Shown here one piece after another: positions 1 to 64,000 of a stretch of DNA of 64,000 bases; position 1 is the first letter of the stretch; each line of letters begins with the position of its first letter. Origin of the DNA: Patescibacteria group bacterium. GTDB taxonomy: Bacteria; Patescibacteriota; Minisyncoccia; Phycocordibacterales; JBBTRF01. Both the position numbers and the translations under genes were made by a program. Where the stretch lies: positions 161,642-225,641 of the forward strand of contig JBBTRF010000001.1 in assembly GCA_038065315.1 (NCBI GenBank), in the 5' to 3' direction. Under the pieces are notes generated by a model. The model was not told where the DNA came from. It did no database searches and worked only from the letters and a program-made list of their open reading frames with translations.

Positions 1-483
1 GTGAGCTCCTCTAATGCCTATTGGCACTACGGGAACGTGACCACGAACAGCATAGCGTGCGACGCCAGTGAAGGCAGGGAGCATGTTTTCCTTGTCCGGT
101 GACCGGGTACCTTCTGGGAAAATACCAATCATTTTTGCCTCACGAAGATGCTCAAATATGCGATTATGCAGGACTCTCTTATCGTGCACTTTTCTGTCCA
201 CTCGAATCTGGCGAGTAATCTTCATGATTGGCGACCAGAATAAATGATCGAAAAACTTTTCAGCCGAAAGAAAGTGTACGTTTCTATTTGAAACGCTCAC
301 GAAACAAAGGAAGTCGAAATAACTCTGGTGATTAAAAGCAACAATCACTGGGCCAGCTTTCGGTATATTATCAATTCCGACCACCTTTTTTATCCATATA
401 GCTTTGACAACGAATCCGACAGACTTTCGAATGCACCAATATAGGAAGTCGTGAATTTTATCGGAAACAGATCTAGAGCCCAT
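1..483 (-). CDS. 1-acyl-sn-glycerol-3-phosphate acyltransferase family protein (PlsC-like); N-terminal part only, gene runs off window start
   Basis: Hand translation of the minus strand from ATG at 483 gives MGSRSVSDKIHDFLYW...KAGPVIVAFNHQSYFDFLCF... and ...GIFPEGTRSPDK, i.e. the HX4D (NHQSYFD) and FPEGTR motifs of lysophospholipid acyltransferases. No stop codon before position 1, so it is absent from the ORF track. Confidence 0.6.
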   Translation of the reverse strand, partial: MGSRSVSDKIHDFLYWCIRKSVGFVVKAIWIKKVVGIDNIPKAGPVIVAFNHQSYFDFLCFVSVSNRNVHFLSAEKFFDHLFWSPIMKITRQIRVDRKVHDKRVLHNRIFEHLREAKMIGIFPEGTRSPDKENMLPAFTGVARYAVRGHVPVVPIGIRGAH

Positions 484-638
484 TGCGAGTATAAGTATAC
501 GCCCTGGGGCGTGAGATTCCAATTATCCGCAAGGTTACCGTCGGATTGCTTCTTGGCTGAGCATGACAGTTAGGGGTGCCTGTATTTTAGCACAAACTGT
601 CTTCTAGGGTTTTCTTACGAAACCCGACAGGGGGCAAG

Positions 639-667
639 TTGACAGAAGTCGCACAGTCTTGTATATT
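639..667 (+). promoter_or_regulatory. sigma70-like promoter TTGACA-N17-TATATT upstream of the 736..3553 operon
   Basis: TTGACA at 639-644, 17-nt spacer, TATATT at 662-667, about 70 nt upstream of the ATG at 736 in a divergent intergenic region. Confidence 0.45.
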
Positions 668-735
668 TTGTCGGTCGTTTGCTGTATCTGTTGATATGCA
701 ACAGCGACTAAAAGGTTTTTAAACGTCAAAAAACA

Positions 736-2001
736 ATGTCCGACACCTCTCAGGATTCAGTTACTAGCGCGAAAAAGTACTTTAATCAGTTCTTCAAAAA
801 AGAACTTTACGGCACATTCAAGAGTGAAGTCAATTTAATTCTCAGTCGTGGTTCTTGGAATGAAAATTCCATACGATTTCCGAAGTTCTTTAAAACATGC
901 ATCGACATATCGCTAGAAAAACACTGGACGGGCTATTCTGACTCGCTTGGACATCGCTATGCAGTATCTGCCCTACGAAAGCTCCTGTCCTCGCATTGTA
1001 ATTACTCGGAAGATCAGATCGCTCTGACTCTTGGCAACAGCGTCACGATCGGAATCGTCTTTCAACAACTGTCTAGACAATTAGTTGGAGCAAAAGTACT
1101 CACACTAACTCCATACTACCCACCGATCCTGAGGTCAATTCACAATCATTTCCCGGACACTGTTTTCATTTCCTCATTAGGAGAGGAGAATGACATAATT
1201 GCGGAAATAAGAAAATCTGTTCTGGACAATCGAGTAAAGATTCTATTTCTCACGAATTTCATTGGTGTGGAAGGTAGAATCTTTTCAGAAAGATACTGGA
1301 AAGAAATTTTGCAGATTTCCAAGGAGTTCAATCTATTTTTGATCATTGACGAAGGCCTTGCTTTTACAGAAACAAATTATCCGAGGGAAATTAACCAGGA
1401 AAATGTAGTAAGAATCGTGAGTGTTTCAAAGAAATACGGGGTTCCTGGAATGAAATTCGGCTTCATCCTAGCCGATAAAGTTTTCATGGAAAATTTCTAT
1501 GAATCCGCGTCGACGAACTATGGTGGACCATCTAGTTTATTATTCCTTCTAAGTGAGTTTCTGTATCTTTTTGAATACATACTTAAATCGGGGGGCGATG
1601 CAGAAAATGAATTTAGGGAGCTTTCGAGAAAGTACTCTCTTTCTGAGGATGAGATTGCGGCATTGTTTAGTGATTATAAATCGGTGGTCGAATTGAACGA
1701 AAGACACTTTTCCGAAAACCTGCAGGCCGTTCGTGACTGGTACAGAAAAAATTCGAATTTATTCGAGCAAATTTTTGACTTTGGGGGTATCAATATACTA
1801 TTTAAACCCGATATTTCCTGCTCGTGTCACGAGCTTTTCTTGAGGGCAATTCGAGGGTACAATGTATCCGTACTTCCAGGCAAGTGCCTCGGTGATACGT
1901 CTGATACCTTATTCAGAGTCACCCTTCTAGAGCAGAAGGGTGACCAAGAAGAAGCTCTCGAGCGTTTATCAAAAATTATTAGAGAGAATACTAAAGAATG
2001 A
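736..2001 (+). CDS. PLP-dependent aminotransferase class I/II family protein
   Basis: SVSKKYGVPGMKFGF matches the S-x-S-K-x-x-G-x-x-G-x-R-x-G PLP-lysine motif; IIDEGLAF matches the D-E-x-Y/F region; NFIGVEG resembles the NPTG region. Stop overlaps the next start (ATGA at 1998). Confidence 0.6.
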   Translation: MSDTSQDSVTSAKKYFNQFFKKELYGTFKSEVNLILSRGSWNENSIRFPKFFKTCIDISLEKHWTGYSDSLGHRYAVSALRKLLSSHCNYSEDQIALTLGNSVTIGIVFQQLSRQLVGAKVLTLTPYYPPILRSIHNHFPDTVFISSLGEENDIIAEIRKSVLDNRVKILFLTNFIGVEGRIFSERYWKEILQISKEFNLFLIIDEGLAFTETNYPREINQENVVRIVSVSKKYGVPGMKFGFILADKVFMENFYESASTNYGGPSSLLFLLSEFLYLFEYILKSGGDAENEFRELSRKYSLSEDEIAALFSDYKSVVELNERHFSENLQAVRDWYRKNSNLFEQIFDFGGINILFKPDISCSCHELFLRAIRGYNVSVLPGKCLGDTSDTLFRVTLLEQKGDQEEALERLSKIIRENTKE

Positions 2002-2780
2002 AAAGGGACATCAAGGTTGTGTTCATAGATTTTGACGGAACACTTACAAACCAGGCAACAAACGAATTGACTGAAAAGCCTGACGAGCTTATTGATTCAC
2101 TGAAAAAGGCGGGTGCCGTGCCAGTTATTTCAACAGGAAAAGGGCTATATTTTATATATGACCTATTGGCCAATAAGCCCCGTTTGCTCGATGGTTATTT
2201 CATTCTTCACGACGGAGCCTTAGTATTGAATCCTTTCACTGGAGATATACTGCACTCTAATATTATGAGTGCGGAGATTGTTGGTGGTCTACTCGAAAAA
2301 CTGACAGCTATCACTCAAAATACATACCTGAATAAAGCAACCGGACTTTTCTCTGAACACAATTTACTTTCGAAAGACTCATCACTCTTTAAGTTTTGGA
2401 ATAAAACTCTGGATCATGAGGGAGTGTACCAGGTGTATGTTCGAGATATCCAGGAGTCACTGGTGACCACCATCAAGGACCTTGCAGATCACTTCGACCT
2501 AGAAATGTACTCATTCGCTAGTCGTCGTAATAGTAGAAGTTTAATGATTCACAACCGAACGAGTAATAAGGCTTGCGCGATAAAAAAAGTACTAGACAGA
2601 GGCGGATGGACCGAAAAAGAAGCGGCTGTGATTGGTGACGGAGTTAATGATCTACCTGCCTTTATGCTAGATGTATTTAAAATTGCCGCTAGTGATGCAA
2701 TTCCTGAGCTTAAGAACAAAGCGGATTTGGTGTTAGAAGTTGGTGAAAGAATTGATTCAACGATACTGAAACTCATATGA
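1998..2780 (+). CDS. HAD-superfamily hydrolase, subfamily IIB (Cof-like phosphatase)
   Basis: N-terminal FIDFDGTL (DxDGT motif I) and C-terminal GDGVNDLPAF (motif IV); length typical of the Cof family; ATGA overlap couples it to genes on both sides. Confidence 0.7.
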   Translation: MKRDIKVVFIDFDGTLTNQATNELTEKPDELIDSLKKAGAVPVISTGKGLYFIYDLLANKPRLLDGYFILHDGALVLNPFTGDILHSNIMSAEIVGGLLEKLTAITQNTYLNKATGLFSEHNLLSKDSSLFKFWNKTLDHEGVYQVYVRDIQESLVTTIKDLADHFDLEMYSFASRRNSRSLMIHNRTSNKACAIKKVLDRGGWTEKEAAVIGDGVNDLPAFMLDVFKIAASDAIPELKNKADLVLEVGERIDSTILKLI

Positions 2781-3553
2781 GATACAACCATGTTTTTCCA
2801 TCTCTAAAAATGCTACCCCTAGAACCAAAAGACGACCTTGTCTCGGTCTTGGAAAGGGACGGGGTTGTCCTGCTGAATGTCGGTGAAAGCTTTTCCAATA
2901 AAAGTTTTCTGGAACTAATGTGCAAAATCGGCACACCACTCAAAGAGTCGAACGTGGACGCTGCATATGTTGAAGACCTCTTTATTTTAAATGTCAGAAC
3001 CGACATTGATTCGAATATCTCGATGGAAAACGAGCCCTTCTCCATCGACGGGCTAAGAATGCATGTTGAAAGAGCCTTTGCTAATCAGACTGTACAACCA
3101 AACTTTATTGCCCTGCTGTGCAAGGTTTGTCCAGTGGATGAAAATGGAGGGCAGACGCTTATTTATAGAATGAGTGACTTCGTCAAGTGCTTTAGTGCGA
3201 ATGAATTGATGTTGATGAGAAAGATGTATCCAGTCTCAATGGACAGAAAAATTATTTCTGTGAATCCAATCTTGAGTTATGACCGAAGAAGAGGGTTTGA
3301 ATTTTTCTCGTACAGAGATTTAGGACAATATGGTAAGGATTGGCACGTTAAGGATGATCCCACCTTGAATGCACTGGATGTTTCCCTAGTCGCTAATAAA
3401 ATCGGTGAAGTTCTTGGAAGGCATGCCAACATCCGTGCCCTAGTATGGCGTCCTGGGTACCTATATATCTTCGATAATAAAAAAAGTTTTCATGGTAGGA
3501 CCGAACAAAAGCAGTCCCAGAAAAGACACCTCAAGAGAATTCGTGTTATTTAA
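2777..3553 (+). CDS. TauD/TfdA-like Fe(II)/2-oxoglutarate dioxygenase family protein (putative)
   Basis: MHVERAF (H-x-E/D metal dyad) followed by ALLCKVCPVDENGGQTLIY, which resembles the TauD PPxGGDTLFA segment; C-terminal FHGRTE resembles the distal His/Arg 2OG-binding motif. Start overlaps the upstream stop (ATGA). Confidence 0.45.
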   Translation: MRYNHVFPSLKMLPLEPKDDLVSVLERDGVVLLNVGESFSNKSFLELMCKIGTPLKESNVDAAYVEDLFILNVRTDIDSNISMENEPFSIDGLRMHVERAFANQTVQPNFIALLCKVCPVDENGGQTLIYRMSDFVKCFSANELMLMRKMYPVSMDRKIISVNPILSYDRRRGFEFFSYRDLGQYGKDWHVKDDPTLNALDVSLVANKIGEVLGRHANIRALVWRPGYLYIFDNKKSFHGRTEQKQSQKRHLKRIRVI

Positions 3554-3597
3554 AATACGCGCCCAAACTACTAGGGCGCGTATGGTTGGACGATAGA

Positions 3598-4671
3598 TTA
3601 AAATCGATTCGCTAATGAGGAAGCGAGTTGGGAAACAGTCAACGCCCTACCCTCTCTTAAGATGCGATGAGAGATTTGCTGTATGATGTTTTTCTGACGG
3701 TAGAGCATTGGCATCTCGGGGCCGAGTATTTCAATGTTTGCTCTCGGTGGCCCCGACAGTAGATGCTCAAGCTCGATGAGTCCTAGAGCCACCGAAGTTT
3801 TTTGAAGCTCTACTGATCTTAAACCCACTATTTGCGAATACTGATCAGCAAATGCGACAAGACCCTCTGTCAGCTTTTGTAGCCCGTTCCGATTAGCTGA
3901 CAGGAGTAGCCTCAACATGAACTTACCTAAGTCTACATGTGGAATACCTACGCACAGCTTCGGATCAAGAAGACAAACCGACTGGCCGTCGCGGATAATG
4001 TTACCGTCCTTACAGTCACCGTGCAGGAGATTCCTCATAGTCAAATGTGCTGAGACAAGCTCGACTATATTCGAATGAAGCCCTCTCGCAATCATTGGTT
4101 GCTGGAAATTCAAGTCCTCAATAATGAGTGAGTCTGAGGTCGCGCTTATCTGTCTAGGCTTGAGATTGTCCGGTGCCTCAGTTTGATGGAGGCGAGCAAT
4201 ACATTTTGCCAATCCTTCAGCGAACGACTTGTCAAAAGCACCTGGATCAATGCACTTCCCCGGGATTTTTTCGAGTATGACAACATTTGGTCCAACAAAC
4301 TCTAGAATTCTTGGGACCCGAAACGCTCTATCCCAAAGAAATCTGAGCGACCGAACCTCTATGACGATGTCGTTGCTGCATGGCATGTTGCCACCGTCAA
4401 GTGTCTTAGAAAAAACGCTCGGTCCAGCTGCTAAAAACTTTTCGTAGGCGAATAGCATGCTTCTTCCAAAAAGCCCTGCCTTCAAAATTGCCTCTCTGCC
4501 ATTAAAAGAGCATGTGAAGACGTAATTTACGTGACTAGAATCCACCATTCGCAGGTTGCGGACAAAAACCCCGTTCCTTTTGAGCAAGCCGACGAAGTAT
4601 TTGCTCACAATTGAGACAAACTGTCGTTGTGTTTTATTCACGGTTAGTCCTTTCGTAGGTTGTATTTTCAA
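3598..4671 (-). CDS. Phosphotransferase (APH/choline-kinase-like kinase fold) family protein
   Basis: LLHGDCKDGNIIRDGQSVCLLDPK fits the Brenner HGDxxxxN catalytic motif plus a downstream Asp; the size (357 aa) fits the family. Convergent with the 736..3553 operon. Confidence 0.5.
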   Translation of the reverse strand: MKIQPTKGLTVNKTQRQFVSIVSKYFVGLLKRNGVFVRNLRMVDSSHVNYVFTCSFNGREAILKAGLFGRSMLFAYEKFLAAGPSVFSKTLDGGNMPCSNDIVIEVRSLRFLWDRAFRVPRILEFVGPNVVILEKIPGKCIDPGAFDKSFAEGLAKCIARLHQTEAPDNLKPRQISATSDSLIIEDLNFQQPMIARGLHSNIVELVSAHLTMRNLLHGDCKDGNIIRDGQSVCLLDPKLCVGIPHVDLGKFMLRLLLSANRNGLQKLTEGLVAFADQYSQIVGLRSVELQKTSVALGLIELEHLLSGPPRANIEILGPEMPMLYRQKNIIQQISHRILREGRALTVSQLASSLANRF

Positions 4672-4800
4672 AACTGAGAAAATAATACATACCTATAATA
4701 AAAATGTCAAGGGCCCATGATGGTTGAATAGCTTGTATCTACTCAAGGGTATTGACCAGATTGTGCAGCTCGGTCTTGTCGGCCTAGGTAATAGTGCAAA

Positions 4801-5544
4801 TTACAGCATCTCCCCCACCCTCCCCATCACCTTGTTCGCTCCTGCGTGGAAGTCGTCGACAGTGGGACCAACGGAGCCTTTGCCGAGCTGTGGTGCCTGA
4901 GTCGGGCTGACGGGGCTTACGACTTCCTTTGGGAGCATTGGCGTGCCGTAGCGGATCACGACAGTGCGACGACGTAGAAAAAAGTCAGCGGCAGTGAGAT
5001 TGACCAAGCCTTTCATCGCCACTGGTACGACTGGCGCTTGAGCGGCGTGGGACAAGAAGGCGACGCCACCGCGTGCTGGGCCAATCTTGCCATTGGCAGT
5101 GCGGATGCCCTCAGGGAAAATACAGACGCAACGGCCACGCTGGGCCAGTGCGATGAAGTTTTGTAGCGAATACGCGTAATCGTGATGACCTGAATACACT
5201 GGATACGCTCCTGCAAGGTTGAACAAAATGCCGCCGTACAAATACCGCCGCCAGCCGGAGGCATCATAGAAATCCTTCTTTTGTGACACGTAGTACATCG
5301 GTGAGAACCGCCAAAAGAATGGCAGACCGACGCGTACCAGGGGCCCATCCCACTCGCTAGAATGGTTGGGTGCGAAGATCAATGCGACCGTCTTGCCTGC
5401 CGCCTTTTGGGCCTTCTGGAAGGCCAGGAGCTGCTCGACGCCTTCGTATCGAATGCGGCAAAACAACTTGAATACGACAAGGGCGAATACGTAGATGATG
5501 GCCTGCAAAAGGACAGGGATGACGGAAAAGAAGCGTTTTCTCAT
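4801..5544 (-). CDS. PlsC-family lysophospholipid acyltransferase (second paralog)
   Basis: N-terminal TM segment, NHSSEWD (HX4D motif) and FPEGIRT (block III motif). Confidence 0.65.
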   Translation of the reverse strand: MRKRFFSVIPVLLQAIIYVFALVVFKLFCRIRYEGVEQLLAFQKAQKAAGKTVALIFAPNHSSEWDGPLVRVGLPFFWRFSPMYYVSQKKDFYDASGWRRYLYGGILFNLAGAYPVYSGHHDYAYSLQNFIALAQRGRCVCIFPEGIRTANGKIGPARGGVAFLSHAAQAPVVPVAMKGLVNLTAADFFLRRRTVVIRYGTPMLPKEVVSPVSPTQAPQLGKGSVGPTVDDFHAGANKVMGRVGEML

Positions 5545-5603
5545 ACAGCACTGAATATTATATCATGTCTCAATCGAGCGCCGGCACTCGAGTAATAGCT
5601 TTT

Positions 5604-8600
5604 CTAGAACTCGTTGAGGTCCGGATTGGTACGAACGGTCACGGTGATTTCAGATACCGATTTTGGAGAACCTGTGAGTACGTTGACTCCCTTGGTGAAG
5701 ATCTTGAGGGTGTACTTGTAGACGCCCTCGGTGTTGAGCGGACCGCGGATCAAAATAGTCGGTGGAACAATAGAGCTGTAGGTCTGCTGTGAGAGTGCGT
5801 TTCCGGAAACACCAGAGCCTGCTGGACCGCTCTGAGTGATGAAGTAGACATCGTCTGTGTTGCCACCGGAGATACCGTAACGCATCGCCACCGCTCGGCC
5901 TTTCTGTGTTGTGACGGAAGATTTATAGGCACTCGCATCCGAAGGCGCGGCCGAATTATTTGTCGCGATTGGTGCCGCGCCGAAATTCACATTTGAATCG
6001 GTGTTTTCCTGAGGCACGGCTGGACAGCTGATGAGTTGCGAGCTGTTCACTGCCAACGAAGCATCGGAAACTGAGACAGTGACGAACTGGCCAGGCTGTG
6101 CTGCTTGTGTCGGAGGGGTACCTGTCCAGGTATATGAATTGGTCGTCTGGGAGATAGGAGAATGGAGCTCGGAGTCGGTACCTGTAGATCGAATCCAATT
6201 AAACTTGTATGGTTGGTTGCCCTTAAACGTACCATCCAGAGTCGCTGTCCATGTCCAGTCGCTACCGGCACGTGTCGGTGCCGCGCAAGTCAGACCAAGA
6301 ATACTCGAGGTTTCGCAGACGCCAATACACGAGGCGCCACCGCCGATGACTATATTATTGGCACCACCGCTGCCGCCGATTGGCAAAATCGTGACCGTAG
6401 CACTTGCCGATGCGGTGCGCGATCCCGAAGTGACGGTGAGTGTGCCGGTCTTTGTTCCTGCCGTAGGATAACTAGTGCTGGTGTTGGTATCGGAGCCCGA
6501 GATACTGCCATCACCAGACCACGCATAGGTACATGGGGTGTATCTCGCATCGCTACAACCATCCACGACAGATGCCCATGAGATTGCTTCGTTAACATAT
6601 GCAGTTGCCGGGCTAGCTGTGACTGCAACAGCTAGGTCAGGTGGCAGTGGATCAGGTTCTGGAGCAACACTGATCTCTGGACAGATAACAACAAGTGTTC
6701 GGCCGCCGGAAGAAACCGACACGTCTCCGTATTTAATACCGGGAGTCGTATACTTGTTCGATGCTGTGGAAGCATTCCCCTTCGGACCTTCAACATCAGA
6801 ACCAGACCATGTGTAGGTATATGCTCCGTTACCTCCGGCGACATTGGTTGTACGCCAAGTAGCGATTGCGCCAACCATCGGCGAGGTCGGCGCGACGCAG
6901 GTCGCTACGATATTTGGCTGCGGTGTCGGATCTGAAGGAACGAGAATACCGAAGTGGATCCAGCCGAGTACTGTGGAACCCCAAGCGTAGCCAGTATAAT
7001 GACGACTACCGTCGAGCTCTGTAATGATCTGCGCTCCATATGGACCAGCCGCCGTAATGCCGCCCAGACTGATCCAGCCGCTAAAACCACCCTTTGGATC
7101 CGGGTTCGATGCAGTATAGGTCGCTCCGCCGGTGTCGGAGCAGGTACTTGGATTCTGTGCGCCAGAACAGACACGCGCCCAACCGGTCATGCGGCCACTG
7201 AGAGGGTCCACTTTCGCATTGGTCTGTGTGGTACCTGGCGCGACAGTCGAATTCGGCATTGACGCTGTGTTCAGCCCACCAAATTTGATCCAACCAACAT
7301 TCGATGCCCAGACATAGCCGGTGAGGTTCCCATAAATGTCGCGATTCACTCCGTAATCACCACTTGGTGCGGCTTCATTAGTGCTACTGAAGCTCAACCA
7401 GCCGATCGTCGAAGACCACGCCCAGCCAGAGAGTGAAGTCGGGTTAGCGAAGGTCGGAGTATTGGCATCAACGTTCGGATTTGGTGGTGTATTTGGGTTT
7501 GGGGTAGGATTTGGCGGCGGAATAACTGGGGCTGGCGGATTGACCGTGAGCAACACCTGGATCGCACCAAGTGCTCTGCCGTTGTCATACAGAGCAAAGG
7601 CGAGCGGTGTTCCAACACCGGTCACGGTCGGTGCTGAGGGTGTAGCGGTAATGACAAGAGAAACATTGCAGGTCGGATTCGGAGTACAGGATGTTGGAGA
7701 GAATGAGTAACTAATGCCAACCGGTAGCTGCATCCCGGGCGCAGCGGTGAAGGTCACCGGCACGCTCGGCGCACCCGAGTTGTTGGTGATAAAGATCTGA
7801 GTATTGACACTCTCCCCCTTCACCACGGAGACATTATAGGAGTCGGTTTTGGAGACATTGAATGTCGACGGCATCGAAACGGTAAACGTAACCGTTAGAT
7901 CGGAGAGATTGACGTTTCCGTTCGTGTCGCGACAGCGAATTGAGTACGAACGACTCGTGCCATCGACAAGGCCCGTGATGGTAGCAGAATGGGTCATTCC
8001 TGTGTCCCACGCTGTGAAGTTATTGTTCATCGCCGAATAAGTAGTGTCGACTCCTGCGGCATATCTACAAGTCGCCACATCATTGGTTGTAATGGAAAGA
8101 TTCGCATTGATGGTACCCGCAGGGAGCAATACAGGGGTCACGTTCGGAGTGACTAGGGTGCGAATTGGGGCACCGGAACATTTGTTTTGATGAGTAGTGG
8201 TTGCTGATAAAAATACATCCGCTGTATTCAAAAGGCAATCTACACTTTTCCCCAAAGTATCCATGTTTCCAGTGACAGATACCCCGGAATTTTTATATTC
8301 AGCACCAGAAGTCAAAATCACCTTTCGCATAGAAAAATAACGATAACTTTCTTGTAGTAGATTTGTTGATTGATTGAAACGACTATCAAAAATATTGTCA
8401 GAAATTTCTAGCCCCTCAACCTCTGTAATCAATAGTGCAGAATTTTGAAATTCCCCTATCGGACTTGAGATAAACCTAATATCATTATTGGCGACACGAA
8501 AATTCTTCAATTCTCGTGCATACGTACTTGGCGGGTAATACAAAGAATCGCTCGGATTAAACAGGTTACGGATAATTCGAATACCTGCTCGTGCACCTTC

Positions 8601-9923
8601 ATTCACAGGAACGAGAGTTATCTCATTATTGTGAATGTTATAGCCAATCTTTTTGAAATTTGGCAATCGATCTACAAAAATATCTATACCACGAGACACA
8701 CCTAAAAAGTGATTATTGTATATTTCGAGATTATAATCCTGCCACCAGTCAGAGTAATATCCCGCAGCAATATTTTCGCCAATATTATTAAACACTTTTC
8801 CACCATATGTGTGGTGTACCGAATATCCTTGGAAAGCGCTATCTTCGCCATTTACGCCAGTAAAGCGAATAGTGTTGTTCGCAATAACCGAGCGATTCAT
8901 AAAGACGTCCTTGCGCGACGTGTGCGCAGGATCATCGTTCGTACCATTAGAATTCCAAGAGCCGGTAATGTTAAAAACAGTTGACAGACCTTGCCTATTC
9001 CTCAATGAGGAATGTAGGTTGCTCTCCTCATAAACAGAGTTGACAATTCGAGAACAGTGAACGTCGGTCGTATCTCCAGTACAGGAGGCATTGTATCTCA
9101 CATTTGGATCAGCGACGCCATGTTCAGAAAGGAGCAGCAAGATTCCAAAAGATTCTGTCCCGCCGGTTCCATAATAATTGCCAATATTTTTTAATCTAAT
9201 ACCATCTGCAAAATTTCCTTCTCCGAACAACTGAACACCGTGTATCCTCGTCCTGTTTTCAGGCACAGCTTTATTGAACGGAGCCGAGTTAAACTTCTCA
9301 ACCAGAGTCGAGTAATTGGCATCGATGGTCAGATTCTTGATACCCTCCGCACTTGGAACCGCCCTCACGCCACCAACCCATTTGTATCCATCACCCACAA
9401 TCACCGAAATATCTGCCAATCTCATTTTGCTGCTTGCAGTAAATCTCGCGTCATCGAGCTTGATAATCGTCCCGTCCCGAGATTCTCCCACGATAGATGC
9501 GTTGCTTGGCAAAGTCCACTGAGGGAGGCAGCCGTTCGAAGTGCCACAGGTGTTGTTGGTAGAAAAACCAGCCGTAAGGTACGTGCCATTTTTCAAATGT
9601 ATTACCAATTTTGTATCTGACGGCTTGTCCTTAAGGGCATAATTTGCACTATTCACGCCCAATATGTTGGACATGACATAATCAATGCTTCCCATCGGCG
9701 CGCCGTATGGATTACCAACACTACCATCTCCACCAAAGACGGAAGGATCGGTAAAGGCGGCGCCCGCTACTTTTACATACACATCAACAAGAGTAGTGTT
9801 TGCAGGCGTTGGACTTTGCGCAAATAGAGACGACCCGAAAAAAATTACGCCAATAAAAAGAAAAATCCCACCAACGCCACAGAGTTTCCATAGTCGCATA
9901 CAGTGAATTATACAGCACAGCAA
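5604..9923 (-). CDS. Giant secreted/cell-surface protein (1439 aa): signal/TM anchor, right-handed parallel beta-helix region, Pro-rich linker, GW-type tandem repeats, Ig/PKD-like Ser/Thr-rich C-terminal region
   Basis: N-terminal hydrophobic segment LFIGVIFFGSSLFAQSP; many N-x-[ST]/NN..I repeats typical of pectate-lyase-like beta-helices (NNTIRF, NNDIRF, SDNIFD); PPAPVIPPPNPTPNPNTPPNPN linker encoded near 7470-7545; four GWI/LxF repeats; long T/S/G-rich C-terminus. Confidence 0.7.
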   Translation of the reverse strand: MLCCIIHCMRLWKLCGVGGIFLFIGVIFFGSSLFAQSPTPANTTLVDVYVKVAGAAFTDPSVFGGDGSVGNPYGAPMGSIDYVMSNILGVNSANYALKDKPSDTKLVIHLKNGTYLTAGFSTNNTCGTSNGCLPQWTLPSNASIVGESRDGTIIKLDDARFTASSKMRLADISVIVGDGYKWVGGVRAVPSAEGIKNLTIDANYSTLVEKFNSAPFNKAVPENRTRIHGVQLFGEGNFADGIRLKNIGNYYGTGGTESFGILLLLSEHGVADPNVRYNASCTGDTTDVHCSRIVNSVYEESNLHSSLRNRQGLSTVFNITGSWNSNGTNDDPAHTSRKDVFMNRSVIANNTIRFTGVNGEDSAFQGYSVHHTYGGKVFNNIGENIAAGYYSDWWQDYNLEIYNNHFLGVSRGIDIFVDRLPNFKKIGYNIHNNEITLVPVNEGARAGIRIIRNLFNPSDSLYYPPSTYARELKNFRVANNDIRFISSPIGEFQNSALLITEVEGLEISDNIFDSRFNQSTNLLQESYRYFSMRKVILTSGAEYKNSGVSVTGNMDTLGKSVDCLLNTADVFLSATTTHQNKCSGAPIRTLVTPNVTPVLLPAGTINANLSITTNDVATCRYAAGVDTTYSAMNNNFTAWDTGMTHSATITGLVDGTSRSYSIRCRDTNGNVNLSDLTVTFTVSMPSTFNVSKTDSYNVSVVKGESVNTQIFITNNSGAPSVPVTFTAAPGMQLPVGISYSFSPTSCTPNPTCNVSLVITATPSAPTVTGVGTPLAFALYDNGRALGAIQVLLTVNPPAPVIPPPNPTPNPNTPPNPNVDANTPTFANPTSLSGWAWSSTIGWLSFSSTNEAAPSGDYGVNRDIYGNLTGYVWASNVGWIKFGGLNTASMPNSTVAPGTTQTNAKVDPLSGRMTGWARVCSGAQNPSTCSDTGGATYTASNPDPKGGFSGWISLGGITAAGPYGAQIITELDGSRHYTGYAWGSTVLGWIHFGILVPSDPTPQPNIVATCVAPTSPMVGAIATWRTTNVAGGNGAYTYTWSGSDVEGPKGNASTASNKYTTPGIKYGDVSVSSGGRTLVVICPEISVAPEPDPLPPDLAVAVTASPATAYVNEAISWASVVDGCSDARYTPCTYAWSGDGSISGSDTNTSTSYPTAGTKTGTLTVTSGSRTASASATVTILPIGGSGGANNIVIGGGASCIGVCETSSILGLTCAAPTRAGSDWTWTATLDGTFKGNQPYKFNWIRSTGTDSELHSPISQTTNSYTWTGTPPTQAAQPGQFVTVSVSDASLAVNSSQLISCPAVPQENTDSNVNFGAAPIATNNSAAPSDASAYKSSVTTQKGRAVAMRYGISGGNTDDVYFITQSGPAGSGVSGNALSQQTYSSIVPPTILIRGPLNTEGVYKYTLKIFTKGVNVLTGSPKSVSEITVTVRTNPDLNEF

Positions 9924-9948
9924 CGGCCGAGACTGTGGATAGTGTGCT

Positions 9949-11106
9949 CTACATCCCCTCTTTTTTCAATTCTTCGATCGCTTTCTTGGCCGCCTTCGAG
10001 AGGTGTTTCGGCATTTCGATGGAGATCTTCACAAAAAGATCACCGCGGCGGTTTTTGCTCCCGCCGATCGGCACGCCGCGCCCCTTTACACGAAGTTGTT
10101 CGCTGTGAGTGATACCGGCCGGGATGCTGAGTTGGATATCGCCATCGAGCGTGGTAAATGTTTTCACTGCACCGAGAAGTGCTTCGGAAAGCTTAATACC
10201 GAGCGAGGCATGTAAGTCGGCGCCATCGCGCTCAAAAAGCGGGTGCGGCACGACGTGGATCTTCACGTAGAGATCGCCAGAAGAGCCGGTGCCGCCGCCA
10301 GCCAGTGTTTCGCCCTTGCCGGCCATGCGGAGCATCTCGCCGTCGTTGATGCCAGCCGGAATGACTACCTCGAGATTCTCCTGCCTGTCGTACACGCCTG
10401 CACCGCGGCAGATCTTGCATTTTTCCTTTGGTATCGTACCTTTCCCAGCACAGGTTGGGCAAGTGGCTGTGGTACTCACATTGCCGAGGAAGGTGCGGCG
10501 CACCTCTTGTACCTTGCCGCGTCCTTTGCAGGTGTCACAGGTCTCGATTTTTGTTCCCGGCTCGCCCCCTGTGCCATTGCAATGGTCGCATGCCGCAGTG
10601 CGACTAAAACGTAGCTCACGAATAGAGCCGAAGACAGCATCCTTGAACGGAATTTCGATATCGATCGACATATCGCGGCCCTTCTGACTGCGACCGCGGC
10701 CACCTCGTGCGCCTCCTGCCCCGCGCCCGCTTGAACCGCCAGTGCCGAAAATATCGCCAAAGATATCGCCAATGTCGAATTCGATGTTCTGCGAGCCACC
10801 GAAGCCTTGGGTGAATTGCGAAAAATCAAAGCCATCGAAACCACCGGCTTGGCCACTGAAGGGATTACCTCCTCCGCCGGAGCCTCCACCAAAACCTGGG
10901 CCCGACGAACCAAATCGGTCGTATTGTGCACGCTTCGCATCGTCCGACAAGGTCGAATACGCCTCATTTGCTTCTTTGAAGCGCGCCTCGTTGCCACCCT
11001 TCTTGTCTGGGTGATGTTCATGCGCGAGCTTACGGAACGCCTGCTTGATCTCGTCTTTCGAGGCACTCTTTTCGACTCCGAGTGTTTTGTAATAGTCTTT
11101 TGACAT
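9949..11106 (-). CDS. dnaJ: Chaperone DnaJ (J domain, G/F-rich region, 4x CxxCxGxG zinc finger, C-terminal domains)
   Basis: MSKDYYKTLGV...HHPDK J-domain; Gly/Phe-rich segment; CDHCNGTG, CDTCKGRG, CPTCAGKG, CKICRGAG repeats. Start chosen at the internal Met with a DnaJ-typical N-terminus (ATG at 11106); the ORF track starts 8 codons earlier. Confidence 0.9.
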   Translation of the reverse strand: MSKDYYKTLGVEKSASKDEIKQAFRKLAHEHHPDKKGGNEARFKEANEAYSTLSDDAKRAQYDRFGSSGPGFGGGSGGGGNPFSGQAGGFDGFDFSQFTQGFGGSQNIEFDIGDIFGDIFGTGGSSGRGAGGARGGRGRSQKGRDMSIDIEIPFKDAVFGSIRELRFSRTAACDHCNGTGGEPGTKIETCDTCKGRGKVQEVRRTFLGNVSTTATCPTCAGKGTIPKEKCKICRGAGVYDRQENLEVVIPAGINDGEMLRMAGKGETLAGGGTGSSGDLYVKIHVVPHPLFERDGADLHASLGIKLSEALLGAVKTFTTLDGDIQLSIPAGITHSEQLRVKGRGVPIGGSKNRRGDLFVKISIEMPKHLSKAAKKAIEELKKEGM

Positions 11107-11199
11107 TTTAGATTTTTTGAACCTTGACACTATACCATACGGTGTGTAACTATTCTATTCAGTCAGTTGTTTTAGAGGGTTGGCTTCAGAAAGGAAGCC

Positions 11200-11529
11200 G
11201 TGGTGTCCCGAACAATACACCTAGCATCGTTAATCATGATCGTCATCTTGAAAGACCGGAGACTTTTCGCCATCCAGTGCCTCGTCTCAATTGCAATCAT
11301 GCTGAGCGCATATCTCGAGCCGAGGTATTTTGCGATAACCTTTGGCGCTTGGTTCCTGTTCTGCCTGCTGATTCTGCTCGTTTACACAATCAGCACGCCT
11401 GCCGAAGACCTGTTGGGGCTCAAGCATGAGATGCAATTCATCGTGCTGTTTGGCACCCCGATAATCATCCTCGGAATCACGAAGGCTCTTTTTACCATAA
11501 GGCGAACGGACGCCGCACCTAAGACCTGA
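11200..11529 (+). CDS. Small multi-pass membrane protein, hypothetical
   Basis: 109-aa ORF with three hydrophobic helices, in the divergent gap between dnaJ and dnaK, followed by a hairpin plus T-run. Confidence 0.35.
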   Translation: MVSRTIHLASLIMIVILKDRRLFAIQCLVSIAIMLSAYLEPRYFAITFGAWFLFCLLILLVYTISTPAEDLLGLKHEMQFIVLFGTPIIILGITKALFTIRRTDAAPKT

Positions 11530-11544
11530 TCGCGTTATCTACCT

Positions 11545-11625
11545 CACTCCCCTCCTCCATTATCTCCACGACTCAGTCTTTGTACTAGGTCATGGAGAGT
11601 AGGAAGAGGGGGGTTTTTTTATTTT
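11545..11625 (+). terminator. Putative rho-independent terminator (G/C-rich imperfect hairpin followed by GGGGGGTTTTTTTATTTT)
   Basis: CTCCCCTCCTCC...GGAGAGTAGGAAGAGGGGGG followed by a T7 run, immediately downstream of the 11200..11529 ORF. Confidence 0.35.
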
Positions 11626-11669
11626 CTGATTTTCAGGAGCCTAGTGGAGAGGTGTCTGCGGCCATTTTT

Positions 11670-11730
11670 GAGTAGGTGCGGATTTATCATACTTTTCTCA
11701 TACTTTCGTATGAAAAATCCGATACTACTC
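11670..11730. repeat. Palindromic intergenic element, copy 1 (GAGTAGGTGCGGATTTATCATAC...GTATGAAAAATCCG...TACTC), just downstream of dnaK
   Basis: Shares inverted arms CGGATTT(T/A)TCATAC / GTATGAAAAATCCG and internal TTTTCTCATAC units with the copies at 14191-14249 and 62817-62887. Confidence 0.6.
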
Positions 11731-11760
11731 TTTTTCGCTGCGCCACCCCGGCTGCTTCAG

Positions 11761-13698
11761 CTATTTCTTCTCCCCATCTTTACCGCCTTCCTTGAACTCC
11801 GCATCGCGGACTGGGCCGTCAGCATCTTTCTTGTCGCCCTGCGCAGTGTCGGCCCTTGAGGCCTCGCCGTTTGCTCCGGCGCCTGCCGCGCCCGCACCAG
11901 CCTTGCTCATCGCCTCGCCAACTTTGGAGAGCTCGGTCGAGAGAGCTTCGGTTGCGCTCCTGATCTTCGCAAGATCAGCACCATCTTTCACCTGCTTGAG
12001 GTCAGCGGTCTTGTCCTCGACACCCTTGCGGACATCAGCAGGCACTTTATCGCCCGCATCCTTGAGCGCCTTCTCGCTGGTGTAGATCATCTGCTCGGCG
12101 ACATTTTTTGCCTCGACTGCCTCACGCTTCTTCTGGTCGTCAGCACTGTGCATTTCCGCATCCTTCTGCATCTTCGCGACCTCTTCCTTGCTCAGGCCGG
12201 AGCTTGCGGTAATCTTGATCGAGTTCGACTTGCCGGTGGTCTTGTCCTTGGCAGTCACATTCAAGATACCATTGGCATCGATGTCAAAAGACACCTCCAC
12301 CTGCGGCATACCGCGAGGAGCCGGTGGAATACCGTCGAGAGTGAACTTGCCGAGCGACTTGTTGTCCGCCGCCATAGCACGCTCGCCCTGAGTGATGTGG
12401 ATTTCCACAGAGGTTTGATTGTCCGCCGCGGTCGAGAACACCTGAGACTTCTGTGTCGGGATAGTAGTGTTCTTCTCGATGAGCTTCGTCGCGACGCCAC
12501 CCATAGTTTCAATGCCGAATGAAAGTGGGATCACGTCGAGCAAGAGCACGTCCTTCACGTCGCCGGCGAGAATACCGCCCTGAATAGCGGCACCGATCGC
12601 CACGACTTCGTCTGGGTTCACTCCCATGTGGAGCTCCTTTCCGAAGAAGGCCTTCACCGCTGCGAGCATGGCTGGCATACGAGTCTGCCCACCCACCATC
12701 ACCACTTCGTTGATATCGGCCACCTTGAACGGCGATGCTTCCATCGCACGCTTGGTGATCATCATTGCTCGATCGATGAATTCTCGAGTGAGAACCTCGA
12801 GCGTTGATCGGGTCATAGTCTTCACGAGGTGCTTCGGGCCGTCACTGCCAGATGAGATGAACGGAATGTTGATCTCGGTCTGCACCGCGGTGGAGAGCTC
12901 GATCTTGGCCTTTTCTGCGGCCTCGTCGAGTCGCTGCACTGCCAAGGGATCCCTCATGAGGTCGATACCGTTTTCCTTCTTGAAATCATCCGCGAGCCAT
13001 TTGATGATCTTCTGGTCGATGTCTTTTCCGCCCAAGTGCGCGTCACCGTCGGTGGACTTCACCTCCACGAGGTCGGCGCCCACTTCGAGCACGGAGATGT
13101 CGAAGGTACCGCCTCCGAAGTCGAAGACGACGATCTTTTCATCCTTCTTTTTGTTGAAGCCGTATGCGAGGGCGGCTGCGGTCGGCTCGTTGATGATACG
13201 CATCACTTCGAGGCCGGCGATCTTGCCTGCGTCCTTGGTGGCCTGTCGCTGTGCGTCGTTGAAGTATGCCGGGACGGTGATGACGGCCTGAGTCACCTTC
13301 TCGCCGAGTCGCGCTTCCGCGTCGGTCTTGAGTTTGGTGAGGATCATGGCCGAGATCTCCTCCGGTCGGAGCCATTTGTCGGCCATTTTCACTTCCACAC
13401 CACCGTTCGCAGACTTCTGCACTTCAAAAGGCACCGATGCCTTGTCTTTTTGCACCGCGTCTTCGTCAAATGTGTGTCCGATGAAGCGCTTGATCTGGAA
13501 GACGGTGTTCTTTGGGTTGGTGACAGCTTGTCGCCGCGCAAGGAGGCCGACGAGTCGGTCGCCGGTCTTTGATTGAGCGACAATAGATGGAGTGGTGCGC
13601 GCACCCTCGGCATTTTCGAGGATCTTCGGGCTGCCCGCTTCCATCACCGCGACTGCTGAGTTGGTGGTACCGAGGTCGATACCGATGATTTTTGACAT
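11761..13698 (-). CDS. dnaK: Chaperone DnaK (Hsp70)
   Basis: [30 protein letters not shown] and the EEVD-less C-terminus; 645 aa, full-length Hsp70. Confidence 0.95.
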
Positions 13699-13772
13699 GG
13701 GTTAATTTGCGTTAAAAACGTGATAAAGGATTTCTAAAATCCGAATGAACGGGGTGTGAAATCGAATTCAGC

Positions 13773-14153
13773 TTAAAACGCAAAGGACGGCGCGCGGGTC
13801 GGTTGGCTTTTGAGGATCGCCTTGATGGCGAGATGTGGATAGACGACAGACTCGAGCTGGAGAGATTTTACAAATTCAAAGACAGCAAGCTCGACAGGTG
13901 CTGGGAGTGCTTGGACAGCAGCTGTATTTGACGCACCGGAAACAACATCACCAAAGGCAAAGGCTTCAGCTGCCTCGATCGGGGTGGCAGAAAGGAGTTT
14001 TACGCGTACCTGACCCTGATACTCCACCACCAAAAATCGGGCACGAACAAAGCCGCCAGCCCGTGTTTTCAGGACTTTTTCGATGATATTTTGCTGTGGA
14101 GCGAGGGTCAACATCGGACTGCTATTATACCAGAAATATGGAGGAGTCAACAT
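13773..14153 (-). CDS. Hypothetical protein between grpE and dnaK
   Basis: 126-aa ORF in the operon position where some bacteria carry a small regulator; no recognisable motif; the true start may be the internal Met at about 14114. Confidence 0.35.
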   Translation of the reverse strand: MLTPPYFWYNSSPMLTLAPQQNIIEKVLKTRAGGFVRARFLVVEYQGQVRVKLLSATPIEAAEAFAFGDVVSGASNTAAVQALPAPVELAVFEFVKSLQLESVVYPHLAIKAILKSQPTRAPSFAF

Positions 14154-14190
14154 ATTCGACTGAACAGAAGGTTGGTGGTGCAGCGGAAAA

Positions 14191-14249
14191 GAGTACCTTC
14201 GGATTTTTCATACAAAGTATGAGAAAGTATGAAAAATCCGCACCTACTC
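14191..14249. repeat. Palindromic intergenic element, copy 2 (GAGTACCTTCGGATTTTTCATACAAAGTATGAGAAAGTATGAAAAATCCGCACCTACTC), downstream of grpE
   Basis: Near-perfect inverted repeat; its right arm is the exact reverse complement of copy 1's left arm. Confidence 0.6.
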
Positions 14250-14308
14250 AAAAACACTGACGGACACCCCACCCCTCGCACTACGAACTACACCTTTGTG
14301 ACAAGAGA

Positions 14309-14932
14309 TTACTTCTTCACCTCCCCCACCTTCACCTTCGGCGGACGGACCACGCGGTCGCCGAGCTTGTATCCTTTGTTGATGACAGCGACAACTTTGC
14401 CATCCTGTGATTTTTCGTCTACCTCCACCATCTCTATCGCCTCCTGCTCGAGCGGGCTGTAGTCGGCGCCGAGGGGGTTGAGTTCGGAGAGGCCGTTTTT
14501 CTGCAAGATACCTAGGATCTGCGCCTGAATATGCTCGACGCCCATGCGCCAATTCTTGTCCACCTTTTCCCAAGCCTCTTTGTTGGCACGAGCCATGTCG
14601 AAGCTGTCGAGCACTGGCAAGATGTCGAGGATGAGCTCCTCGTTCGCGTACTTCACGAGCTCCTTCTGGCGCTCCTCGTCGCGCTTGCGCGCATTTACCA
14701 TGTCGGCCTTGGTGCGCTGCCAGCCAGTGAGATAGTCGAGCTTCTCGGCTTCACACTTCTTGAGCTTGTCGCGCAAGTCTTTCAGCTTGGCCTGGGAGCC
14801 CTTCTCGATGCCTTCTTCGTTGGTGTCCACTACATCATCTGTATCGCCAGAATTTGCGTCTGCCTTGCCAGCAGCCGTCGGCTCAAAAGTTACATCATCC
14901 TGATCGTTTTTCATATTTTTAGTGTCGTCCAT
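14309..14932 (-). CDS. grpE: Nucleotide exchange factor GrpE
   Basis: Acidic N-terminus, long coiled-coil region, and C-terminal ...MVEVDEKSQDGKVVAVINKGYKLGDRVVRPPKVKV typical of the GrpE beta-domain. Confidence 0.85.
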   Translation of the reverse strand: MDDTKNMKNDQDDVTFEPTAAGKADANSGDTDDVVDTNEEGIEKGSQAKLKDLRDKLKKCEAEKLDYLTGWQRTKADMVNARKRDEERQKELVKYANEELILDILPVLDSFDMARANKEAWEKVDKNWRMGVEHIQAQILGILQKNGLSELNPLGADYSPLEQEAIEMVEVDEKSQDGKVVAVINKGYKLGDRVVRPPKVKVGEVKK

Positions 14933-15176
14933 AGGGCTGTATTATCGCCAATTTCTGTACGCGGGTCAATCCCTTGATCTCCCACTCCCTTTTCAGTGCA
15001 CGACTTTTCGTCCGGCACTTCTCCGCATACGCCAACACCACCGGCCGCCGCGACTTCGTGTACTTCGCGCCCGTCTTCGACTCATTGTGCGCCACCACTC
15101 GCCTCTCCACATCATTCGTCGAACCCGTATACAACGTTCCATCCGCGCATTTCAAGATGTATATGTAGTAAGCCAC
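14919..15176 (-). CDS. GIY-YIG nuclease superfamily small protein (UPF0213-like)
   Basis: MAYYIYILKCADGTLYTGSTNDVERRVVAHN is a canonical GIY-YIG motif; 85 aa. Confidence 0.75.
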   Translation of the reverse strand: MAYYIYILKCADGTLYTGSTNDVERRVVAHNESKTGAKYTKSRRPVVLAYAEKCRTKSRALKREWEIKGLTRVQKLAIIQPYGRH

Positions 15177-15381
15177 GGCAGGTACAGTATAGCAATTGAT
15201 AAGACAGACTCATACATATATACTTATACAAATGGACAAGAAACTTCGTCGGCGTTGGGACAATCAGGTGAAGCAAGCCCTAAAAAGGGTCGGCTATTCG
15301 AGCGGTAAATTAGCCCTGAAGGATCTCTAGAAAACACCGCAAGGAAGTCTTTCGGCGTGGAGGAATCGAACGAAATATGTA

Positions 15382-15491
15382 GGCAAAACAAAACAGCATT
15401 CTGAGGGAACTGCGGAGGCCGTCGGGCCGAGCCGGAGCGAAAAGCTAGCGAGCTTTTATGCGTATCCCTCAGAATGCGTTTTTGTTTTGCC
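15382..15491. repeat. Long inverted repeat (about 27-bp arms, 56-nt spacer) downstream of rpsI; candidate terminator or MITE-like palindrome
   Basis: GGCAAAACAAAACAGCATTCTGAGGGA ... TCCCTCAGAATGCGTTTTTGTTTTGCC; arms complementary with 1-2 mismatches. Confidence 0.5.
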
Positions 15492-15500
15492 TGCTTATAA

Positions 15501-15923
15501 CTATCGCTTGCTCCAAGCCGGAGACTTTCGTGCCTTCTTCAAACCGAACTTTCGTCGCTCCTTCGCTCGAGGATCTCGCTTCAAAAAGCCTTCCTTCTTG
15601 AGAGAACCACGGAGTGCGATATCGTGCTGAATCAACGCTCGTGCAATGCCGTGTCGGAGTGCCTCGGCCTGAGAGTGGATACCGCCGCCGCTCAACATCG
15701 CAGTGACCTTGAACTTCTCGGCTGACTTTGCCAAAGCGTCCATGGCGATCTGCTGGAGCTCAGCGGTCGGGAAATACGTATTCAAATCCTTCTCGTTCAA
15801 AGTGAAAGAGGTCTTCGCTGAAGGAGTGATGCGGACGCTCGCAATAGAGGTCTTGCGTCGGCCGATGCCCTGGGTGTACTTTTTGTCTGAAGTTGAAGTG
15901 TTGGATGTCATGGAGATATACAA
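15501..15923 (-). CDS. rpsI: 30S ribosomal protein S9
   Basis: C-terminal GGGIHSQAEALRHGIARALIQ...RDPRAKERRKFGLKKARKSPAWSKR is the S9 signature. Confidence 0.9.
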   Translation of the reverse strand: MYISMTSNTSTSDKKYTQGIGRRKTSIASVRITPSAKTSFTLNEKDLNTYFPTAELQQIAMDALAKSAEKFKVTAMLSGGGIHSQAEALRHGIARALIQHDIALRGSLKKEGFLKRDPRAKERRKFGLKKARKSPAWSKR

Positions 15924-15930
15924 TAGCCGA

Positions 15931-16278
15931 TTACTCGCTGATGGTCAAACGCTTCATCATGCCTGGGCGGAGGCGGTTGTTTGGGATCATGCCCTGGATC
16001 GCGAGGCGGAAAAGCTCGCTGTAGCCCTTCTTCGCCACGATGTCCACCATGTTTGGAGTCTTCAAACCGCCTGGGAACCCGCTGTATCGAGCATAGGTGG
16101 TCTGCTTCATCTTGTTGGTAGCGATCGATGCCTTTGAAGCGTTGATGATCTCAACAGTAACATCGGTCGGAGCCGCATTGCGGACAAACGAAGTCAAATT
16201 CTTGCCCATGAGGAGAGAGGCCGCCTTGGTAGCGAGTCGTCCGAGCTTCTGGTCTTTTGCGTCAAGAGTGTGTTTCAT
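15931..16278 (-). CDS. rplM: 50S ribosomal protein L13
   Basis: KLGRLATKAASLLMGK N-terminus and GMIPNNRL...MKRL C-terminus typical of L13; immediately upstream of rpsI (conserved rplM-rpsI pair). Confidence 0.85.
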   Translation of the reverse strand: MKHTLDAKDQKLGRLATKAASLLMGKNLTSFVRNAAPTDVTVEIINASKASIATNKMKQTTYARYSGFPGGLKTPNMVDIVAKKGYSELFRLAIQGMIPNNRLRPGMMKRLTISE

Positions 16279-16299
16279 GGAAGTGTGTTGGGTGCTTGA

Positions 16300-16653
16300 T
16301 TATTTTACAAACTGGATGACGGCCATGCGAGCAGAGTCGCTCTTTCGTGCTGGGAGCTTGATCACTCGGGTGTAGCCACCGTTTCGGGTCTTAAACGATG
16401 GGCCGATTTCGGTGAAAAGCTTCTTCACCGCTGAAGCGGAACCGATGCGCGCCATCACCAATCGTCGGTTGAAGACGGTGTCGGTCTTCGCTCGAGTCAC
16501 CATCGGTTCGATGAAGGGTCGGATCTCCTTGGCCTTAGCCTCGGTAGTCATGATCTGGCCATGGTTCACCAATGCGAGTGCGAGCGACTTGAGCAAGGCG
16601 CTTCGCTGTCCTGTTTCTCGTCCGAATACTCGATTTTTATTATGGTGTCTCAT
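16300..16653 (-). CDS. rplQ: 50S ribosomal protein L17
   Basis: MRHHNKNRVFGRETGQRSALLKSLALAL... classic L17 N-terminus; sits after rpoA as in the alpha operon. Confidence 0.9.
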   Translation of the reverse strand: MRHHNKNRVFGRETGQRSALLKSLALALVNHGQIMTTEAKAKEIRPFIEPMVTRAKTDTVFNRRLVMARIGSASAVKKLFTEIGPSFKTRNGGYTRVIKLPARKSDSARMAVIQFVK

Positions 16654-16704
16654 GGTGTTTGATTAATGACGCTCGTGTCTGTTTGGGTCTTTTCGGCGTT
16701 CAGA

Positions 16705-17682
16705 TTATTTTAATGAAATGCCGTACTTGTTCAAGAACTTCTTGATCTCCTGTACGCCCTTGCTGCCAAGGCCGTCGATATCGAGAATGTCCTCCTCCTT
16801 CTTGCGAACCAAGCCGCCGAGGGTTCGAACATTTGCACTGGTGAGCGCATTGAGGGTTCGAGGTGAAAGGTCGAGAGTCTCGATGCGGGTCTTCAAAAGC
16901 TCTGGATCAATCTCCTTCTTTGAAGACTTCTCTGAGGCCTCCTCAGCGTCAGCCTTCGCTGCTCGCTCCTCTGCTGGTGCAATCTCCTCTTCCTTGAATC
17001 CGACAATCGCCTTGAGCTGCTCGATCATGGTCACAATAGACTGTTCAAGCGCCTCGTGAGGGGTGACGGTACCATCGGTCTCAATAAAGAGCTTGATTCG
17101 GTTGAAATCAGTACGGTTGCCGACTCGCATGTTCTCCACTTCGTAGTTCGCACGCTTGATTGGGGTGAAAATGGCATCCAGAGCGATAGCACCTATGTCT
17201 ACGCGCTCCTTCTGGATAACTTCCTTTGGGACGTAACCAAGACCCTTCTGGGCAGTGATCTCAATTTCCAAAGTGGTGTTCTTGTCGGTGACAGATGCAA
17301 TGTGCTGATCTTTGTTCACGATGACCACCTGGCCCGGAGCCTCGATGTCGGCGCCCGTCGCATTCTTCACACCCTTCACGCGGAGGGTCATGGTCTGAGG
17401 CTCATCGCTCAAAAGCTGGATGCGAATCTTCTTGAGGTTCAAGAGAATAGTGATGACGTCCTCTTTCACTCCTTCGATAGTTGAAAACTCGTGAGAAACG
17501 CCAGTGATCTTCACTGAAGTGATCGCTGCACCTGGAAGAGACGACAAGATGATGCGTCGAAGTGAGTTGCCGAGAGTATGTCCGTATCCTGGGTACAATC
17601 CATCAATTTCGTAGATGCCAACAGAACCATCTTCTTTGATGATTCGAGGCTTTGATGGAAGTACGATAGTCTGATCAGTCAT
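16705..17682 (-). CDS. rpoA: DNA-directed RNA polymerase subunit alpha
   Basis: [24 protein letters not shown] N-terminal domain motif; C-terminal domain with [22 protein letters not shown] HhH. Confidence 0.95.
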   Translation of the reverse strand: [325 protein letters not shown]

Positions 17683-17712
17683 GTGATTGTTGTTATATAA
17701 AATGATTGATAA

Positions 17713-18330
17713 TTATCGCTTGTAGAATTCCAGGATGGCTCCGATATCGAACTGTGTCTCGCCAACTGCAAACTTCGGCATTCCAACGATCTCGGCTCGT
17801 TTCTTCTCCGACTCGCTCTTGATCCAATTGACCGCCGGCGCATTCTTCATCTTCTCCGCTGCCTGCTCGAACAGCTTCTTCTTTTGGCTACCATCACGGA
17901 TGGTGATCGCATCCTTCTCAGAGATGGTGTACGAAGGGATGGTGACCCGGGTGCCGTTCACCAAAATGTGGCCGTGAGAAACCATCTGTCGCGCGAGGAG
18001 TCGAGAGTTGGCCAAGCCAAGGCGGTACACGACATTGTCGAGACGAGTTTCGAGCGCCCGGAAGAGTGCTTCGTCTGGGTGGAGCTTGGTCTGTGCAATC
18101 GCCTTTCGGACGTAGTTGCGGAACTGCTTCTCCATCACGCCGTAGGTAAATCGGGCCTTCTGCTTCTCGATGAGCTGGGTACCGAACTCGCTCTTTGGGC
18201 GAGGCTTCTTTTTGCCGTCCTTGCCACCACTTCGTCGGGCGACAGATGCAGCAAATTTAGCCGTCTGTGTTTTGTCGAACACTGCGGCTCCCAGTCGTCG
18301 TGCAATCTTGTACTTTGGACCAATTTTCAT
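17713..18330 (-). CDS. rpsD: 30S ribosomal protein S4
   Basis: RLDNVVYRLGLANSRLLARQMVSHGHILVNG S4 domain; 205 aa. Confidence 0.9.
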   Translation of the reverse strand: MKIGPKYKIARRLGAAVFDKTQTAKFAASVARRSGGKDGKKKPRPKSEFGTQLIEKQKARFTYGVMEKQFRNYVRKAIAQTKLHPDEALFRALETRLDNVVYRLGLANSRLLARQMVSHGHILVNGTRVTIPSYTISEKDAITIRDGSQKKKLFEQAAEKMKNAPAVNWIKSESEKKRAEIVGMPKFAVGETQFDIGAILEFYKR

Positions 18331-18351
18331 GTGAGTACGTGATGATTAATA

Positions 18352-18798
18352 TTAAACGCGTCGTGGTTTCTTTGGCTTCGGACCGTTGTGAGGCACCGGA
18401 GTCACGTCTTTAATAGAGGTGATGGTGAAACCCTTTGATACAAATCCTCGAACGGCTGATTCTCGGCCAGAACCAACGCCCTTCACGATGACTGCCACTT
18501 CCTTGAGACCAAGGAGAGCTGCCTTTGCAGCCAAGGTCTCGCCCACTTTTGCTGCAGCAAAAGGAGTGCCCTTCTTTGCACCCTTGAAACCGAGAGATCC
18601 CGCTGATGACCAAAATACGGCGTTACCCTTTGGATCAGCAAACACCACTTTGGTGTTGTTGTAGGTAGACTGCACGTACAAAATGCCGCTGTCGAGCTTG
18701 AGCTTCGAGGCCTTTGAAGGTGCCGCCGCGACTACCTTCTCCGCTGGAGCGGCGGCCTTGTCGGTCTTCTTTACTTCTGTGTTCTTTGGGGTTGCCAT
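18352..18798 (-). CDS. rpsK: 30S ribosomal protein S11
   Basis: YVQSTYNNTKVVFADPKGNAVFWSSAG...PHNGPKPKKPRRV S11 signature. Confidence 0.9.
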   Translation of the reverse strand: MATPKNTEVKKTDKAAAPAEKVVAAAPSKASKLKLDSGILYVQSTYNNTKVVFADPKGNAVFWSSAGSLGFKGAKKGTPFAAAKVGETLAAKAALLGLKEVAVIVKGVGSGRESAVRGFVSKGFTITSIKDVTPVPHNGPKPKKPRRV

Positions 18799-18827
18799 AT
18801 AAATGTATGTCGGTTATTTCTTTAGGA

Positions 18828-19208
18828 TTACTTCTTCTCAACGGCCTTTCGTCCGGAACCCATGGTCTTGCGAACGTTGCCTCGAACAGTTCGAGAGTTG
18901 GTCTTGGTGCGCTGGCCGTGCACTGGGAGTCGGCGGAGGTGTCGGATGCCTCGGTACGCCTTGATGTCCTTCAAGCGCTTTACGTTGCCCGCGACCTCTC
19001 GCTTGAGGTCTCCTTCGATCTTGTAATCCTCGATCATCTTGCGGATCTCATTCTCTTCGTCTACAGTAAGGTCTTTCGCCTTCTTGGCAAAATCAACATT
19101 CGCTCGGGTCAAAATAGTGTGAGCGAGTGGACGGCCAATGCCGAAGACTGCCGTGAGAGCAATCTCGATTCGCTTGTCGTCTGGAATGGTGATACCTGAG
19201 ATACGCAT
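18828..19208 (-). CDS. rpsM: 30S ribosomal protein S13
   Basis: MRISGITIPDDKRIEIALTAVFGIGRPLAHTIL; C-terminal RTNSRTVRG...RK. Confidence 0.9.
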   Translation of the reverse strand: MRISGITIPDDKRIEIALTAVFGIGRPLAHTILTRANVDFAKKAKDLTVDEENEIRKMIEDYKIEGDLKREVAGNVKRLKDIKAYRGIRHLRRLPVHGQRTKTNSRTVRGNVRKTMGSGRKAVEKK

Positions 19209-19235
19209 TGGATATACAGTAAGGATGATGAATAA

Positions 19236-19352
19236 TTAACCTTGGCGCTGCTTGTGACGAGGGTTAGACGAGCACACCACGTACACATAGCCCTTTCGTC
19301 GGACGGTCTTGCATTGAGCACACACTTTTTTTACTGAAGCTTTTACTCTCAT
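19236..19352 (-). CDS. rpmJ: 50S ribosomal protein L36 (38 aa; not in ORF track because it is under 60 aa)
   Basis: Hand translation of the minus strand gives [38 protein letters not shown], a near-consensus L36 with the C-x2-C...C-x4-H zinc ribbon, between infA and rpsM as in the conserved operon. Confidence 0.85.
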
Positions 19353-19358
19353 TGGTGT

Positions 19359-19574
19359 TTACAATCGTTTAGTAATTCGTCCTTTGCCGCCGTACGGATC
19401 AACCTCCACTTTCACCTTGTCTCCGATCAGGACTCGAATGTGATTCATTCTCATCTTGCCCGCGAGATAGGCCATCATTTCCGTCTCTTGGCCATCGAGT
19501 CTCACCTTAAACAAGGTATTCGGAAGCGCCTCGGTGACGACTCCTAAAACGCCTGTATCTGGTTTTTTCTCCAT
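19359..19574 (-). CDS. infA: Translation initiation factor IF-1
   Basis: 71 aa, [63 protein letters not shown]; an S1-like OB fold typical of IF-1. Confidence 0.9.
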
Positions 19575-19654
19575 ATATAAATCCTGTAAAAACAGTGAAT
19601 AGCATCATAACAAAAATAGGCCACAAAAGTCAAGTGTCTGGCTGTGGATTGGCG

Positions 19655-20911
19655 CTACAGCTCTGGTTCTACGACGGTAATACGGGCGACGTCATCTGGG
19701 AACGTGCTCCGCCAGAATGGTCGAACTACCGCCTTCATCGGGGTGACTTCGCTGAAATTCGCCATGATTTCCTTGAACTGAGCCGTTTTCTGAGATACCA
19801 GAGCGGCTGAGATGTTAGCAGCATTATAGAGCCACACGAAGCTCGCCGTGCCAGAAACCGCCAATTTCACCGGGTCACGATCGAAGACCCCTATCGACAT
19901 GTTCTGCGGGACGATTTCAAGACCTTCAAGCGTCGATAGGTCAATTGGTTTTTCATCGTAGCCATTCAATTGCTTCGTCGCGACAGCCATGGCGAGCGCC
20001 TTTCGTTCCATCACCAGTCCAGTAAGCACTACCTTCTGCGTCAAAATAACAGTATCGGTATCTTTGTTCTGATTCGGCAGCTGCTCGACATTAAACAGTG
20101 TCGCTCGATCGAAGAAAGCATAGCCAGCGGGAGTCTGCGCTGCAGCAGATGTTAGGAGACGAGCCTTGAGGTCAGCAATCATCGAATCACGAGCCGCCTT
20201 TTCATCGGCAGGCTTCACCACCCGAACTACCCCCTTGCTACCTCCGGTCATAGCTGTTTTTGAACGCGCGTAGATATTTTTATACTTGGTCGGACTGGTT
20301 TTAAATCCTGGAATAGTAAAGTCTGTGAGGCCGATGTTGTAATCGGAACCTGCAGTGTCGGCATAGACCGTGACCTCAATACTTCCGGGCACTGTTCCCT
20401 TCTTTCCTGGAACAGTGACCGGCTCAGAGATTCGGTAGATCAATCCTTCTGGTGTTTGGAAACGGGTATTACGAATGAGGCGCTGGGTGGATGCACTGTC
20501 ATTATTGTAGATCACTATCTGACCCGATGCTTTTTTCTCCTCCATGCGCGTACCCTGTGCAAGCACTTCTTTTTGGAGTTGATCTGAGAGTGTGACAAGC
20601 TGATATTGCAGATCGGAACCCTTCACTGAAGCAGTCTTGCTGGCCAACAGCGTGGTATTTACCGCCACTTTCTGACTAAGTGGAAGGACGGTGATAGTGG
20701 CACCAATAAAAAACGTGGAGACAACATAGAAAAGCACGCCGATACAGACGACGACCAGTGCCCAAAGAATACTGCGACGGATTTTTGCATGCGAATCATG
20801 GCCAGTATCGTTTCCACCTCCGCGCGCAGACGGTGAGCGGAGTGAAGCAGGGATAATCCGAATACTTCGTCGTTCTGAAGGTCGCACATCATTGATAATA
20901 GGCCTCGACAT
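19655..20911 (-). CDS. Membrane-anchored hypothetical protein (Arg-rich cytoplasmic N-terminus, one TM, about 340-aa extracytoplasmic domain)
   Basis: ILWALVVVCIGVLFYVVSTFFIGA TM helix; no recognisable catalytic motif; start placed at the ATG at 20911 (MSRPIINDVRP). Confidence 0.45.
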   Translation of the reverse strand: MSRPIINDVRPSERRSIRIIPASLRSPSARGGGNDTGHDSHAKIRRSILWALVVVCIGVLFYVVSTFFIGATITVLPLSQKVAVNTTLLASKTASVKGSDLQYQLVTLSDQLQKEVLAQGTRMEEKKASGQIVIYNNDSASTQRLIRNTRFQTPEGLIYRISEPVTVPGKKGTVPGSIEVTVYADTAGSDYNIGLTDFTIPGFKTSPTKYKNIYARSKTAMTGGSKGVVRVVKPADEKAARDSMIADLKARLLTSAAAQTPAGYAFFDRATLFNVEQLPNQNKDTDTVILTQKVVLTGLVMERKALAMAVATKQLNGYDEKPIDLSTLEGLEIVPQNMSIGVFDRDPVKLAVSGTASFVWLYNAANISAALVSQKTAQFKEIMANFSEVTPMKAVVRPFWRSTFPDDVARITVVEPEL

Positions 20912-20987
20912 ATCGGTAGTATAGCAAATTTTCACGCGTTGTACCCGTGAAAAACTGTTGATAAAGGGTATTAAACCTCAGGTCACC

Positions 20988-22235
20988 TTATCCGATCTTT
21001 GAAATAAATAGTGCGCTAATGAGCAAGTTCACCGCGTGTACTTCTGGCGCATCCACTTCGTAGTGTTTCTTGAGAAAAGCCCGATCAAGAGAGATCACCG
21101 AGAATGGCGTACCGTCTGAGGCACCGTGACCGAGCGAATGATCAGAGACGAGTTCCGCAAAAAAGGATTGTAGTCGGTCTTCAGCGACAACAATCATCGT
21201 GCCTGGCACAAAACACTCTTCAGACAACAGGCCGATAGACTCCGAGACCGAGCTTTGCCACTCGCTCGAAGCTTTTTTAAGAAGCGGAGCGACTTTCGCC
21301 TTTGTTTCATCCGACAAAGCATCAAGGCCGTGTAGAGAAAGAACCGAAAGGGCCGTCTCTGGAGAAATACCCGCGCCTTTTTTCAGAGCACGGAGAAAAT
21401 GCTCCGCTCCCATCGGCACGGTGATCGTCTGCATCGCCACACCCTTCTTCACAATAGTAAAATCCGACACCTCACCATCAACATCCACCAACAAAAAATG
21501 CTGCGGGATGGATGGCACATTGCGCACCACTGAAACAGTGACGAGCGGAAACGTATGGAAATCAATCACTGCTCGGCGAAATACCCCCTGCACCTGTGCT
21601 CGCACTTGTTTCAATAGCTCACTACCAACAATACTGAAATACAGAGCAACGTCCATTTCTTTGTACTTCTTCCCTTTTGGCTGAGCGGTCTCGTAGCCGT
21701 TTAAGGAAATTCCGACAATATGCTTCTCGACAAGCTCAAGCTCCTCATGAAAGCGTTCACCGAATTCGCTCGTCGCAAAGGCGTCGCAGAACGTATGTGC
21801 TTCACGCAGCACCAATTCATCGAGCGACTTCTCCGAAAAAGGCTCCGGGGTATCTTTCACTTCACGGATGATCTTTGTCTGCGACAGAAACCATGGCGAG
21901 GCGAAGGTGCAGTGGACCGAGAGCACGGCATCTGCTCTCAATGAGCCTATCTTTGTAAAAGTGAGGTGAGGGAGGCCTTCTTTTTCGATCCGCTCTATCA
22001 CCTTTTTCAACACCAGTACGATTGCCTCATTCATATCCTCATTCGGACGATGTAAGGGAAAAGTCTCGTCGCAAGAAAAGAGGATCTTTGGAGCATGACA
22101 CAGACCCGACGGTGAATGCATGTCGCCGCAATCTCGCAGTGCCAATGCACCGGAGACTCTCTCGCCCTCGATATGGATCAGGACGACCGGTTCTTTTTCC
22201 TTCCTCGAATGCGTACCAAAAGACAGCAGACTCAT
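20988..22235 (-). CDS. Hypothetical protein, 415 aa (possible actin-like ATPase fold such as PilM/FtsA-like; weak)
   Basis: Protein-like composition; N-terminal VVLIHIEGERVSGALA loosely resembles the phosphate-1 loop of actin-like ATPases. No firm motif. Confidence 0.4.
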   Translation of the reverse strand: MSLLSFGTHSRKEKEPVVLIHIEGERVSGALALRDCGDMHSPSGLCHAPKILFSCDETFPLHRPNEDMNEAIVLVLKKVIERIEKEGLPHLTFTKIGSLRADAVLSVHCTFASPWFLSQTKIIREVKDTPEPFSEKSLDELVLREAHTFCDAFATSEFGERFHEELELVEKHIVGISLNGYETAQPKGKKYKEMDVALYFSIVGSELLKQVRAQVQGVFRRAVIDFHTFPLVTVSVVRNVPSIPQHFLLVDVDGEVSDFTIVKKGVAMQTITVPMGAEHFLRALKKGAGISPETALSVLSLHGLDALSDETKAKVAPLLKKASSEWQSSVSESIGLLSEECFVPGTMIVVAEDRLQSFFAELVSDHSLGHGASDGTPFSVISLDRAFLKKHYEVDAPEVHAVNLLISALFISKIG

Positions 22236-22273
22236 GCCAATATTGTATCACGAATCAAATCGTCCAGTTGTCA

Positions 22274-24244
22274 CTAAGCCAACACGGCCTTGATCCGTCG
22301 CACGCCGGCAGACACGGCTTCTTCTTTGGCGATCTTAAACCTCCACGCGCCTGCCGGCCCGGCGAGCTCCTTGGTATTTTTCACGTGAGGGCCACCGCAG
22401 AATTCTTTTGAGTAGGCGGTCTGCACAGCATCAATACCGGAGCCCTGCCCGCCGATAAAGTAGACGGTCACCTTGTCACCATATTTGTCACCAAAGAAAT
22501 GCAGGGCGCCCAACTTCTCAGCTTCAGCTTTCGGAAGCTCGATCACTTGCATCGGGAGTGCTGCTGAGATCTTCTCATTGATAATCGCCTCGACACGCTT
22601 CTTTTCGTCGTCGGTCATCTTGGTGCCATGAGCAAAATCGAAACGCAGTCGCTCTGCAGTGATGTTGCTACCCTTCTGCTGTACATGCGTACCAAGCACG
22701 TCGCGCAGTGCCTGATGAAGCAAGTGCGTCGCAGTGTGATACTTCACCGACATCTCATCGGCATCAGCAAGACCGCTTTTGAACTTTTGTGCAGCGCCTG
22801 CACGGGAAAGTGCTCTGTGTGCTTCGAGTAGACCATCTACTTCATCCCAACTATCGACTGTGATTTTTCTTAAACTCACTTCTTCCTTAATTAACTCCTT
22901 AGGGAAACCGTAAGTAGTAATTAATTTAAACACTTGTTCCGAAGTCAGAACATTATTATACGGCTGCTTGAAAAATTCATTCTTTTGTTCTTGCGTACTG
23001 ACGATCCCAGACTTTATTCTTATAAACTCGTCAAATACTTTCAGACCGTCTTTAAGAGTCTTTCTAAAGCGTTCTTCCTCAGCTTCGATTTCTTTCCTGA
23101 CGGACTCAGTCTTCGCCACAAGTTCTGGATACGCCTCCTGATACATTGAAACAACCACTTCGACGAGGCCGGAGAGAACACTTTTCGTGACACCGAGTGA
23201 ATCACTGAACCGCACCGCTCGTCGCAACAGGCGACGCACGTAGTATCCCTGATCGGTATTCGAGGGAAGCACGCCATCCGCGATCAAAAAGACCGATGCC
23301 TTCATGTGGTCGGCGATGATTCGGAAAGCTTTTGTCTGAGCCGCATCAACACCATACTTCTTCCCGGAGACGCTTTCGATATAGTCGAGGATCGGACGGT
23401 GATTCACTTCGATGATATCGGCACAATCGGCAGTCGCCATCGCGAGCCGCTCCAAGCCGCCACCGAAGTCGACATTGCTTTTTGGAAGTTTTGAAAATGT
23501 GCCGTCGACATTCTTCTTGTACTCCATGAACACGTTGTTGCCAATCTCAAGGAAGCGGCCGCAGTCGCAGTTTGGGTGACAGTGCGGACCAAACTTTGTG
23601 TCGTGAGCGACGTCGGAAAATTCAAAAAACATTTCGGAGTCAGCACCACCTGGCTCGCCTGCCGGCATCTTCTCTGGCACGCCAGCGCGGCTCCACCAAT
23701 TCTTCTTGGCGTCATAGTAAAAGATGCGACCGCCCTGCATGCCTACTTGGTAGCCATTTTCTTCGCTGCCGATCTCGACTTCTTTTGTCTCAATCCCTTT
23801 TTGCGCAAAGAGTTTTTTCCACAGAGCCGCGGCTTCGGTGTCTTTCGGGATGTGGTTTTTCTCGTCGCCGATGAAAGCGGTCACATAGAGCTTGTTCGGA
23901 TCGATGCCGATCTCTTCTGTGAGGAATTGAAACATCCATTCGATCTGATCTTTCTTGAAATAATCGCCGAGCGACCAATTGCCGAGCATCTCAAAAAAAG
24001 TGGTGTGGCGATTGTCGCCGACTTCATCAATATCAACGGTGCGGAAAGACTTCTGCGAATCCGCAATACGTGTACCGAGCGGATGCGCTTCGCCGAGCAG
24101 GTACGGCACCATTGGCTGCATGCCGGAACCGGTGAAGAGAGTTGTTGGGTCGTTCTCAGGCACGAGCGGCGCCGACGGAACAATGGCATGGCCCCGCTTC
24201 TCAAAGAATTTCAGATACCGGCTGCGGATGTCGTGGGATTTCAT
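22274..24244 (-). CDS. alaS: Alanine--tRNA ligase, short form lacking the C-terminal oligomerisation/DHHA1 domain
   Basis: RYLKFFEKRGHAIVPSAPLVP...FTGSGMQPM class II motif; HxxxH...CGGxH editing-domain zinc motif (HTATHLLHQAL...CGGPHV); only about 656 aa versus about 870 in full-length AlaRS. Start set at the Met preceding the conserved N-terminus (ATG at 24244). Confidence 0.9.
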   Translation of the reverse strand: MKSHDIRSRYLKFFEKRGHAIVPSAPLVPENDPTTLFTGSGMQPMVPYLLGEAHPLGTRIADSQKSFRTVDIDEVGDNRHTTFFEMLGNWSLGDYFKKDQIEWMFQFLTEEIGIDPNKLYVTAFIGDEKNHIPKDTEAAALWKKLFAQKGIETKEVEIGSEENGYQVGMQGGRIFYYDAKKNWWSRAGVPEKMPAGEPGGADSEMFFEFSDVAHDTKFGPHCHPNCDCGRFLEIGNNVFMEYKKNVDGTFSKLPKSNVDFGGGLERLAMATADCADIIEVNHRPILDYIESVSGKKYGVDAAQTKAFRIIADHMKASVFLIADGVLPSNTDQGYYVRRLLRRAVRFSDSLGVTKSVLSGLVEVVVSMYQEAYPELVAKTESVRKEIEAEEERFRKTLKDGLKVFDEFIRIKSGIVSTQEQKNEFFKQPYNNVLTSEQVFKLITTYGFPKELIKEEVSLRKITVDSWDEVDGLLEAHRALSRAGAAQKFKSGLADADEMSVKYHTATHLLHQALRDVLGTHVQQKGSNITAERLRFDFAHGTKMTDDEKKRVEAIINEKISAALPMQVIELPKAEAEKLGALHFFGDKYGDKVTVYFIGGQGSGIDAVQTAYSKEFCGGPHVKNTKELAGPAGAWRFKIAKEEAVSAGVRRIKAVLA

Positions 24245-24530
24245 TGAAAACAATACTCGGTTTAATTGGTAGCTTTCTTTAATGTATTCAACGTTCTTCG
24301 CATCCACTCCGGGTCTTGTGCGGCGCAGTGGTCAAAAATGAGATCAAAGCCGCCTTCTTCCTTGAGAAGCAGTTCCTTGAGTTCACGTCGCTCCACTTCA
24401 GTAAAAGACTGACTGCCCTCTGGGTTTGGTTGCGATGAAGTTTCCATGTGTATTCGAGGTATTTAGCGTGGTCGAATCTGTAGAAAACAGTATAGCAAAA
24501 AGGCCGAAAATCGGCCATTTTCGAGGGGTA

Positions 24531-24560
24531 TTGACTTTTTACTACTTATTGTGCTATAAT
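24531..24560 (+). promoter_or_regulatory. sigma70-like promoter TTGACT-N18-TATAAT upstream of the 24612 ORF
   Basis: TTGACT 24531-24536, TATAAT 24555-24560. Confidence 0.4.
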
Positions 24561-24611
24561 ACATTTCAGGAAAGGACGGGCTGAGTAAACCAACAGCTCA
24601 AGCAGAAAAAC

Positions 24612-25055
24612 ATGAAAAAGTTCCTCGAAAAATGGCGCGCAGCTCTTTGTGCGATCGCCGTAATGGCAGTAATCCCCGTTGGCATCATTGCATATCCAAT
24701 GCTCAAGCTCTCTGGCGAGAACAAGATCGTGGTGGAAACCCTCTACAGCGACGGCATCATGCCAGCCATGAACTCAGATGACGGCTTCACCGGTGAGATT
24801 ATCAAGGTGGTAACGCCGACGAAAAGCAAGGTCGTGATGCTCGGCATACGGCAGTCGTCCGTGCGACCCGGCAGCGAGGTCATCAACAACGTCGCAAACG
24901 CAATCTTCTTTGCCATCGGCGACGAGACGATGCGGGTGGGCGAGAAAGTCCATGTCAGGAAGTATTGGCACGCGCCGCACAACCAACTCAGCCAAAACTA
25001 CACCGTCTGGCTCGCTGCCAAGCTCGACACCAACCAGGTCGCCGAGAAGAAGTAG
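24612..25055 (+). CDS. Signal-anchored/secreted hypothetical protein
   Basis: N-terminal hydrophobic segment ALCAIAVMAVIPVGIIAYP; 147 aa; one of the few plus-strand genes. Confidence 0.45.
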   Translation: MKKFLEKWRAALCAIAVMAVIPVGIIAYPMLKLSGENKIVVETLYSDGIMPAMNSDDGFTGEIIKVVTPTKSKVVMLGIRQSSVRPGSEVINNVANAIFFAIGDETMRVGEKVHVRKYWHAPHNQLSQNYTVWLAAKLDTNQVAEKK

Positions 25056-25141
25056 CCAACGAAAACCAAAGGTACGCCGACTACCTCTCGCAAGAGAAAT
25101 TGTCGGAACAACTGCAACACTTGTTGCGGTTTTTTGTTTCC

Positions 25142-26953
25142 CTACTTAATCATCCCCGCCCCTTTGGCCAGCTTCTCGAGACGTGCGATGTCGTCCTCAA
25201 TAGCGCGAATGCCGTCGGCGAAGAATTCGGGTTTGGTGACGTCGATACCGATGTCCTTGAAAATATCCTCTGGCGACTTGCTGCTGCCGGCGCTCAAAAA
25301 CTGCTCGATCTTTTTCAGATAGCTCTTGTCCTGCTTGTATCGCTGATACAGCGCGCGCGAGATCAAAAAGCCGTACGCATAAGTGTATGTATAGAAGAAA
25401 TAGCGAATATGCACCCACCAGACAAAGCGGTAGCCGTCGTCCGGATGCAGCTTCACATTTGGCCCGAGGTAGGCGGCCATTTCTTTGTTCAAGAGCGCAG
25501 CGATCTCAACACCCGACAATGCACCCTTCTCGCGAATCGCACGATGCAACGCCAGCTCAAAGTTGAAGCAAGCTACTTGGGTAAACACGGTCATGATGGC
25601 GTCGTTGATACGGTCATGGAGCGCAATGATCTTTTCTTTTTCAGTCAATGTCGCAAACACCTCTTCGAAAGCAAAGTTTTCAAACAAGGTGCTCGCCGTC
25701 TCGGCTACCGAGGTCGAGAAACCGCGCGACAGTATAGGCTGGCGTGCATTGCTGAGCTCGCTATGAATTGCATGCCCCATCTCATGCGCCAAAGTCATCA
25801 CGCCATCCATAGTGCCCGAATGATTGAGCAAAATGAATGATGGCAACACGGTACCGCACGTGCAGAAACCGCCGCCTCGCTTCCCTTTGCGAGGAAACAC
25901 ATCGATCTGTCCATTCTTCAAAAATCGCTCGAAGATTTCGACATACTGTGGACCAACCTTTTCGAAGGCTCGCGTCGTGATCTGCACCGCCTCATCAAAA
26001 TTCACCTTTCGCGACACCTTCCCGACATCCGCACCACGATCGGCAAATTCGAGCTTCGGCACCTTGAGCAATTTCGCCTTCAGCTTGTGGAAACGGTGCG
26101 CCACCGGAAAGGCCCTGGTCGTCGTGTTCACGAGATTCAAGACAGTCGCCTCGTCGTTTTGGTACCCGAGCAAGGTCGCGGTGTACGGCTCCTTCAAGCC
26201 GCGAAGTTCATCATTAATTTTCTTGTCGGTGCAGATCGCATTCATCTCCGCCTCAGCAAAAGCGCCGATATCCTTCAGCTTCGTTCGTACATCCGCCCAA
26301 AGTTTCCGTCGGGTCTTCAGTGGCAAGCTTGGAATCTTGTTGATCGCCTCTGCAATTGGAATAGTCTTCCCTGCGAGCTTCACCGTCTGCGCCGCAAGCA
26401 GTTTGGCATGACCATCTACCCAGAGCGAATAGGACGGGAGCGACTTCAGATTGAGAATTTTCTCCTCAGCCTCGGAAAGATCGTACTTACTCGTGTCAAA
26501 AATATGCTTCAAGTAGTATCGAAATTGTTCGAGCTTTTTGCTCTTGAGGAAACGCGCCTGTGCCTCAGGAGCAATCTTGCCGAGCATCAACGGGAAGAAG
26601 ACAATTTTGTTGCCTGTCTTTGCCAACCGTGCCGAGAGCGCTGTGCTTTTCGCTTCGGCCACCGTATCGGCTGAATTGATCTCGCGCACCATGCCGAGAT
26701 AAAAAGCTGGCTTGAAACCCGCACCGATCTCGCAGAGTTTCTGCCAATCGGTGAGCGCCACAAGTAACGCATCTTCGTCCGTCATGTATGCCGGAGTAGC
26801 TACCCCCTGAGGCTTGTACTTTTTTTCAAAAGAGTCATTCGCCGCCTCGAGCTTCTTCACATCCGCCTCGATACGCGGATCCTCGTGGGAAGAGTAGAAC
26901 ATACCCAGATTCCACTCAGTACAATATGCCGGCTTTTTTGCAGTCTTTTTCAT
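25142..26953 (-). CDS. pepF: Oligoendopeptidase F (M3B family metallopeptidase)
   Basis: HEMGHAIHSE zinc-binding HExxH motif in the M3 context; 603 aa. Confidence 0.85.
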   Translation of the reverse strand: MKKTAKKPAYCTEWNLGMFYSSHEDPRIEADVKKLEAANDSFEKKYKPQGVATPAYMTDEDALLVALTDWQKLCEIGAGFKPAFYLGMVREINSADTVAEAKSTALSARLAKTGNKIVFFPLMLGKIAPEAQARFLKSKKLEQFRYYLKHIFDTSKYDLSEAEEKILNLKSLPSYSLWVDGHAKLLAAQTVKLAGKTIPIAEAINKIPSLPLKTRRKLWADVRTKLKDIGAFAEAEMNAICTDKKINDELRGLKEPYTATLLGYQNDEATVLNLVNTTTRAFPVAHRFHKLKAKLLKVPKLEFADRGADVGKVSRKVNFDEAVQITTRAFEKVGPQYVEIFERFLKNGQIDVFPRKGKRGGGFCTCGTVLPSFILLNHSGTMDGVMTLAHEMGHAIHSELSNARQPILSRGFSTSVAETASTLFENFAFEEVFATLTEKEKIIALHDRINDAIMTVFTQVACFNFELALHRAIREKGALSGVEIAALLNKEMAAYLGPNVKLHPDDGYRFVWWVHIRYFFYTYTYAYGFLISRALYQRYKQDKSYLKKIEQFLSAGSSKSPEDIFKDIGIDVTKPEFFADGIRAIEDDIARLEKLAKGAGMIK

Positions 26954-26994
26954 GCCCTACACTATACGTCAAAAAGGCGGCGGCGCAAAACGGG

Positions 26995-27858
26995 CTAGCA
27001 CACGCTCGCCAACTCCTCTTTCACTTCGGCGATTTTGCTGGACGAGAGGCCTATCGAGGTCAGTACAGACGGATCGGCATTGAGTGCCTTGCACAGTACG
27101 ATGCCTCGACGAAAGAGTTCCTGTCGGTGACTGTCGCTGAGCGTGCTGATGCAGGTGAGCGGATGCAGGCCAGACTCCTCGATCCACTGTTCGAGGTTTT
27201 CTTTTTCTGGATAGTTCCAGCCGATCATTTTTAGGCCGGCACATTTGCCATAATCGATAGCGGTCTGAGTAAATTTTGTATTCGTCACCAGCCAGCCCTC
27301 GCCAAATGGACGCTTCTTGCCGCCGTAATCAAAACTCTGCGAGCGTAGGTCATCAAATCGTGCCTTCACATAAAGGGCAACCTTCAGGTCGGTCTTAAAT
27401 CCGAGCTCGTTGTGGAATTTCAATTCGCACATGATGAGGTCTGGGCCAGCGAGGACAGCCGTCTCGGTCGCGCCGTCTTTGTACGCCACCACGTCCACTT
27501 CATGCGGTACACAGGCACCCCGCACTGTCTGGTCGGTGAGGGCAGTGTAGCCTTTTGCACGGAATACTTCGGCGATAAATTTCTCGAAGGGAAAGCCGGT
27601 GGGGCCGAGGCCGGCGAGGGCGCGGCGAAGAGAATACTTCGCCGCTACCGGCTTCTGGTGCTGCCGCAACAGATTGAATGCGTGATGATAGATATCGTTC
27701 GTCGTCACTCCTTCCACCAATTCACCTTGAATGTGCGCAACAATCTTCTCGATGACGGCATCGTCTGCTCCAACACGCTTCAACGAATAAACAAGCTTCT
27801 CCGGACGGAAAGCTTGTTTACTACCATCAGCCTTTAAAATATGTACTGAGGAATTCAT
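26995..27858 (-). CDS. ATP-cone domain fused to a PD-(D/E)xK (Mrr/restriction-endonuclease-like) nuclease domain
   Basis: N-terminal VHILKADGSKQAFRPEKLVYSL (ATP-cone, as in NrdR/RNR); C-terminal HEVDVVAY ... IMCELKFH gives a D...E-x-K nuclease signature as in Mrr_cat. Confidence 0.55.
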   Translation of the reverse strand: MNSSVHILKADGSKQAFRPEKLVYSLKRVGADDAVIEKIVAHIQGELVEGVTTNDIYHHAFNLLRQHQKPVAAKYSLRRALAGLGPTGFPFEKFIAEVFRAKGYTALTDQTVRGACVPHEVDVVAYKDGATETAVLAGPDLIMCELKFHNELGFKTDLKVALYVKARFDDLRSQSFDYGGKKRPFGEGWLVTNTKFTQTAIDYGKCAGLKMIGWNYPEKENLEQWIEESGLHPLTCISTLSDSHRQELFRRGIVLCKALNADPSVLTSIGLSSSKIAEVKEELASVC

Positions 27859-27870
27859 TCCTGCTCCCTA

Positions 27871-28344
27871 CTAGCCCTTGATATTGACGTTAAAACTGTC
27901 GAGATCTTGATTGTCTGGCACTTCAAACAAATTCAAACGGAGCTTCTTGCCATTGAGAGTCGCTGAGAGGAGAATATCCTTCACTGCCTCGAAAGATAGC
28001 TTGAAGGGCTTTGAGGTGATGACCTGGGCACACATCTCAGAGGTTGAAGTCGAGGTAAACACGAGAGTGTATCCAGTGGTGTTGTTGGCGTCTTTGTTGT
28101 ATGCACTTGCGAGAGAGTGACATGGGGTCGGTAGGTCGATCTCACCTACATAGATGTGTCGGCCATCCTTGTACTGATGCTTCACATTCACCATCTGAAC
28201 ATATTCATCCTGAGCAACCGGTGTCTGTGTGGTATCACCCACATCAGGAGTACTTGGCGTCGAGAGCCAATAGATGCCGAGTGCCAACAAAACAATGACG
28301 ACTACGCCGATAACCCAGCTCTTCATGTTGCTATTTGATTCCAT
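27871..28344 (-). CDS. Secreted/signal-anchored hypothetical protein
   Basis: N-terminal TM/signal WVIGVVVIVLLALGIYWL; 157 aa. Confidence 0.45.
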   Translation of the reverse strand: MESNSNMKSWVIGVVVIVLLALGIYWLSTPSTPDVGDTTQTPVAQDEYVQMVNVKHQYKDGRHIYVGEIDLPTPCHSLASAYNKDANNTTGYTLVFTSTSTSEMCAQVITSKPFKLSFEAVKDILLSATLNGKKLRLNLFEVPDNQDLDSFNVNIKG

Positions 28345-28386
28345 GTGAATGTGATGGTGAATATGCCCGAGTGAATAATACCTGTA

Positions 28387-29517
28387 TTATACTCCCTTCT
28401 CGATGATCCCGCCACCGACACAGACGCCGTTTTGATACAAAACCACCGACTGTCCAGCGGCCGCAGCAAATTGTGGTGCGGCAAAATGAAGCTGATATTG
28501 GGCACTTTTACCGGATATGGCCGTGATCGTGCATCGCTCGAGTGGCTGTCGATAGCGAATCCGCGCAGCACATTCAGCACCGTTTTTCACCGCTTGTCCA
28601 GTCCAACTGATGCTCCCGATGATGACAGTCGAGGTCGTGAGTGGGGACGCTTCAACATCACGTTGCGATACTGTAATGATATTTGCCTCAACATCCTTCG
28701 CGAAAACATACAATGGCTTGTCCGCAATCGTCTTTTCGGTGACCATGAAGCCGTGACGCTGTCCGAGTGTGAAGAATGTCGCGCCATCATGTGAGCCGAT
28801 CGTCTTCCCTGCCTCATCCAACACCTTGCCCGCATTTTTTGGAATATAGTGTGCGAGAAAATCCTTCATATCCACCTTGCCGATAAAACAGAGACCTTGG
28901 CTATCTTTCTTCTCGGCGGTCGGCAGCCCAAATTTCTGAGCGAGCTTCCGCACTTCAGGCTTCGTGAGATGGCCTATCGGAAATAGTATTTTCGAAAGTC
29001 GCTCCTGCGTGAGCGTCCACAAGAAGTATGTCTGGTCTTTGTCCGTGTCGGCAGATTCGCGCATTTCCCACAAGCCGACAGTGCCCGCTGCGGGATTGAA
29101 CATATTTTGTGCGTAATGCCCTGTCGCCACAGCGTCTGCACCCATCGCCAGCGCCTTTTTCAAAAAAGCACCGAATTTAATCTCCTTGTTGCACATCACG
29201 TCTGGATTCGGCGTGCGGCCGCGGCGATATTCTGCGATCATATAGTCCACCACCTCTTCTTTGTACTCTTTTTCGAGGTCAATGGTCACAAACGGAATAT
29301 CCAGCACGGCTGCCACTCGCATCGCATCGAGCCGCTCCTCTTTCCAATTGCACGGCAAAAAATCCGGTTGCCACACCTTCAAAAATACCCCTGTCACGTG
29401 GTACCCGGCCTCTTTGAGCAAAGCCGCTGACACGGAGCTGTCCACTCCACCAGACATGCCGACGAAGAGCTTCTTGCCTAAGGGTTTCTGCCCCTCTTTT
29501 TGTCGATCCTGAATCAT
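28387..29517 (-). CDS. mnmA: tRNA-specific 2-thiouridylase MnmA
   Basis: LFVGMSGGVDSSVSAALL PP-loop (SGGxDS) and conserved catalytic Cys context; 376 aa. Confidence 0.9.
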   Translation of the reverse strand: MIQDRQKEGQKPLGKKLFVGMSGGVDSSVSAALLKEAGYHVTGVFLKVWQPDFLPCNWKEERLDAMRVAAVLDIPFVTIDLEKEYKEEVVDYMIAEYRRGRTPNPDVMCNKEIKFGAFLKKALAMGADAVATGHYAQNMFNPAAGTVGLWEMRESADTDKDQTYFLWTLTQERLSKILFPIGHLTKPEVRKLAQKFGLPTAEKKDSQGLCFIGKVDMKDFLAHYIPKNAGKVLDEAGKTIGSHDGATFFTLGQRHGFMVTEKTIADKPLYVFAKDVEANIITVSQRDVEASPLTTSTVIIGSISWTGQAVKNGAECAARIRYRQPLERCTITAISGKSAQYQLHFAAPQFAAAAGQSVVLYQNGVCVGGGIIEKGV

Positions 29518-30524
29518 TTCAGGAATTGTGCCTTGTTTGCTAGGTGTTCGTCAAATGTCCGGCCGTAGTGCATGACACCTTTTTTGTCTGTGAGGAAATA
29601 TAAATATGGTGTGGAAATCGGCGAGATGGTAGCGGAAATAGAGTCAAGACCAGGGTTGGTGATCGGGGTCGGCGGCAAGCCTTTGTGCAGATAGCTATTG
29701 TATGGCGACTCGATGGCAAGGTCGGCGGTGGTAAGCGTGTAGGTATTTTTGCCATTGATATACAAGAATGATGCATCCACTTGCAACGGCATGCCGAGTG
29801 AAAGACGTTTCCACAAAATGCCCGCAATCGTGCGTCGAGTGATCGTCGTACGACCCTCTTCCTCGACGATCGAAGCCATCTTCACCACATCCGAAAGTGG
29901 TTTGCCAAATTTGGTGATTTCTGACTGCAGAGTGGAAAGCTTCTGGTCGAATGTCTGCTGCATCAATTGCATCACCTGTTCGGGAGTGGTGCGTGCCACA
30001 AAGCGGTATGTATCCGGGAACAAGTACCCCTCAAATGGTGCGGCGATTGTCACGAAATGCTTGGCATCGAAATCGGGAAAGGTTTTCTTCATGATCTCAC
30101 CAATTTGCTTGACGCTTGAACCCTCCGGAAAAGTCACCTCCTTGTATTCAACTCCGAATTCACCTTTCGCGATGCGCTTCAAGAGCTCAATAGAAGAGAT
30201 GGGGGTTTTCACAAAATATTCTCCCGACAAGATTTGTCCCTGATTGCCCGAGATATACGCCGAGAAGGTAAAAAATGATGCAGAGCGAACCAACCCAGCC
30301 GCCTCGAGCTGCGAGGAAAGCGCGCTGAGTGACGTTCCCTTCTCCACGCTAAAAAACGACTTCACAGGAAATTCCGCCGGCGGCCGAACAAATGCCAACC
30401 ACACGACAAGCCACACAAAAAGACAGGCAACCACAGTGGCGCAGCAGGCCAGAATCAGCGCCCTAAATGGCGGCCGCGAGATCTCCAATCCTGATTCCGG
30501 TGCCATATCCGTGTAGGTATCCAT
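29514..30524 (-). CDS. mltG: Endolytic murein transglycosylase MltG (YceG-like)
   Basis: N-terminal TM, then YceG-domain residues (...EGRTTITRRTIAGILWKRL...GMPLQVDASFLY...); the ORF extends to 30623 but the likely start is the internal Met (about 30524), which avoids overlapping the upstream gene. Confidence 0.75.
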   Translation of the reverse strand: MDTYTDMAPESGLEISRPPFRALILACCATVVACLFVWLVVWLAFVRPPAEFPVKSFFSVEKGTSLSALSSQLEAAGLVRSASFFTFSAYISGNQGQILSGEYFVKTPISSIELLKRIAKGEFGVEYKEVTFPEGSSVKQIGEIMKKTFPDFDAKHFVTIAAPFEGYLFPDTYRFVARTTPEQVMQLMQQTFDQKLSTLQSEITKFGKPLSDVVKMASIVEEEGRTTITRRTIAGILWKRLSLGMPLQVDASFLYINGKNTYTLTTADLAIESPYNSYLHKGLPPTPITNPGLDSISATISPISTPYLYFLTDKKGVMHYGRTFDEHLANKAQFLK

Positions 30525-30546
30525 TATCGCTTTGATTAGATCGGGA

Positions 30547-31842
30547 TTAGATCGGCAAATTGCTTGGGGCCTCTGATCGGCGTGACTCGATACGATCCAG
30601 AGAAGGCGTAGTCGCAGTCGCACCAGGAAGATGGAAAATGGTCGCCAAAGATTCGGTGGTCATGACAAACGACTTAGACTTCCAATGCTTGTAGGGATAG
30701 GTAAAGAACGAGCGGTGTTTGAAAGCATCCAAAAATGCCTTTTCATAATACGTACGGCGCATACGCCCAAAATCTTGCCACGGATAGTCGAAATCGGTAA
30801 AGAAGCCGAGCCCGAGATTGTTCAAATAGTTGTAATTGCCACCATACTGTCGGAAGGCGCCGATCAAGCCAGGCACGCGCACCGGCAGTTTGTTGGCTGC
30901 CTTTGTTGCAATATACATACCGCGAATAGCGGTATCGAACGGAAGCTTGTGCGCATTACGCTCAATGGCGGCGATCGCTTCAGCCTGACCCTTGGTAAGA
31001 TTTGGGAAACCGGGATATTCAGAGTCAGTCTCCGGCGTGGCTGCCTTTTTGATATTTGCAATCTCCGTCTCACACGACTTGAGCCAATCGTCCACCTTCT
31101 TCAAATGTCCTTCTTGCAATCCAAGCTTTTTGTGCGCCTGGATGAGGATCTGGAACCAGGCCTGCTCTCCAGTTTGCAACGAACCCATCCATTCGAGCAT
31201 CGAGTTTATTGGATCGATCTTGAATTCTTCCTTTTCCGAAGCCTTGTCCAAGCCAAAATCCACATAACTCTTGATCTGATACATATCCTGCGAACCGGGA
31301 GTCTTGCCCTTCTTCGAATGTTTAAAATACGTGCCCCACATCGGCATTTCTTCCGGATGAGTGAAGACCTGGTCGGTGTAGTCCGGTACCTCTTCAATCA
31401 CGATGCCGGGATAATACGCATAGAGCTGTGCCTCAATGAGATCCTTGTATTTAGTATGCGTCCAAATATAGAAATGTACCTTGCCACCGATCGAGGCGAT
31501 CTCCAGAGAGAACCAGTTGCGGATCTTGCCATTGATGTACGTATCGATCCAGCTCGCCGAACCTTTCTGCCAGATAGAAGCGAGAAAAATTTCCATTGCC
31601 AATGGCGACTTGGTAACCTCCTTCGGCAGTCGTATCTCGAGGAGCGTGCCACCCTGTTTCTCCACAAACTCACTGCGCACATAATGAAACCAGGTATAAA
31701 AGAAAATGTATCCGCAGAAAAAGGGTAGCCAGATCGGATACATCGACAAGAACGTCGAGATGCTTTGGTATAACAAACCACTAAAATCAGCGCCGAGAGC
31801 TGGGTCCATGAAGGTAATAATAACAAAAAAGTGCTGTCCCAC
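30547..31842 (-). CDS. Hypothetical membrane protein (two N-terminal TM helices plus about 350-aa soluble domain)
   Basis: 431-aa ORF with protein-like composition. The 365-aa plus-strand ORF 30631..31728 opposite it is R/L-rich and is taken as its antisense shadow. Confidence 0.5.
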   Translation of the reverse strand: MGQHFFVIITFMDPALGADFSGLLYQSISTFLSMYPIWLPFFCGYIFFYTWFHYVRSEFVEKQGGTLLEIRLPKEVTKSPLAMEIFLASIWQKGSASWIDTYINGKIRNWFSLEIASIGGKVHFYIWTHTKYKDLIEAQLYAYYPGIVIEEVPDYTDQVFTHPEEMPMWGTYFKHSKKGKTPGSQDMYQIKSYVDFGLDKASEKEEFKIDPINSMLEWMGSLQTGEQAWFQILIQAHKKLGLQEGHLKKVDDWLKSCETEIANIKKAATPETDSEYPGFPNLTKGQAEAIAAIERNAHKLPFDTAIRGMYIATKAANKLPVRVPGLIGAFRQYGGNYNYLNNLGLGFFTDFDYPWQDFGRMRRTYYEKAFLDAFKHRSFFTYPYKHWKSKSFVMTTESLATIFHLPGATATTPSLDRIESRRSEAPSNLPI

Positions 31843-31890
31843 TCAAGGGACAGCACTTTTTTGTTTGTGCGGCCCGTGCCGCTCCGTCTC

Positions 31891-32946
31891 TTAAGCCTTC
31901 GCTGTTGGCACCAAGCTGATGACTACCGAATACTTTCCTTCTTTGTCTTTCTTGAAATGCTTCGGGTTCTGGAGGTTCACCATGATGGTGTTTTCTTTCA
32001 CATATCGCTCTTTGAGCACCTTCTCGATAATCTCGCTCTTGCTGAGTGGACCGCTCCTCTCGATGATCTTCTTGATCACATCCTTCACGACACCACTCAT
32101 ATAACCCCATTCTGCGAGCGCGTAGAGACCGCGACCGACAAGGACGAAACGAGGATCTTTGATCAATTCATTATGGCAGGTCGCAACATGCGCCTTGATA
32201 TTGAAGATCTTCTCGATATTCTTTGCCACCTGTGTGAAGTGAATCGGCGAACCATGCTTGCGGATGACAAGGAAAGCGTAGTCACGCATGCCCTTGGTCT
32301 TGATATTTGGAGAATCAGCGAGGCCCCATTCACCGAGTGGGTTCTTAGCAACTTTCTTTGAGAGCTTGAGCCATCGTCGAACCACCTCTTCATTCTTGTG
32401 CTTTTCAGATACGTCCTTGAGGTGCTCGAGAAACTTGTTCACCATCTCTGATTCAGAAAGGAGATCGTCGTTTGAGATGCTCTTGTACAGCTTCTGGAGA
32501 GATGCTTCCACCTGCCTTGCAAGCTCTTCATTTACATGCCATCGATGATTGAAATGTTCGTCTTCTTTCTGTCGCTCAAATGTATCACCGAGCACCAACA
32601 GAAAATTGAGGTGATTCTGGAGAGAGACATCCTTTGAAATATGTGCGAGAAGATCGTCTTCCACTACAACTCCGCCGAGAGAGTGAAGTACCTGCTCAAG
32701 ATCGGCAAAAATCGCCTTCTCCTTGCCGTATGCATCAGACTTGCGAATGTTTGCGATCGCGTAGTTTTCGATCTGTCGTACACGCTCTCGAGTGATGCCG
32801 TACTTCTTGCCAATCGCTTCGAGCGTGAGACGCTTCGCTTCTTTTCCAAGACCGTATCGAGCGGTGATCACTTCCTGAGCACGGTCAGGCAAAACGGCGA
32901 TCAGCCGCTTGGTTACTTGTTTTGGTTTGAAGCTAATAGTGCTCAT
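31891..32946 (-). CDS. Sigma-70 region-4-like HTH domain plus C-terminal HARE-HTH domain protein
   Basis: N-terminal LPDRAQEVITARYGLG...LEAIGKKYGITRERVRQIENYAIANIRK (sigma70_r4 pattern); C-terminal ...CHNELIKDPRFVLVGRGLYALAEWGY matches the HARE-HTH ...RFvrvgRGlYaLreW motif. Confidence 0.5.
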   Translation of the reverse strand: MSTISFKPKQVTKRLIAVLPDRAQEVITARYGLGKEAKRLTLEAIGKKYGITRERVRQIENYAIANIRKSDAYGKEKAIFADLEQVLHSLGGVVVEDDLLAHISKDVSLQNHLNFLLVLGDTFERQKEDEHFNHRWHVNEELARQVEASLQKLYKSISNDDLLSESEMVNKFLEHLKDVSEKHKNEEVVRRWLKLSKKVAKNPLGEWGLADSPNIKTKGMRDYAFLVIRKHGSPIHFTQVAKNIEKIFNIKAHVATCHNELIKDPRFVLVGRGLYALAEWGYMSGVVKDVIKKIIERSGPLSKSEIIEKVLKERYVKENTIMVNLQNPKHFKKDKEGKYSVVISLVPTAKA

Positions 32947-33090
32947 GTGTCGTAATATTGATTAACCTAAATTATCATTGATAGTCATAATAGTCAAGCT
33001 TTGTCAAAAAGTCAAGTGTGGAGCGGATTTTCACCCATTTTGCCCTTCCTCATGGGTATTATTACACCACACCACCACTCTTCTCCTACG

Positions 33091-36000
33091 CTACTCTTCC
33101 GCGACTACGACATTCACCAACTTCCCTTTCACCACGATCACCTTCACAATCTTTTTGCCCTCAATCCACCTCTTCACTTCCGGCAAGGCGAGTGCGGTCT
33201 TCTCGAGATCTGCATCAGAAGCCCCTGCCGGTGCGGCAAATTCTGCGCGAATCTTGCCGTTCACCTGCACGCCAATCTTGCGGCCAGCCTCTTGGATTTT
33301 TGCCTCATCACAGACCGGCCACGACGCGAGATGGATGCTGGTCTTATTGCCGAGCTTCGTCCACAGCTCTTCGGTCATGTGCGGTGCAAATGGCGCGAGC
33401 AGTTTTAGCAATGTCTCGTATTGCTCACGAGAAACACTCGCCTGCTCATCCATCGCGTTGAGCAACACCATCAAGGTACTCACCGCGGTGTTGAATTTCA
33501 TCTCCGAAATATCGGAAGTCACCTTTTTCACGCTTTTATGCATCAAAGATTCGATCTCGACTGACACATTCGCATCGCCACCAATAGCCGGCGCATTTTG
33601 TACCTTCCCTGCGAGCTTCCAGATGCGTTCCAGGAAGCGACGCGAGCCGATCATGCTGTTGGTATTCCAAGCGATCTGCTGGTCGAATGGTCCCATGAAC
33701 ATTTCGTACACACGCAGAGTGTCCGCGCCATAGGTAGCGATAATCTCATCAGGGTTCACGACATTACCCCAGCGCTTCGACATCTTGCGTCCATCTTCGG
33801 CCATGATGAGGCCGACGTGCTGCAGCTTTTTGAACGGCTCGGTGGTCGAGACCACCCCAATGTCATACAGAAACTTGTGCCAGAAGCGCGCGTAGATAAG
33901 GTGGCGCGTTGCATGCTCGGCCCCGCCGACATACAGGTCTACAGGCGCCCAATATTGCTCCTTGCGCGGATCCACGAGCGCTTTTTTGTTCTGCGCATCC
34001 ATGTATCGCAAGTAATACCAACTCGAACCTGCCCATTGAGGCATGGTGTTGGTTTCGCGCTTGGCCTTACCACGACACTTCGGACACTTCGTGTTTACCC
34101 ACTTCTCAATCGCCGCCAAAGGCGACTCACCAGTGCCAGTCGGCTCGTATGACTTCACTTTTGGAAGCTTCACAGGCAGTTCCTTTTCAGGTACAGGCAC
34201 GACTCCACACTTCTCACAATGCACCACAGGGATCGGCTCTCCCCAATATCGCTGACGTGAGAACACCCAGTCGCGGAGACGGAAGGTCGTCTTCTTCTTG
34301 GCGAGATTTTTTGACTCAAGATGAGCAATGATTTCCTTTCGGACACTTCGCGCATTCTCGTCGGCGAATTCCTTTGGCTCAGTCAACACACCAGCCTGAG
34401 CATCAGCAAAGCACACCTCCTGCGCTCGCACTTTCTCAGCCAGAGCAGCATCTTTTGGATACAAAACGGTCTTCAGTTTGATGCCGTACTTTTTTGCAAA
34501 AACAAAGTCGCGGTCGTCATGAGCCGAACACTTCACGATACCAGTTCCGTAGTCGGCCAAAGCAAAGCTCGCCACCCAGATAGGTAGGTCACCGTTGCCG
34601 AGTGGGTCGACAATATATCGGCCCGTGAAAATTCCCTCGGATTCCTTCTCTTCAGCAAATCCCTGCTGAGCACGTTTTGCGACGAGTGCTGCGCAAAAAT
34701 CCAAAACTTTCTGCTTGTCTTTTGTTCCTTCAAGCAACGTCTGCAAGAATGGATGATCTGGCGCAATAACAACAAATGTATCGGCGTAGCAGGCTTCAAA
34801 GTGAGCTGAGAAGGTCTGGATAGTGAGATTCGTATCTTTGACCGGTGCAGTGAAAATCATGCCGTCGCTCTTTCCAATCCAATTTCGTTGGAGCTCTTTG
34901 ATAGAAGTCGGCCAATCGAGTGCGGGCTTTGCGATATTTTTTTCTTTGCCAGTGAATACATCCCACAAATAATTCATGTCTGGACGATTCAAAAAGCCGG
35001 CGACTTCCGCGCACGACAACCACACCACTTCATGCAAAGCTTTTTCTTGCTCGTCGATTTCTTTCCAGGCATCATCGGTGAGCTCGAGGTATACGCCGGT
35101 GAAATGCGCGAAGCGATTCACCTTTTTGATCGCTTGATAAAACTGCGAGTCGAGCTTGGCGAATTCGCGAACAAAGCGAACATTCTGATATCCGGTCTCT
35201 TCTTGTACTTCGCGCACCGCTGCTTCGGCGAGCTGTTCGTTCTTCTCGACACCACCCACCACGAGGCCGTGCCAGTCATTGCTCTTCCAACGGAGACAGA
35301 GAAACTTATCTTCGGACCAATGCTTCACCACACAAACTACAGCATCGCGCTCTTCGAGTGGCATATCCGCACGCACCGCATCGGGACCCGTATCGCGGAT
35401 CATGAGCGGCACCGCGCGCTCTGTCGCATCCAAATCCGCGAGCAATCGCTCCGCGTAATCCGTGATCTTCAACACCCACTGACGAATCGGCTTTTTCTCG
35501 ACGACACTGCCGCAGCGCTCGCACTTGCCGTCCTCGAGATCTTCGTTGGCCAAGCCGGTCTTGCAGGATGGACACCAGTTGATCGGCTCATGCGACTGAT
35601 ACGCGAGACCCTTCTCAAGTAATTTCAAAAAGATCCACTGTGTCCATTTGTAGTAGGCAGGGTCGGTGGTGTTGATCTCGCGGGACCAATCGTAGTCGAA
35701 GCCAAACATCTCGAGCTGCTCTTTGTAGCGCTGCACATTTTTCTCCACGGCGATAGCCGGGTTCGTCTTCATTTTGATCGCGTAGTTCTCCGCGGGCAAT
35801 CCAAAAGCATCGAAACCCATCGGATGCAACACCGAATGACCTTGCATACGCTTCATACGCGACACGACGTCGGTAGCGATGTAGCCCTTTGGATGACCCA
35901 CATGGAGACCTTCGCCCGACGGATACGGGAACATATCGAGGGCGTAGAATTTCTTCGCAGCGGCGGTACCGTTCGCAACCACGCCTTTCTTGGCTTGCGA

Positions 36001-36099
36001 CTCCTTGGTCGCGTAGATTTTTTTCTTCGCCCACTGCTTCTGCCACTTCGGCTCGATGGCGAGATGGTCGTACGGCGGCAGCAATTTCTGCGGTTTCAT
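33091..36099 (-). CDS. leuS: Leucine--tRNA ligase with an inserted NUDIX-hydrolase domain (residues about 225-394)
   Basis: HVGHP HIGH motif, KMSKRWGN KMSKS motif, and an editing domain present. A segment with a textbook Nudix box (GGVEKNEQLAEAAVREVQEETG) is inserted between ITDYAERLLADLD and WPTSIKELQRNWIG; total 1002 aa versus about 830-860 for typical bacterial LeuRS. Confidence 0.9.
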   Translation of the reverse strand: MKPQKLLPPYDHLAIEPKWQKQWAKKKIYATKESQAKKGVVANGTAAAKKFYALDMFPYPSGEGLHVGHPKGYIATDVVSRMKRMQGHSVLHPMGFDAFGLPAENYAIKMKTNPAIAVEKNVQRYKEQLEMFGFDYDWSREINTTDPAYYKWTQWIFLKLLEKGLAYQSHEPINWCPSCKTGLANEDLEDGKCERCGSVVEKKPIRQWVLKITDYAERLLADLDATERAVPLMIRDTGPDAVRADMPLEERDAVVCVVKHWSEDKFLCLRWKSNDWHGLVVGGVEKNEQLAEAAVREVQEETGYQNVRFVREFAKLDSQFYQAIKKVNRFAHFTGVYLELTDDAWKEIDEQEKALHEVVWLSCAEVAGFLNRPDMNYLWDVFTGKEKNIAKPALDWPTSIKELQRNWIGKSDGMIFTAPVKDTNLTIQTFSAHFEACYADTFVVIAPDHPFLQTLLEGTKDKQKVLDFCAALVAKRAQQGFAEEKESEGIFTGRYIVDPLGNGDLPIWVASFALADYGTGIVKCSAHDDRDFVFAKKYGIKLKTVLYPKDAALAEKVRAQEVCFADAQAGVLTEPKEFADENARSVRKEIIAHLESKNLAKKKTTFRLRDWVFSRQRYWGEPIPVVHCEKCGVVPVPEKELPVKLPKVKSYEPTGTGESPLAAIEKWVNTKCPKCRGKAKRETNTMPQWAGSSWYYLRYMDAQNKKALVDPRKEQYWAPVDLYVGGAEHATRHLIYARFWHKFLYDIGVVSTTEPFKKLQHVGLIMAEDGRKMSKRWGNVVNPDEIIATYGADTLRVYEMFMGPFDQQIAWNTNSMIGSRRFLERIWKLAGKVQNAPAIGGDANVSVEIESLMHKSVKKVTSDISEMKFNTAVSTLMVLLNAMDEQASVSREQYETLLKLLAPFAPHMTEELWTKLGNKTSIHLASWPVCDEAKIQEAGRKIGVQVNGKIRAEFAAPAGASDADLEKTALALPEVKRWIEGKKIVKVIVVKGKLVNVVVAEE
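34920..35427 (-). other. NUDIX domain insertion within leuS (approximate coding coordinates)
   Basis: Nudix box G-x5-E-x7-REVQEETG, plus flanking beta-strand-like segments; flanked on both sides by conserved LeuRS sequence. Confidence 0.6.
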
Positions 36100-36117
36100 A
36101 GGAGTAAACTATACAAC

Positions 36118-36147
36118 AAAAGACGAAAATGAAAAAGCCGACAACGT
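36118..36147 (-). terminator. Rho-independent terminator (GCCGACACACGTTGTCGGC followed by a T-run, read on the minus strand)
   Basis: Perfect 7-bp stem, 5-nt loop, and TTTTTCATTTTCGTCTTTT downstream on the minus strand; sits between the small membrane ORF and the leuS start. Confidence 0.6.
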
Positions 36148-36190
36148 GTGTCGGCTCGGGAAGAGTGGCAAAGAGAAGGCGGTGCAGGAA

Positions 36191-36466
36191 CTATTCTACC
36201 TGAGTCTGGTCCTGGACGCGGCGCAGAGTGTCTTTGAGACGACGTTCGTCTTCCTCTTTAGCTTTAAGCACCGGGCTGCCGTAGCAGCGCCACCAAGGGA
36301 TACCGATGGCGAGGAAGCTCGAAGCGCAGATCGCAATATGTCTGACCGCCGTATGGTCGCCGACACTGAAGCAGGCGGCGCCAAGGGCCAAGAGACCGAA
36401 CAGGAGGCCCAAGATGATGGTAACAAGCATCTGACAGAGCGAGCGGAACGAGGAGTTGGTTTTCAT
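36191..36466 (-). CDS. Small membrane protein, hypothetical
   Basis: TIILGLLFGLLALGAACFSV and FLAIGIPWW TM helices; followed by a strong terminator; start taken at the internal Met (MKTNSSF). Confidence 0.4.
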   Translation of the reverse strand: MKTNSSFRSLCQMLVTIILGLLFGLLALGAACFSVGDHTAVRHIAICASSFLAIGIPWWRCYGSPVLKAKEEDERRLKDTLRRVQDQTQVE

Positions 36467-36589
36467 GCAGGAATCAAGGGGTTGAAGAGCAGGTTGACCG
36501 ACCAAGACCGACTAAGTTGTGCAAAAACGGACCGACGAGGAGTATACCTCAAAAGCAGCCTTAGGTCAAAGTATTCGCGGAACCGAACA

Positions 36590-36618
36590 TTGACTTTTGA
36601 TAGTAAAAATGTTATAAA
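36590..36618 (+). promoter_or_regulatory. sigma70-like promoter TTGACT-N17-TATAAA
   Basis: TTGACT 36590-36595, TATAAA 36613-36618, about 30 nt upstream of the ATG at 36650. Confidence 0.4.
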
Positions 36619-36649
36619 TATGTTCGAACTTAGAGCTGTTTAACAACCT

Positions 36650-37558
36650 ATGAAGAAGCAACGTTTCCGTAGTGTAGCGCCGCGCCTGGTGACAGCCGCG
36701 AAGGCAGCCCGTCGTCCCAACATCTTGTGGACGACCTTGATCATCGTGTTGTTGGCCATTATTGGCTTCTTAGCATTCAACACTCATCGCAAATCGCAAC
36801 GAGGGGCGATCCACAAAAAGGCGCTCGCCCTCGGACTCTTCGGAGCCCCGCAGGAAGTAGAGGAGCGCCACGTATGGGTCAGTGAACACCCTCAGATCCC
36901 TGGAAGAAACGGGGAGATACCTGTGCACATCATGTTCCGCAAAGATAATCATGATTCATGGGAACTCACCGGCACCGGCGCAAGACTCGGCGGGAAATAC
37001 ACCAACTGGGTGCTCACCGCCTACCACGTCTTCGAGGGTCGTTCTGGTCAATACGGTTGTCGGAAAATCGGAACAAACGAGTTTACGGGCAAAGAACCCA
37101 TCTTCCCCATTCTCTCGCTCCCGCCAACACTACAGGTGGACGACTCAATCATCTGCACGATCAACCCGGATGGACTGGTCTTCCCCCACCTCACTGCAAC
37201 ACTATCAACAAACGTGTTCGGCTACGATTCCGAGGACGCGAAACGCCAATACTCCGGCGAGACATGGCCAGCGAAGATTCATTTTGGCACCTACCCGGAA
37301 AAAACTATTGAGGGCCTATTCTCAGTGAAAGTTCGTGGCAACACGCACCATGTCACAATGGACTGGGCTCCAGTCCCCGGCGAGAGCGGGACCGTAGCTA
37401 GTGTCGAACATGAAGACCACAACGCCTATCTTGTGATCATTCGTGGAGCTCCAGTGGCCGAAAGACTGCTCGAGCAGCTGAATCCGGAAAATCGGAAGCG
37501 TTTCAAATGGTCGAAGGACAAGATCTACGGAATTGGGAACTTGGTCAAGATCGAGTAG
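36650..37558 (+). CDS. Membrane-anchored trypsin-like (S1 family-like) serine peptidase, putative
   Basis: N-terminal TM (ILWTTLIIVLLAIIGFLAF); TAYHV (His, like TAAHC) and PGESGT (Ser, like GDSGGP) motifs in the correct order. Confidence 0.45.
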   Translation: MKKQRFRSVAPRLVTAAKAARRPNILWTTLIIVLLAIIGFLAFNTHRKSQRGAIHKKALALGLFGAPQEVEERHVWVSEHPQIPGRNGEIPVHIMFRKDNHDSWELTGTGARLGGKYTNWVLTAYHVFEGRSGQYGCRKIGTNEFTGKEPIFPILSLPPTLQVDDSIICTINPDGLVFPHLTATLSTNVFGYDSEDAKRQYSGETWPAKIHFGTYPEKTIEGLFSVKVRGNTHHVTMDWAPVPGESGTVASVEHEDHNAYLVIIRGAPVAERLLEQLNPENRKRFKWSKDKIYGIGNLVKIE

Positions 37559-37649
37559 CCCGGACAAGCGTGTCATCTCTTAAGCAAGCCACAGGCAACC
37601 CCTGTGGTCTTTTTTTATTCACAAAAATGGGCTACGCGACCTGCAAGAT

Positions 37650-38762
37650 CTACGCCCCCACCTTGAATTCCAAAACATCCCCATCCACCACGACATATTC
37701 CTTCCCTTCTGTGCGGAGCAGTCCCTTCTCGCGCGCAACGGCGAAAGAACCAGCCTCAAGCAGCGTGTCCCAATGGATCACTTCGGCCTTTACAAATCGG
37801 TCCTTAAAGTCGTTGTGAATGGCGGTGCCAGCGATCGGCGCAGTTGAGCCTTTGCGAATAGTCCAAGCGCGCGTCTCTATTTCGCCCGTCGTGAAATACG
37901 TCATCAAGCCAAGGAGGTCGTAGCTAGCGCGGATAAGATTGTCGATGCCGTCATCGTTGCCGCCGAGCTCCTTGCGAAACATTTCCTTCTCCTCGCCTTT
38001 CATTTCTTTGAGCTCGTGCTCCACACCGGCGTCCACCACGACATACTGAGCTTTCTGCTCCGCGAGATGCGCGAGCAGCGACGCGAAGCGCGCATCCTTG
38101 CCGCCTTCGAGCTCGTCGAGATTCTTCCCGCCCGCCTTCTTATTCAAACAATAGAGAATCGGCTTCATTGTGAGCAGGTGCATACCCTTCGCAAAAGGCA
38201 TTTCGTCGTCTCTGAACTGCAGCGAATTGGCAAGCTTGCTCTGGTCAAGTGCCGCTTTGATCCGCTCGAGCACGGCCGCTTCAGCCACCGCCGCTTTGTC
38301 ACCACGCTTCACGTCGCGCACGAGGTTCACGAGGCGTTTCTTCACTGTCTCCTGGTCGGCCATGATGAGCTCGAGATTGATCGTCTCAATATCGCCCTTT
38401 GGATCCACCTTGCCGTGCACATGGATGATCTTGTCGTCCTCAAAAATACGGACCACTTCTAGGATGGCGTCGGTTTCCCGGATGTTGGTGAGAAATTTAT
38501 TGCCGAGACCTTCGCCTTCAGACGCACCCTTCACAAGCCCCGCAATGTCCACGAATTCCACGATGGCCGGGACGGTTTTTTGTGTCTTGGAAAAATCCGA
38601 CAGCTTCCACAGCCGTTCGTCAGGCACGGCAACCACGCCCACTGAAGGATCGATGGTGCAGAATGGATAGTTTTCCGCTGGCACGGACTTCAGCGTGAGC
38701 GCATTAAACAGCGTCGATTTGCCGACGTTTGGGAGACCGACAATTCCTATGGATAGCGACAT
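37650..38762 (-). CDS. ychF: Ribosome-binding ATPase YchF (Obg-family GTPase)
   Basis: [20 protein letters not shown]1 motif; TGS domain at the C-terminus; 370 aa. Confidence 0.9.
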
Positions 38763-38916
38763 GGAGTAAAATATAGCTTATTTATTGGTTTTTTGAAAGG
38801 TAATTGTCATTTTGGCAACAAAATCATGGTCAGTGTACACTTCGACATGACCTAACTCAGCCCCCTCAGAATCCTTGCTATTCCACAGGGTTTGTGTATA
38901 CTAACACTGTATCAAT

Positions 38917-38950
38917 ACGAAAAAGGACCCGAACGGTGTCAGTGCCTAAG
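38917..38950 (-). terminator. Putative bidirectional rho-independent terminator between the NYN gene and ychF
   Basis: AGGACCC...19 nt...GGGGCCT imperfect stem flanked by an A-run upstream and a T-run (TTTTTTATTT) downstream. Confidence 0.3.
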
Positions 38951-39524
38951 GGGCCTTTTTTATTTCTCCTTCTCCGCCTTTCTCTAACTTCTGTTTTTGG
39001 TCGTAAGCGATCTTTGCCCTCACATCTGGCTCTTCCAAGTAGTCGAAAAACTCGCCGCCAAATTTCTTGTAAAGCGACGAAGCAAACTTCCTGTTTGGAA
39101 ACAACATCTTTCCGAATCGCTTTTTGCCGATAAGGTAATCGACAAGCTTGATGTAGTCGCCGTCTCCAGACACAATGAATATCTGCTTGACCGGTTCATT
39201 CTCAACCAATTGCTTCATGACGCTAAAAACAATGTCCGTGTCGACGTTGCCTTTTTTACTCCCCTTCAAAGCGGCCGAGTGCTCTCTGAACGATAAAATA
39301 AACCCGGCTTTCTGCAAGCTGTCATACAAATCTCCGACATTATCCGAAATAAATCCAAGGAAATAGTAGGCCTCGGTAATGTGATATTTTTCGAGTAAGT
39401 ATGTTCGAAAACGCTTGTGGTCTATCGACCAGCCAGTTTCTTTGGTTCCAAAGTGAAGATTCTGCCCGTCAATGAAGGCAATGTTGTGTGTATCATTTTC
39501 TGCATCCTCGATGGAATTCGGCAT
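38946..39524 (-). CDS. NYN/LabA-like (DUF88) domain protein
   Basis: IAFIDGQNLHF ... DTDIV...VSGDGDYIKLVDYL acidic-residue pattern of NYN/PIN-like nucleases. Confidence 0.7.
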   Translation of the reverse strand: MPNSIEDAENDTHNIAFIDGQNLHFGTKETGWSIDHKRFRTYLLEKYHITEAYYFLGFISDNVGDLYDSLQKAGFILSFREHSAALKGSKKGNVDTDIVFSVMKQLVENEPVKQIFIVSGDGDYIKLVDYLIGKKRFGKMLFPNRKFASSLYKKFGGEFFDYLEEPDVRAKIAYDQKQKLEKGGEGEIKKAP

Positions 39525-39601
39525 TGTTCTAGAATTATATCATGAGCATCTACCCCTCCGCCTCTCAACTTCCTGAAAAAGAATTTTGGGAGTGTGGCAG
39601 A

Positions 39602-39832
39602 CTACCCCTGCATCATCAACTTCTGGAGCTCCGACTGATGTACACGCATCACCTCCATCGAAGCGAGGTTCTTGTCTTTGCCCGCCTTGACCTTCGCATC
39701 CACCTCCTTTGCGATTTTTTCGAAAAAAGCAGGGTGCTTGGTGACTACGGCAATAATCTGCTCGCGCTGCGCCGCTGGCAATGCTTTGAGCTGCTTCTCC
39801 AGCATCTTCTTCATGAAAAATTCTTTGATCAT
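39602..39832 (-). CDS. Small helical hypothetical protein (76 aa)
   Basis: Charged alpha-helical composition; preferred over the overlapping 145-aa alternate-frame ORF 39540..39977. Confidence 0.3.
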   Translation of the reverse strand: MIKEFFMKKMLEKQLKALPAAQREQIIAVVTKHPAFFEKIAKEVDAKVKAGKDKNLASMEVMRVHQSELQKLMMQG

Positions 39833-39874
39833 ATGTGTTGTGGCGTTTGGCGCCGTTTGTTTCGTCGCCCCATT

Positions 39875-41257
39875 CTACTTCATCTTTTCGCCAAAGTGAA
39901 GCGGCTTCGAGCCTTTCGGATAGTGCACGAGCGGCAGTGCTGTCCACAATTTTCGCAAGGCATCCACGCACTTCCAACTCGCCTCAATCTCGCCCTTTGA
40001 CACAAAGCCTGTCTGTTCGTCGTGGAGAGCGTCGTGGTAGACCTTTTCATATCCGTCCGGCGCATTGTGCGTGTGACCCAAATGATCTTGAATCACCCGC
40101 CACGACATCATATCCTCTCGTCCACCAATATGGAAGGTGACCTGCGGATCTGGCTGAATGCGAAATTCAATACGGTCGCCATTTTTGAAATACACCACCA
40201 CTTCGGTCACCGAGGCATCGAGACCTTTGCCTGCAGACAGAATAAAACTCACCCCTTTCCAGCGCGGCATGTCAATAGAGGTCTCGCAAGAGAAAAAAGT
40301 TTCCGTCTGCGATCCAGCCTCCACACCCTCTTCGTGTTCATACCCCTCATATTGTCCACGGATGAGGCGCGGCAGCTTTCGATTTAACTTTGGTAACGAA
40401 AGTTTCGAGATCACCTTCCGACGCTCTTCACGGAAGGCTTCACTGTCATCGGTCTTCGGCTTCTCCATTGCAACGAGGGCGAGCATTTGGAGCAAATGAT
40501 TTTGTCCGACATCGCGAAGTGCACCGACATGATCATATAAAGAACCGCGACCTTGAATATCGATCTTCTCAAACAAATGGAATTCAATGTGGTCAATAAA
40601 CTCATGATTCCAAACATCTTTCAAACTCGGCTCGGTGAAATGCATGGTGAGCAAGTCCCAAAGCGGCATCTTCATGAGATAGTGGTCGATGCGGAAGATT
40701 TGCTCTTCAGAAAAAATGCGAGCGAGGAGTGCATTGATCTTTTTTGCACTCTTGGCGTCGATACCAATTGGCTTCTCGAGTAATACTCGTGTTTTCCCTG
40801 GTCCATCAGCGCAAGAAAGGTGTAGACCAGCCTTGTGCATATTCTCGAGGACGGGCTCGTAGAAAAAGGGTGAGAGTGCGAGGTGAAAAAGCTTGTGGCT
40901 GCATTCGCCGAGGCGCTCATCGATCTCCGCGAGTATTGGCATGAGGCGCTCGTAGGCATCGAGCTGATCAAAATATCCTTGATGGTATCGAACATGCGAA
41001 ATAAACTGCGACAACTTTGACTTCACTTCTTCGAAATCATGCTGGCCATCTGCACCGACTGACGAACACCACTCTTCCACCATCGCACCGAAAGCTTCGT
41101 CACTAAAAGGGCGTCGAGCGAAACCGACAATACAAAAACGATCTTCGTGGAGATAGCCGTTGAGGAACATGCGGAATAGCGACGGGAAGAGTTTCTTCTC
41201 CGCCAAATCGCCAGTGGCGCCGAAAATGACAATAGTGACAGGGGTATTGTGTTCCAT
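39875..41257 (-). CDS. zwf: Glucose-6-phosphate 1-dehydrogenase
   Basis: IFGATGDLAEKKLFPSLF (NADP-binding GxxGDLA) and RIDHYLMK (G6PD signature RIDHYLGKE-like). Confidence 0.85.
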   Translation of the reverse strand: MEHNTPVTIVIFGATGDLAEKKLFPSLFRMFLNGYLHEDRFCIVGFARRPFSDEAFGAMVEEWCSSVGADGQHDFEEVKSKLSQFISHVRYHQGYFDQLDAYERLMPILAEIDERLGECSHKLFHLALSPFFYEPVLENMHKAGLHLSCADGPGKTRVLLEKPIGIDAKSAKKINALLARIFSEEQIFRIDHYLMKMPLWDLLTMHFTEPSLKDVWNHEFIDHIEFHLFEKIDIQGRGSLYDHVGALRDVGQNHLLQMLALVAMEKPKTDDSEAFREERRKVISKLSLPKLNRKLPRLIRGQYEGYEHEEGVEAGSQTETFFSCETSIDMPRWKGVSFILSAGKGLDASVTEVVVYFKNGDRIEFRIQPDPQVTFHIGGREDMMSWRVIQDHLGHTHNAPDGYEKVYHDALHDEQTGFVSKGEIEASWKCVDALRKLWTALPLVHYPKGSKPLHFGEKMK

Positions 41258-41265
41258 TGATGATA

Positions 41266-41748
41266 TTATCGAGACGAAACGAGAAGAACGAGGACAACCA
41301 ACGCAAGCTGGCTAGCGATGCCGAGGAGTGTTTTACCTTCAAGACGATGCGAGGTGTGAATCCACCGATGAAACGCCTGAAGCTGCGCTATCGGCCCTTT
41401 TGGGTACTTACTATACACGAATTGGAGGAAATCGGGAAGGATTGCTGCAAGCGCTCCGATGAGCCAGAAGTAGTTTCCTATAGGGTGCCAAAAAAATACT
41501 CCAGCGACCACCAGACCAAGCAGCGCATCGCCGCCGATACGGACGAGATCAAGCATAAAAAGACGGTCGAACGTTAACTTCGTTGGCACATCAGGGTTTG
41601 CCGAAGCGGAAAGAATTTTGTAATCCCAATGAGGTAGCGCATCGAGCAAAAAGTGGCTGCCGAAGGCGAAAAGACCACCCAGGATCGGGTGGTTCGGAAG
41701 CGCGGCCGCGACGGCCGCGCCAACAACAGCGTGAGTCGATAAGGTCAT
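41266..41748 (-). CDS. Membrane protein, possible metal-dependent membrane hydrolase (YdjM/DUF457-like); hypothetical
   Basis: Multiple TM helices with conserved His/Asp positions (HFLLDALPH). Confidence 0.4.
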   Translation of the reverse strand: MTLSTHAVVGAAVAAALPNHPILGGLFAFGSHFLLDALPHWDYKILSASANPDVPTKLTFDRLFMLDLVRIGGDALLGLVVAGVFFWHPIGNYFWLIGALAAILPDFLQFVYSKYPKGPIAQLQAFHRWIHTSHRLEGKTLLGIASQLALVVLVLLVSSR

Positions 41749-42248
41749 TATGGCTTGGTAGGAGTCTGTGGGTCTTTTGGCGGGTCTTCATCGACAGACT
41801 CGTCCGGGCTCTCGATCAATCGCTCAGCGAAACCACGCAGTGACTTCACACTAAAATAAAAGGCGGCGAGAAAAGACAGTGCGAGCACTTGGTTGGTATA
41901 AAACAACACCTCGCGCACACCTTGCATACCGTACGTAGAGTAACCGGCAATCGAATGAAAGCCGAACACCAGCAAACCAAAGCCTGCCACAAGGACGTCG
42001 AAAATGAGAATCCACCGCGAATGCGGATTGGTGTAGCCAGCCGCAAATGTCACCGCAATAATCGCAAAAACAGAAAACGTCACAGGGATGGCGAGCTCAT
42101 TCTTGAAAAACGGCAATGTCGCCAGCATCACAAAAGCCACAAAGAAGAAGAAGCGGCGGATCGTGTGGCCGAAGTAATGCGGAATCTCATCTCGGTGTCT
42201 CGAGCCCAGTGTCCACTTATTCTCGTCGTATGTTTCGTATTCAACCAT
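41748..42248 (-). CDS. Multi-pass membrane protein, hypothetical
   Basis: Four predicted TM helices; Pro/Asp-rich C-terminal tail. Confidence 0.4.
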   Translation of the reverse strand: MVEYETYDENKWTLGSRHRDEIPHYFGHTIRRFFFFVAFVMLATLPFFKNELAIPVTFSVFAIIAVTFAAGYTNPHSRWILIFDVLVAGFGLLVFGFHSIAGYSTYGMQGVREVLFYTNQVLALSFLAAFYFSVKSLRGFAERLIESPDESVDEDPPKDPQTPTKP

Positions 42249-42257
42249 ATTGTTTGC

Positions 42258-42650
42258 CTATAGCACCCCGAGCACCTTCCCTACTTCCTCCAAAATATCA
42301 TCCGGGGTGAGGAGAGCCTTCACCAAAAACTTCTTCGCGCCAAGCTCCGCACCTTTCTCAATATCACTCTTCTGATTCAAATTGGAAAGAAGCACGACAG
42401 GAATCGCCTTTGTCGCGGCGTCGGATTTTACCTTCTTCAAAATCTCGAATCCGTTGAGCCCGGGCAACAGTACATCGAGCACAATGAGATCTGGCTTCTC
42501 TTTCTCCAACACGGAAAACACCTCGTCACCATTCTTCGCATGGAACAGCGTTGGCGCATACTTCGCAAGCTTCTTCGTCATCAAATCGCTCAAAAACATA
42601 TCGTCCTCCACCCACAAAATCTTCTTGCCAGCGAGTGCCTTTTCTTTCAT
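42258..42650 (-). CDS. Response regulator, receiver domain only (CheY-like)
   Basis: ILWVEDD ... DLIVLDVLLPGLNGFE ... K; conserved phospho-acceptor Asp context. Confidence 0.8.
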   Translation of the reverse strand: MKEKALAGKKILWVEDDMFLSDLMTKKLAKYAPTLFHAKNGDEVFSVLEKEKPDLIVLDVLLPGLNGFEILKKVKSDAATKAIPVVLLSNLNQKSDIEKGAELGAKKFLVKALLTPDDILEEVGKVLGVL

Positions 42651-42662
42651 CAGCCTATTGTA

Positions 42663-43916
42663 TTACTTTTTCAACGGTAATTCAACTGTAAACGTACTCC
42701 CGGCGTTTTCTCGCGTGACAAATCGAATCGTACCACCGTGGTCCTCGATGATTTTTTTCACAATAAACAAACCGAGGCCGGTACCGCCATTTTCTGCCTT
42801 GATCGCGTTGCGTGCTCTGAAGAAACGCTCAAAAACATGAGCTTTTTGCTCCTCGGGAATGCCGATGCCTTGATCAGCAACATTCACACGCAGCATCTGT
42901 CCGGCAATCTCAGCCGTCACGGCAATGGCGCCGCCGGCACGACTGTATTTGATCGCGTTGTCGATGAGATTTTGCAATGCCGAATGCAGCCGTTCCGCAT
43001 CGGCCCTTACGGTCGGTAGCGGCTGCTTCGTATACGCCAGAGACACCTCCCTCTTTTTGGCAAAAGCGGCAAGCTCTTCGATCGCATCTTCAATCACTTC
43101 TTCCACCTGCACCGGACCAAAAGAATAGCTGAGTTGGCCCACCTCCACACTGTTGGCATCCAAAAGATCGTTTACGAGCTTGATCATGTGATCATTCGTT
43201 TCACCCATCTTCTTCATGTACTGCTTCTGCTCGTCGGAAAGCTCGCCGACATCACCGGAATTAAAAAGGCTCAACGTCCACTTCAAAGCCGAAAGTGGTG
43301 TACGGAGCTGATGCGCAACGACAGAAATAAAGTCGGACTTTGCCTGGTCGAGGCCACGGAGTTCCGTGTTTGCTTTCTGCAACTCCTCGCTCTGCGCCTT
43401 GAGCACTTTCTCGGTCTTTACTTTTTCGTCGAGCAGCTTCTGCAGACTCTCGGTACGTTGAGCGACGCGGAATTCAAGCTCGTCGTTCATCTTTTCGAGC
43501 TCCCAAGTCTGATCTTTCACGCGTCGAGCGAGGTCAACCCTCGAAAGCAGCCTCAGGCGCTCTTCTTCGAGATAGCCATTCGGCAGAAGTGTCACCACGC
43601 TGGACATTCCCTGTCCGTCCGGATGCAGTTTCTCAAGGTCGGTAAAAATTCGTAGGAGATGTTGCGTCACTTTCTTGCGACCAATACTGTCTTCCAACTG
43701 TCCGACAAGCGCGCGAACAAAAATACCGACATGCTGATCGTGCGGGGCGGGCAGGTTGCAAGTGAGCCGCCCTTTTCGGTCGACAGAAAGATCATCTTCA
43801 GTATAGAAACGAGAGAGCACTTCAGACACTCGGCGGGCGCCGATCTGATTCGCCGCGAGAGCGACCACCGCATCGCCAAACTCATGGGCGAGGCGCGGAG
43901 GAATATCTGAATTCAT
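42663..43916 (-). CDS. Sensor histidine kinase (cytoplasmic; coiled-coil plus HisKA plus HATPase_c)
   Basis: H-box VAHQLRTPLSAL, N-box, and G-boxes GGTGLGLFIVKKIIEDHGGTI; no TM segment. Start set at the internal Met to limit overlap with trhO. Confidence 0.75.
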   Translation of the reverse strand: MNSDIPPRLAHEFGDAVVALAANQIGARRVSEVLSRFYTEDDLSVDRKGRLTCNLPAPHDQHVGIFVRALVGQLEDSIGRKKVTQHLLRIFTDLEKLHPDGQGMSSVVTLLPNGYLEEERLRLLSRVDLARRVKDQTWELEKMNDELEFRVAQRTESLQKLLDEKVKTEKVLKAQSEELQKANTELRGLDQAKSDFISVVAHQLRTPLSALKWTLSLFNSGDVGELSDEQKQYMKKMGETNDHMIKLVNDLLDANSVEVGQLSYSFGPVQVEEVIEDAIEELAAFAKKREVSLAYTKQPLPTVRADAERLHSALQNLIDNAIKYSRAGGAIAVTAEIAGQMLRVNVADQGIGIPEEQKAHVFERFFRARNAIKAENGGTGLGLFIVKKIIEDHGGTIRFVTRENAGSTFTVELPLKK

Positions 43917-43924
43917 GAAGCAAA

Positions 43925-44818
43925 TTATACCACAGCCGTTTTCGCGCACGCTAGGCAAAACGCCGCGCCATCCGCCTCGGAACAGCCTTCGCAAATGATG
44001 AGGTGGTCGTGGCAGGCGAGATTCTTGCAGTTGACATACCGTTCCGATGGCGTCTCGCAGCGTCCGCAGCGGCCGACCACCTTGTGGGTCTTCGGATCAT
44101 TAAAATTCATCGTGACGCGGCCATCGAAGACATACAAGCTACCCTCAAAATCTTTTCCTGGAAACTTTTCCATATACGTGACAATACCACCATCGAGCTG
44201 GTACACGTCCTTGAACCCTTTTTTGAGCAAATACCCCGAAGCCTTTTCGCAACGTACGCCGGCAGTGCAGACAGTGAGGATTGGTTTTTCTTTCAAATCA
44301 GCAATCTCTTCTGCTACTTTCGGCAAGTCTCGAAAATTACTCATCTTTGGAATATGCGCGCCTTTAAACTGACCGACAGAGTGCTCGTAGTTGTTGCGCA
44401 TGTCGACGATAGAAAATTGTTTTCCCTGCTCAAACCATTCACGCAAGGTTTCCGGCTTCAGGTGAGTTGCAGTGAGTTCCGTCGGATTTACATCGCCTGT
44501 CTGAGGGTCGAGGTCATCGAGGTGAGCACTCACGATCTCCTTGCGAGCTTTTACGGAGAGACGCGGGAAAGCTGTACCGTCGGCAGTACCGGCGCTGCGC
44601 TTCCAGTGAATATCAGCAAAGCGCGGGTCCTGCTTCATTTCCATGACATAGGCCTCGACATTCTCGCTGAGACCCTCGAAAGTACCGTTGATTCCTTCTT
44701 CGGCAACGATGATGCGACCTTTCAAGCCCAGCTTCTCGCAAAGGGCTTTTTGGGCCAACATGAGGGCCCTTGGATCAGCAACATGGACGTATTTGTAATA
44801 AATGAGGATGGTGTACAT
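43925..44818 (-). CDS. trhO: Rhodanese-domain protein TrhO/YceA (tRNA uridine-34 hydroxylase family, UPF0176)
   Basis: MYTILIYYKYVHVADP N-terminus characteristic of UPF0176; rhodanese Cys loop (CTAGVRCEKA); C-terminal CxxC cluster. Confidence 0.7.
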   Translation of the reverse strand: MYTILIYYKYVHVADPRALMLAQKALCEKLGLKGRIIVAEEGINGTFEGLSENVEAYVMEMKQDPRFADIHWKRSAGTADGTAFPRLSVKARKEIVSAHLDDLDPQTGDVNPTELTATHLKPETLREWFEQGKQFSIVDMRNNYEHSVGQFKGAHIPKMSNFRDLPKVAEEIADLKEKPILTVCTAGVRCEKASGYLLKKGFKDVYQLDGGIVTYMEKFPGKDFEGSLYVFDGRVTMNFNDPKTHKVVGRCGRCETPSERYVNCKNLACHDHLIICEGCSEADGAAFCLACAKTAVV

Positions 44819-44931
44819 GAATGATTTTTGTGCCTCTATTGTATATCACGATGCCGACAAAAAGAAAACGCCCGCCGCGACACAAGGTGCGCGACGGGCG
44901 GACAAAAACCCGAATAGTTGGAAAGCGGACA

Positions 44932-45636
44932 TCATGCCGCAGCGGCAGATCGAGGAACCCACGGATGCTGGTGCCATGGCCGCAACTGGCTCTTAGCACT
45001 CGCCAAACGACCACGCAGATCAATCGCGCGACGCAGTGCCGAAAAAGCGGCGGCGATGTGTTCCGGCCCATCGAGATCATTGACGACGGTAGCCTGACAT
45101 TCTGAAACGCACCCCAGCTCCTTTTTAGCTGATGCGAGACGTGCAGCAACCTCCTCTTCGGAGATGGGCTTTCCTTGCGCCAATGCACGAACCCGCAAGT
45201 GCCGTTCCACGGTTGCCATTGAAGCGTAGATGAAGATCGCCAACAGGCCGTGACGGATCAACTCATCATCATGCGCCTTGATCTGCCGCAAGCCTTGAAT
45301 ATCAATCGCGCAGACCACATCCTCACCGGCAGCGAGACTTTCCAGGATCGGCGCTTTGGGTGTGCCATAGAGATTACCGTGCACCTCAGCATATTCGAGG
45401 AATAGTCCCTCCTGCTGACGTTTCATGAACACTTCACGAGTAAAGAAGTAGTAATCCTTCCCATCTTCTTCATCGGGACGTGGAGCGCGTGTCGTGCAGG
45501 TGATCTGCCGACGACCATACCCTCCCTTCACCAACATGTCCACAAAGGTCGTTTTCCCGACTGCTGTCGGACCAACAAGGCAGGTGAACCTACCGTTTTG
45601 TGGGCTGTGTTTTTGACCAGGACTGGAACTTGCCAT
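44932..45636 (-). CDS. gmk: Guanylate kinase
   Basis: LVGPTAVGKTT P-loop; TTRAPRPDEEDGKDYYF; EYAEVHGNLYGT. Confidence 0.8.
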   Translation of the reverse strand: MASSSPGQKHSPQNGRFTCLVGPTAVGKTTFVDMLVKGGYGRRQITCTTRAPRPDEEDGKDYYFFTREVFMKRQQEGLFLEYAEVHGNLYGTPKAPILESLAAGEDVVCAIDIQGLRQIKAHDDELIRHGLLAIFIYASMATVERHLRVRALAQGKPISEEEVAARLASAKKELGCVSECQATVVNDLDGPEHIAAAFSALRRAIDLRGRLASAKSQLRPWHQHPWVPRSAAAA

Positions 45637-45747
45637 AGGCTTAGCTAATTTTCCAAAATTTGGGTATCAAAGATCCCACCCCCGACATCCGGAGGTGATA
45701 GAGTTATACCCTAAATATCATAAAGTGGCAATAGACATTTCGCCTGT

Positions 45748-46452
45748 CTACTTCTTCCAATCCCCACTATTGAAACGGTTGCCGCTCGCGTTCATGTGCC
45801 AGCTGTGCGGATGGGTACCGTGGATCTTGTGCCAAAATTGCCGCGCGCTTTCAGTGAACAGCTTGTTGTAGACGACGACCTTGCGAGACTCGAGCAGTTT
45901 GCCACCTAATTCATTGCCGCGCGAGTGTTCTTCCATCAGCTCTAATTCCACGTCTAGAGTGTCGGCATCTTTCACGATCTTCGCCTCTAGCGATTGACGC
46001 TTTTCGTATTCGGCAAGTAGTGGCAAGACCTCGGCAGCAAAAACAGTCCCGTTAAACATATCGTGTGCACCCTTTTCCTCATCGCGCTGAGTGTATTGGC
46101 GAGAAATATAGTCAACATCACCCGTGCGGCTCTCAGCGAGGTCGTGTGCCATGGCGATCTTCAGGATCTTTTCTTCGCTCATTTTCTTGGTCGCGCCACC
46201 CATCTCCCTTTCATGCTTCGCGAGCATCAAGGCCGTCCACATCACACGAAACGTGTGCTCCGAAGCATTTGCCACGTCAGGATTGTGAAATCGCTTCCAT
46301 GTGCGCTGGACGTGCCGAAAACAGCCAATCTCGTAGAGAAGTTCGGTATCGCGGGTGAGGTCTCGCTGAATCGGCACCTTTTCTGCAGTAGCAACTTTCT
46401 TGTTCGATCTAGCTTTCATGAGGACAGTATATAAAAATGACAGGAAAGCCAC
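45748..46452 (-). CDS. HD-domain phosphohydrolase (YfbR-like 5'-deoxynucleotidase family)
   Basis: SEHTFRV...H...AMAHDLAESRTGD, the HD motif. Confidence 0.7.
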   Translation of the reverse strand: MAFLSFLYTVLMKARSNKKVATAEKVPIQRDLTRDTELLYEIGCFRHVQRTWKRFHNPDVANASEHTFRVMWTALMLAKHEREMGGATKKMSEEKILKIAMAHDLAESRTGDVDYISRQYTQRDEEKGAHDMFNGTVFAAEVLPLLAEYEKRQSLEAKIVKDADTLDVELELMEEHSRGNELGGKLLESRKVVVYNKLFTESARQFWHKIHGTHPHSWHMNASGNRFNSGDWKK

Positions 46453-46931
46453 AACGTTGACACCTCCCGCAACTCCTGCGACAAAATCTTTGCCGAATAA
46501 TTGGCCGTGGAAGGCTGGTCAAAATGGAATTTGCCGTGGAAGGTCTTGCCCGCAAGCAGCAACGGCAGCCAGTGAATATCGTCGGACCACATCTGCTCGT
46601 AGGGGATCTTCGCAAGGTCGAACCAACACGGTGTCATCTCCTCGGTCTCCGCGGGTGTGCCGCTGAATTTCGTAGCCTCAAACACATGCACCTCGAGTAT
46701 TTTCGGATTGTTTTCGAAACTGAATTCGAGGATACCTTTCTGCCGAATATCCAAAGTCTCGATACATACCTCTTCCCGAAGCTCACGGACCGCTGCAACA
46801 TCAATCGCCTCGCCAGGTTCAACTTTCCCGCCAAACCCATTCCAGCGGCCAGCACCGAGGCCAACCTTTTTCATGCCGAGAAGGATCTTCGGACCTTGAT
46901 GGACGACACAAGGGGTGAATAGCTTTCTCAT
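46416..46931 (-). CDS. NUDIX hydrolase (MutT-like)
   Basis: Nudix box GGKVEPGEAIDVAAVRELREEVCIE; start set at the internal Met (ATG at 46931), giving a 172-aa typical MutT size; the ORF track extends to 47048. Confidence 0.7.
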   Translation of the reverse strand: MRKLFTPCVVHQGPKILLGMKKVGLGAGRWNGFGGKVEPGEAIDVAAVRELREEVCIETLDIRQKGILEFSFENNPKILEVHVFEATKFSGTPAETEEMTPCWFDLAKIPYEQMWSDDIHWLPLLLAGKTFHGKFHFDQPSTANYSAKILSQELREVSTLWLSCHFYILSS

Positions 46932-47013
46932 GAAGATAATAGTAGCAAACAATGCACCGAAAATCCCCGTCGCCGGGGATTTTCGGTGTTCAATTACATT
47001 CAGCCTCTTACAC

Positions 47014-47490
47014 CTAGAACCCAAATCGACCGAAACCACCCATGCCACGCTCGCCCTTCATGCCGTGGCCCTTGCCTTTGGCTTTTCCGGCATTCGTAGC
47101 GGCCTGAGTAGTAACAAAGCTGAGACGCTGATCAGCCTGGGCCTGCGTGATCACACCCTGTGACACGAGTGCCTGAAGTTGGCTGGTGAGCTGAGCCTTG
47201 CGCTGAGCTTCCATCTTGGTCTTCAAGACTTCTTTCGTGACGCCTTTCTCAGCGGCCAACTGCTCAAGAGACTTACCTTGAGCCCACGCCGCCTTCACTT
47301 CGGCCACTGTGGCACCAATGAGTGTCGCCTGAGCTTCGAACATGGTCGATTGCTTGGTCGCAATCTCCTGCGGAGTGAGATTCGCCATCGGAAAGCCATG
47401 AGCCGAAGCGGTGGTCGTTCCCGCCAGCAAGCCGAGTCCGAGGACCGGCAAAATTGCGTATAATGCGAGTTTCGTTTTGGTTTGTTTCAT
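47014..47490 (-). CDS. Secreted hypothetical protein (signal peptide, helical, Gly-rich basic tail)
   Basis: MKQTKTKLALYAILPVLGLGLLAGTTTASA signal peptide; downstream of the anti-sigma-like gene. Confidence 0.5.
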   Translation of the reverse strand: MKQTKTKLALYAILPVLGLGLLAGTTTASAHGFPMANLTPQEIATKQSTMFEAQATLIGATVAEVKAAWAQGKSLEQLAAEKGVTKEVLKTKMEAQRKAQLTSQLQALVSQGVITQAQADQRLSFVTTQAATNAGKAKGKGHGMKGERGMGGFGRFGF

Positions 47491-47584
47491 ATGTTTTCTT
47501 TGTTGTATATTATCGAATAATCCGCGCGCACCGGCGAACCTCTGCCGGCACCTATTAATACAATTTCGGATACAACATATTTCA

Positions 47585-48355
47585 CTATTTCGCCTCCTGC
47601 CCGCGTCGACCCCACATCATGCCGTGAGGTACTGGCGGACGCACACGATCATCGATACGTCGAATGCCAACTGCTTCGATAGTGCTACTTGCCCGCTCGC
47701 CCAACACCACGATCTCATCGCCAAGCTGAAGATCGAGACCGAATGGAAATTCCGTCTCAGAAGCAATGTTCACTTCGAATACGTCACCGCGCCGCGTGGT
47801 GAGCATCAGACCTCCCTCAGTAAAGGCTGAAATACTGCCGCGATGCACACCGTCGCCGCGCGGCAACACGTAGCCGCGGTAAAATGGATCCATCACCGGC
47901 ATCCCCTGCCGTTCGACAAATTTGAATACCTGTCCATGGAAGTCGATACGGAAGAGTAGCGCGCTGCCCAGCACTACCAATCCCAATACACCGAATAATG
48001 AATACAAGAGCGGCTTGCGATACCCGAAAGCGTAGCGCTTCACGAGCAATTCAAGGAGAAAGATAAATATCAGCGACACGAGAATCAGTATCCAAGGCAA
48101 TGAAAAAAGAAACACGCCGACACCATGAAAACCGAAGCCGGGGATAAAGAGCAGACCCGCCTCGCGCAAAGCGAACAAAATGAAGCTGATCAGATACAGC
48201 GCCGCCATGGCCAAAATAATCATGCCCAGAATACCTAAAACAGCCTTCAATACGAAATGCCAACGCGGACGCATCACCATCTGCCCCTCCTTGATCTTGG
48301 CGAGCAATGTCTCTTGTAGTGTGTTGTTATGATTGTGTTCCATAGGTGTGTTCAT
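47585..48355 (-). CDS. Membrane protein, putative anti-sigma factor partner of the upstream ECF sigma
   Basis: Overlaps the ECF sigma gene's 3' end; cytoplasmic N-terminal segment then four TM helices, then a soluble C-terminal domain. Role is inferred from position only. Confidence 0.45.
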   Translation of the reverse strand: MNTPMEHNHNNTLQETLLAKIKEGQMVMRPRWHFVLKAVLGILGMIILAMAALYLISFILFALREAGLLFIPGFGFHGVGVFLFSLPWILILVSLIFIFLLELLVKRYAFGYRKPLLYSLFGVLGLVVLGSALLFRIDFHGQVFKFVERQGMPVMDPFYRGYVLPRGDGVHRGSISAFTEGGLMLTTRRGDVFEVNIASETEFPFGLDLQLGDEIVVLGERASSTIEAVGIRRIDDRVRPPVPHGMMWGRRGQEAK

Positions 48356-48893
48356 AGATCTTTTTTAACTGCGCTTTCGCCCGCCGGAGTCTCACGCCGA
48401 CCGTCGACATTGGGATCTGGAGCACTTCGGCGATCTCCTGATACCCCAACTCTTCATAATACGAGAGGATGAGCACCTCCTGGTATTTCGCATCAAGCTC
48501 GTGAAGGCATTTGTCGAGCAATTCTTTGTTGATCCTCCCTTCCGCTTCCGTATCTGCCGTCTCTTCGGCGATGGGATGCGGGAACAATATATCTTTATCA
48601 AAATCGAAGAATGGAAAGAACTTGAAACGATTTTTCTTCAGTGCGTTCACAAACTCATTGTGCGCGATGCGATAGATCCACGGCGAGAAACGTTTACTCG
48701 TGTCAAAGCTGCGAATATTCATGTACGTTTTCACAAACACTTCCTGCACAAGGTCTTTGATATCTTCCGTATCCTGCAGAAATTTTCGGCCGTAGCGCAA
48801 AATTTTCTTTTCATAACGCGACATCAGCACGCCAAAAGCCTCAGCGTCGCCGGCTTGAACCTTCCCTACAATTTGTTCATCGGTAGGTTCCAT
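48327..48893 (-). CDS. ECF-type RNA polymerase sigma-70 factor
   Basis: Region 2 (DLVQEVFVKTY...PWIYRIAHNEFVN) and region 4 (YQEIAEVLQIPMSTVGVRLRRAKAQLKK). Confidence 0.8.
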   Translation of the reverse strand: MEPTDEQIVGKVQAGDAEAFGVLMSRYEKKILRYGRKFLQDTEDIKDLVQEVFVKTYMNIRSFDTSKRFSPWIYRIAHNEFVNALKKNRFKFFPFFDFDKDILFPHPIAEETADTEAEGRINKELLDKCLHELDAKYQEVLILSYYEELGYQEIAEVLQIPMSTVGVRLRRAKAQLKKIYEHTYGTQS

Positions 48894-48949
48894 ACAGCAA
48901 AAGTAGTCGGCTGAACCGATACATTATGTAATACAAATGTCAGTCGATT

Positions 48950-49606
48950 TTATTTCCCAGGAAACAGCCCGCAAACACTGCGCACAACCACCACCAACAC
49001 CGCCCCAGATACATCCATCAGCATATCTTTCTGCGCATCCCAAATATCTCCCTGCGAGCCGAGAAAGGCGGCACCGGCCTCACCACCATAAATCGCCGCA
49101 TAGCCCCACTCGATCCATTCATAGAAGACGGCGACAAAAGCGATGGCGAATACGGCGTAGGTGTTGGCGAGCCACTGTTTTGCCACCAAGCCACGCATCA
49201 CGAGATATTCAATGATCGGTAGCGCGTAGAAGCCCACAACAAAGTGGCCGATCCGATCGAACATATTGCGCTCGTAGCCAAAAAAATCGTTGAACCAGTC
49301 GAACGGCACGAGTTCAAAGGTGTAGTGCCCACCGATCGTGTGCCAGAACGGCAGGATGAACATCAGGACGTAGGCGGTGCTGGAGAAGCGGATGTTTCTG
49401 ATATAGAGAACCGTGATGAAGATGACGAGTGCGAGGATCGGCCCGTTTTCAACATACCAGACGGCACGGGAGTATGGGTGGATACCAGCGACGATGAATT
49501 CGATGGTGTAGGCGGCGAGGAGAGTATGTGGGAGGTATTTTTTGAGCATAGATACATTATACAACAAAAAAAATCTGCTTTCGCGGATTTCTTTTTTGGA
49601 CATCAC
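48950..49606 (-). CDS. Multi-pass membrane protein, hypothetical (YjdF/DUF2238-like composition)
   Basis: About six TM helices rich in Trp/Tyr/Phe; no catalytic motif. Confidence 0.5.
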   Translation of the reverse strand: MMSKKEIRESRFFLLYNVSMLKKYLPHTLLAAYTIEFIVAGIHPYSRAVWYVENGPILALVIFITVLYIRNIRFSSTAYVLMFILPFWHTIGGHYTFELVPFDWFNDFFGYERNMFDRIGHFVVGFYALPIIEYLVMRGLVAKQWLANTYAVFAIAFVAVFYEWIEWGYAAIYGGEAGAAFLGSQGDIWDAQKDMLMDVSGAVLVVVVRSVCGLFPGK

Positions 49607-49622
49607 GATATTTGATTTTATA

Positions 49623-49865
49623 CTAGTTTATATAACCCGCGTCTTTCATTTTGCCAAAAAATGTAAGTAGGAAGAAAATCAGAAATATGACTAGAGCAGC
49701 AAATTCTGGACTATGATCCAACCGAAATCCCAACCATATTAATACCCAACCCAACAGATAGGTCAATATTGGCGAAATAACTGTAAGAGAATACATCACC
49801 GCATAATTACAGCACGGGGTCTTTGAGTTTTTCATTTTATTATTTCTAATTTTCTTTCTACACAA
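49623..49865 (-). CDS. Small two-TM membrane protein, hypothetical (island)
   Basis: 80-aa ORF; hydrophobic helices VISPILTYLLGWVLIWLGF and AALVIFLIFFLLTFF; followed on the minus strand by a hairpin plus T-run (49568-49600). Confidence 0.4.
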   Translation of the reverse strand: MCRKKIRNNKMKNSKTPCCNYAVMYSLTVISPILTYLLGWVLIWLGFRLDHSPEFAALVIFLIFFLLTFFGKMKDAGYIN

Positions 49866-50167
49866 TCCCTAATCCATATATCATCATTAATGAAATTACC
49901 ACTATCATCCACATAGCCTTTATTCTTAAGACCGATCATAATTAATTCTGGTGATAAAGTAGACTTATCGAAAAATTTGATATCCTCCTCCTTTTCCTCT
50001 CTGCATTCTTTCTGAAGAGTAAGTTTTAAATTCACTAGATTTTCACCATCTTGCTTTTCAATCATATATTTTTGTTTACTAACTTCTGTAGAATAATAGA
50101 AACCACCCAATATACATGCTGCAATTATAATTCTCCAAGATACTGGTAGTTTATTTAATTTATTCAT
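49832..50167 (-). CDS. Small secreted/lipoprotein-like hypothetical (island)
   Basis: Signal segment with a lipobox-like IAAC; Glu/Lys-rich mature region. Confidence 0.4.
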   Translation of the reverse strand: MNKLNKLPVSWRIIIAACILGGFYYSTEVSKQKYMIEKQDGENLVNLKLTLQKECREEKEEDIKFFDKSTLSPELIMIGLKNKGYVDDSGNFINDDIWIRDCVERKLEIIK

Positions 50168-50295
50168 AGGAATTTTAGTTATTTAATACATGCCCTCTTA
50201 AACATTTTTCATAACTAGACTTATCTAACGTTGTTAGCCTATCAGTATCAGATCCTCTGAGAGTATTCGGGGGTAATTTTATACATTTAGTTTAA

Positions 50296-50796
50296 TTATA
50301 CGGCAGTTTGTTGTTTATGGTCCTGTTCTTCTTCATCTTTATTAACAAAATACTGTCCAAGTATTCTACTTCCGTACGTTGTTATCATTCCTACACATAA
50401 CCAGAAGAGGACGGTCCAAGATCCGTCAAATGCTGTGGCCAGTAATGACAAAGGTAGTATTCCTATTCCTGCAAACAATAAACCTACTACAACCCAAAAA
50501 CCTCCCCAAATGATGTATGTAAACAACAGTGCCCTTAACCAGAGTTCCAAACCAAAAATATAAGAAGATATATACATTCCTAGTCCTGAATATCCACGAG
50601 TTTTTCTAACAAAACAAAGGGGCAGAAGAACGAGTAAGTTTACGAAGAAAAGAAAGCCAGAGATTATTTGTACTATGGGTAAGACTGTTGCGGTAAACCA
50701 AATTGCCCCCTTGAAAACTAGACCGATAATGAGACCGAATGCAACAATTATAACTACTCCCAACAAACCCGAAGACCATTCTTTTATTTTACTCAT
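50296..50796 (-). CDS. Multi-pass membrane protein, hypothetical (island)
   Basis: Five hydrophobic helices; start taken at MSKIKEWSSG. Confidence 0.45.
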   Translation of the reverse strand: MSKIKEWSSGLLGVVIIVAFGLIIGLVFKGAIWFTATVLPIVQIISGFLFFVNLLVLLPLCFVRKTRGYSGLGMYISSYIFGLELWLRALLFTYIIWGGFWVVVGLLFAGIGILPLSLLATAFDGSWTVLFWLCVGMITTYGSRILGQYFVNKDEEEQDHKQQTAV

Positions 50797-50797
50797 A

Positions 50798-51106
50798 TTA
50801 TTTTTTATTAGTTTTAATAAATAAGGACACAAAGAACAAAACCGCCCCGGTTACATCGAAAATCTGCCACATATCTTTTGAGAAATAAAATGGGAATATG
50901 GGGTTAAATAGTATCGCTAGAGCAATAAACAGCCACATAAAAACGGTCTTATGATTTTCAAAGTAACTAAAAGCAAGATAGGCACTGCAGATTGTTGTTA
51001 ACCAACGAGTTAGCTGATAGTAGGAGTATGGGTGGTCTCCTAATGCCCCAAGCAATGTCCCAAATGCGATTATCTTAAACCAATTTCCTTTGAGAGAGTT
51101 CTTCAT
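50798..51106 (-). CDS. Small three-TM membrane protein, hypothetical (island)
   Basis: 102 aa; tightly abuts the downstream membrane gene (stop/start 50796/50798). Confidence 0.45.
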   Translation of the reverse strand: MKNSLKGNWFKIIAFGTLLGALGDHPYSYYQLTRWLTTICSAYLAFSYFENHKTVFMWLFIALAILFNPIFPFYFSKDMWQIFDVTGAVLFFVSLFIKTNKK

Positions 51107-51288
51107 ATAAAAGTTATATTTATGCTAATTTTACTCCACAAACCATAACCATACAATCAAGATTAAATTATGCAACAAAAAATCTGCTTACGAAGCTACG
51201 TTCTGCAATAAATCCCGCAACTTTTGAAAGTTTGAATCGCTCAAATCCTTCCTTAATTTTTTCTTTTGTCCATACATCATTCATATAT

Positions 51289-51807
51289 TTAAAAATTGCC
51301 TTCCATTATCTTTATTATTCTTTTTAGTATTGGCATGTTTGGAATGACAGCATCAAGAACACTCCTTGAAAAAAGTCTCTTACAGTCCCCATCAGTTAGA
51401 CTCCTTCTTCCGTTCAGGTGGTTACTCTGAAAGGACCGTTTACAGTCTGATGAAGATCGGTTTGCGTGATTTGTGGCTGGTTCGAGAACGGTCAAAAGCA
51501 GTCCTTCAATACAAGGACTGCTTCCAACCAATTCAAAACCCTTAACTTTTGCTTTATTTTTTACAGGACTTGTCCATTCACGATCTGTATCTAGCAATAT
51601 GAAAGAGTGGTTATATTTCAGATTACCTTTTACACGTAGCGCTTTTTCCAGAATGTATGACACATCTTTTCCTCCAGCATAATCTACTCTTACGCTGGTT
51701 TTGTTTACCGCATACAGCGATCGAATGTGCTTTAGGAAGATTCTTTCAGCTTCTCCCTCTCCAAAAGCAAACACTGTGGTTTTCTGTGCCCTAAGAGTTC
51801 TTGCCAT
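51289..51807 (-). CDS. DUF4276/RloB-like (TOPRIM-like) small protein; putative nuclease partner of the upstream ATPase
   Basis: TVFAFGEGEAERIFLKHIRSLY matches the family's h-h-h-EG-x-x-E-x-x-F N-terminal motif; ILLDTD matches the TOPRIM DxD. Start set at MARTLRAQK (51807), 4 nt after the ATPase stop; the ORF track's longer start would overlap by 70 nt. Confidence 0.5.
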   Translation of the reverse strand: MARTLRAQKTTVFAFGEGEAERIFLKHIRSLYAVNKTSVRVDYAGGKDVSYILEKALRVKGNLKYNHSFILLDTDREWTSPVKNKAKVKGFELVGSSPCIEGLLLTVLEPATNHANRSSSDCKRSFQSNHLNGRRSLTDGDCKRLFSRSVLDAVIPNMPILKRIIKIMEGNF

Positions 51808-51811
51808 AATT

Positions 51812-53002
51812 TTAAACCTTAGGAATAGCCCCGTAAGCCCCAGCCATATACTTAGCGTAGAAGTTGTCGTCTGCTCTGACACCTTTTACATCAGCCAAGT
51901 TCCAAGCCTCACTGATACCCTTATCATTCTTTTCGACCAAAATGATCTGCTGTTTATCTAATTTGTTTAGTATCTGCACACTGTGAGTGCTGAACAAAAG
52001 CTGTGCTTTATTTGGATTGTAGGTCTCTGAAGAGAACAAATTGATGATTTCTGGAATCATTAGTGGGTGAAGATCATTATCCATTTCATCTAGGACGGCA
52101 ACTCCACCACTTTGCAATACAACCAAGATGGTTCTAAGCAAGAAGAGAAGGTTCTGAGTTCCCCTAGATTCATACTGGAAAGAGAGAGAGTACTCCTTAC
52201 TTCCATCGATGTACTTGTGAGATCCTGTTGGAACATAGATAACCCTTTTGTCTGATGTCTCGACCTTCTGAATATTTATTTTTGCTAAACCTAGATCAAA
52301 CTTGCTTAGTATTTCTTCTGCTTTTGCTTTAATTTCGGGATTTTCCTGATAGTATTTTATTGCATCGGCGAGGCGTTCCATTGGGACTTTACCGCCCTCA
52401 AAAATGTTTGTCTGTATAGCACTGAGGTAGTTGGTAATTTCAATACTGTGCTTATGATTTATCTGGCGTGCTGTAGAAATAATTGAAGCGTTACTACGAG
52501 TAATTTGGGCAAAGTTTGCTGGAACATCAAACCTTTTAAAGTTGAAGTCGTATTCATTCTTTTCCTTATTCCATGACCTATCGAAGAGAATCTTGAACCT
52601 CTTTTCCTCTTTGATACTTAACTTCTCATTGATAATTTTCTTGGTGTTTAATTCAAGTTCGTATTTATATATCTTTTTGTTTGTTTCAAACTCAATATCA
52701 AAGAAGCTTGATCTTTTATCTGAGTCAGCACAGAACAAGAAGGGTTTGAATGCGATGTCTTTATCGGGGGTAAGAGCAGAGAATGAATCTACCACAAACC
52801 ACTTCATAAAAGCCAAACTTTTTAGAAGATTAGTTTTACCCGAAGCATTTGGTCCAACAAATGCCATAAATTTAGTGAGCTTATTCCCAAACTCATCAGT
52901 AAAATATGCATCCGTGTCAGGTGCATTTTTGTTGACCACCAGATCAATCTCGGCACCCTCCATAAAGGAGTAGAAGTTTTTGAATGATAGTTTGTGGATC
53001 AT
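51812..53002 (-). CDS. AAA/ABC-type ATPase of the AAA_15/AAA_21 (OLD/AbiLi/AriA-like) family
   Basis: Walker A GPNASGKTN near the N-terminus; split Walker B VAVLDEMD plus downstream LFSTHS (D-loop/H-loop) near the C-terminus; ABC-signature-like ESRGTQNLL; about 250-aa insertion between the Walker motifs. Confidence 0.65.
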   Translation of the reverse strand: MIHKLSFKNFYSFMEGAEIDLVVNKNAPDTDAYFTDEFGNKLTKFMAFVGPNASGKTNLLKSLAFMKWFVVDSFSALTPDKDIAFKPFLFCADSDKRSSFFDIEFETNKKIYKYELELNTKKIINEKLSIKEEKRFKILFDRSWNKEKNEYDFNFKRFDVPANFAQITRSNASIISTARQINHKHSIEITNYLSAIQTNIFEGGKVPMERLADAIKYYQENPEIKAKAEEILSKFDLGLAKINIQKVETSDKRVIYVPTGSHKYIDGSKEYSLSFQYESRGTQNLLFLLRTILVVLQSGGVAVLDEMDNDLHPLMIPEIINLFSSETYNPNKAQLLFSTHSVQILNKLDKQQIILVEKNDKGISEAWNLADVKGVRADDNFYAKYMAGAYGAIPKV

Positions 53003-53175
53003 GTGTTTGTTAGTACATTAATTACATTGTTATCCTAGCAGATTTAAGCACACTTTGCAAGCTTTTATACAAAATATTGTTTAAAATAGTTTAAAACATC
53101 CTATTTTAAGGCATTTTTGGCTAGATAAGATCTTTGTTCGGGAGCGATAAGGTGGATGTGCTGAGGCACATCCAC

Positions 53176-53532
53176 CTAGTTTCTGATTCGAGCATCAACA
53201 GTCTCGTAGATCTGCATATTACGTTTGCAGTTTTCGTCAAAATTACGCTGAATTTCTGCTGGTCCGATTTCTTCTCTCAGTGCCTCAAATTGCATGTACG
53301 CACTTAAGGTATAGATAGCAAGTTGCCAATCAATACCATTTGTCTGCGGACATTGATTGGCATATAATCCGTTTTTATCTTCGTACGCTGAGGAGTAAAA
53401 ATATAGAGGATTAATCTTGTCGGAAGACACTGATTTTTCTGCCGGTTTGAGTTTTAAAAAAAATACTGCTCCAAGGCAGACTAGTAAGACTATCGCTAAC
53501 ATTATATATTTGTATTGCTTAGTATTTTTCAC
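53176..53532 (-). CDS. Signal-anchored secreted hypothetical (island)
   Basis: IMLAIVLLVCLGAVFFL TM; Cys pair in the mature region; a 10-bp perfect hairpin GGTGGATGTGctgaggCACATCCACC overlaps its stop. Confidence 0.4.
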   Translation of the reverse strand: MKNTKQYKYIMLAIVLLVCLGAVFFLKLKPAEKSVSSDKINPLYFYSSAYEDKNGLYANQCPQTNGIDWQLAIYTLSAYMQFEALREEIGPAEIQRNFDENCKRNMQIYETVDARIRN

Positions 53533-53579
53533 AAATTGTGATTATTTAATATCATCTAAAAAATCTTTGATTTTATCAT

Positions 53580-54173
53580 TTACCTAATTTCAAAAGAATC
53601 AACGAATTTATCATAATTTGCTGGAGTAGCATTTTCACTTTCAACACTTAGCAAATATATCGTTTGGCCATTTAAAATTATTTTTCCTTTTATAAATGTT
53701 CCGAAGCTTTTTGTCTCCATTGAAAAATCAAGGGAATGATTACCTTTGAAATTTCCAGAGTCAGAAGAAATCAGACTATTTCCGCTATCCGTCTTCAGCA
53801 TATTACTTAGTGATCCTTTTAGAAGATTATCCGGGTTAGATACATCAATGGGAGAGGAATAAATAATTTTAGAAATCAGGAAAGCATACCCCGAAATTTT
53901 GGAGGTGTACATATCTTGGGTGTAACTCATGTTACTATCAGGAACTGGAAAATTGTAATTCTTGTGTTCAGGCTCGGAAGGAAGCGACACGTTAAAATCT
54001 GCACTCGGTGAACTATATGCAATCCAATAGTTATTTATATTTTGTTGAGTACTAGTACTATTTAAATGTCCAAATACAAAATATAGTAAGCCGACAACTA
54101 GAATTGCCCCGAAAATGGGAGAAAGATTAAAATCTTCTTTTTTCTCAATATTATTAATGTTTTCTTTTTCCAT
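53580..54173 (-). CDS. Signal-anchored secreted hypothetical (island)
   Basis: SPIFGAILVVGLLYFVFG TM; Ser/Asn-rich ectodomain. Confidence 0.4.
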   Translation of the reverse strand: MEKENINNIEKKEDFNLSPIFGAILVVGLLYFVFGHLNSTSTQQNINNYWIAYSSPSADFNVSLPSEPEHKNYNFPVPDSNMSYTQDMYTSKISGYAFLISKIIYSSPIDVSNPDNLLKGSLSNMLKTDSGNSLISSDSGNFKGNHSLDFSMETKSFGTFIKGKIILNGQTIYLLSVESENATPANYDKFVDSFEIR

Positions 54174-54174
54174 A

Positions 54175-54387
54175 TTATTTCTTCCTAAAATACTTTATTA
54201 AATCTGCAGTTCCCGTAATTAGGCCAATAATAATCAAGAGATTAAATATACCGACAGCGGCGCCTATCGTAGTTGAAGCCCCTCCCAGTAGGTTAGATAT
54301 GACATAGGCTACAATTCCTAGAGGAATTGCGTAATTCCACTTCCATATTTTTTTATCAAGGTCTTTTATGAATTTTTTATATTCCAT
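54175..54387 (-). CDS. Small two-TM membrane protein (island, adjacent to the tRNA 3' end)
   Basis: 70 aa; Gly-zipper-like GGASTTIGAAVG. Confidence 0.4.
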   Translation of the reverse strand: MEYKKFIKDLDKKIWKWNYAIPLGIVAYVISNLLGGASTTIGAAVGIFNLLIIIGLITGTADLIKYFRKK

Positions 54388-54400
54388 GCCGATGTTTCTT

Positions 54401-54476
54401 TGGTGGACCCTACAGGACTCGAACCTGCCACCCCCTCATTGCAAATGAGGTGCTCTACCAGATGAGCTAAGGGCCC
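54401..54476 (-). tRNA. tRNA-Ala (anticodon UGC), CCA encoded
   Basis: The minus-strand sequence GGGCCCTTAGCTCATCTGGTAGAGCACCTCATTTGCAATGAGGGGGTGGCAGGTTCGAGTCCTGTAGGGTCCACCA folds as a cloverleaf. It has a 7-bp acceptor stem with a G3:U70 alanine identity pair, D-loop AGCTCATCTGGTAGAGC, anticodon loop TTTGCAA and T-arm GGTTCGAGTCC. Confidence 0.9.
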
Positions 54477-54594
54477 GTCTTTCCAACCGTCGCATCATAC
54501 CAAAAAGAACCTAAAAAAACAACCAGTGGAATTAAAATATTTCCTAGGGGGACACTATACAAACATTTCAAAAAGTTGTATGGTTGATATATAA

Positions 54595-55554
54595 ATGAAA
54601 AAATTACTATTTGTATTCGTCGGTTTGTCAACTTTATTATTTTTATTTTCCGTAGTAAATCCTCTGTATGCCTATGTTTCTGTTAAAGGCTACTACAAAA
54701 GTAACGGCACTTATGTTGCACCCCACGTACGCAGTAGTCCAAATGGCTTGAAATCTGACAACTACAGTTATACTCCGAGCCAGGGTGCGTATAATAAAAC
54801 GTACGGCACGAGAGGTGCGGAATGGGACACCCCAACCTACATAACGGATCCTAGCTACTATCAAGGAAAGTCGTTGTATGAATCTGGGAATAATAATTAC
54901 GGAAGCTATTATCAATACCCGACCACACCCACCTGTCCGACGAATTCATATTACGACGGAGTATCTTCCTGTAAGTGCAATTATGGCTATATTGTGAACG
55001 GAGGAAGTTGTGTTAATGCTAATAATTATTGCTCAGGTCAGCTTGGGATAATGTCTCAGTATAATAGCTTGTTAAGTAGATGTGAGTGTATGAGCGGCTA
55101 TGAATACAATGGGTCGAGCTGTGCTTATAAAAGTACAAGCTATTCGAGTTCCTCTGGATATTCCGGAGCATCATCTTACGCTTGTCCAGCAAATTCACAC
55201 ACATCACTAACTGAACCGACAAAATGTGACTGTAATTCCGGATATCAAGTCAATTCAACAAGGACAGCCTGCGTTCTGCCAAATAATGCTTTGAATAACC
55301 AAACCTGTATAAATTCATACGGCGCATACAGTAATTGGGACGGTACAAAGACAGCCACAGGACTAATAAATTGCGCTTGTCAGGGTGGATATGATTGGAA
55401 TAATTCAAAGAGTACCTGCGTAGCAATCGTAGCCAAACCACAATATCAAAATGATGAGCTTATTGGAAAAAATTATTATTTAACCAATCGTACATGCGTC
55501 GGTCTTTCTGATAATCAATATTCCTATTGCATTGGCTACGCATACAACCACTAG
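54595..55554 (+). CDS. Secreted cysteine-rich repeat protein (C-x-C-x2-GY-x3-5-C modules, Tyr/Ser/Asn-rich)
   Basis: Signal peptide MKKLLFVFVGLSTLLFLFSVVNPLYA; at least four repeats (CKCNYGYIVNGGSC, CECMSGYEYNGSSC, CDCNSGYQVNSTRTAC, CACQGGYDWNNSKSTC); AT-rich codon usage like the island. Confidence 0.6.
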   Translation: MKKLLFVFVGLSTLLFLFSVVNPLYAYVSVKGYYKSNGTYVAPHVRSSPNGLKSDNYSYTPSQGAYNKTYGTRGAEWDTPTYITDPSYYQGKSLYESGNNNYGSYYQYPTTPTCPTNSYYDGVSSCKCNYGYIVNGGSCVNANNYCSGQLGIMSQYNSLLSRCECMSGYEYNGSSCAYKSTSYSSSSGYSGASSYACPANSHTSLTEPTKCDCNSGYQVNSTRTACVLPNNALNNQTCINSYGAYSNWDGTKTATGLINCACQGGYDWNNSKSTCVAIVAKPQYQNDELIGKNYYLTNRTCVGLSDNQYSYCIGYAYNH

Positions 55555-55555
55555 T

Positions 55556-56578
55556 TCAATACTTCCCCCTCGCCAACCCCACCAAATGCTCGACGAGCTC
55601 AGTCAGCCCAGAGCCCACCGCCTGCATCGCCCTGGGAAACAGCGAATGTTCGGTGAGGCCGGGAAGCGTATTCACTTCCAAAAAATACACGCCGCGGCGC
55701 GGGTGCACAATGAAATCCGAGCGGGAATAATGCTTCAGGCCGAGCGAACGATGTACTTCACGAGCCATGCGCTGAATCTCGGCACTCTCGGCCGCAGTGA
55801 AATTACCGGGACAGATCTCCTCGGACGCACCGCCGTATTTGGCTTCGTAGTCGAAGAAAGCGGACGCGCCGCCTTTCCGAATCTCCACCGGCGGCAAGAC
55901 ATAATGCTTCTCGCCACGGAAATGGTCGATCACCCCGCAAGTCGCCTCTTTGCCAGCGATGTATTCTTCGATTAACACCGTATCACCGTGCTCAAATGCC
56001 GAATGAATCGCCTTCTCCAACTGCTTGAGCGTTGAGACGATCGACACACCAATCGATGAACCCGCACTGGCCGGCTTTACCACAGCAGGATGAGGAAACG
56101 TTTTGAAAATCTCGGCTGCTCTTTTTGAAATATTTTGTATTTCTTCTTTTCGCAACACCAGATGCACCGCGGTTTTGATCTTCGAACCAGCGTGTTGGGT
56201 CGCATGATGCGCCAGATGCTTCTTCGTGAGCACTTTGTTCATCGCCATCGCGGAAGCCAGCGCTCCCGAGCCGGTGTAAGCGGCCTTGTATGTATCGAGC
56301 AATGTCTGAATCTTGCCGTCCTCACCGAACTCGCCGTGTAGCGCGTTGAAAATCACATCAACATGCTTCAGGATCTGCTCCGGCTTTTTTTCGACGCCGT
56401 CAAAATGCCATTTGCCGTCGCGAGTGATGAGAATATCGTGCACGCGATATTTCGAGGCTGGCAGATGCTTGATCACCGAACCGCCCGTCTTGAGCGACAC
56501 CGGATACTCAGAAGAGGTGCCGCCGCGAACAACGCCGACACGAATCTTTGAAGCTTGTGCATGCGAGCCTGCTGACAT
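55556..56578 (-). CDS. ddl: D-alanine--D-alanine ligase
   Basis: KIRVGVVRGGTSSEYPVSLKTG N-terminus; ATP-grasp motifs; 340 aa. Confidence 0.85.
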   Translation of the reverse strand: MSAGSHAQASKIRVGVVRGGTSSEYPVSLKTGGSVIKHLPASKYRVHDILITRDGKWHFDGVEKKPEQILKHVDVIFNALHGEFGEDGKIQTLLDTYKAAYTGSGALASAMAMNKVLTKKHLAHHATQHAGSKIKTAVHLVLRKEEIQNISKRAAEIFKTFPHPAVVKPASAGSSIGVSIVSTLKQLEKAIHSAFEHGDTVLIEEYIAGKEATCGVIDHFRGEKHYVLPPVEIRKGGASAFFDYEAKYGGASEEICPGNFTAAESAEIQRMAREVHRSLGLKHYSRSDFIVHPRRGVYFLEVNTLPGLTEHSLFPRAMQAVGSGLTELVEHLVGLARGKY

Positions 56579-56593
56579 GCAAATAGTATATCA

Positions 56594-57976
56594 CTATCGC
56601 AAGCGCCCGCGTACCTTTCGGTGGTATTTAATCGCAAAACGATGCGCCTCGCTGTTGAGCAGCAAAATCTCCTTTGAGAACTTCTTTATCAAAAATTGAT
56701 GTCGTGGCGCGGCCAGGATCCGCTCTGGCTTGTGCTTGTCGTTCTTCACCACCGCCACCACCGCGATATCAAAGCCGGCTTCACGCAGCACTTTTTCTGC
56801 GGCACGCTTTTGTGCAGTTGAACCATCCACCACAATGAGATTTGGAAACGTCCATTCCGCATGCGTGAGGCGGCGCGACAAGATCTCCCGCAGCGAGGCG
56901 ATGTCGTCATTGCCACCCGGCACCTTCACTGCGCCTGCCGCTGTATGCGCCGGCGCCGCCTGCTTGATCTTGAACATTCGATAATCACTACGCTTCAGCT
57001 CCCGATCCTCCAGCACGGTCATCACGCCAACCGTATTTTTGCCAGACATGTGAGCAACATCATATGCCTCGATCCGAAACAAAGCCTCTTGTGCTTTCGG
57101 ACCACCGTGTGCGGTGACGGCCAAAGGTTCATCCTGGACGACTGGCGTATCCTGTTCCTTCACAAGCGCGATATCCTGAATATGATTCAACGCAAACAGT
57201 GTCCGCTTGATGCCGCCCGCCTCTTCAAACCGCCGCTCTTTCGCCAAGGCAAGCATTTCTCTTTCGAGTCGGCCAACGAGCAGCCCTTTCTTGCCTTCCA
57301 AAAACAATTTCAATCGAGCAATCGTCTTTTTGTATTCGATAGAAGAGATCTCGCCGGTACAGACGCCGGGGCAAAGACCAAGCTGTCGGTTGAAGCAGGG
57401 TCGACACGGAGTATTGTTGGTTACATTTGCGCACGGAAGGCATCGGTCACGAAATGGGAAAATTTTGCGAATGATTTTCAATCCCTCTCGGAGCACTGCA
57501 CCATTCGCATACGGACCGAAGACGGCTTCAAGCCCGATGCTCTTTTTTCCCGCGTTTTTTTCCACATCCTTGCTGCGCATAATGAGCACACGCGGAAACG
57601 CCTCGCGAGTGACGACAATGCAGTTGAAACTTTTATCCGACTTCTCCTTTGTGTTGTATCGCGGCTGATGCTGCTTGATGAGATTGGCTTCGAGCAGGAT
57701 GGCTTCAAGCACTGAATCGGTTTGCACAAAATCCACCTTGTCTGCATGAAAGACCATGTCCACGACGAGTGGGCCTCGGGTGTGGATAACGTCATCGTTA
57801 AAATAGCTGCGCACGCGGTCGCGAAGCGAGGTGGCACGGCCGATATAGAGGATTTCCGTCTCTTTTCCGGACTCATTTTGGCCATTTTTCAGGGTTTTGA
57901 CGGATTTTGGACCAACAAAAAAATAGACGCCCGGAGCATCTGGCAAGGCCTTCCACAGCTCTCCTTGACTGGTCAT
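56594..57976 (-). CDS. uvrC: Excinuclease ABC subunit C, short form
   Basis: GIY-YIG N-terminal domain (GVYFFVG...ILYIGRATSLRDRVRSYF); UvrBC-interaction region; 460 aa versus about 600, so probably lacks the C-terminal (HhH)2. Confidence 0.8.
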   Translation of the reverse strand: MTSQGELWKALPDAPGVYFFVGPKSVKTLKNGQNESGKETEILYIGRATSLRDRVRSYFNDDVIHTRGPLVVDMVFHADKVDFVQTDSVLEAILLEANLIKQHQPRYNTKEKSDKSFNCIVVTREAFPRVLIMRSKDVEKNAGKKSIGLEAVFGPYANGAVLREGLKIIRKIFPFRDRCLPCANVTNNTPCRPCFNRQLGLCPGVCTGEISSIEYKKTIARLKLFLEGKKGLLVGRLEREMLALAKERRFEEAGGIKRTLFALNHIQDIALVKEQDTPVVQDEPLAVTAHGGPKAQEALFRIEAYDVAHMSGKNTVGVMTVLEDRELKRSDYRMFKIKQAAPAHTAAGAVKVPGGNDDIASLREILSRRLTHAEWTFPNLIVVDGSTAQKRAAEKVLREAGFDIAVVAVVKNDKHKPERILAAPRHQFLIKKFSKEILLLNSEAHRFAIKYHRKVRGRLR

Positions 57977-58040
57977 GGCTTGTATAGTACTATATTAGGT
58001 AGCAAAAACAACCGCAACGTCTGTTTCCTCACCCGCACCC

Positions 58041-58271
58041 ATGAAAAACCTGCTCTTCGCCACATTGTGGCTCACCGTCGCCGTGGTCAGCTACGTGCTC
58101 GGCCAACCCATGATCACCCTCGCGATCGCCATCCTGGCCGCCACGGAAATCTGGGCCCAGTTCCGCACTCGTCGTGGCACTTCCTCGGCGCCCCGCCAGA
58201 GCACGATCTCCCAGGCTTTGGCTACCGGCACAACCGGCAGCCACCGGCACGACTGGTTTGCACTGCGCTGA
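58041..58271 (+). CDS. Small two-TM membrane protein, hypothetical
   Basis: 76-aa ORF followed by a strong terminator; in a 430-bp gap between uvrC and the desaturase. Confidence 0.3.
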   Translation: MKNLLFATLWLTVAVVSYVLGQPMITLAIAILAATEIWAQFRTRRGTSSAPRQSTISQALATGTTGSHRHDWFALR

Positions 58272-58295
58272 GCACTGCAACCCCCGCGCTCCGGC

Positions 58296-58337
58296 GCTTC
58301 CCTTCACCCCCGCACTCACACTGCGGGGCTTATTTTT
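58296..58337 (+). terminator. Rho-independent terminator (CCCCGCACTCACACTGCGGGG plus TTATTTTTT)
   Basis: 7-bp G/C stem plus T-run on the plus strand; the complementary strand also has a T-rich run after a GC hairpin, so it may be bidirectional with the desaturase gene. Confidence 0.5.
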
Positions 58338-58410
58338 TGCATAAAAAAGAAAACGCCACCGACCGGAGCCGGAGACGTCTTGAGTAATGCGGATAGGACA
58401 ATGTCGTCGA

Positions 58411-59424
58411 TCACAGCGACCGCTGCAACTTTCGATCGGCACTCGGAATTCCTTTTTTGCTGTCCCAAGCGAGTCCAGAGAGCTCCATCAGCCTGATGAA
58501 GACGTAGCTCGCGTCGAGCCAAGGATAGTCCATGCCATGCAGCGACGAGTTCGGGAAGCCGTGGTGGTAGTTGTGCCAACCCTCGCCAAGAGCGAGGAAA
58601 CCGATCAGCCAGCTATTCTGGGACCGATCGCTGGTATTCACCGCGCGACTACCCCATAAATGGCAGTAGCTATTCACCATCGAGGTGACATGCTGATGAA
58701 TGAACAATCGGATCGCACCACCCCACAAAAAGCCGAGCAGCGCCCCTTTCCACGTGCCCTCGTGCCAAAAGCCGAGGCCGGCGGGAATGAGGAGACCGAG
58801 CAGAATCCACAGGGCGATGTGTCGATCCACGAAGGACACGACCGGATCAGCCGTGAGGCGCTTGAAGGCAGCGTTCTGCGGGATCGGAAGCCCTTTCAAC
58901 ATCCAGCCGAATTGTGCGTGCCAAAAGCCCTTCCACAGATTGACGAAGGAGATCTTGGTCAGCTTCCCTTCTGGATCGAGGCAATATTTCCATGGGGAAT
59001 GCGGATCGCCATCTTCGTCGCTGTGCGCGTGATGATGTTGGTGTATCGAACACCAGGTGACAATCTGCCCTTGAGCAGCCATCGCACCGGTGATACCGCC
59101 AAAGTATTTCATAAAGCGCTGCACTTCAAACGAAGCGTGCGTGAAATAGCGGTGATACCAGACAGTGGTGCCGAGACCGGTCACCACGTAACAGCCGAGA
59201 AAGAGCCAAGCGTAGAACCAGTCGAAGCTGCCTTGCCAGACCTGAAAGGCGATAGCGCCGAGTAGACCGATGAATGGCGCCAACCAAAAGACGATAATCG
59301 TGGCTTTGTCGGCGCTTTTGTAGACGGGCGGAGTGGTCGAGATTTCAGTGTTCATAGGTGGAAAAGGGCAAAACCGGTGTCGATTATAGCACGCAGTTGA
59401 CGAAAATCCCGAAAGTTGTAGCAT
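58411..59424 (-). CDS. Membrane fatty-acid desaturase (delta-9 acyl-CoA/acyl-lipid desaturase family)
   Basis: Three His boxes: HRYFTH, HQHHHAHSD, HNYHHGF; TM helices. Confidence 0.85.
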   Translation of the reverse strand: MLQLSGFSSTACYNRHRFCPFPPMNTEISTTPPVYKSADKATIIVFWLAPFIGLLGAIAFQVWQGSFDWFYAWLFLGCYVVTGLGTTVWYHRYFTHASFEVQRFMKYFGGITGAMAAQGQIVTWCSIHQHHHAHSDEDGDPHSPWKYCLDPEGKLTKISFVNLWKGFWHAQFGWMLKGLPIPQNAAFKRLTADPVVSFVDRHIALWILLGLLIPAGLGFWHEGTWKGALLGFLWGGAIRLFIHQHVTSMVNSYCHLWGSRAVNTSDRSQNSWLIGFLALGEGWHNYHHGFPNSSLHGMDYPWLDASYVFIRLMELSGLAWDSKKGIPSADRKLQRSL

Positions 59425-59462
59425 TATCAGCAGTCGGTCAACCCTTAACCTTGGAGGTTCAA

Positions 59463-59774
59463 ATGAAGTTCATTAAATCGGCCAGTGCGCCCCTTCGTCA
59501 CCTGTGGAATGGAGTCGAGGTCTTCGGTGGCCTCGTAATCTGGTTGGTAATCGTGGCCGTGGTGAGCGCAATTTTCTCCTGCGTCATCGGCGGCCTTACC
59601 GCCATCGCAATGCTCTTCCTGCCCCACCTCTTGTCGGGCACGACCGTGCTGATCGTCGCCAAGTGGACATTCGGCATCGTCGCGGTCGTCTGCGCAATCG
59701 TCACCGCATACCTCGATTGGATCAGTGAGGACATGGAGAGACCAGAAGAACGCTTGGAGGGTGGCTTTCTGTGA
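59463..59774 (+). CDS. Small membrane protein, hypothetical
   Basis: GGAGG Shine-Dalgarno 8 nt upstream of the ATG at 59463; three TM helices; convergent with uvrA, with a hairpin plus T-run at about 59800-59840. Confidence 0.45.
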   Translation: MKFIKSASAPLRHLWNGVEVFGGLVIWLVIVAVVSAIFSCVIGGLTAIAMLFLPHLLSGTTVLIVAKWTFGIVAVVCAIVTAYLDWISEDMERPEERLEGGFL

Positions 59775-59879
59775 CGCATCGGATCAACTCTAGTTCTGGA
59801 ACACCCAGTCGGCACTCGTCCTCGACGACTGCCGTTTTTTATTTTCTCCGCGTCGCGTATTCGCGCCGTTCGCGCACTC

Positions 59880-62657
59880 TTACTTATTCAACATCTTCTT
59901 CAAATACTTGCCTGTGTACGACTTCGCGTTATTCGCCACTTCTTCGGGAGTACCTTTGGCGACAAGCTTGCCGCCGCCAGAGCCGCCTTCAGGGCCGATG
60001 TCGATGACGTAGTCGGAAGATTTAATAATATCGAGATTGTGTTCGATGACCATGACGGTGTTCCCTTTCACGACGAGCTTCTGAAGAATCTCGATGAGCT
60101 TCTTCACATCTTCGTAGTGCAGACCGATGGACGGTTCGTCGAGCAAGTAAATAGTCTTCTGCATGTGCGGACGATAGAGCTCGGAAGAAATCTTCACGCG
60201 CTGCGCTTCACCGCCGGAAAGAGTGGTGGCCGATTGACCGAGCTGGAGATATCCGAGCCCCACTTCTTGCAACGTTTCGAGACGATCCGCGATCGAAGGG
60301 ATGTCGTGAAAAAACTCTAGAGCCTCGTCGATAGTCATAGTGAGCACGTCGTAGATCGACTTCTTTTTGTATTTGACCTCGAGGGTTTCTTTCATGAAAC
60401 GCTTGCCGTTGCAGACATCGCAGGGGACGTAGACGGTCGGGAGGAAGTGCATTTCCACGGCGATTTCGCCGTTGCCCTGACAGACTTCGCAGCGACCGCC
60501 CTTCACGTTGAAAGAAAAACGGTTGGCTTTCCAGCCGCGAGCACGGGCTTCCGTGCTCGCGGCGAAAAGGTCGCGGATGAAAGTGAAGGCGCCGGTGTAC
60601 GTCGCAGGATTCGAACGCGGGGTGCGACCGATTGGCGATTGGTCGATGAGAATGGTGCGGCCGATATATTCAGTGCCGGTGAAGGACGAGCAATTGTATG
60701 TTTCGTTGCTGCGGTACTTTCGCTCAAAACGCGCCTGGAGATTTTTGTGGATGACCTCATACATGAGTGACGACTTTCCGGAACCCGACACGCCAGTCAC
60801 CGTCACCAATCGGCTGAGTGGCACATCCACGTCCATACCTTTGATATTGAAAATGTTCGCATTGCGGATCTTCAGCATGCCCTTGTCCTGGGTACGCCGT
60901 TCTTCAGGAATCTCAATCGCCACGTCGCCACGGAGATAATCGAGGGTCACCGAGCCGCTCGTATTTTTCTTCGCAGTGAGAAGCTCGTCGAGATATCCCG
61001 ACACCACGACTTCGCCGCCATGCACGCCAGCCTTTGGCCCGATGTCCACAATGTAATCGGAGGAATAAATCGTGTCTTCGTCATGCTCCACCACGATGAT
61101 AGTGTTGCCGATATCGCGCAGATGGAGCAGGGTTTTGATGAGGCGATCGTTGTCACGTGAATGCAAACCAATGGTCGGCTCGTCGAGCACGTACATAGCG
61201 CCGACCAGACCGGAACCCAGCTGCGACGCGAGACGAATACGCTGCGCCTCACCACCAGACAGCGTATGGGCGCGTCGGTCGAGCGAAAGATATTCGATAC
61301 CCACGTTGATCATAAATTGCAGACGCGCGTCGATCTCCTTCACGATCACTTTGCAAATGCTTTTTTCATTTGCCGTGAGAGTCTTGGTGAATCGTCTGAA
61401 AAAGAGGTCGCAATCGGTGATCGACATTGCGACGATATCGACGATGTTTTTGCCACCGTGTCGCACGCCATTTTTGTCGAGTTCCCCGCCGAGCAAAATA
61501 TGCAAAGCCTCTTCGCGCAGACGCGCGCCGTTGCACTTGGTACAGGTCTCTTCACCGAAAAATTCCTTGGTGCCGAGGCCGTTACATTCCGGACACGCGC
61601 CATATGGCGAGTTGAAAGAAAACATGCGTGGCTCGATCTCGGGATATGAGAAGCCGTCGTATGGACAGAGGAATTTCGCCGAGATGAGGCGCTCTTCGAT
61701 ACCGTCCTGGAGGATAACAGTGCCCGATGGTCCACGCTCACCTGCCTTCGCCTCAGGGTTTGGCAGCTCGATTTTAAGCAGGCCATTGGCTTCTGCAAGT
61801 GCACGCTCAACAGACTCTGAAAGGCGCTCGTGCCAGATCTCTTTCACCTCCCCCTTTTCAGTTTTGCCTGTTGATTTCCCAAATTCGCTCACGAAAAATT
61901 CGTCGACAAGGACGTCGATATCGTGCTTCTTGTTTTTATCGAGGACGATCTGCTCGCGGAGTTTTTTGACGACACCGTCGATCTTCACCTCGCTGTACCC
62001 TTTGCCGAGGAGATCGTAGAGCATCTGATAATATTCGCCCTTGCGACCGACGACGACGGGCGCGTAGATTTTCACTTTCAGATTATTCACGGCCACGCCC
62101 ATCACTTTTTTGGTCGCCTTGGAGAGGTCGACAGTCTCGACATGTTCGACGATGGTCTTCACGATCTCTTCATGCGATAGCTTTTTGATCTCACGGCTGC
62201 ATTCCGGGCAGTGCGGCTTGCCGATACGTGCGTACAAGATACGGAGATAGTCGTAGATTTCGGTGATAGTGGCCACGGTCGAGCGCGGATTGTTCGAGCG
62301 TGACTTTTGGTCAATAGAAATGGCTGGCGAAAGACCAACGATCTCGTCGACATCGGGCTTCTGCATGGTGTGGAGAAATTGACGGGCGTATGCGGAGAGC
62401 GACTCAACATAGCGGCGCTGTCCTTCGGCGAAAATAGTATCGAATGCGAGCGATGATTTTCCCGAGCCAGAGAGACCGGTAAAAACAACCATTTTGTTGC
62501 GTGGCATCTCTACCGTGATATTTTTCAGATTGTGAGTACGCGCGCCCTTCACGATGATCGCGAGATCACCGCGGGAAGTGGTTGGAGATGCCGGAAGCGG
62601 CACGTGAGTGAGGCCCTTGGCGCCTTTCCCTGCCTCAATTTTTTCGTCTTTTTTCAT
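59880..62657 (-). CDS. uvrA: Excinuclease ABC subunit A
   Basis: Two ABC modules ([27 protein letters not shown]), zinc fingers (CPECSRE...CxxC) and LSGGEAQR signatures. Start at the internal Met MKKDEKIE (ATG at 62657); the ORF track's extra 63 N-terminal residues look non-coding. Confidence 0.95.
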
Positions 62658-62816
62658 ATAAACGTATGCGCCAATTGCCCCGTGGTCTGGCCATGGGGGT
62701 TGGTACGACCGCCACACTATATCACGCAGGCAGGCGCGGTGGCAAGAAATGTGAGAATAGGTGCGCAAAGAGAGCCCCAAAGAAGCGACGGCGAGGGTGG
62801 GTGGCGAAGCAAAAAA

Positions 62817-62887
62817 GAGTAGGGCGGATTTTTCATACTTTTTCATACATCTTCATACAAAGTATGAAAAATCCGCAGGTACTCGAA
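62817..62887. repeat. Palindromic intergenic element, copy 3 (GAGTAGGGCGGATTTTTCATACTTTTTCATACATCTTCATACAAAGTATGAAAAATCCGCAGGTACTC), upstream of uvrA
   Basis: Same arms as copies 1 and 2, with three TTCATAC units in the centre. Confidence 0.6.
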
Positions 62888-62945
62888 ATTGGCGGCGGAC
62901 ACCTCCCCTCAGCCTGCCTTCGGTCAATTCGGACACTGCCGACCC

Positions 62946-63266
62946 CTACTTGATCGCCCCTTCGGCGATGAGCAGCGCCACTTTCCTTTCGTGGCCGCGG
63001 TTGTAGTGGCCGAGCTTGCGGGCGATCACTTTCGAATCAGCGGAAACGAGTTTGTTGGTGCCCAGCACAAATGCCGAGCTCGGCACGACACGATGACACG
63101 GAATTGCCGGATCATAATTGCGCTTCATGATGCTGCCGACAGCGCGAGCGGCATTCGGCTTCCCCGCCTTGCGCGCGACCATTTGATACGAGAGGATCCG
63201 ACCCTTTGGGATGGCTCGAACGACTTTTAAAACTTTTTTGCTAAAACTAGAGACCATTTGCACCAC
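62946..63266 (-). CDS. Methylated-DNA-protein-cysteine methyltransferase-like (MGMT/Ogt DNA-binding domain) protein
   Basis: IPCHRVV matches the PCHRV active-site motif; 106 aa matches the standalone MGMT C-terminal domain. Confidence 0.7.
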   Translation of the reverse strand: MVQMVSSFSKKVLKVVRAIPKGRILSYQMVARKAGKPNAARAVGSIMKRNYDPAIPCHRVVPSSAFVLGTNKLVSADSKVIARKLGHYNRGHERKVALLIAEGAIK

Positions 63267-63987
63267 GAGTACTGATACCGAGAATCGAAGTCTTCACCAC
63301 ATTGGCAATTTTTCGAGCGTCCTCGATCGAAAGACCTTGGATAGTGATCCCCATCGGTGCAGTTTCTTGGCCTTTGGAATTCGCGATCACGACTTGAGTC
63401 GCATCGAGGATCGTCACGTTGGCAAGACCGAATATACGATTGATGATGCCCTGACTCACGCTCACATCCTGCACCGACGTATACGGCATGTGTCGTTCAT
63501 TCAGACTAAAGACGCCGTCCTTGTAGTAAATATAGTCTTCCAAAAAATCAAACCGATAATTGCCTTTCCAAATAGCCAACGTGATGAGACGCCAGATAGT
63601 GAGGACAACAAAAATGCCGATGCCGAGATACAGGTTCACCACGGTCAATTCCGTGTTCTTTCCGCCCCACCACAATCCGAAAATCACCGACATGAAGATG
63701 TTGCTGAGCACGATGCCGAGCATCGATACCCAATACCACTTGGTCGTGAGAGGATACTGCTCATTCGAGATCTTTTCCGAGAGAGTTAGTTTTTTCGTAG
63801 CCGGCTGAGCCGCTGCTGCCATAGTGCCGGTCTGCGCCGTAGCTGAAGATGTGCTGCCGACAGCACCGCCACGAATAGAATTGAGTAAGAATGTTTTTAG
63901 ACCTTCTGCTGCTGCTTTTTCTACACCATCAATATGTGCCTCAATACCAGAAGAGACAGTCGCACTTGCAATATGCACATCATACAA
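63247..63987 (-). CDS. Membrane protein with bacterial PH (bPH_2/YdbS-YdbT-like) domain
   Basis: Two TM helices, then FDFLEDYIYYKDGVFSLNERHMPYTSVQDVSVSQGIINRIFGLANVTI, characteristic of bPH_2. Confidence 0.55.
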   Translation of the reverse strand: MYDVHIASATVSSGIEAHIDGVEKAAAEGLKTFLLNSIRGGAVGSTSSATAQTGTMAAAAQPATKKLTLSEKISNEQYPLTTKWYWVSMLGIVLSNIFMSVIFGLWWGGKNTELTVVNLYLGIGIFVVLTIWRLITLAIWKGNYRFDFLEDYIYYKDGVFSLNERHMPYTSVQDVSVSQGIINRIFGLANVTILDATQVVIANSKGQETAPMGITIQGLSIEDARKIANVVKTSILGISTRGANGL

Positions 63988-64000
63988 ACCAATGAAACGA

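Follow-up and report, generated by a model that had tools for sequence, protein, structure and literature searches.

A Nudix hydrolase domain lies inside the leucyl-tRNA synthetase (LeuRS) encoded by the stretch of Patescibacteria DNA analysed here (64 kb, hereafter the window). It fills 167 residues of a surface loop that precedes the CP1 editing domain, and it carries a canonical Nudix box. Taken as a whole, the observations are best explained by a functional LeuRS of bacterial type from a Parcubacteria/Paceibacteria-like member of Patescibacteria, with predicted LeuRS activity, that would carry a tethered, autonomous pyrophosphohydrolase. We give this joint reading a probability of about 0.5. 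Few enzymes are as conserved as the aminoacyl-tRNA synthetases (aaRS) and, to our knowledge, extra catalytic domains inside bacterial aaRS are rare. Yet, in the poorly understood Patescibacteria/CPR, this essential synthetase has gained the same hydrolase family repeatedly, at several sites and in multiple copies, and a second, unrelated synthetase also bears it. The relevant features of the window are the following.

33091..36099, minus strand: complete leuS coding sequence with the inserted Nudix domain, 1002 aa plus stop (open reading frame list)
35425..36099, minus strand: N-terminal half of the catalytic (Rossmann) domain, aligning to Thermus thermophilus LeuRS 4-209
35893..35904, minus strand: HVGH motif, residues 66-69, invariant in a 20-sequence alignment (A2)
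34924..35424, minus strand: 167-aa insertion, residues 226-392, 'site A' (gap in the PDB alignment, and MAFFT against insert-free LeuRS)
35002..35340, minus strand: match to Pfam NUDIX PF00293, residues 254-366 (Pfam scan)
35188..35256, minus strand: Nudix box G282-Y304 (GGVEKNEQLAEAAVREVQEETGY), read from the sequence
34315..34887, minus strand: CP1 editing domain, residues 405-595 (PF13603, 136.5 bits)
34792..34809, minus strand: T-rich motif SAHFEA (canonical TTRPDT), residues 431-436 (motif census)
33772..33786, minus strand: KMSKS-type loop, KMSKR, residues 772-776, read from the sequence and invariant in A2
33220..33555, minus strand: anticodon-binding domain, residues 849-960 (PF08264, 85.3 bits)

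The preliminary description of this DNA had recognised a LeuRS of 1002 aa. The open reading frame has exactly this extent and, in an NCBIfam HMM scan, the protein scores 953.1 bits against TIGR00396 leuS_bact (cutoff 548.4), in two stretches separated by the insert. In the PDB it matches the T. thermophilus enzyme (1h3n, phmmer E 3.5e-194). The full-length AF2 model (pLDDT 79.9) recovers bacterial LeuRS structures in Foldseek with a target-normalised TM of 0.79-0.83. Domain order is that of the canonical bacterial enzymes (T. thermophilus 1h3n/2bte, Escherichia coli 4aq7, Neisseria gonorrhoeae 6q89), namely HIGH, ZN1, CP1, KMSKS, anticodon-binding and C-terminal domains, and the model superposes on these structures with a TM of about 0.8. 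The ZN1 Cys4 module (C176, C179, C193 and C196, invariant columns in A2) belongs to the N-terminal half of the catalytic domain, which closes with helix 212-223 (…ITDYAERLLADLD) in the secondary structure of the model. After the anticodon-binding domain, a C-terminal tRNA-binding domain runs to residue 1002, and the C-terminal part of the protein aligns to T. thermophilus residues 637-876. Three differences set this enzyme apart: the leucine-specific domain of T. thermophilus LeuRS (residues 581-636) has no aligned counterpart here, the Nudix domain is extra, at T. thermophilus position 209/210, and the T-rich motif of CP1 is altered.

Editing, KMSKS and anticodon-binding regions had all been said to be present. 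Each is indeed found, but the T-rich motif of CP1 departs from the canonical form, reading FSAHFEAC in place of FTTRPDTL. The universal aspartate of CP1 is retained (SAHDDRD). A census of about 200 LeuRS finds the SAHFEA variant in seven others as well (L005, L006, L009, P0124, P0130, P0149 and P0192). The variant would bear on editing competence, not on membership of the LeuRS family.

The insertion itself is clean, because the segments on its two sides align contiguously to T. thermophilus LeuRS: residues 10-225 correspond to 4-209 and residues 393-768 to 209-580 (phmmer against the PDB). An insertion of roughly 170 aa had been proposed between segments …WVLKITDYAERLLADLD and WPTSIKELQRNWIGKSDG. 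Both flanks are there and they enclose 167 residues, with the T. thermophilus alignment placing the junction just before CP1, as anticipated. In the model, helix 212-223 borders the loop on one side and the segment leading to CP1 on the other. The insertion opens with a lead-in made of two short strands, where the motif GPDAvR…P.EER is conserved; the Nudix fold comes next, and some 10 linker residues (…GKEKNIAKPAL) complete it at the C-terminal end. The Pfam scan which had been suggested returns PF00293 well above its gathering score of 21.1 bits, with the whole protein (E 3.6e-12, 46.9 bits) as with the excised insert (E 1.6e-13, 51.3 bits).

The Nudix box is defined as GX5EX7REUXEEXGU (PMC5389931). 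The canonical box announced for this protein is present in the reading frame as G282-(GVEKN)-E288-(QLAEAAV)-R296-E297-V-Q-E300-E301-T-G303-Y304, where E297, E300 and E301 are the metal-binding residues and E288/R296 make an E/R pair. The motif occurs once among all six-frame open reading frames of at least 60 aa, and neither a second member of the family nor a further Nudix box was found within the 64-kb window. Modelled in isolation, the module reaches a pLDDT of 91.6 and a pTM of 0.85, with residues 250-385 at pLDDT 84-94 in the full-length model. Structure prediction and a fold search both give it the alpha/beta/alpha Nudix fold. As modelled, the domain folds well and autonomously, and its metal-binding box is intact. 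The GC content of the insert (0.50-0.58) is like that of its flanks. Compared with the 89%-identical LeuRS L001, the insert has a dN/dS ratio of 0.046 and the core one of 0.027: purifying selection acts on the module as strongly as on the synthetase itself. Canonical box, conserved glutamates and dN/dS values of 0.03-0.05 together indicate that it is apparently catalytically active. Domain scans and fold searches, the comparison with solved LeuRS structures and both structure predictions thus agree on an architecture that the preliminary description had rightly regarded as non-standard.

Sequence comparison places the module in one Nudix family specific to Patescibacteria, whose members occur as free-standing proteins of about 160 aa as well as within LeuRS. 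Across 291 modules of this family, box positions E16/E19/E20 (here E297/E300/E301) are 95-100% conserved, and further invariant basic or polar residues (R, K, N, R, H) are of a phosphate-binding kind. The free-standing Patescibacteria proteins (155-165 aa, for example P0003 from Candidatus Nomurabacteria bacterium) share 38-50% identity over the whole module. The likeness extends to the N-terminal lead-in (…DA…P..ER) and to a signature outside the box, F[YF]..K..NR…E…H…W. The Nudix-box pair, in contrast, is mostly Q/A in free-standing proteins and predominantly the canonical E/R in embedded modules. This points to an embedded lineage that has become specialised, and less to capture at random.

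The survey of Patescibacteria LeuRS that had been called for reveals a widespread insertion. Among the 150 best cluster representatives of the Nudix family, 104 are embedded in LeuRS, with 89 occurrences at site B, 13 at A, 5 at C and 3-4 at D, and with one to three copies per enzyme. The insertion sites, at least four in number, lie on the surface near CP1 and the ZN2-like region. Site A, used here, is therefore a minority variant of a common architecture. It is found again in L001 and in P0130, P0272, P0274 and P0275 (78-91% backbone identity), all from independent assemblies. Relatives come from Nomurabacteria, Paceibacterota, Parcubacteria, Wolfebacteria and Taylorbacteria, in keeping with the Patescibacteria affiliation that had been presumed. 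Tandem pairs of type2-type1 modules also occur. When LeuRS are collected by their backbone only, the module appears in 33 of the 120 closest clusters, and Nudix domains account for 36 of the 46 large inserts of that backbone-selected sample. Other modules are lodged in sister LeuRS: a Ham1-like domain at A, a SAM methyltransferase at B, Ser_hydrolase and an IS200-like Y1_Tnp at C, and HAD at D. Clustering by sequence mixes site A modules, site B modules and free-standing genes, and the backbone tree requires no fewer than 10 changes at A and 14 at B. The family has been inserted into LeuRS, or lost from it, many times. LeuRS can dispense with the module, since a relative 81% identical to the present enzyme lacks it and bears no scar. 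An archaeal-type ProRS also carries the family (P0257, plus the fragments P0178 and P0208).

As for which Nudix activity this might be, every match to the curated NCBIfam Nudix subfamilies falls far below its cutoff. RppH is rejected with 26.6 bits against 116 and 24.3 against 118 (NF001938/NF001936), as is the MutT 8-oxo-dGTP diphosphatase (TIGR00586, 15 bits against 97.9). Subgroups of the clan are marked by residues downstream of the box: SQPWPFPxS for the NADH pyrophosphatase NudC, a proline for ADP-ribose pyrophosphatase (PMC5389931), and a tyrosine in the loop for ApnA hydrolases (Dunn et al., 1999, summarised in PMC5389931). In the segment that follows the box (…QNVRFVREFAKLDSQFYQAIKKVNRF…), the NudC mark is missing (NF001299, 14.6 bits against 158), and so is the conserved proline of ADP-ribose pyrophosphatases. 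This region does contain F320-Y321, at +16/+17 after the box, and the family has F or Y at +16 and Y or F, occasionally H, at +17; one of these might be equivalent to the ApnA tyrosine. The Enterococcus faecalis Nudix protein 2AZW (18% identity), a free-standing structural-genomics entry, does not help in assigning a function, as it is itself without known substrate (PMC5389931).

Known systems resemble this one in part. The Nudix hydrolases of diadenosine polyphosphates or polyphosphates (Mycobacterium tuberculosis Rv2985/MutT1, T. thermophilus Ndx1, DIPP1 and the Aquifex Ap4A hydrolase) are separate proteins, while the Nudix domain is here covalently part of a synthetase. The relationship linking aaRS, Ap4A and Nudix enzymes (LysRS with NUDT2 or RppH) likewise involves a separate hydrolase, here built in. 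In IleRS with an N-acetyltransferase (NF040702, ileS_w_GNAT, an NCBI-curated exception model to which our protein has a weak match), we find the precedent of a class Ia synthetase with an added enzymatic domain, although synthetase and fold differ. Another parallel is the bifunctional NMN adenylyltransferase/Nudix hydrolase (PMC7824862), in which a nucleotidyltransferase with a HIGH motif, of the catalytic superfamily of class I aaRS, is fused to a Nudix domain that hydrolyses a related nucleotide. The present protein gives weak matches to NadM-Nudix models (NF003791 and similar), but NadM-Nudix is a terminal fusion devoted to NAD metabolism, with a Nudix domain of the ADP-ribose pyrophosphatase subfamily, as opposed to an insertion into a loop.

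When an aminoacyl-adenylate reacts with NTPs, aaRS form Ap3-6N, p4A and similar compounds. A complete Nudix module, placed in-frame in a LeuRS surface loop before CP1, would act as a hydrolase that is tethered to the synthetase yet independent of it in mechanism, with a nucleoside-5′-polyphosphate compound as its probable class of substrate. Such adenylylated polyphosphates, by-products of the synthetase, would be the most plausible choice, a non-canonical or damaged NTP being the alternative; Ap4A-type hydrolysis is, at this stage, plausible. The synthetase would thus bring along its own clean-up or alarmone-clearing activity, and the module would be expected to play no part in aminoacylation or in the editing chemistry of CP1. 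The recurrent acquisition of the module offers a testable handle on the disposal of nucleotide by-products or alarmones made by synthetases, and on the grafting of domains into the essential proteins of streamlined genomes.

The alternative that survives best, possible though we hold it less than probable, is that the module is a housekeeping domain riding piggy-back on LeuRS with no functional link to it. The loops flanking CP1 in Patescibacteria LeuRS would be unusually permissive landing pads, where genes for small accessory hydrolases, common in these reduced genomes, get fixed by co-expression, by saving regulatory sequence or by drift, and the embedded domain would do the same house-cleaning as its free-standing paralogue. 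The unrelated domains lodged at the same sites speak for this view, together with the very patchy gain and loss and the scar-free absence from a close relative. Free-standing homologues are abundant and, in the five genomic contexts considered, never beside leuS; their neighbours include HAD, Ser_hydrolase and HIT small hydrolases, the first two of which are also found within LeuRS. This must be weighed against the strong bias towards one Nudix family among the large inserts, its repeated insertion (at least four sites, and as many as three copies within one LeuRS), and its presence in ProRS, a class II enzyme of different fold. The split between E/R and Q/A subtypes also argues against indiscriminate capture.

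The tethered hydrolase could conversely be coupled to the synthetase. It might hydrolyse in cis the adenylylated polyphosphates made at the LeuRS or ProRS active site, be they cap precursors or alarmones of the Ap4A type, or be gated by the hinge movements of CP1 that accompany leucine and tRNA binding. We consider this rather unlikely. Were it true, LeuRS would, in bacteria with minimal genomes, also control nucleotide alarmones in a nutrient-coupled way, and the repeated insertions, the type2-type1 tandems and the Ham1-like replacement at the same site would reflect strong selection for an attached pyrophosphatase.

A module directed to RNA, in the manner of RppH and decapping enzymes, would remove pyrophosphate or Np4A/NAD-type caps from precursors of tRNA(Leu) or tRNA(Pro), or from other RNAs that the synthetase brings in. 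Besides the low RppH equivalog score, no RNA-binding extension was identified in the module, and it is dispensable and mostly free-standing elsewhere. An obvious substrate is also wanting, because the mature 5′ ends of tRNAs are produced by RNase P. All this makes such a role improbable.

The preliminary description had also entertained a regulatory part for the domain. In such a scheme LeuRS would be under the allosteric control of a nucleotide or an alarmone bound by the Nudix fold, a non-catalytic sensor of the NrtR type. Sensor-type Nudix domains typically have a degenerate box, whereas the three metal-binding glutamates, and the entire box with them, are 95-100% conserved in the family. 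A purely regulatory role is accordingly disfavoured, and we regard it as very unlikely.

Even less credit goes to the proposal, made at the same time, that the domain hydrolyses aminoacyl-adenylates. In a pre-transfer editing version, it would dispose of the non-cognate ones, compensating for the SAHFEA site of CP1. The insert does adjoin CP1, and the T-rich motif there is non-canonical. However, an aminoacyl-adenylate is an acyl-phosphate without a pyrophosphate bond, and we know of no Nudix substrate class of this kind. In the census of about 200 LeuRS, no correlation was found between Nudix insert and non-canonical motif: most Nudix-bearing LeuRS have TTRPDT, and SAHFEA occurs in L005 and L006, which carry no Nudix domain. 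The module is, moreover, also found free-standing and in ProRS, and is absent without scar from the 81%-identical LeuRS.

Finally, there is next to no chance that the architecture is an artefact, be it a chimeric assembly, a frameshift or, like an intein, an element removed after translation. The frame is continuous and the GC content even. The same architecture recurs in five or more independent assemblies and in dozens of species-level clusters, and synonymous divergence is saturated while the protein is conserved, which rules out chimera and frameshift; the junctions DLD/ATER and KPAL/DWP do not have the splice residues of an intein (C/S/T first; HN then C/S/T at the C-terminal end).

Literature on aaRS and Nudix proteins, or on the aaRS of Patescibacteria/CPR, yielded no published description of a Nudix domain within LeuRS, and a comprehensive review of the Nudix clan does not mention tRNA synthetases. 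For protein engineering, the insertion sites mark LeuRS loops that tolerate grafts of 150-350 residues. There is also a consequence for annotation, where names are vague or mistaken: the NCBI pipeline labels several of these LeuRS merely 'class I tRNA ligase family protein', while 'leuS' is wrongly given to some of the free-standing Nudix proteins.

The leucyl-tRNA synthetase (LeuRS) of this Patescibacteria group bacterium is of the bacterial type (NCBIfam TIGR00396, 953.1 bits against a cutoff of 548.4), with Pfam matches to tRNA-synt_1, to the LeuRS editing domain (residues 405-595) and to the anticodon-binding domain (849-960). Comparison with the PDB using phmmer aligns residues 10-225 with residues 4-209 of the T. 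thermophilus enzyme and residues 393-768 with 209-580. Since both flanks align in this way, what lies between them is a clean insertion, located after the helix …ITDYAERLLADLD and before the WP.SIKE.QRNWIG segment, itself the lead-in to the first β-linker of the editing domain, CP1.

The leuS gene and its insertion
33091..36099, minus strand: leuS, continuous open reading frame of 1002 aa
34924..35424, minus strand: 167-aa insertion, residues 226-392, at T. thermophilus 209/210; a gap in the PDB alignment
Residues 254-366 of the product: Pfam NUDIX, E 3.6e-12, 46.9 bits against a GA of 21.1

The Nudix box, G282…Y304, fits the motif GX5EX7REUXEEXGU (PMC5389931) exactly and is its sole match among all six-frame ORFs of the whole window; the GC content of the insert is that of the flanking sequence. 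All factual elements of the preliminary description – the position and length of the reading frame, an insertion of about 170 aa before CP1, a canonical Nudix box, the presence of the editing and anticodon-binding domains – are confirmed. The T. thermophilus leucine-specific domain (residues 581-636, unaligned in the PDB comparison) has no counterpart in the window's enzyme at residues 768/772 (about nt 33786..33797).

The insert is an autonomous, selectively maintained Nudix domain within an intact LeuRS. In a model of the full-length protein (pLDDT 79.9, pTM 0.66), the part outside the insert superposes on solved bacterial LeuRS with a target-normalised TM of 0.79-0.83, and residues 250-385, in an insert flanked by helices 212-223 and 398-408, rank among the best predicted (pLDDT 84-94). 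The closest genome match, L001 (MAG ELA631), displays the same architecture at 89% identity. Synonymous sites are saturated between the two genes (dS about 1.3), and dN/dS has the same value, 0.046, in the insert and in the whole gene, with 0.027 in the Nudix core: the insert is therefore under as much constraint as the essential enzyme that surrounds it. An assembly chimera or a frameshift, a concern of the preliminary description, is excluded by the pattern of divergence from L001 and by four further independent assemblies (protein cluster representatives P0130, P0272, P0274 and P0275). The junction residues rule out an intein.

The module belongs to a wider Nudix family. Queried with the insert only, databases returned LeuRS fragments carrying a homologous module elsewhere, inside CP1 after AHDxRDFxFAKKYxLPIKxVI, as well as Nudix proteins that stand free and measure about 155 aa. 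A profile search gave 226 relatives, the best 120 of which are all free-standing (about 150-200 aa, most 155-165) and all from Patescibacteria. An exhaustive HMMER search over 1.84 billion cluster representatives yielded 2648 matches at E ≤ 1e-3 (123 at E ≤ 1e-30). The best 150 of these, sorted with a local LeuRS HMM, comprise 104 LeuRS or LeuRS fragments, 35 free-standing proteins and 11 other architectures, and the module recurs in them at four positions of LeuRS.

Recurrent sites of the module in LeuRS, with counts among the best 150 matches
Site A, profile about 212: window residues 225/393, T. thermophilus 209/210, the window's own site; 13 modules
Site C, profile about 243: hairpin directly before the threonine-rich motif of CP1, T. 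thermophilus about 235-240; 5 modules
Site B, profile about 370: variable loop late in CP1, T. thermophilus about 362-380; 89 modules
Site D, profile about 485: ZN2-like region before CPKC; 3-4 modules

The window's enzyme, with its module at site A, stands for a minority within an architecture that recurs in Patescibacteria. The combinations A+A, A+B, C+B, B+D, B+B and A+A+B occur, which makes as many as three Nudix modules in a single LeuRS. In the set of GTDB species representatives, two modules stand in tandem at site A of L002, and L009, L010, L011, L022, L028, L030 and L033 have one each at site B. Tandem site-A modules (L002, residues 225-363 and 398-540; P0124-P0127) always follow the order type 2 (NPKTGxYLGL…EYFAAHKDxNR) then type 1 (KHWSEDKYL…FYH..K..NRFAHF), and such a pair may form an intramolecular pseudo-dimer; P0124 and P0125 carry a third module at site B. 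The family also reaches a second synthetase: P0257 (643 aa), one of the 11 other architectures, is an archaeal-type prolyl-tRNA synthetase (ProRS) in which the module occupies residues 398-515, with the HGTP anticodon-binding domain on one side and the C-terminal ProRS domain on the other. The fragments P0178 and P0208 are arranged likewise.

To avoid bias towards Nudix, prevalence was estimated with the window's LeuRS minus its insert as query. Among the 120 LeuRS clusters nearest to this query, 33 had PF00293 (site A, 15 modules; site B, 21), and of the 46 inserts that measured at least 60 aa, 36 were Nudix. P0273 (832 aa, 81% backbone identity to the window's enzyme) has no insert and a scar-free junction, DLD|SLDWP, while sitting between Nudix-bearing relatives of 88% and 78.5% identity. 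Fitch parsimony on a neighbour-joining backbone tree requires at least 10 changes for Nudix at site A and at least 14 for Nudix at site B, approximate counts given the type of tree and possible horizontal transfer of leuS. Modules of the two sites co-cluster at ≥45% identity: the window's module falls together with those at site B of L011 and P0124, and in one large cluster 131 free-standing genes are joined by 19 embedded modules. Mixed clusters and patchy backbone distribution imply that gain, loss and relocation of the module are frequent and, by the same token, that it is dispensable for LeuRS.

Across 291 aligned modules, the metal-binding glutamates of RE-xx-EE (E297, E300 and E301 in the window) are 95-100% conserved in every context, and the window's domain looks catalytically competent. 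Within the box, the positions of the first Glu and of the Arg covary tightly: (E,R) 123, (Q,A) 97, (Q,M) 18. E/R is found mostly in embedded modules, the window's included, and Q/A mostly in free-standing ones, so that embedded copies look like a partly distinct lineage; E/R as against Q/A or Q/M suggests two functional subtypes. Outside the box, the family has a signature of its own: in the N-terminal lead-in an Arg that never varies, at +16/+17 after the box two aromatic residues (F320-Y321 in the window), and the motifs K..NR and E…H…W. Several of these residues are basic, apparently of the kind that binds phosphate chains. In its sequence position, the aromatic pair is consistent with the tyrosine downstream of the box that is the reported hallmark of dinucleoside polyphosphate (ApnA) hydrolases (PMC5389931). 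No NCBIfam Nudix equivalog came near its cutoff (RppH 26.6 against 116, MutT 15 against 97.9, NudC 14.6 against 158), and the NudC and ADPRase motifs, looked for in the window's LeuRS, are absent.

Nudix is not the only guest of these loops. A Ham1-like domain – Ham1/ITPase-like enzymes are NTP pyrophosphatases non-homologous to Nudix – stands exactly at site A in two sister LeuRS at 70% backbone identity, P0280 (residues 217-357; PF01725, 26.4 bits against a GA of 22.5) and its homologue P0278, and the Nudix-bearing P0172 has a strong Ham1 domain (E 1e-51) at residues 1005-1170, near the C-terminal part. HAD domains occupy site D in P0276 and P0353 (confirmed by Pfam coordinates) and in P0312 (by insert position and precomputed Pfam); α/β domains of the Ser_hydrolase type (PF06821) occur in L003, L050, P0158 and P0381, and a SAM methyltransferase at site B of L014. 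In L008, a Peribacteria LeuRS of 1004 aa, an IS200-like Y1_Tnp (PF01797, E 4.9e-17, HVHLLV motif) is inserted in frame at site C, between KSEGAEVSF and FTTRVDT, and might hint at the route by which domains enter LeuRS loops. At profile position 445, P0168 and P0172 each carry some 130 extra residues, to which Pfam gives no match. Patescibacteria LeuRS are mosaics, with various enzyme-like modules in the same surface loops, sometimes alongside Nudix, in proteins of up to 1330 aa.

We propose that the module would work as a tethered pyrophosphohydrolase, independent of aminoacylation and of editing, with nucleoside polyphosphates as favoured substrate class. This class is preferred because the aminoacyl-adenylate of synthetases gives rise to Ap3-5N, p4A and similar compounds (PMC7705103), because ApnA, polyphosphate or cap hydrolases are the characterised proteins nearest in fold, because two unrelated synthetases are associated with the module, and because the non-homologous Ham1-like pyrophosphatase takes its place at the identical site. 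In its broad form, a coupled or by-product-clearing role has, in our estimate, a probability of about one half. Its main rival, possible if distinctly less probable, is pure piggy-backing: the loops would be permissive landing pads, and Nudix a general house-cleaning enzyme carried by an essential, constitutively expressed gene, a reading that the Ham1-like, HAD, α/β-hydrolase, methyltransferase and transposase-like inserts support equally well. Action of the module on RNA ends is unlikely, and little credit goes to adenylate editing, to a sensor role or to an artefact.

The free-standing Nudix genes lay next to leuS in none of five contexts examined. In L086 one of them (5001-5486) follows a HAD gene (4400-4996) after a 4-nt gap, and in L087 another has HIT and Ser_hydrolase genes at most a few kb away; small hydrolases of these types also appear inside LeuRS. 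The neighbourhood of the window's leuS is ordinary chromosome, with M3 peptidase, ATP-cone/Mrr, MnmA, YceG/MltG and a Sigma70_r4 plus HARE-HTH protein at lower coordinates, and a 302-aa ORF, YchF and G6PD at higher ones; an Rfam scan of the window matched one tRNA-Ala and nothing further.

Other reading frames near leuS
26998..27858, minus strand: 287-aa protein, ATP-cone plus a weak Mrr_cat restriction-endonuclease-like match (Pfam), an unusual pairing
30550..31842, minus strand: 431-aa ORF flanking the leuS region, no Pfam match; overlaps an opposite-strand 365-aa ORF, 30631..31728
36650..37555, plus strand: the 302-aa ORF flanking the leuS region, no Pfam match

Synthetases with accessory domains and Nudix hydrolases are known kinds. 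The precomputed Pfam strings of public LeuRS entries already show PF00293 inside proteins named 'leucine--tRNA ligase' or 'class I tRNA ligase family protein'. A full-text literature search, covering subscription journals in part, found no paper in which LeuRS, ProRS or another aminoacyl-tRNA synthetase is described with a Nudix domain, and a comprehensive review of the Nudix clan leaves tRNA synthetases unmentioned; this absence is no proof. The recurrence pattern of Nudix in LeuRS is unusually rich. As for names, NCBI records mislabel the free-standing 157-aa Nudix proteins P0014 and P0018 as 'leuS', and 'class I tRNA ligase family protein' is the sole name of the Nudix-bearing P0295, P0314 and P0365 and of the Nudix-free P0344.

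Finally, CP1 itself departs from the norm. Residues 431-436 (34792..34809, minus strand) read SAHFEA in place of the threonine-rich TTRPDT of nearly all LeuRS, and the usual GAVMAVPAHD is G-IVKCSAHD, the universal Asp being retained; the specificity of editing, or the capacity for it, may be altered. SAHFEA marks a subclade (L005, L006, L009, P0124, P0130, P0149, P0192) with both Nudix-bearing and Nudix-free members, and a second variant of the motif, (Y/F)DS(I/V)PQTF, is found in L002, L015, L027 and L054.

Follow-up and report, generated by a model that had tools for sequence, protein, structure and literature searches.

Our results indicate that the AT-rich DNA at 49.55-55.56 kb of the window (the whole 64,000-nt stretch analyzed here, from the Patescibacteria (Paceibacterota-like) genome of an ultra-small bacterium in Hainich groundwater) is probably a horizontally acquired mosaic islet, not self-mobile, that sits at the native junction between ddl and tRNA-Ala(UGC) and consists of at least four cassettes joined by recombination. 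The original prediction had been one island integrated at the tRNA; instead, there are four cassettes or more (M1 to M4), each with a history of its own, and the tRNA has their DNA on either side. The features of the segment are as follows.

49553-49583, minus strand: promoter of the gene for DUF2238 (the first backbone gene) and repeat copy B, marking where the AT-rich DNA begins on the left
49623-49835, minus strand: 70-aa protein of M4 with two hydrophobic segments (ORF, gene callers, and hydropathy; GC3 0.41)
49832-50167, minus strand: 111-aa protein of M4 (GC 0.28, GC3 0.21)
50296-50796, minus strand: 166-aa polytopic membrane protein of M4, no known family (ORF, gene caller, and hydropathy)
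50798-51106, minus strand: 102-aa DUF6804 membrane protein of M4 (Pfam PF20619, E = 5.8e-27, over the gathering score)
51164-51192, minus strand: repeat copy A, promoter-like, with the DUF6804 gene ~58 nt downstream
51289-51807, minus strand: AbiLii, RloB-type mini-TOPRIM nuclease, 172 aa, predicted effector
51812-53002, minus strand: AbiLi, 396-aa ABC-type (AAA_21/AAA_15) ATPase, predicted sensor or regulator
53003-53129, minus strand: conserved upstream regulatory region that moves with the AbiL cassette (DNA identity to L095/L096 and L097)
53150-53177, unstranded: GC-rich hairpin with a 12-bp stem at the 118-aa gene's stop codon, immediately beyond the AbiL cassette edge
53176-53532, minus strand: 118-aa protein with a single N-terminal hydrophobic segment, no known family (Pfam/PADLOC, hydropathy)
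53580-54173, minus strand: 197-aa protein with a single N-terminal transmembrane segment, second gene of M2
54175-54387, minus strand: 70-aa membrane protein, first gene of M2, starting 13 nt past the CCA end of the tRNA
54401-54476, minus strand: tRNA-Ala(UGC) with encoded CCA (ARAGORN; Rfam, 63.9 bits)
54595-55554, plus strand: M1, secreted protein of 319 aa (18 Cys; EGF-like C-x-C-x2-GY repeats) encoded between ddl and the tRNA (GC3 0.37)

The composition of the segment is foreign. In 400-nt windows, GC was 0.49-0.57 up to 49.4 kb, 0.30-0.41 at 49.6-55.4 kb, and 0.50-0.61 beyond, against a window background of ~0.52, with the drop spanning 49.55-55.56 kb. Cumulative GC placed change points at 49535 and 55564, in agreement with the limits first proposed for an AT-rich island (49607-55555). 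Further, GC3 was 0.21-0.42 in the island genes vs 0.58-0.69 in the flanking genes for DUF2238, sigma, anti-sigma, ddl, and uvrC, and the correlation of GC-normalized tetranucleotide usage with the remaining window fell from a Pearson r of 0.79 +/- 0.12 to ~0 across 49-56 kb, where z-scores went down to -6.7. GC and both of these signals break at 49.55 and 55.56 kb, leaving a segment that is unlike its host, as in a tRNA-integrated genomic island. As first read, there are no housekeeping homologues among the island genes, and predicted function is missing for seven of the 11 proteins. The nine small membrane or secreted proteins originally counted besides the ATPase/TOPRIM pair are actually seven minus-strand ORFs and, in addition, the Cys-rich protein, and gene callers and homologue alignments gave lengths of 70, 166, and 172 aa for ORFs that the first reading would have taken as 80, 178, and 197 aa.

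The tRNA itself is native, with foreign DNA on both its sides, because the order uvrC-ddl-tRNA-Ala(UGC) is conserved in distant relatives (Ddl identity, 44-57%). Specifically, ddl and the tRNA keep their order in 10 of 13 relatives, and since the tRNA sits 13-350 nt after ddl in most relatives, M1 is an insertion 5' of the tRNA. The M1 gene, for a Cys-rich secreted protein, lies between ddl and the tRNA with its stop codon 1 nt from that of ddl. Its family is unnamed, large (1659 representative clusters), and scattered, and one homologue (P0160) sits in an unrelated context. The 3' end of the tRNA points towards the nine minus-strand ORFs, just as originally described, and, as in a tRNA-integrated island, it is adjoined by island DNA, the first gene beginning 13 nt past the CCA; yet AT-rich DNA also lies 5'. 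The 3'-side junction is ~10-13 nt past the CCA end and thus outside the tRNA, because the 13 nt past the CCA resemble native flanks in two relatives (L004 and L009).

Two of the cassettes, M2 and M3, have moved independently. M2 would comprise a translationally coupled pair of membrane proteins (70 and 197 aa), followed by the 118-aa membrane protein. The 197-aa protein has only four relatives among 5.8 billion clusters; the 70-aa gene always precedes its gene, and in one case (P0158/L181) both are fused as one protein. Homology at the DNA level spans exactly 53586-54387 (78% identity in L180, 70% in L181), and these copies lie in different contexts with the tRNA not nearby. Similarly, the AbiL block of M3 (51279-53129) shares 87% nucleotide identity with L095/L096, where its neighbors are DpnI, NERD, Fic, and AAA_14, as well as 69% and 67% with L097 and L099, respectively, where tyrosine and serine recombinases are found along with methyltransferases. 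Identity with L095/L096/L097 is bounded at ~53120-53129 and ~51279-51283, which are the cassette edges; the hairpin at 53150-53177 is likely a terminator. Contigs with AbiL or M2 relatives have a GC of 0.31-0.40, and it is this GC, along with the source names of the homologues, that suggests low-GC Patescibacteria-type bacteria as the most likely donors. The cassettes would have been joined by recombination rather than by a resident integrase.

M4 would consist of four small membrane proteins, including DUF6804, between copies of a duplicated promoter segment. Specifically, copies A and B of a 29-31-nt direct repeat (consensus CGwAAGCAGA-T(6-8)-GTTGyATAATkTA, at 51164 and 49553, respectively) bracket the cassette, and 0.01 matches to its 15-mer core are expected by chance. 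Next to copy B, the start of DUF2238 is most likely the ATG at 49548, not 49606, to judge from its homologues L100-L110, in which the equivalent Met is the start and TATAAT lies 5-20 nt upstream. DUF2238 homologues at 70-79% identity had no neighbors in common with the window. Within M4, the 70-aa protein has no known family, its sole PHROG match being weak and holin-like (E = 0.003), family searches gave no match for the 111-aa protein, and relatives of the 166-aa protein were absent from the viral contigs searched.

M3, the sole module whose function can be predicted, appears to be an AbiL anti-phage cassette that is complete and brings along a conserved promoter region. Family, intact catalytic motifs, and fold identify its ATPase/TOPRIM pair as AbiL. 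AbiLi matched the PADLOC model PDLC02335 at 5.3e-77 (AriA models, 3e-37) and Pfam AAA_21 at 2.5e-36, over the gathering score, with Walker A (50-57), Walker B (301-306), and the H-loop (STH at 338) intact. The AbiLii gene begins 4 nt past the AbiLi stop, in the same direction; its product matched the PADLOC AbiLii profile at 9e-7 and Pfam RloB at 2.7e-6, a sub-threshold match (28.1 bits vs a gathering score of 31.5), and its homologues at 53-67% identity carry PF13707. Its fold is OLD/GajA-like, and the catalytic E17, D73, and D75 (D73xD75) are invariant among 33 homologues. The pair had been put forward as AbiL/PARIS/OLD-like: an ATPase/TOPRIM pair it is, and specifically AbiL, while PARIS and single-chain OLD fall away. 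The 172-aa protein had no DUF4435 or AriB match in Pfam or PADLOC, and with Gabija and class 1 OLD as candidates, the ATPase and TOPRIM are two genes here and a helicase is absent from the segment.

AbiL (AbiLi plus AbiLii) was reportedly described from Lactococcus lactis pND861 by Deng et al. in 1999 and is named "AbiL" in PADLOC and DefenseFinder; Campylobacter RloA/RloB has an identical architecture. The window pair resembles the lactococcal one in having co-directional neighbors, an AAA_15/21 ABC ATPase and then an RloB-type TOPRIM protein, with AbiL as the top PADLOC model for both, and in that its second protein has an OLD-like TOPRIM fold, which lactococcal AbiLii is also reported to have (PMC13064643). 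Unlike the plasmid-borne lactococcal genes, those of the window are chromosomal in a Patescibacterium, and their AbiLii is minimal (172 aa vs the 195-position Pfam RloB model, under the gathering cutoff). In the literature, AbiL is one of the ABC ATPase plus TOPRIM(RloB) systems, a group that also takes in PARIS, OLD, and Gabija (PMC11464382, PMC13064643). PARIS (AriA ABC ATPase plus AriB DUF4435 TOPRIM) also has its ATPase and TOPRIM on separate genes, and AbiLi matches AriA models, but the effector in the window is RloB rather than DUF4435, and the AbiLi model scored 40 orders of magnitude above AriA. OLD class 1 (P2 Old, Ts OLD) and GajA, in contrast, are single polypeptides, and Gabija needs the GajB helicase too. 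In PARIS, the nuclease is sequestered by the ATPase and goes on to cut tRNA once triggered (PMC11464382); this system is likely the mechanistic template for the AbiL pair. By analogy with PARIS, OLD, and Gabija, AbiLi would keep the mini-TOPRIM AbiLii inactive and sense a phage cue, and infection would free or activate AbiLii to cut nucleic acid (tRNA in PARIS and OLD), resulting in abortive infection. We know of no AbiL system for which the mechanism has been solved.

In three relatives (L003, L009, and L013), the tRNA-Ala 3' end recurs in exact copies 0.1-2.5 kb downstream, and so insertions have probably happened here repeatedly in the clade. In L003, whose tRNA is 100% identical to that of the window, the 3' 19 nt of the tRNA and ~100 nt comprising a terminator and promoter recur at 7662-7794 and, in shorter form, at 5635-5733 and 6539-6579, and these repeats delimit three small low-GC cassettes of small membrane or zinc-ribbon proteins, without an integrase; L009 has a 24-nt copy and L013 a ~52-nt copy, both 0.1-0.2 kb downstream. 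Such arrays, together with membrane-protein genes that begin 13 nt past the tRNA in the window and the repeat that brackets M4, would suit serial accretion at the tRNA 3' end through an integrase supplied in trans, as for CIMEs (the integrase-less, cis-mobilizable elements of the Streptococcus ICE literature), with att repeats since decayed or deleted. We nevertheless consider this rather unlikely, as the window has no tRNA 3'-end repeat: no 15-mer or 25-mer copy occurred in or near the island at up to 3 mismatches, no local alignment in the island exceeded shuffled controls, and the closest match in the window (16/18 at 45618-45635) lies 4 kb outside the compositional boundary. This agrees with the first reading, which found no unambiguous direct repeat. 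Further, M1 lies on the 5' side, where such a mechanism puts no DNA, the M2 junction is outside the tRNA, and M2 and M3 are found elsewhere without a nearby tRNA. The idea of the tRNA as an integration hot-spot gains indirect support from the three relatives, while the window itself has neither repeat nor integrase.

A more general scheme, which we put forward as speculation and hold to be doubtful, is that the Paceibacterota tRNA-Ala(UGC) 3' flank after ddl serves as a docking site, where a trans-acting recombinase would add integrase-less cassettes in tandem (mostly small membrane proteins, sometimes a defense system), each addition regenerating the boundary of tRNA 3' end, terminator, and promoter. 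L003 would then be an intact array and the window an older, decayed one, with the promoter duplication at 49553/51164 as its last remnant.

Integration of a single island or prophage at the tRNA-Ala 3' end, with the integrase and the distal repeat lost afterwards, would account for a contiguous AT-rich block adjoining the tRNA and for the AbiL cassettes found elsewhere at 4-5 kb or less from tyrosine or serine recombinases. It is very unlikely, given that the cassettes differ in history and closest relatives and that foreign DNA is present both 5' and 3' of the tRNA. No ORF had a Pfam match to an integrase, resolvase, or transposase, and tblastn with one tyrosine and one serine recombinase query found nothing in the 64-kb window, in keeping with the earlier remark that no integrase or transposase was visible. 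A decayed integrase gene could not fit either, because the intergenic gaps inside the segment are only 13-182 nt, and nothing points to the uncharacterized mobile type once proposed. Matches to phage families were limited to defense genes, and viral contigs held no relatives.

Two further readings are highly improbable. The first is that of native genes whose low GC stems from function or expression, with the majority of products being membrane or secreted proteins; however, the GC3 and GC-normalized tetranucleotide shifts affect the cytoplasmic AbiL genes too, and GC3 is host-like (0.60-0.69) in the neighboring genes for two membrane proteins, DUF2238 and anti-sigma. The second is a chimera created at the tRNA during assembly or binning. 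Several assemblies do break within this gene (54423-54457), but three independent ones run through it and across both boundaries. Others span one boundary, all are 99.9-100% identical, coverage is equal on either side of the break (9x and 9x in Hain_H41_01um_R2), and the breaks arise because the tRNA is identical in other species. The relatives found belonged to this very population (99.9-100% identity) or were distant (Ddl identity of 57% or less), and the distant ones have none of the island genes but lack the distal flank as well. No close segment-free genome was found (nearest Ddl, 57% identical), and hence no empty site by which insertion could be proved.

The segment is an ordinary kind of genomic islet. 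With tRNA-associated and defense islands, those of aquifer Patescibacteria (PMC12455944), and CIMEs, it shares atypical composition, tRNA adjacency, defense cargo, and a cassette mosaic recurring in other contexts; what sets it apart from these taken together is that it has no integrase and no flanking direct repeats, is foreign on both tRNA sides, and is only 6 kb long. Defense-enriched genomic islands have been documented before in aquifer Patescibacteria (PMC12455944). Current concepts are unchanged, because such islands and the AbiL family have both been described already. Bacteria of the Candidate Phyla Radiation (CPR) have tiny genomes and mostly lack CRISPR, and for these reasons their phage resistance and gene uptake are open practical questions. 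The locus offers a clean, assembly-verified example of predicted phage defense and gene uptake in CPR, in which an intact AbiL cassette, 87% identical in nucleotides to its counterpart, has passed from one unrelated context to another and settled by a conserved tRNA, within a small foreign patch devoid of mobility genes. AbiLii, a predicted effector of 172 aa, ranks with the smallest of the OLD-type TOPRIM group and might lend itself to biochemistry.

GC content (400-nt windows) is 0.49-0.57 up to 49.4 kb of the window, 0.30-0.41 at 49.6-55.4 kb, and 0.50-0.61 beyond, and cumulative GC changes direction at 49535 and 55564, not more than a few dozen bases from the limits first proposed for the AT-rich segment, whose GC drop and boundaries both hold. 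Third-position GC is 0.21-0.42 in eleven segment ORFs versus 0.58-0.69 in five flanking genes, two of which encode membrane proteins. Outside the segment, base-composition-normalised tetranucleotide usage correlates with the rest of the window at r = 0.79 +/- 0.12; within the segment, r is about 0 and z reaches -6.7. The segment is thus atypical in both measures of the sliding-window check suggested with the original prediction (GC and tetranucleotides), and in third-position GC as well, and the shift exceeds base composition alone. One base lies between the plus-strand stop codon of a cysteine-rich gene and the minus-strand stop codon of ddl (window 55552-55558), which places the foreign-native boundary at the end of ddl. 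Two features orient the segment:

54401-54476, minus strand: tRNA-Ala(UGC), on which ARAGORN and Rfam agree; the sole tRNA placed in the segment
54595-55554, plus strand: Cys-rich protein with a signal-like N-terminus, 18 Cys, and EGF-like repeats

As anticipated, nine minus-strand ORFs follow the tRNA 3' end, and on its other side the one plus-strand ORF, which does encode a cysteine-rich, putatively secreted protein, occupies the space to the ddl stop codon. No RNAs or tandem repeats other than the tRNA were detected in the segment.

The source organism is a Patescibacterium, Paceibacterota or Parcubacteria-like. In the nearest genomes among the matches listed, whose Ddl is 44-57% identical, the order uvrC-ddl-tRNA-Ala(UGC) is kept, so the tRNA is native; there, it mostly follows ddl at a distance of 13-350 nt and in the same orientation. 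By this comparison, the 1.08-kb ddl-tRNA gap of the window, occupied by the Cys-rich gene, appears to be an insertion on the tRNA 5' side. On the 3' side, the 13 nt past CCA (AAGAAACATCGGC) resemble the native flanks of two distant relatives' loci, L004 and L009 (AACGAAACAT...), and the homology of the adjoining 70-aa and 197-aa genes to their relatives starts exactly at the ATG, 54387; together, these place the 3' junction just outside the tRNA. The tRNA-adjacent genes of the relatives are a mix of housekeeping genes and ORFs of no assigned function, with no defence genes found among them. The Ddl search of genome contigs yielded relatives of at most 57% identity among the matches listed, and exact-protein look-ups matched the same Hainich population only.

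In its contents, the segment is a mosaic. The ATPase plus TOPRIM pair, originally proposed to be AbiL/PARIS/OLD-like, agrees with AbiL in every testable feature; it lacks the DUF4435 of PARIS, and, in contrast to OLD and Gabija, its domains are not fused and no helicase is present, so that only the AbiL part of that proposal stands. The 396-aa AbiLi scores 5.3e-77 with the PADLOC AbiLi model versus 3e-37 with AriA, and matches Pfam AAA_21 at 2.5e-36 with Walker A, Walker B, and H-loop motifs intact. The AbiLii gene begins 4 nt after the AbiLi gene, and its product, 172 aa by homologue alignments, scores 9e-7 with AbiLii models and, under the gathering score, 2.7e-6 with Pfam RloB; RloB is present in AbiLii homologues at 53-67% identity. 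Two contigs (L095 and L096), in which the AbiL neighbours are DpnI, NERD, Fic, and AAA_14 genes, share 87% nucleotide identity with window 51279-53129, a stretch that takes in about 120 nt of conserved sequence upstream of the genes. For L097 and L099, whose genes include a tyrosine integrase, methyltransferases, and a serine recombinase, the values are 69% and 67%. The match to the relatives ends within about 10 nt of the AbiLii stop codon and, on the other side, a little short of the outer edge of a hairpin (inside 53150-53177); the AbiL cassette moves as a unit. Contigs carrying its relatives have a GC of 0.29-0.45, and many AbiLi homologues are labelled Patescibacteria. The surroundings of the closest relatives are defence-dense: L095 (3508-13152; a low-GC contig) holds Fic, AAA_14/DUF4143, NERD, DpnI, and DUF7695. 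L097 (1772-12068; also low-GC) has a tyrosine integrase and two DNA methyltransferases near AbiL.

The 70-aa and 197-aa genes (53580-54387) have only four relatives in 5.8 billion clusters, always as the same pair and joined as one 273-aa protein in L181 (260-1081; a JGI contig), and the conserved pairing and the fusion make it very probable that the two proteins act together. The DNA held in common with the relatives is exactly 53586-54387, at 70-78% identity, with different surrounding sequence and no tRNA found around the relatives. The 118-aa gene that follows lies outside this recurrent unit. The AF2 model of the 197-aa protein (pLDDT 50, from a 5-sequence alignment) was unusable. The Cys-rich protein, for its part, belongs to a large, unnamed, modular family of 1659 representative clusters, of which a 56%-identical member was found in a different genomic context. 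Its N-terminal 75 residues (the signal peptide and a YVxVKGYYKSNGTYVAPHVRSSPNG motif) match phrog_29674, a phage family of unknown function, with an E of 1.4e-6; hundreds of unnamed proteins contain the same N-terminal module, either by itself or with other repeat numbers.

At the far end of the segment, a 102-aa DUF6804 and three other small ORFs (70, 111, and 166 aa) are bracketed by a direct repeat of 29-31 nt, CGwAAGCAGA-T(6-8)-GTTGyATAATkTA, at 51164-51192 and 49553-49583 (minus strand). DUF2238, the first backbone gene on that side (48950-49548), most likely starts at 49548, as its homologues all begin M-[LI]-KKYFPH with a TATAAT 5-20 nt upstream; these start sites and the upstream TATAAT identify 49553-49583 as the DUF2238 promoter. 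Since one copy coincides with this promoter, a duplicated promoter is a simpler reading of the repeat than an att site, an att-like role being conceivable; the repeat could also be the scar of a recombination that inserted the four ORFs. A weaker third match lies at 36105-36119. The DUF2238 homologues (70-79% amino-acid identity; genome GC 0.29-0.55) shared no neighbouring gene with the window in the loci listed by the metagenome search. The spacing of the TATAAT, only 5-20 nt before the ATG in all of these homologues (L100-L110), suggests that mRNAs of these bacteria have no leader or a very short one.

Taken with the composition, the independent recurrence of the AbiL cassette and of the 70-aa/197-aa pair in low-GC contigs, and the lack of an integrase or att repeats point to a small variable region that would have been built up, one recombination event after another, out of DNA from low-GC, Patescibacteria-type donors and would now be immobile. 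This reading agrees with published surveys of aquifer Patescibacteria, in which genomic islands number in the hundreds and show an enrichment of defence genes (PMC12455944). The locus combines two kinds already known, an AbiL cassette and a defence-bearing islet, in a CPR genome.

An alternative is that the segment grew by cassette accretion at the tRNA, with a recombinase acting in trans. Repeats of the tRNA-Ala 3' end occur downstream of the gene in three distant relatives. In L003 (JBAZUA010000005.1), whose tRNA is identical to that of the window, the last 19 nt recur at 7662-7794 together with some 100 nt more, which hold a terminator hairpin and a TTGACT-17-TATAAT promoter; further copies, one shorter (5635-5733) and one degenerate (6539-6579), bring the count to four over 5135-7794, each made up of the tRNA end, a terminator, and a promoter. 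The copies delimit three small low-GC cassettes, none with an integrase, that encode 62-aa and 183-aa membrane proteins and a 110-aa zinc-ribbon protein. In L009, 24 nt of the tRNA 3' end recur 163 nt past the gene (5346-5369), and in L013 about 52 nt of the tRNA are repeated 119 nt past it (12432-12500). These repeats make the tRNA-Ala 3' flank a probable recurrent insertion site in the clade, in line with the proposed integration hot-spot, but the window itself has no repeat of the tRNA 3' end, in agreement with the first reading, which had found no unambiguous one. Further, the window junction lies outside the tRNA, foreign DNA stands on the tRNA 5' side, and the AbiL cassette and the 70-aa/197-aa pair are found elsewhere without a tRNA. 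We consider accretion a live but unlikely rival for the window, and integrase-less accretion at tRNA-Ala across Paceibacterota slightly less likely still.

The segment resembles a tRNA-integrated genomic island in composition and tRNA adjacency, but differs in having neither integrase nor direct repeat. In agreement with the first reading, no recombinase was found in the 64-kb window; an old or degenerate island that lost its integrase is very unlikely, as the intergenic gaps of the segment (13-182 nt) leave no room for the remains of such a gene. A 16/18 match to the tRNA-Ala T-arm (TGGCAAGTTCCAGTCCTG) at 45618-45635 (minus strand), where the guanylate kinase gene begins, was considered as an att copy; it scores slightly above 30 shuffled controls, and is probably chance, being without the acceptor end and 4 kb outside the compositional boundary. 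A phage origin was rejected: beyond the defence genes, PHROGs gave only the match to the Cys-rich N-terminus and a weak holin-like one (E 0.003), the three segment proteins searched had no viral-contig relatives, and the tRNA 3' 22-mer gave two irrelevant phage tRNA-region matches among viral sequences. An assembly artefact is ruled out by independent assemblies of several Hainich groundwater samples and by the NCBI MAG GCA_964355935.1, which cover the segment at 99.9-100% identity, three of the contigs bridging the tRNA and both edges. Five independent assemblies start or end within the tRNA gene (54423-54457); coverage is equal in the contigs either side of the break, and L003 (5080-5153), a different species with a Ddl only 55% identical, has a tRNA that matches at 100% over 74-75 nt, so these breaks look like ordinary assembly-graph repeats.

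AbiL is classed with PARIS, OLD, and Gabija as an ABC ATPase plus TOPRIM system, and its mode of action is stated in the literature to be undetermined (PMC11464382, PMC13064643). In PARIS, the nuclease is sequestered by the ATPase until a phage trigger frees it to cut tRNA (PMC11464382), and P2 OLD was recently reported to be a tRNase (bioRxiv 10.64898/2026.07.10.737580). The ATPase and TOPRIM motifs of the AbiL pair described here are intact. By analogy, AbiLi would sense infection and license AbiLii, and a cut in host nucleic acid, possibly tRNA, would abort the infection.

Two other stretches of the window are also atypical. Window 1-4700 (GC 0.40-0.44) carries aminotransferase, HAD hydrolase, TauD-like, and APH-like kinase genes. 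Window 5600-9900 holds a 1439-aa ORF (5604-9923) with a PKD domain and strongly deviant tetranucleotide usage (r 0.29-0.5), in the 3' part of which GC falls to 0.41.

Follow-up and report, generated by a model that had tools for sequence, protein, structure and literature searches.

A probable AbiL/RloAB-type anti-phage gene pair and its 1.84-kb cassette in a Patescibacteria genome

Described systems that pair an ABC ATPase with a TOPRIM protein

AbiL is a system of Lactococcus lactis that was reportedly described by Deng et al. in 1999. It is an Abi system that requires two genes, was found through its anti-phage phenotype, and acts after transcription (PMC13064643). AbiL has been grouped with PARIS, OLD, Gabija, and MADS3-4 as systems that combine an ABC ATPase with a TOPRIM (PMC13064643; PMC11464382). 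In PARIS, a hexamer of AriA sequesters AriB, the phage protein Ocr triggers the release of AriB, and AriB cleaves tRNA-Lys (PMC13064643; PMC11464382). Pairs of an AAA protein and an OLD_TOPRIM protein act as antitoxin and toxin in E. coli (PMC10440598). Genomes of Patescibacteria have yielded very few defense systems so far, and a single phage is the only one described for the group (PMC12366544). Our literature search found no paper on AbiL in Patescibacteria.

During analysis of a 64,000-nt stretch of DNA from a Patescibacteria MAG (the whole of which is called the window below), a pair of genes was compared with these systems. As far as can be judged by sequence, the pair has all of the testable defining features of AbiL: the first gene encodes an AbiLi-type ATPase, the second gene encodes a protein that is AbiLii/RloB at the family level, and the genes are adjacent, in the AbiL order, and co-directional. 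In AbiL of L. lactis the genes are likewise co-directional, and a gene for an AAA_15/21 ABC ATPase precedes one for a small RloB-type TOPRIM. The ATPase in the window scored 257 bits on the PADLOC AbiLi model, compared with 254 bits for ORF55 of the lactococcal prophage proPhi7. Identity between these ATPases is 25%, and the small proteins are related at the profile level only (hhalign of the window small-protein family against ORF56, E = 3.8e-4, with three acidic motifs collinear). The window small protein also fits the AbiLii model PDLC02338 slightly better, whereas the lactococcal protein matches PDLC02337. Unlike lactococcal AbiL, the pair in this MAG is known from its genes alone.

Other systems resemble the pair in part. 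The small protein shares the RloB homology family with RloA/RloB of Campylobacter, although those genes lie in type I R-M loci and the pair here has neither hsd nor type I R-M genes next to it. PARIS is similar in having a split ABC ATPase and a stand-alone TOPRIM, within one AAA15/21 + TOPRIM super-group (PMC11464382), but AriB, which cleaves tRNA-Lys, has a mass of about 35 kDa and belongs to DUF4435, whereas the protein here is RloB-type and 172 aa in length. In OLD (P2 Old, TsOLD, and BpOLD) and in Gabija GajA the ATPase and TOPRIM are fused, whereas they are separate genes here, and class 2 OLD (Gabija) adds a UvrD-like helicase, none of which was found with the pair.

Overall, our data support, with a probability of roughly 0.8, that the pair is an intact AbiL/RloAB-type two-gene anti-phage module and that it arrived by horizontal transfer, as a self-contained 1.84-kb cassette with its own promoter. 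Taken by itself, the identity of the pair as an AbiL-type defense or TA-like module is highly probable.

Gene structure and protein families of the pair

The initial annotation of this DNA had read an ORF of 396 aa and an ORF of 172 aa with 4 nt between them, and both ORFs proved to be real (Table 1). Both genes are on the minus strand, a detail that the initial annotation had not given. In the mechanical list of ORFs the small ORF is longer, beginning at a GTG at 51882 to encode 197 aa. The 172-aa start is preferred, because M1 at this position is nearly invariant in the family alignment of 33 homologues and because it is the start called in six independent assemblies. The short spacer suggests that the ATPase gene and the small gene are co-transcribed and that their translation is coupled, and tight spacing of the two genes was also found in relatives.

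Table 1. Positions in the window of the gene pair and its cassette, with the putative catalytic residues of the small protein
Feature	Position	Strand	Details
AbiLi-type ABC ATPase (AAA_15/AAA_21)	51812..53002	minus	ATG 53002, TAA stop 51814-51812, 396 aa
AATT spacer, 4 nt	51808..51811	minus	Between ATPase stop and small-gene start; direct sequence reading
AbiLii/RloB-type stand-alone OLD-like TOPRIM protein (family level)	51289..51807	minus	ATG 51807, stop ends 51289, 172 aa
Whole transferable cassette, 1,842 nt	51279..53120	minus	Leader, both genes, and 10 nt of 3' sequence
Cassette leader, 118 nt	53003..53120	minus	Promoter-like pair; homology with L069 begins exactly at 53120
Promoter-like pair TTGCAA, 17-nt spacer, TAGGAT	53060-53055 and 53037-53032	minus	TAGGAT 29 nt before ATPase ATG
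Putative catalytic set of the small protein			E17, E21, G46, D73, D75, C99, E101, K123

All of the motifs on which the initial annotation relied are present. In the ATPase these are GPNASGKTN (Walker A, residues 50-58), the signature SRGTQ (279-283), VAVLDEMD (Walker B, 301-308), and LFSTHS (H-loop, 336-341), and in the small protein they are the EGxxE-type FGEGEAERIF (15-24) and ILLDTD (70-75). They are not chance occurrences, because they are invariant or nearly so in 46 homologues of the ATPase and 33 of the small protein. Within the ATPase set, this conservation applies to Walker A, S279-x-G281-T282, D305-E306 of Walker B, and H340 of the H-loop, and the catalytic motifs of the pair are intact.

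The earlier reading of the first gene product as an OLD/AbiLi-type AAA_15/21 ATPase is supported by profile searches. Both of the Pfam families that had been expected were matched above their gathering scores (AAA_21, 2.5e-36, 126.7 bits; AAA_15, 1.2e-15, 58.5 bits), and the PADLOC AbiLi model PDLC02335 was matched at E = 5.3e-77. Structural comparison revealed a fold that is Rad50/SMC/PtuA/AriA-like and is nearer to Rad50, SMC, and PtuA than to AriA; a coiled-coil insertion in the ATPase was looked for and none was found. The insertion that the ATPase does have is most variable at about residues 196-220 and 241-275, and we consider it a candidate sensing surface. Conservation is among the highest of the protein in the C-terminal tail (371-395), which has low model confidence and may represent a docking element.

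For the small protein, a TOPRIM call needs evidence from the family, because its own Pfam score is below gathering and a Foldseek search of the PDB was empty at E <= 1e-3. RloB (PF13707) was its sole Pfam match at E <= 1 (1.8e-6), with 28.7 bits against a gathering score of 31.5, and the match spans only positions 4-137 of the 195-position model. PADLOC matched it to AbiLii (PDLC02338, 6.8e-7; PDLC02337, 6.4e-6). Among its 33 homologues, 29 matched RloB (best 3.8e-12), and the other Pfam matches were one to DUF3226 and one to RhoGEF. When the family profile was compared with PDB sequences, only spurious matches were obtained (E > 0.2). Stand-alone RloB-like proteins of ~170 aa form a large family, with 1,642 clusters at 50% identity at E <= 1e-3 and 220 at E <= 1e-30. 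From its sequence, then, the small protein is RloB/AbiLii TOPRIM-like at the level of the family, and as a single sequence it is borderline.

The arrangement of conserved residues in the small protein is that of an OLD-type TOPRIM domain. A Glu after beta1, a Gly after beta2, and a DxD are the hallmark of TOPRIM, and the two-metal site of BpOLD is formed by E400, E404, D455xD457, T506xE508, and K562 (PMC6755086). In the 33 homologues, G16-E17, G46, D73-x-D75, P98, E101, and K123 are invariant and E21 and C99 are nearly so, and these positions keep the BpOLD order as well as its E-x3-E and [T/C]-x-E spacings. An AF2 model of the small protein (pLDDT 92.3, pTM 0.88) has E17 just after beta1, G46 after beta2, the DxD ending beta3, and C99-x-E101 starting the helix after beta4, so that the features of the domain (the Glu at beta1, the Gly at beta2, the DxD at beta3, the second Glu, the [T/C]xE helix, and the Lys) are all represented.

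These results bear on several suggestions in the initial annotation. Its reading of the small protein as RloB/AbiLii TOPRIM-like was upheld through the family-level matches, and the alternative labels it had offered, DUF4276 (PF14103) and DUF4435, drew no Pfam signal at E <= 1. A lack of any significant TOPRIM/DUF4276-like match of the small protein, which it had named as evidence against itself, was checked for and did not occur; RloB and AbiLii were matched. Structural comparison, which it had also proposed, gave the fold described above for the ATPase and no PDB match for the small protein. It had also left the family of the pair undecided among AbiL, PARIS, and a relative; the profile searches, including the PADLOC search that it had recommended, give AbiL/RloB and not PARIS.

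The cassette, its surroundings, and its relatives

The pair is situated in an AT-rich island, as had been stated previously. Genes from 49623 to 55554 have a GC content of 0.28-0.40, compared with 0.51-0.55 in the flanking DUF2238, Ddl, and UvrC genes. The rest of this 6-kb stretch contains orphan small membrane or secreted proteins, a Cys-rich secreted protein, and tRNA-Ala(UGC) at 54401-54476. Searches for an integrase, or for att-type direct repeats of the 3' end of the tRNA-Ala that would mark the island, found none. PADLOC had no match among the nine island neighbors and Pfam matched DUF6804 only, and the immediate neighbors of the pair in the window are not defense genes. Patches of low GC at 1-4.7 kb and at 8-9 kb were also considered as sites of defense or mobility genes and were rejected, because they encode metabolic functions and a large PKD-domain protein.

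Comparison with the closest diverged relative, the ENA scaffold L069 (GC 0.38), revealed the extent of the transferable unit. By blastn, the two share 87.2% nucleotide identity over 1,842 nt with no indel, and the homology corresponds to the window from 53120 to 51279 with unrelated flanks on both sides. The neighbors of the cassette in L069 are DpnI, NERD, AAA_14/DUF4143, and Fic genes, a defense-island-like context, and a 477-aa DUF7695 gene comes next after the cassette. A 38-aa ORF directly after the small gene in the window was examined as a remnant of that DUF7695 gene and rejected, as there is no similarity and the homology stops at 51279. The GC content of the cassette (0.38-0.40) differs from that of the host core and flanking genes (about 0.52) and is similar to that of AT-rich donors such as L069. 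Selection on both genes is strongly purifying, as judged by comparison of the window with L069: the ATPase gene has a dN/dS of 0.019 (dS 1.0) and the small gene one of 0.10 (dS 0.54). The boundaries of the cassette, mapped to the base, and the evidence for its recent horizontal transfer are unusually clear.

The leader of the cassette is conserved between the window and L069 more than synonymous sites are. Its TTGCAA and TAGGAT elements are identical in the two, and the sequence between them varies. The elements match 8/12 consensus positions, which is below the threshold of a generic promoter scan. Based on this pattern of conservation, the cassette likely carries its own promoter. An intrinsic terminator was sought 3' of the small gene, and the fold there was no better than that of shuffled sequences (z = +1.3).

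The ATPase and small genes are a conserved unit, and the unit is mobile. In species-representative genomes, mostly of Beta- and Gammaproteobacteria, an ATPase homologue was directly upstream and on the same strand at 56 of 57 loci (small-protein identity 26-37%), and the ATPase was directly upstream at 26/27 further loci from one plasmid, phages, and IMG/VR contigs. The pair was present in every one of 24 IMG/VR viral contigs (24/24). Homologous ATPases were found on 177 plasmid records, and a 5.3-kb Photobacterium plasmid has the pair annotated as "ATP-binding protein" and "RloB domain-containing protein". Eight phage records also contain homologous ATPases, including those of Stenotrophomonas phage BUCT708 and Lactococcus prophage proPhi7, and in the latter the pair (ORF55/56; 410 + 192 aa) follows the lysin and carries the annotation "abortive phage resistance protein". 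In a Patescibacteria relative (L007) the pair is between an integrase and DNA methyltransferases, and in a Vibrio vulnificus relative it is beside filamentous-phage genes. The distribution of the pair is patchy and linked to mobile elements.

Closer relatives are also on record. NCBI AAB391_01090 ("Patescibacteria group bacterium") has the same sequence as the small protein (100% identity), and the longest contig on which this protein occurs is 680 kb in length. The locus was seen again in several assemblies, whose names (Hain_H52 and Hain_H41) presumably refer to Hainich groundwater samples. Among the nearest relatives of the ATPase, several come from MAGs of Patescibacteria, Parcubacteria, and Gracilibacteria and already have annotations, in one case "abortive infection protein"; NCBI already names ATPase relatives "AAA family ATPase" and a close relative of the small protein "RloB domain-containing protein". 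The locus is therefore less notable for a small-genome lineage than the initial annotation had supposed. The close clade (small protein >=55% and ATPase >=70% identity) was found in metagenomes only and is absent from 185,579 species-representative genomes.

Possible mechanism, alternatives, and significance

PARIS, in which the ATPase serves as sensor and antitoxin and the nuclease is released, is the best mechanistic template for the pair. By analogy with it, the ATPase and small gene would be co-transcribed, and the Rad50/SMC-like AbiLi would oligomerize and keep the small OLD-type TOPRIM nuclease AbiLii inactive. A phage-derived cue would be sensed through the variable insertion of the ATPase, and ATP binding or hydrolysis would then lead to the release or activation of the AbiLii nuclease. 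Catalysis in AbiLii would use two metals, with E17/D73/D75 at metal A and E21/C99/E101 at metal B, plus K123. AbiLii could target host tRNA, which would follow PARIS, or DNA, which would follow OLD and Gabija, and cutting of the nucleic acid would stop growth and abort the infection.

The structural neighbors of the small protein are DNA nucleases and its sequence has no detectable similarity to AriB, so both substrates are retained as candidates. As the ATPase is structurally nearer to Rad50, SMC, and PtuA and AbiLii is without similarity to AriB, transfer of the PARIS mechanism is by analogy only, and we give roughly even odds to PARIS-like sequestration and release of AbiLii by AbiLi. A physical complex of the two proteins, its trigger, its substrate, and an abortive outcome are all expected here from the same kind of comparison.

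An OLD/Gabija-like mode of action within the same family, the main mechanistic rival, is conceivable but unlikely. A stable ATPase–TOPRIM complex would in that case directly recognize phage or damaged DNA and nick or degrade it, gated by the ATPase or by nucleotide levels, and there would be no free toxic effector. The split into two genes with a small stand-alone nuclease is, however, a PARIS-like architecture, and AAA + OLD_TOPRIM pairs show antitoxin and toxin behavior in E. coli (PMC10440598). No UvrD-like helicase partner was found nearby. Membership in OLD class 1 or Gabija itself was rejected, as the ORFs are separated by a stop and a 4-nt gap, there is no helicase neighbor, and the PADLOC GajA match is weak (37.5 bits).

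It is doubtful that the pair is mainly a selfish toxin-antitoxin (addiction) cassette, loss of which kills the cell and which gives little protection from phages in this host. Movement of a minimal 1.84-kb unit between unrelated contexts would fit such a role, as would the frequency of the pair on small plasmids, and NetFlax classes such pairs as type II TA-like (PMC10440598). Nevertheless, relatives occur at prophage moron positions and in defense islands, and lactococcal AbiL was discovered by an anti-phage phenotype (PMC13064643). Defense and TA behavior can also coexist.

That the pair is PARIS (AriA/AriB) proper is very improbable. The best AriA match of the ATPase is generic, with the same length (304) and the same residues (45-346) as the match to Pfam AAA_21, and the ATPase scores 257 bits on AbiLi compared with 127 bits on AriA. 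The small protein lacks the defining DUF4435 effector match (PF14491, Pfam) and has no AriB match in PADLOC at E <= 1, and its 172 aa are to be compared with the about 35 kDa of AriB (PMC11464382). Least probable of all is a housekeeping repair pair in which a TOPRIM protein would accompany a RecF/RecR-like or Rad50-like ATPase, since NCBIfam recF (TIGR00611) matched only the Walker A region at 19.1 bits against a cutoff of 172 (a housekeeping ABC/RecF/SMC assignment being what the initial annotation had set against its own reading), the ATPase has no coiled-coil insertion, the distribution is patchy and mobile-element-linked, and the cassette is of foreign composition and recurs in the unrelated context of L069.

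Two further systems were considered and rejected. For Septu/retron PtuA-PtuB, the NCBIfam PtuA score was 28.4 bits against a cutoff of 500, and the partner is a TOPRIM and not an HNH protein. For MADS (MAD3/MAD4), the MAD3 score was 39.9 bits against a cutoff of 420, and no adjacent methyltransferase is present in the window.

More speculatively, and with little probability in our view, the Patescibacteria-centered clade may be a distinct AbiL sub-type that moves between the genomes of ultra-small episymbionts as a bare 1.84-kb cassette with a promoter and no recognizable mobility gene, and its trigger or substrate could differ from those of PARIS and OLD. If so, the cutting of a single-copy tRNA, for example, would be an unusually efficient growth-arrest switch in a minimal-genome cell, and the conserved unstructured C-terminal tail of the ATPase could serve as a latch.

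These data indicate that the pair is a well-supported but ordinary new addition to the widespread AbiL family, and no new kind of system is revealed. It is of mild interest, as its host lineage has few described defense systems, its close clade is known from metagenomes only, and its cassette boundaries and transfer are clear. Judged by its motifs, the locus appears to be a catalytically intact system of the AbiL type and a clean example of one in a Patescibacteria genome. The compact 396 + 172 aa version could also be a convenient minimal model for biochemical work on the mechanism of AbiL.

AT-rich stretch holding the AbiL pair

The AbiL pair, an AbiLi-type ATPase gene and a smaller AbiLii/RloB-type TOPRIM gene, lies in an AT-rich stretch of 6 kb between DUF2238 and Ddl, where the GC content of genes is 0.28–0.40, compared with 0.51–0.55 in the flanks. 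Beyond the pair, nothing was found in this stretch except genes for small orphan proteins that are membrane-bound or secreted, one of them DUF6804, and a gene for tRNA-Ala(UGC). Searches of the stretch for an integrase, an att repeat or further defence matches returned none. The secreted protein encoded beside the tRNA gene gave weak EGF-like matches (E about 2e-3), which were below threshold.

Away from the pair, genes for an aminotransferase, a HAD hydrolase, a TauD-like dioxygenase and an APH-family phosphotransferase were observed in a second low-GC patch, possibly a small cluster of acquired genes for metabolism or modification. The 1,439-aa ORF, within which GC dips to 0.41 (8001–9000), probably encodes a large surface protein.

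Features of the window and of the related contig L069 (window positions unless L069 is named)
Feature	Position	Strand	Remark
Low-GC patch	736–4671		GC 0.40–0.44
1,439-aa ORF	5604–9923	-	Weak PKD-domain match only
Direct repeat, about 30 nt, first copy	49553–49583
Direct repeat, second copy	51164–51192
AT-rich stretch	49620–55555
38-aa ORF	51168–51284	-	Begins MNDVWTKEKIKEGFERF...; starts 5 nt past small-gene stop
ATPase gene	51812–53002	-
Hairpin	53150–53177		Strong; 12 bp, 7 G-C pairs; 3' end of preceding 118-aa gene
tRNA-Ala(UGC)	54401–54476		Inside AT-rich stretch
319-aa protein	54595–55554	+	Cys-rich, Ser/Tyr/Asn-rich, secreted; beside tRNA-Ala gene, AT-rich stretch
L069	L069 1–12747		ENA ERZ28573537 scaffold_4068

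Sequences around the cassette

The hairpin is located 30 nt beyond the upstream boundary (53120) of the cassette, which comprises the pair with its leader and 10 nt of 3' sequence, and may shield it against read-through transcription. The two copies of the direct repeat (TA[C/A]ATTAT[A/G]CAACAAAAAATCTGCTT[T/A]CG), which are both intergenic, share 86–94% identity. The first overlaps a terminator-like hairpin, and the second, when its folding was checked, had no significant fold.

The 38-aa ORF was found only in contigs of the same species, and may represent a gene fragment or be spurious. It is annotated as a gene in some assemblies. It is unrelated to the DUF7695 gene at the equivalent position in L069, an otherwise unrelated contig with a similar cassette.

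ATPase tail and a possible third component

The extreme C-terminal tail of the ATPase (residues 371–395) is among its best-conserved segments, with R376, N380, K384, Y385, G388, Y390, G391 and P394 invariant, and was modelled by AF2 at low confidence (pLDDT 41–63). This tail is a candidate for a peptide that docks the partner or mediates oligomerisation.

The L069 cassette lies within a defence-island-like cluster that includes Fic, an AAA_14/DUF4143 ATPase, NERD and DpnI. There, the gene for the DUF7695 protein, a multi-pass membrane protein of 477 aa, starts 5 nt past the RloB gene, and in that genome this protein could serve as a third, accessory component.
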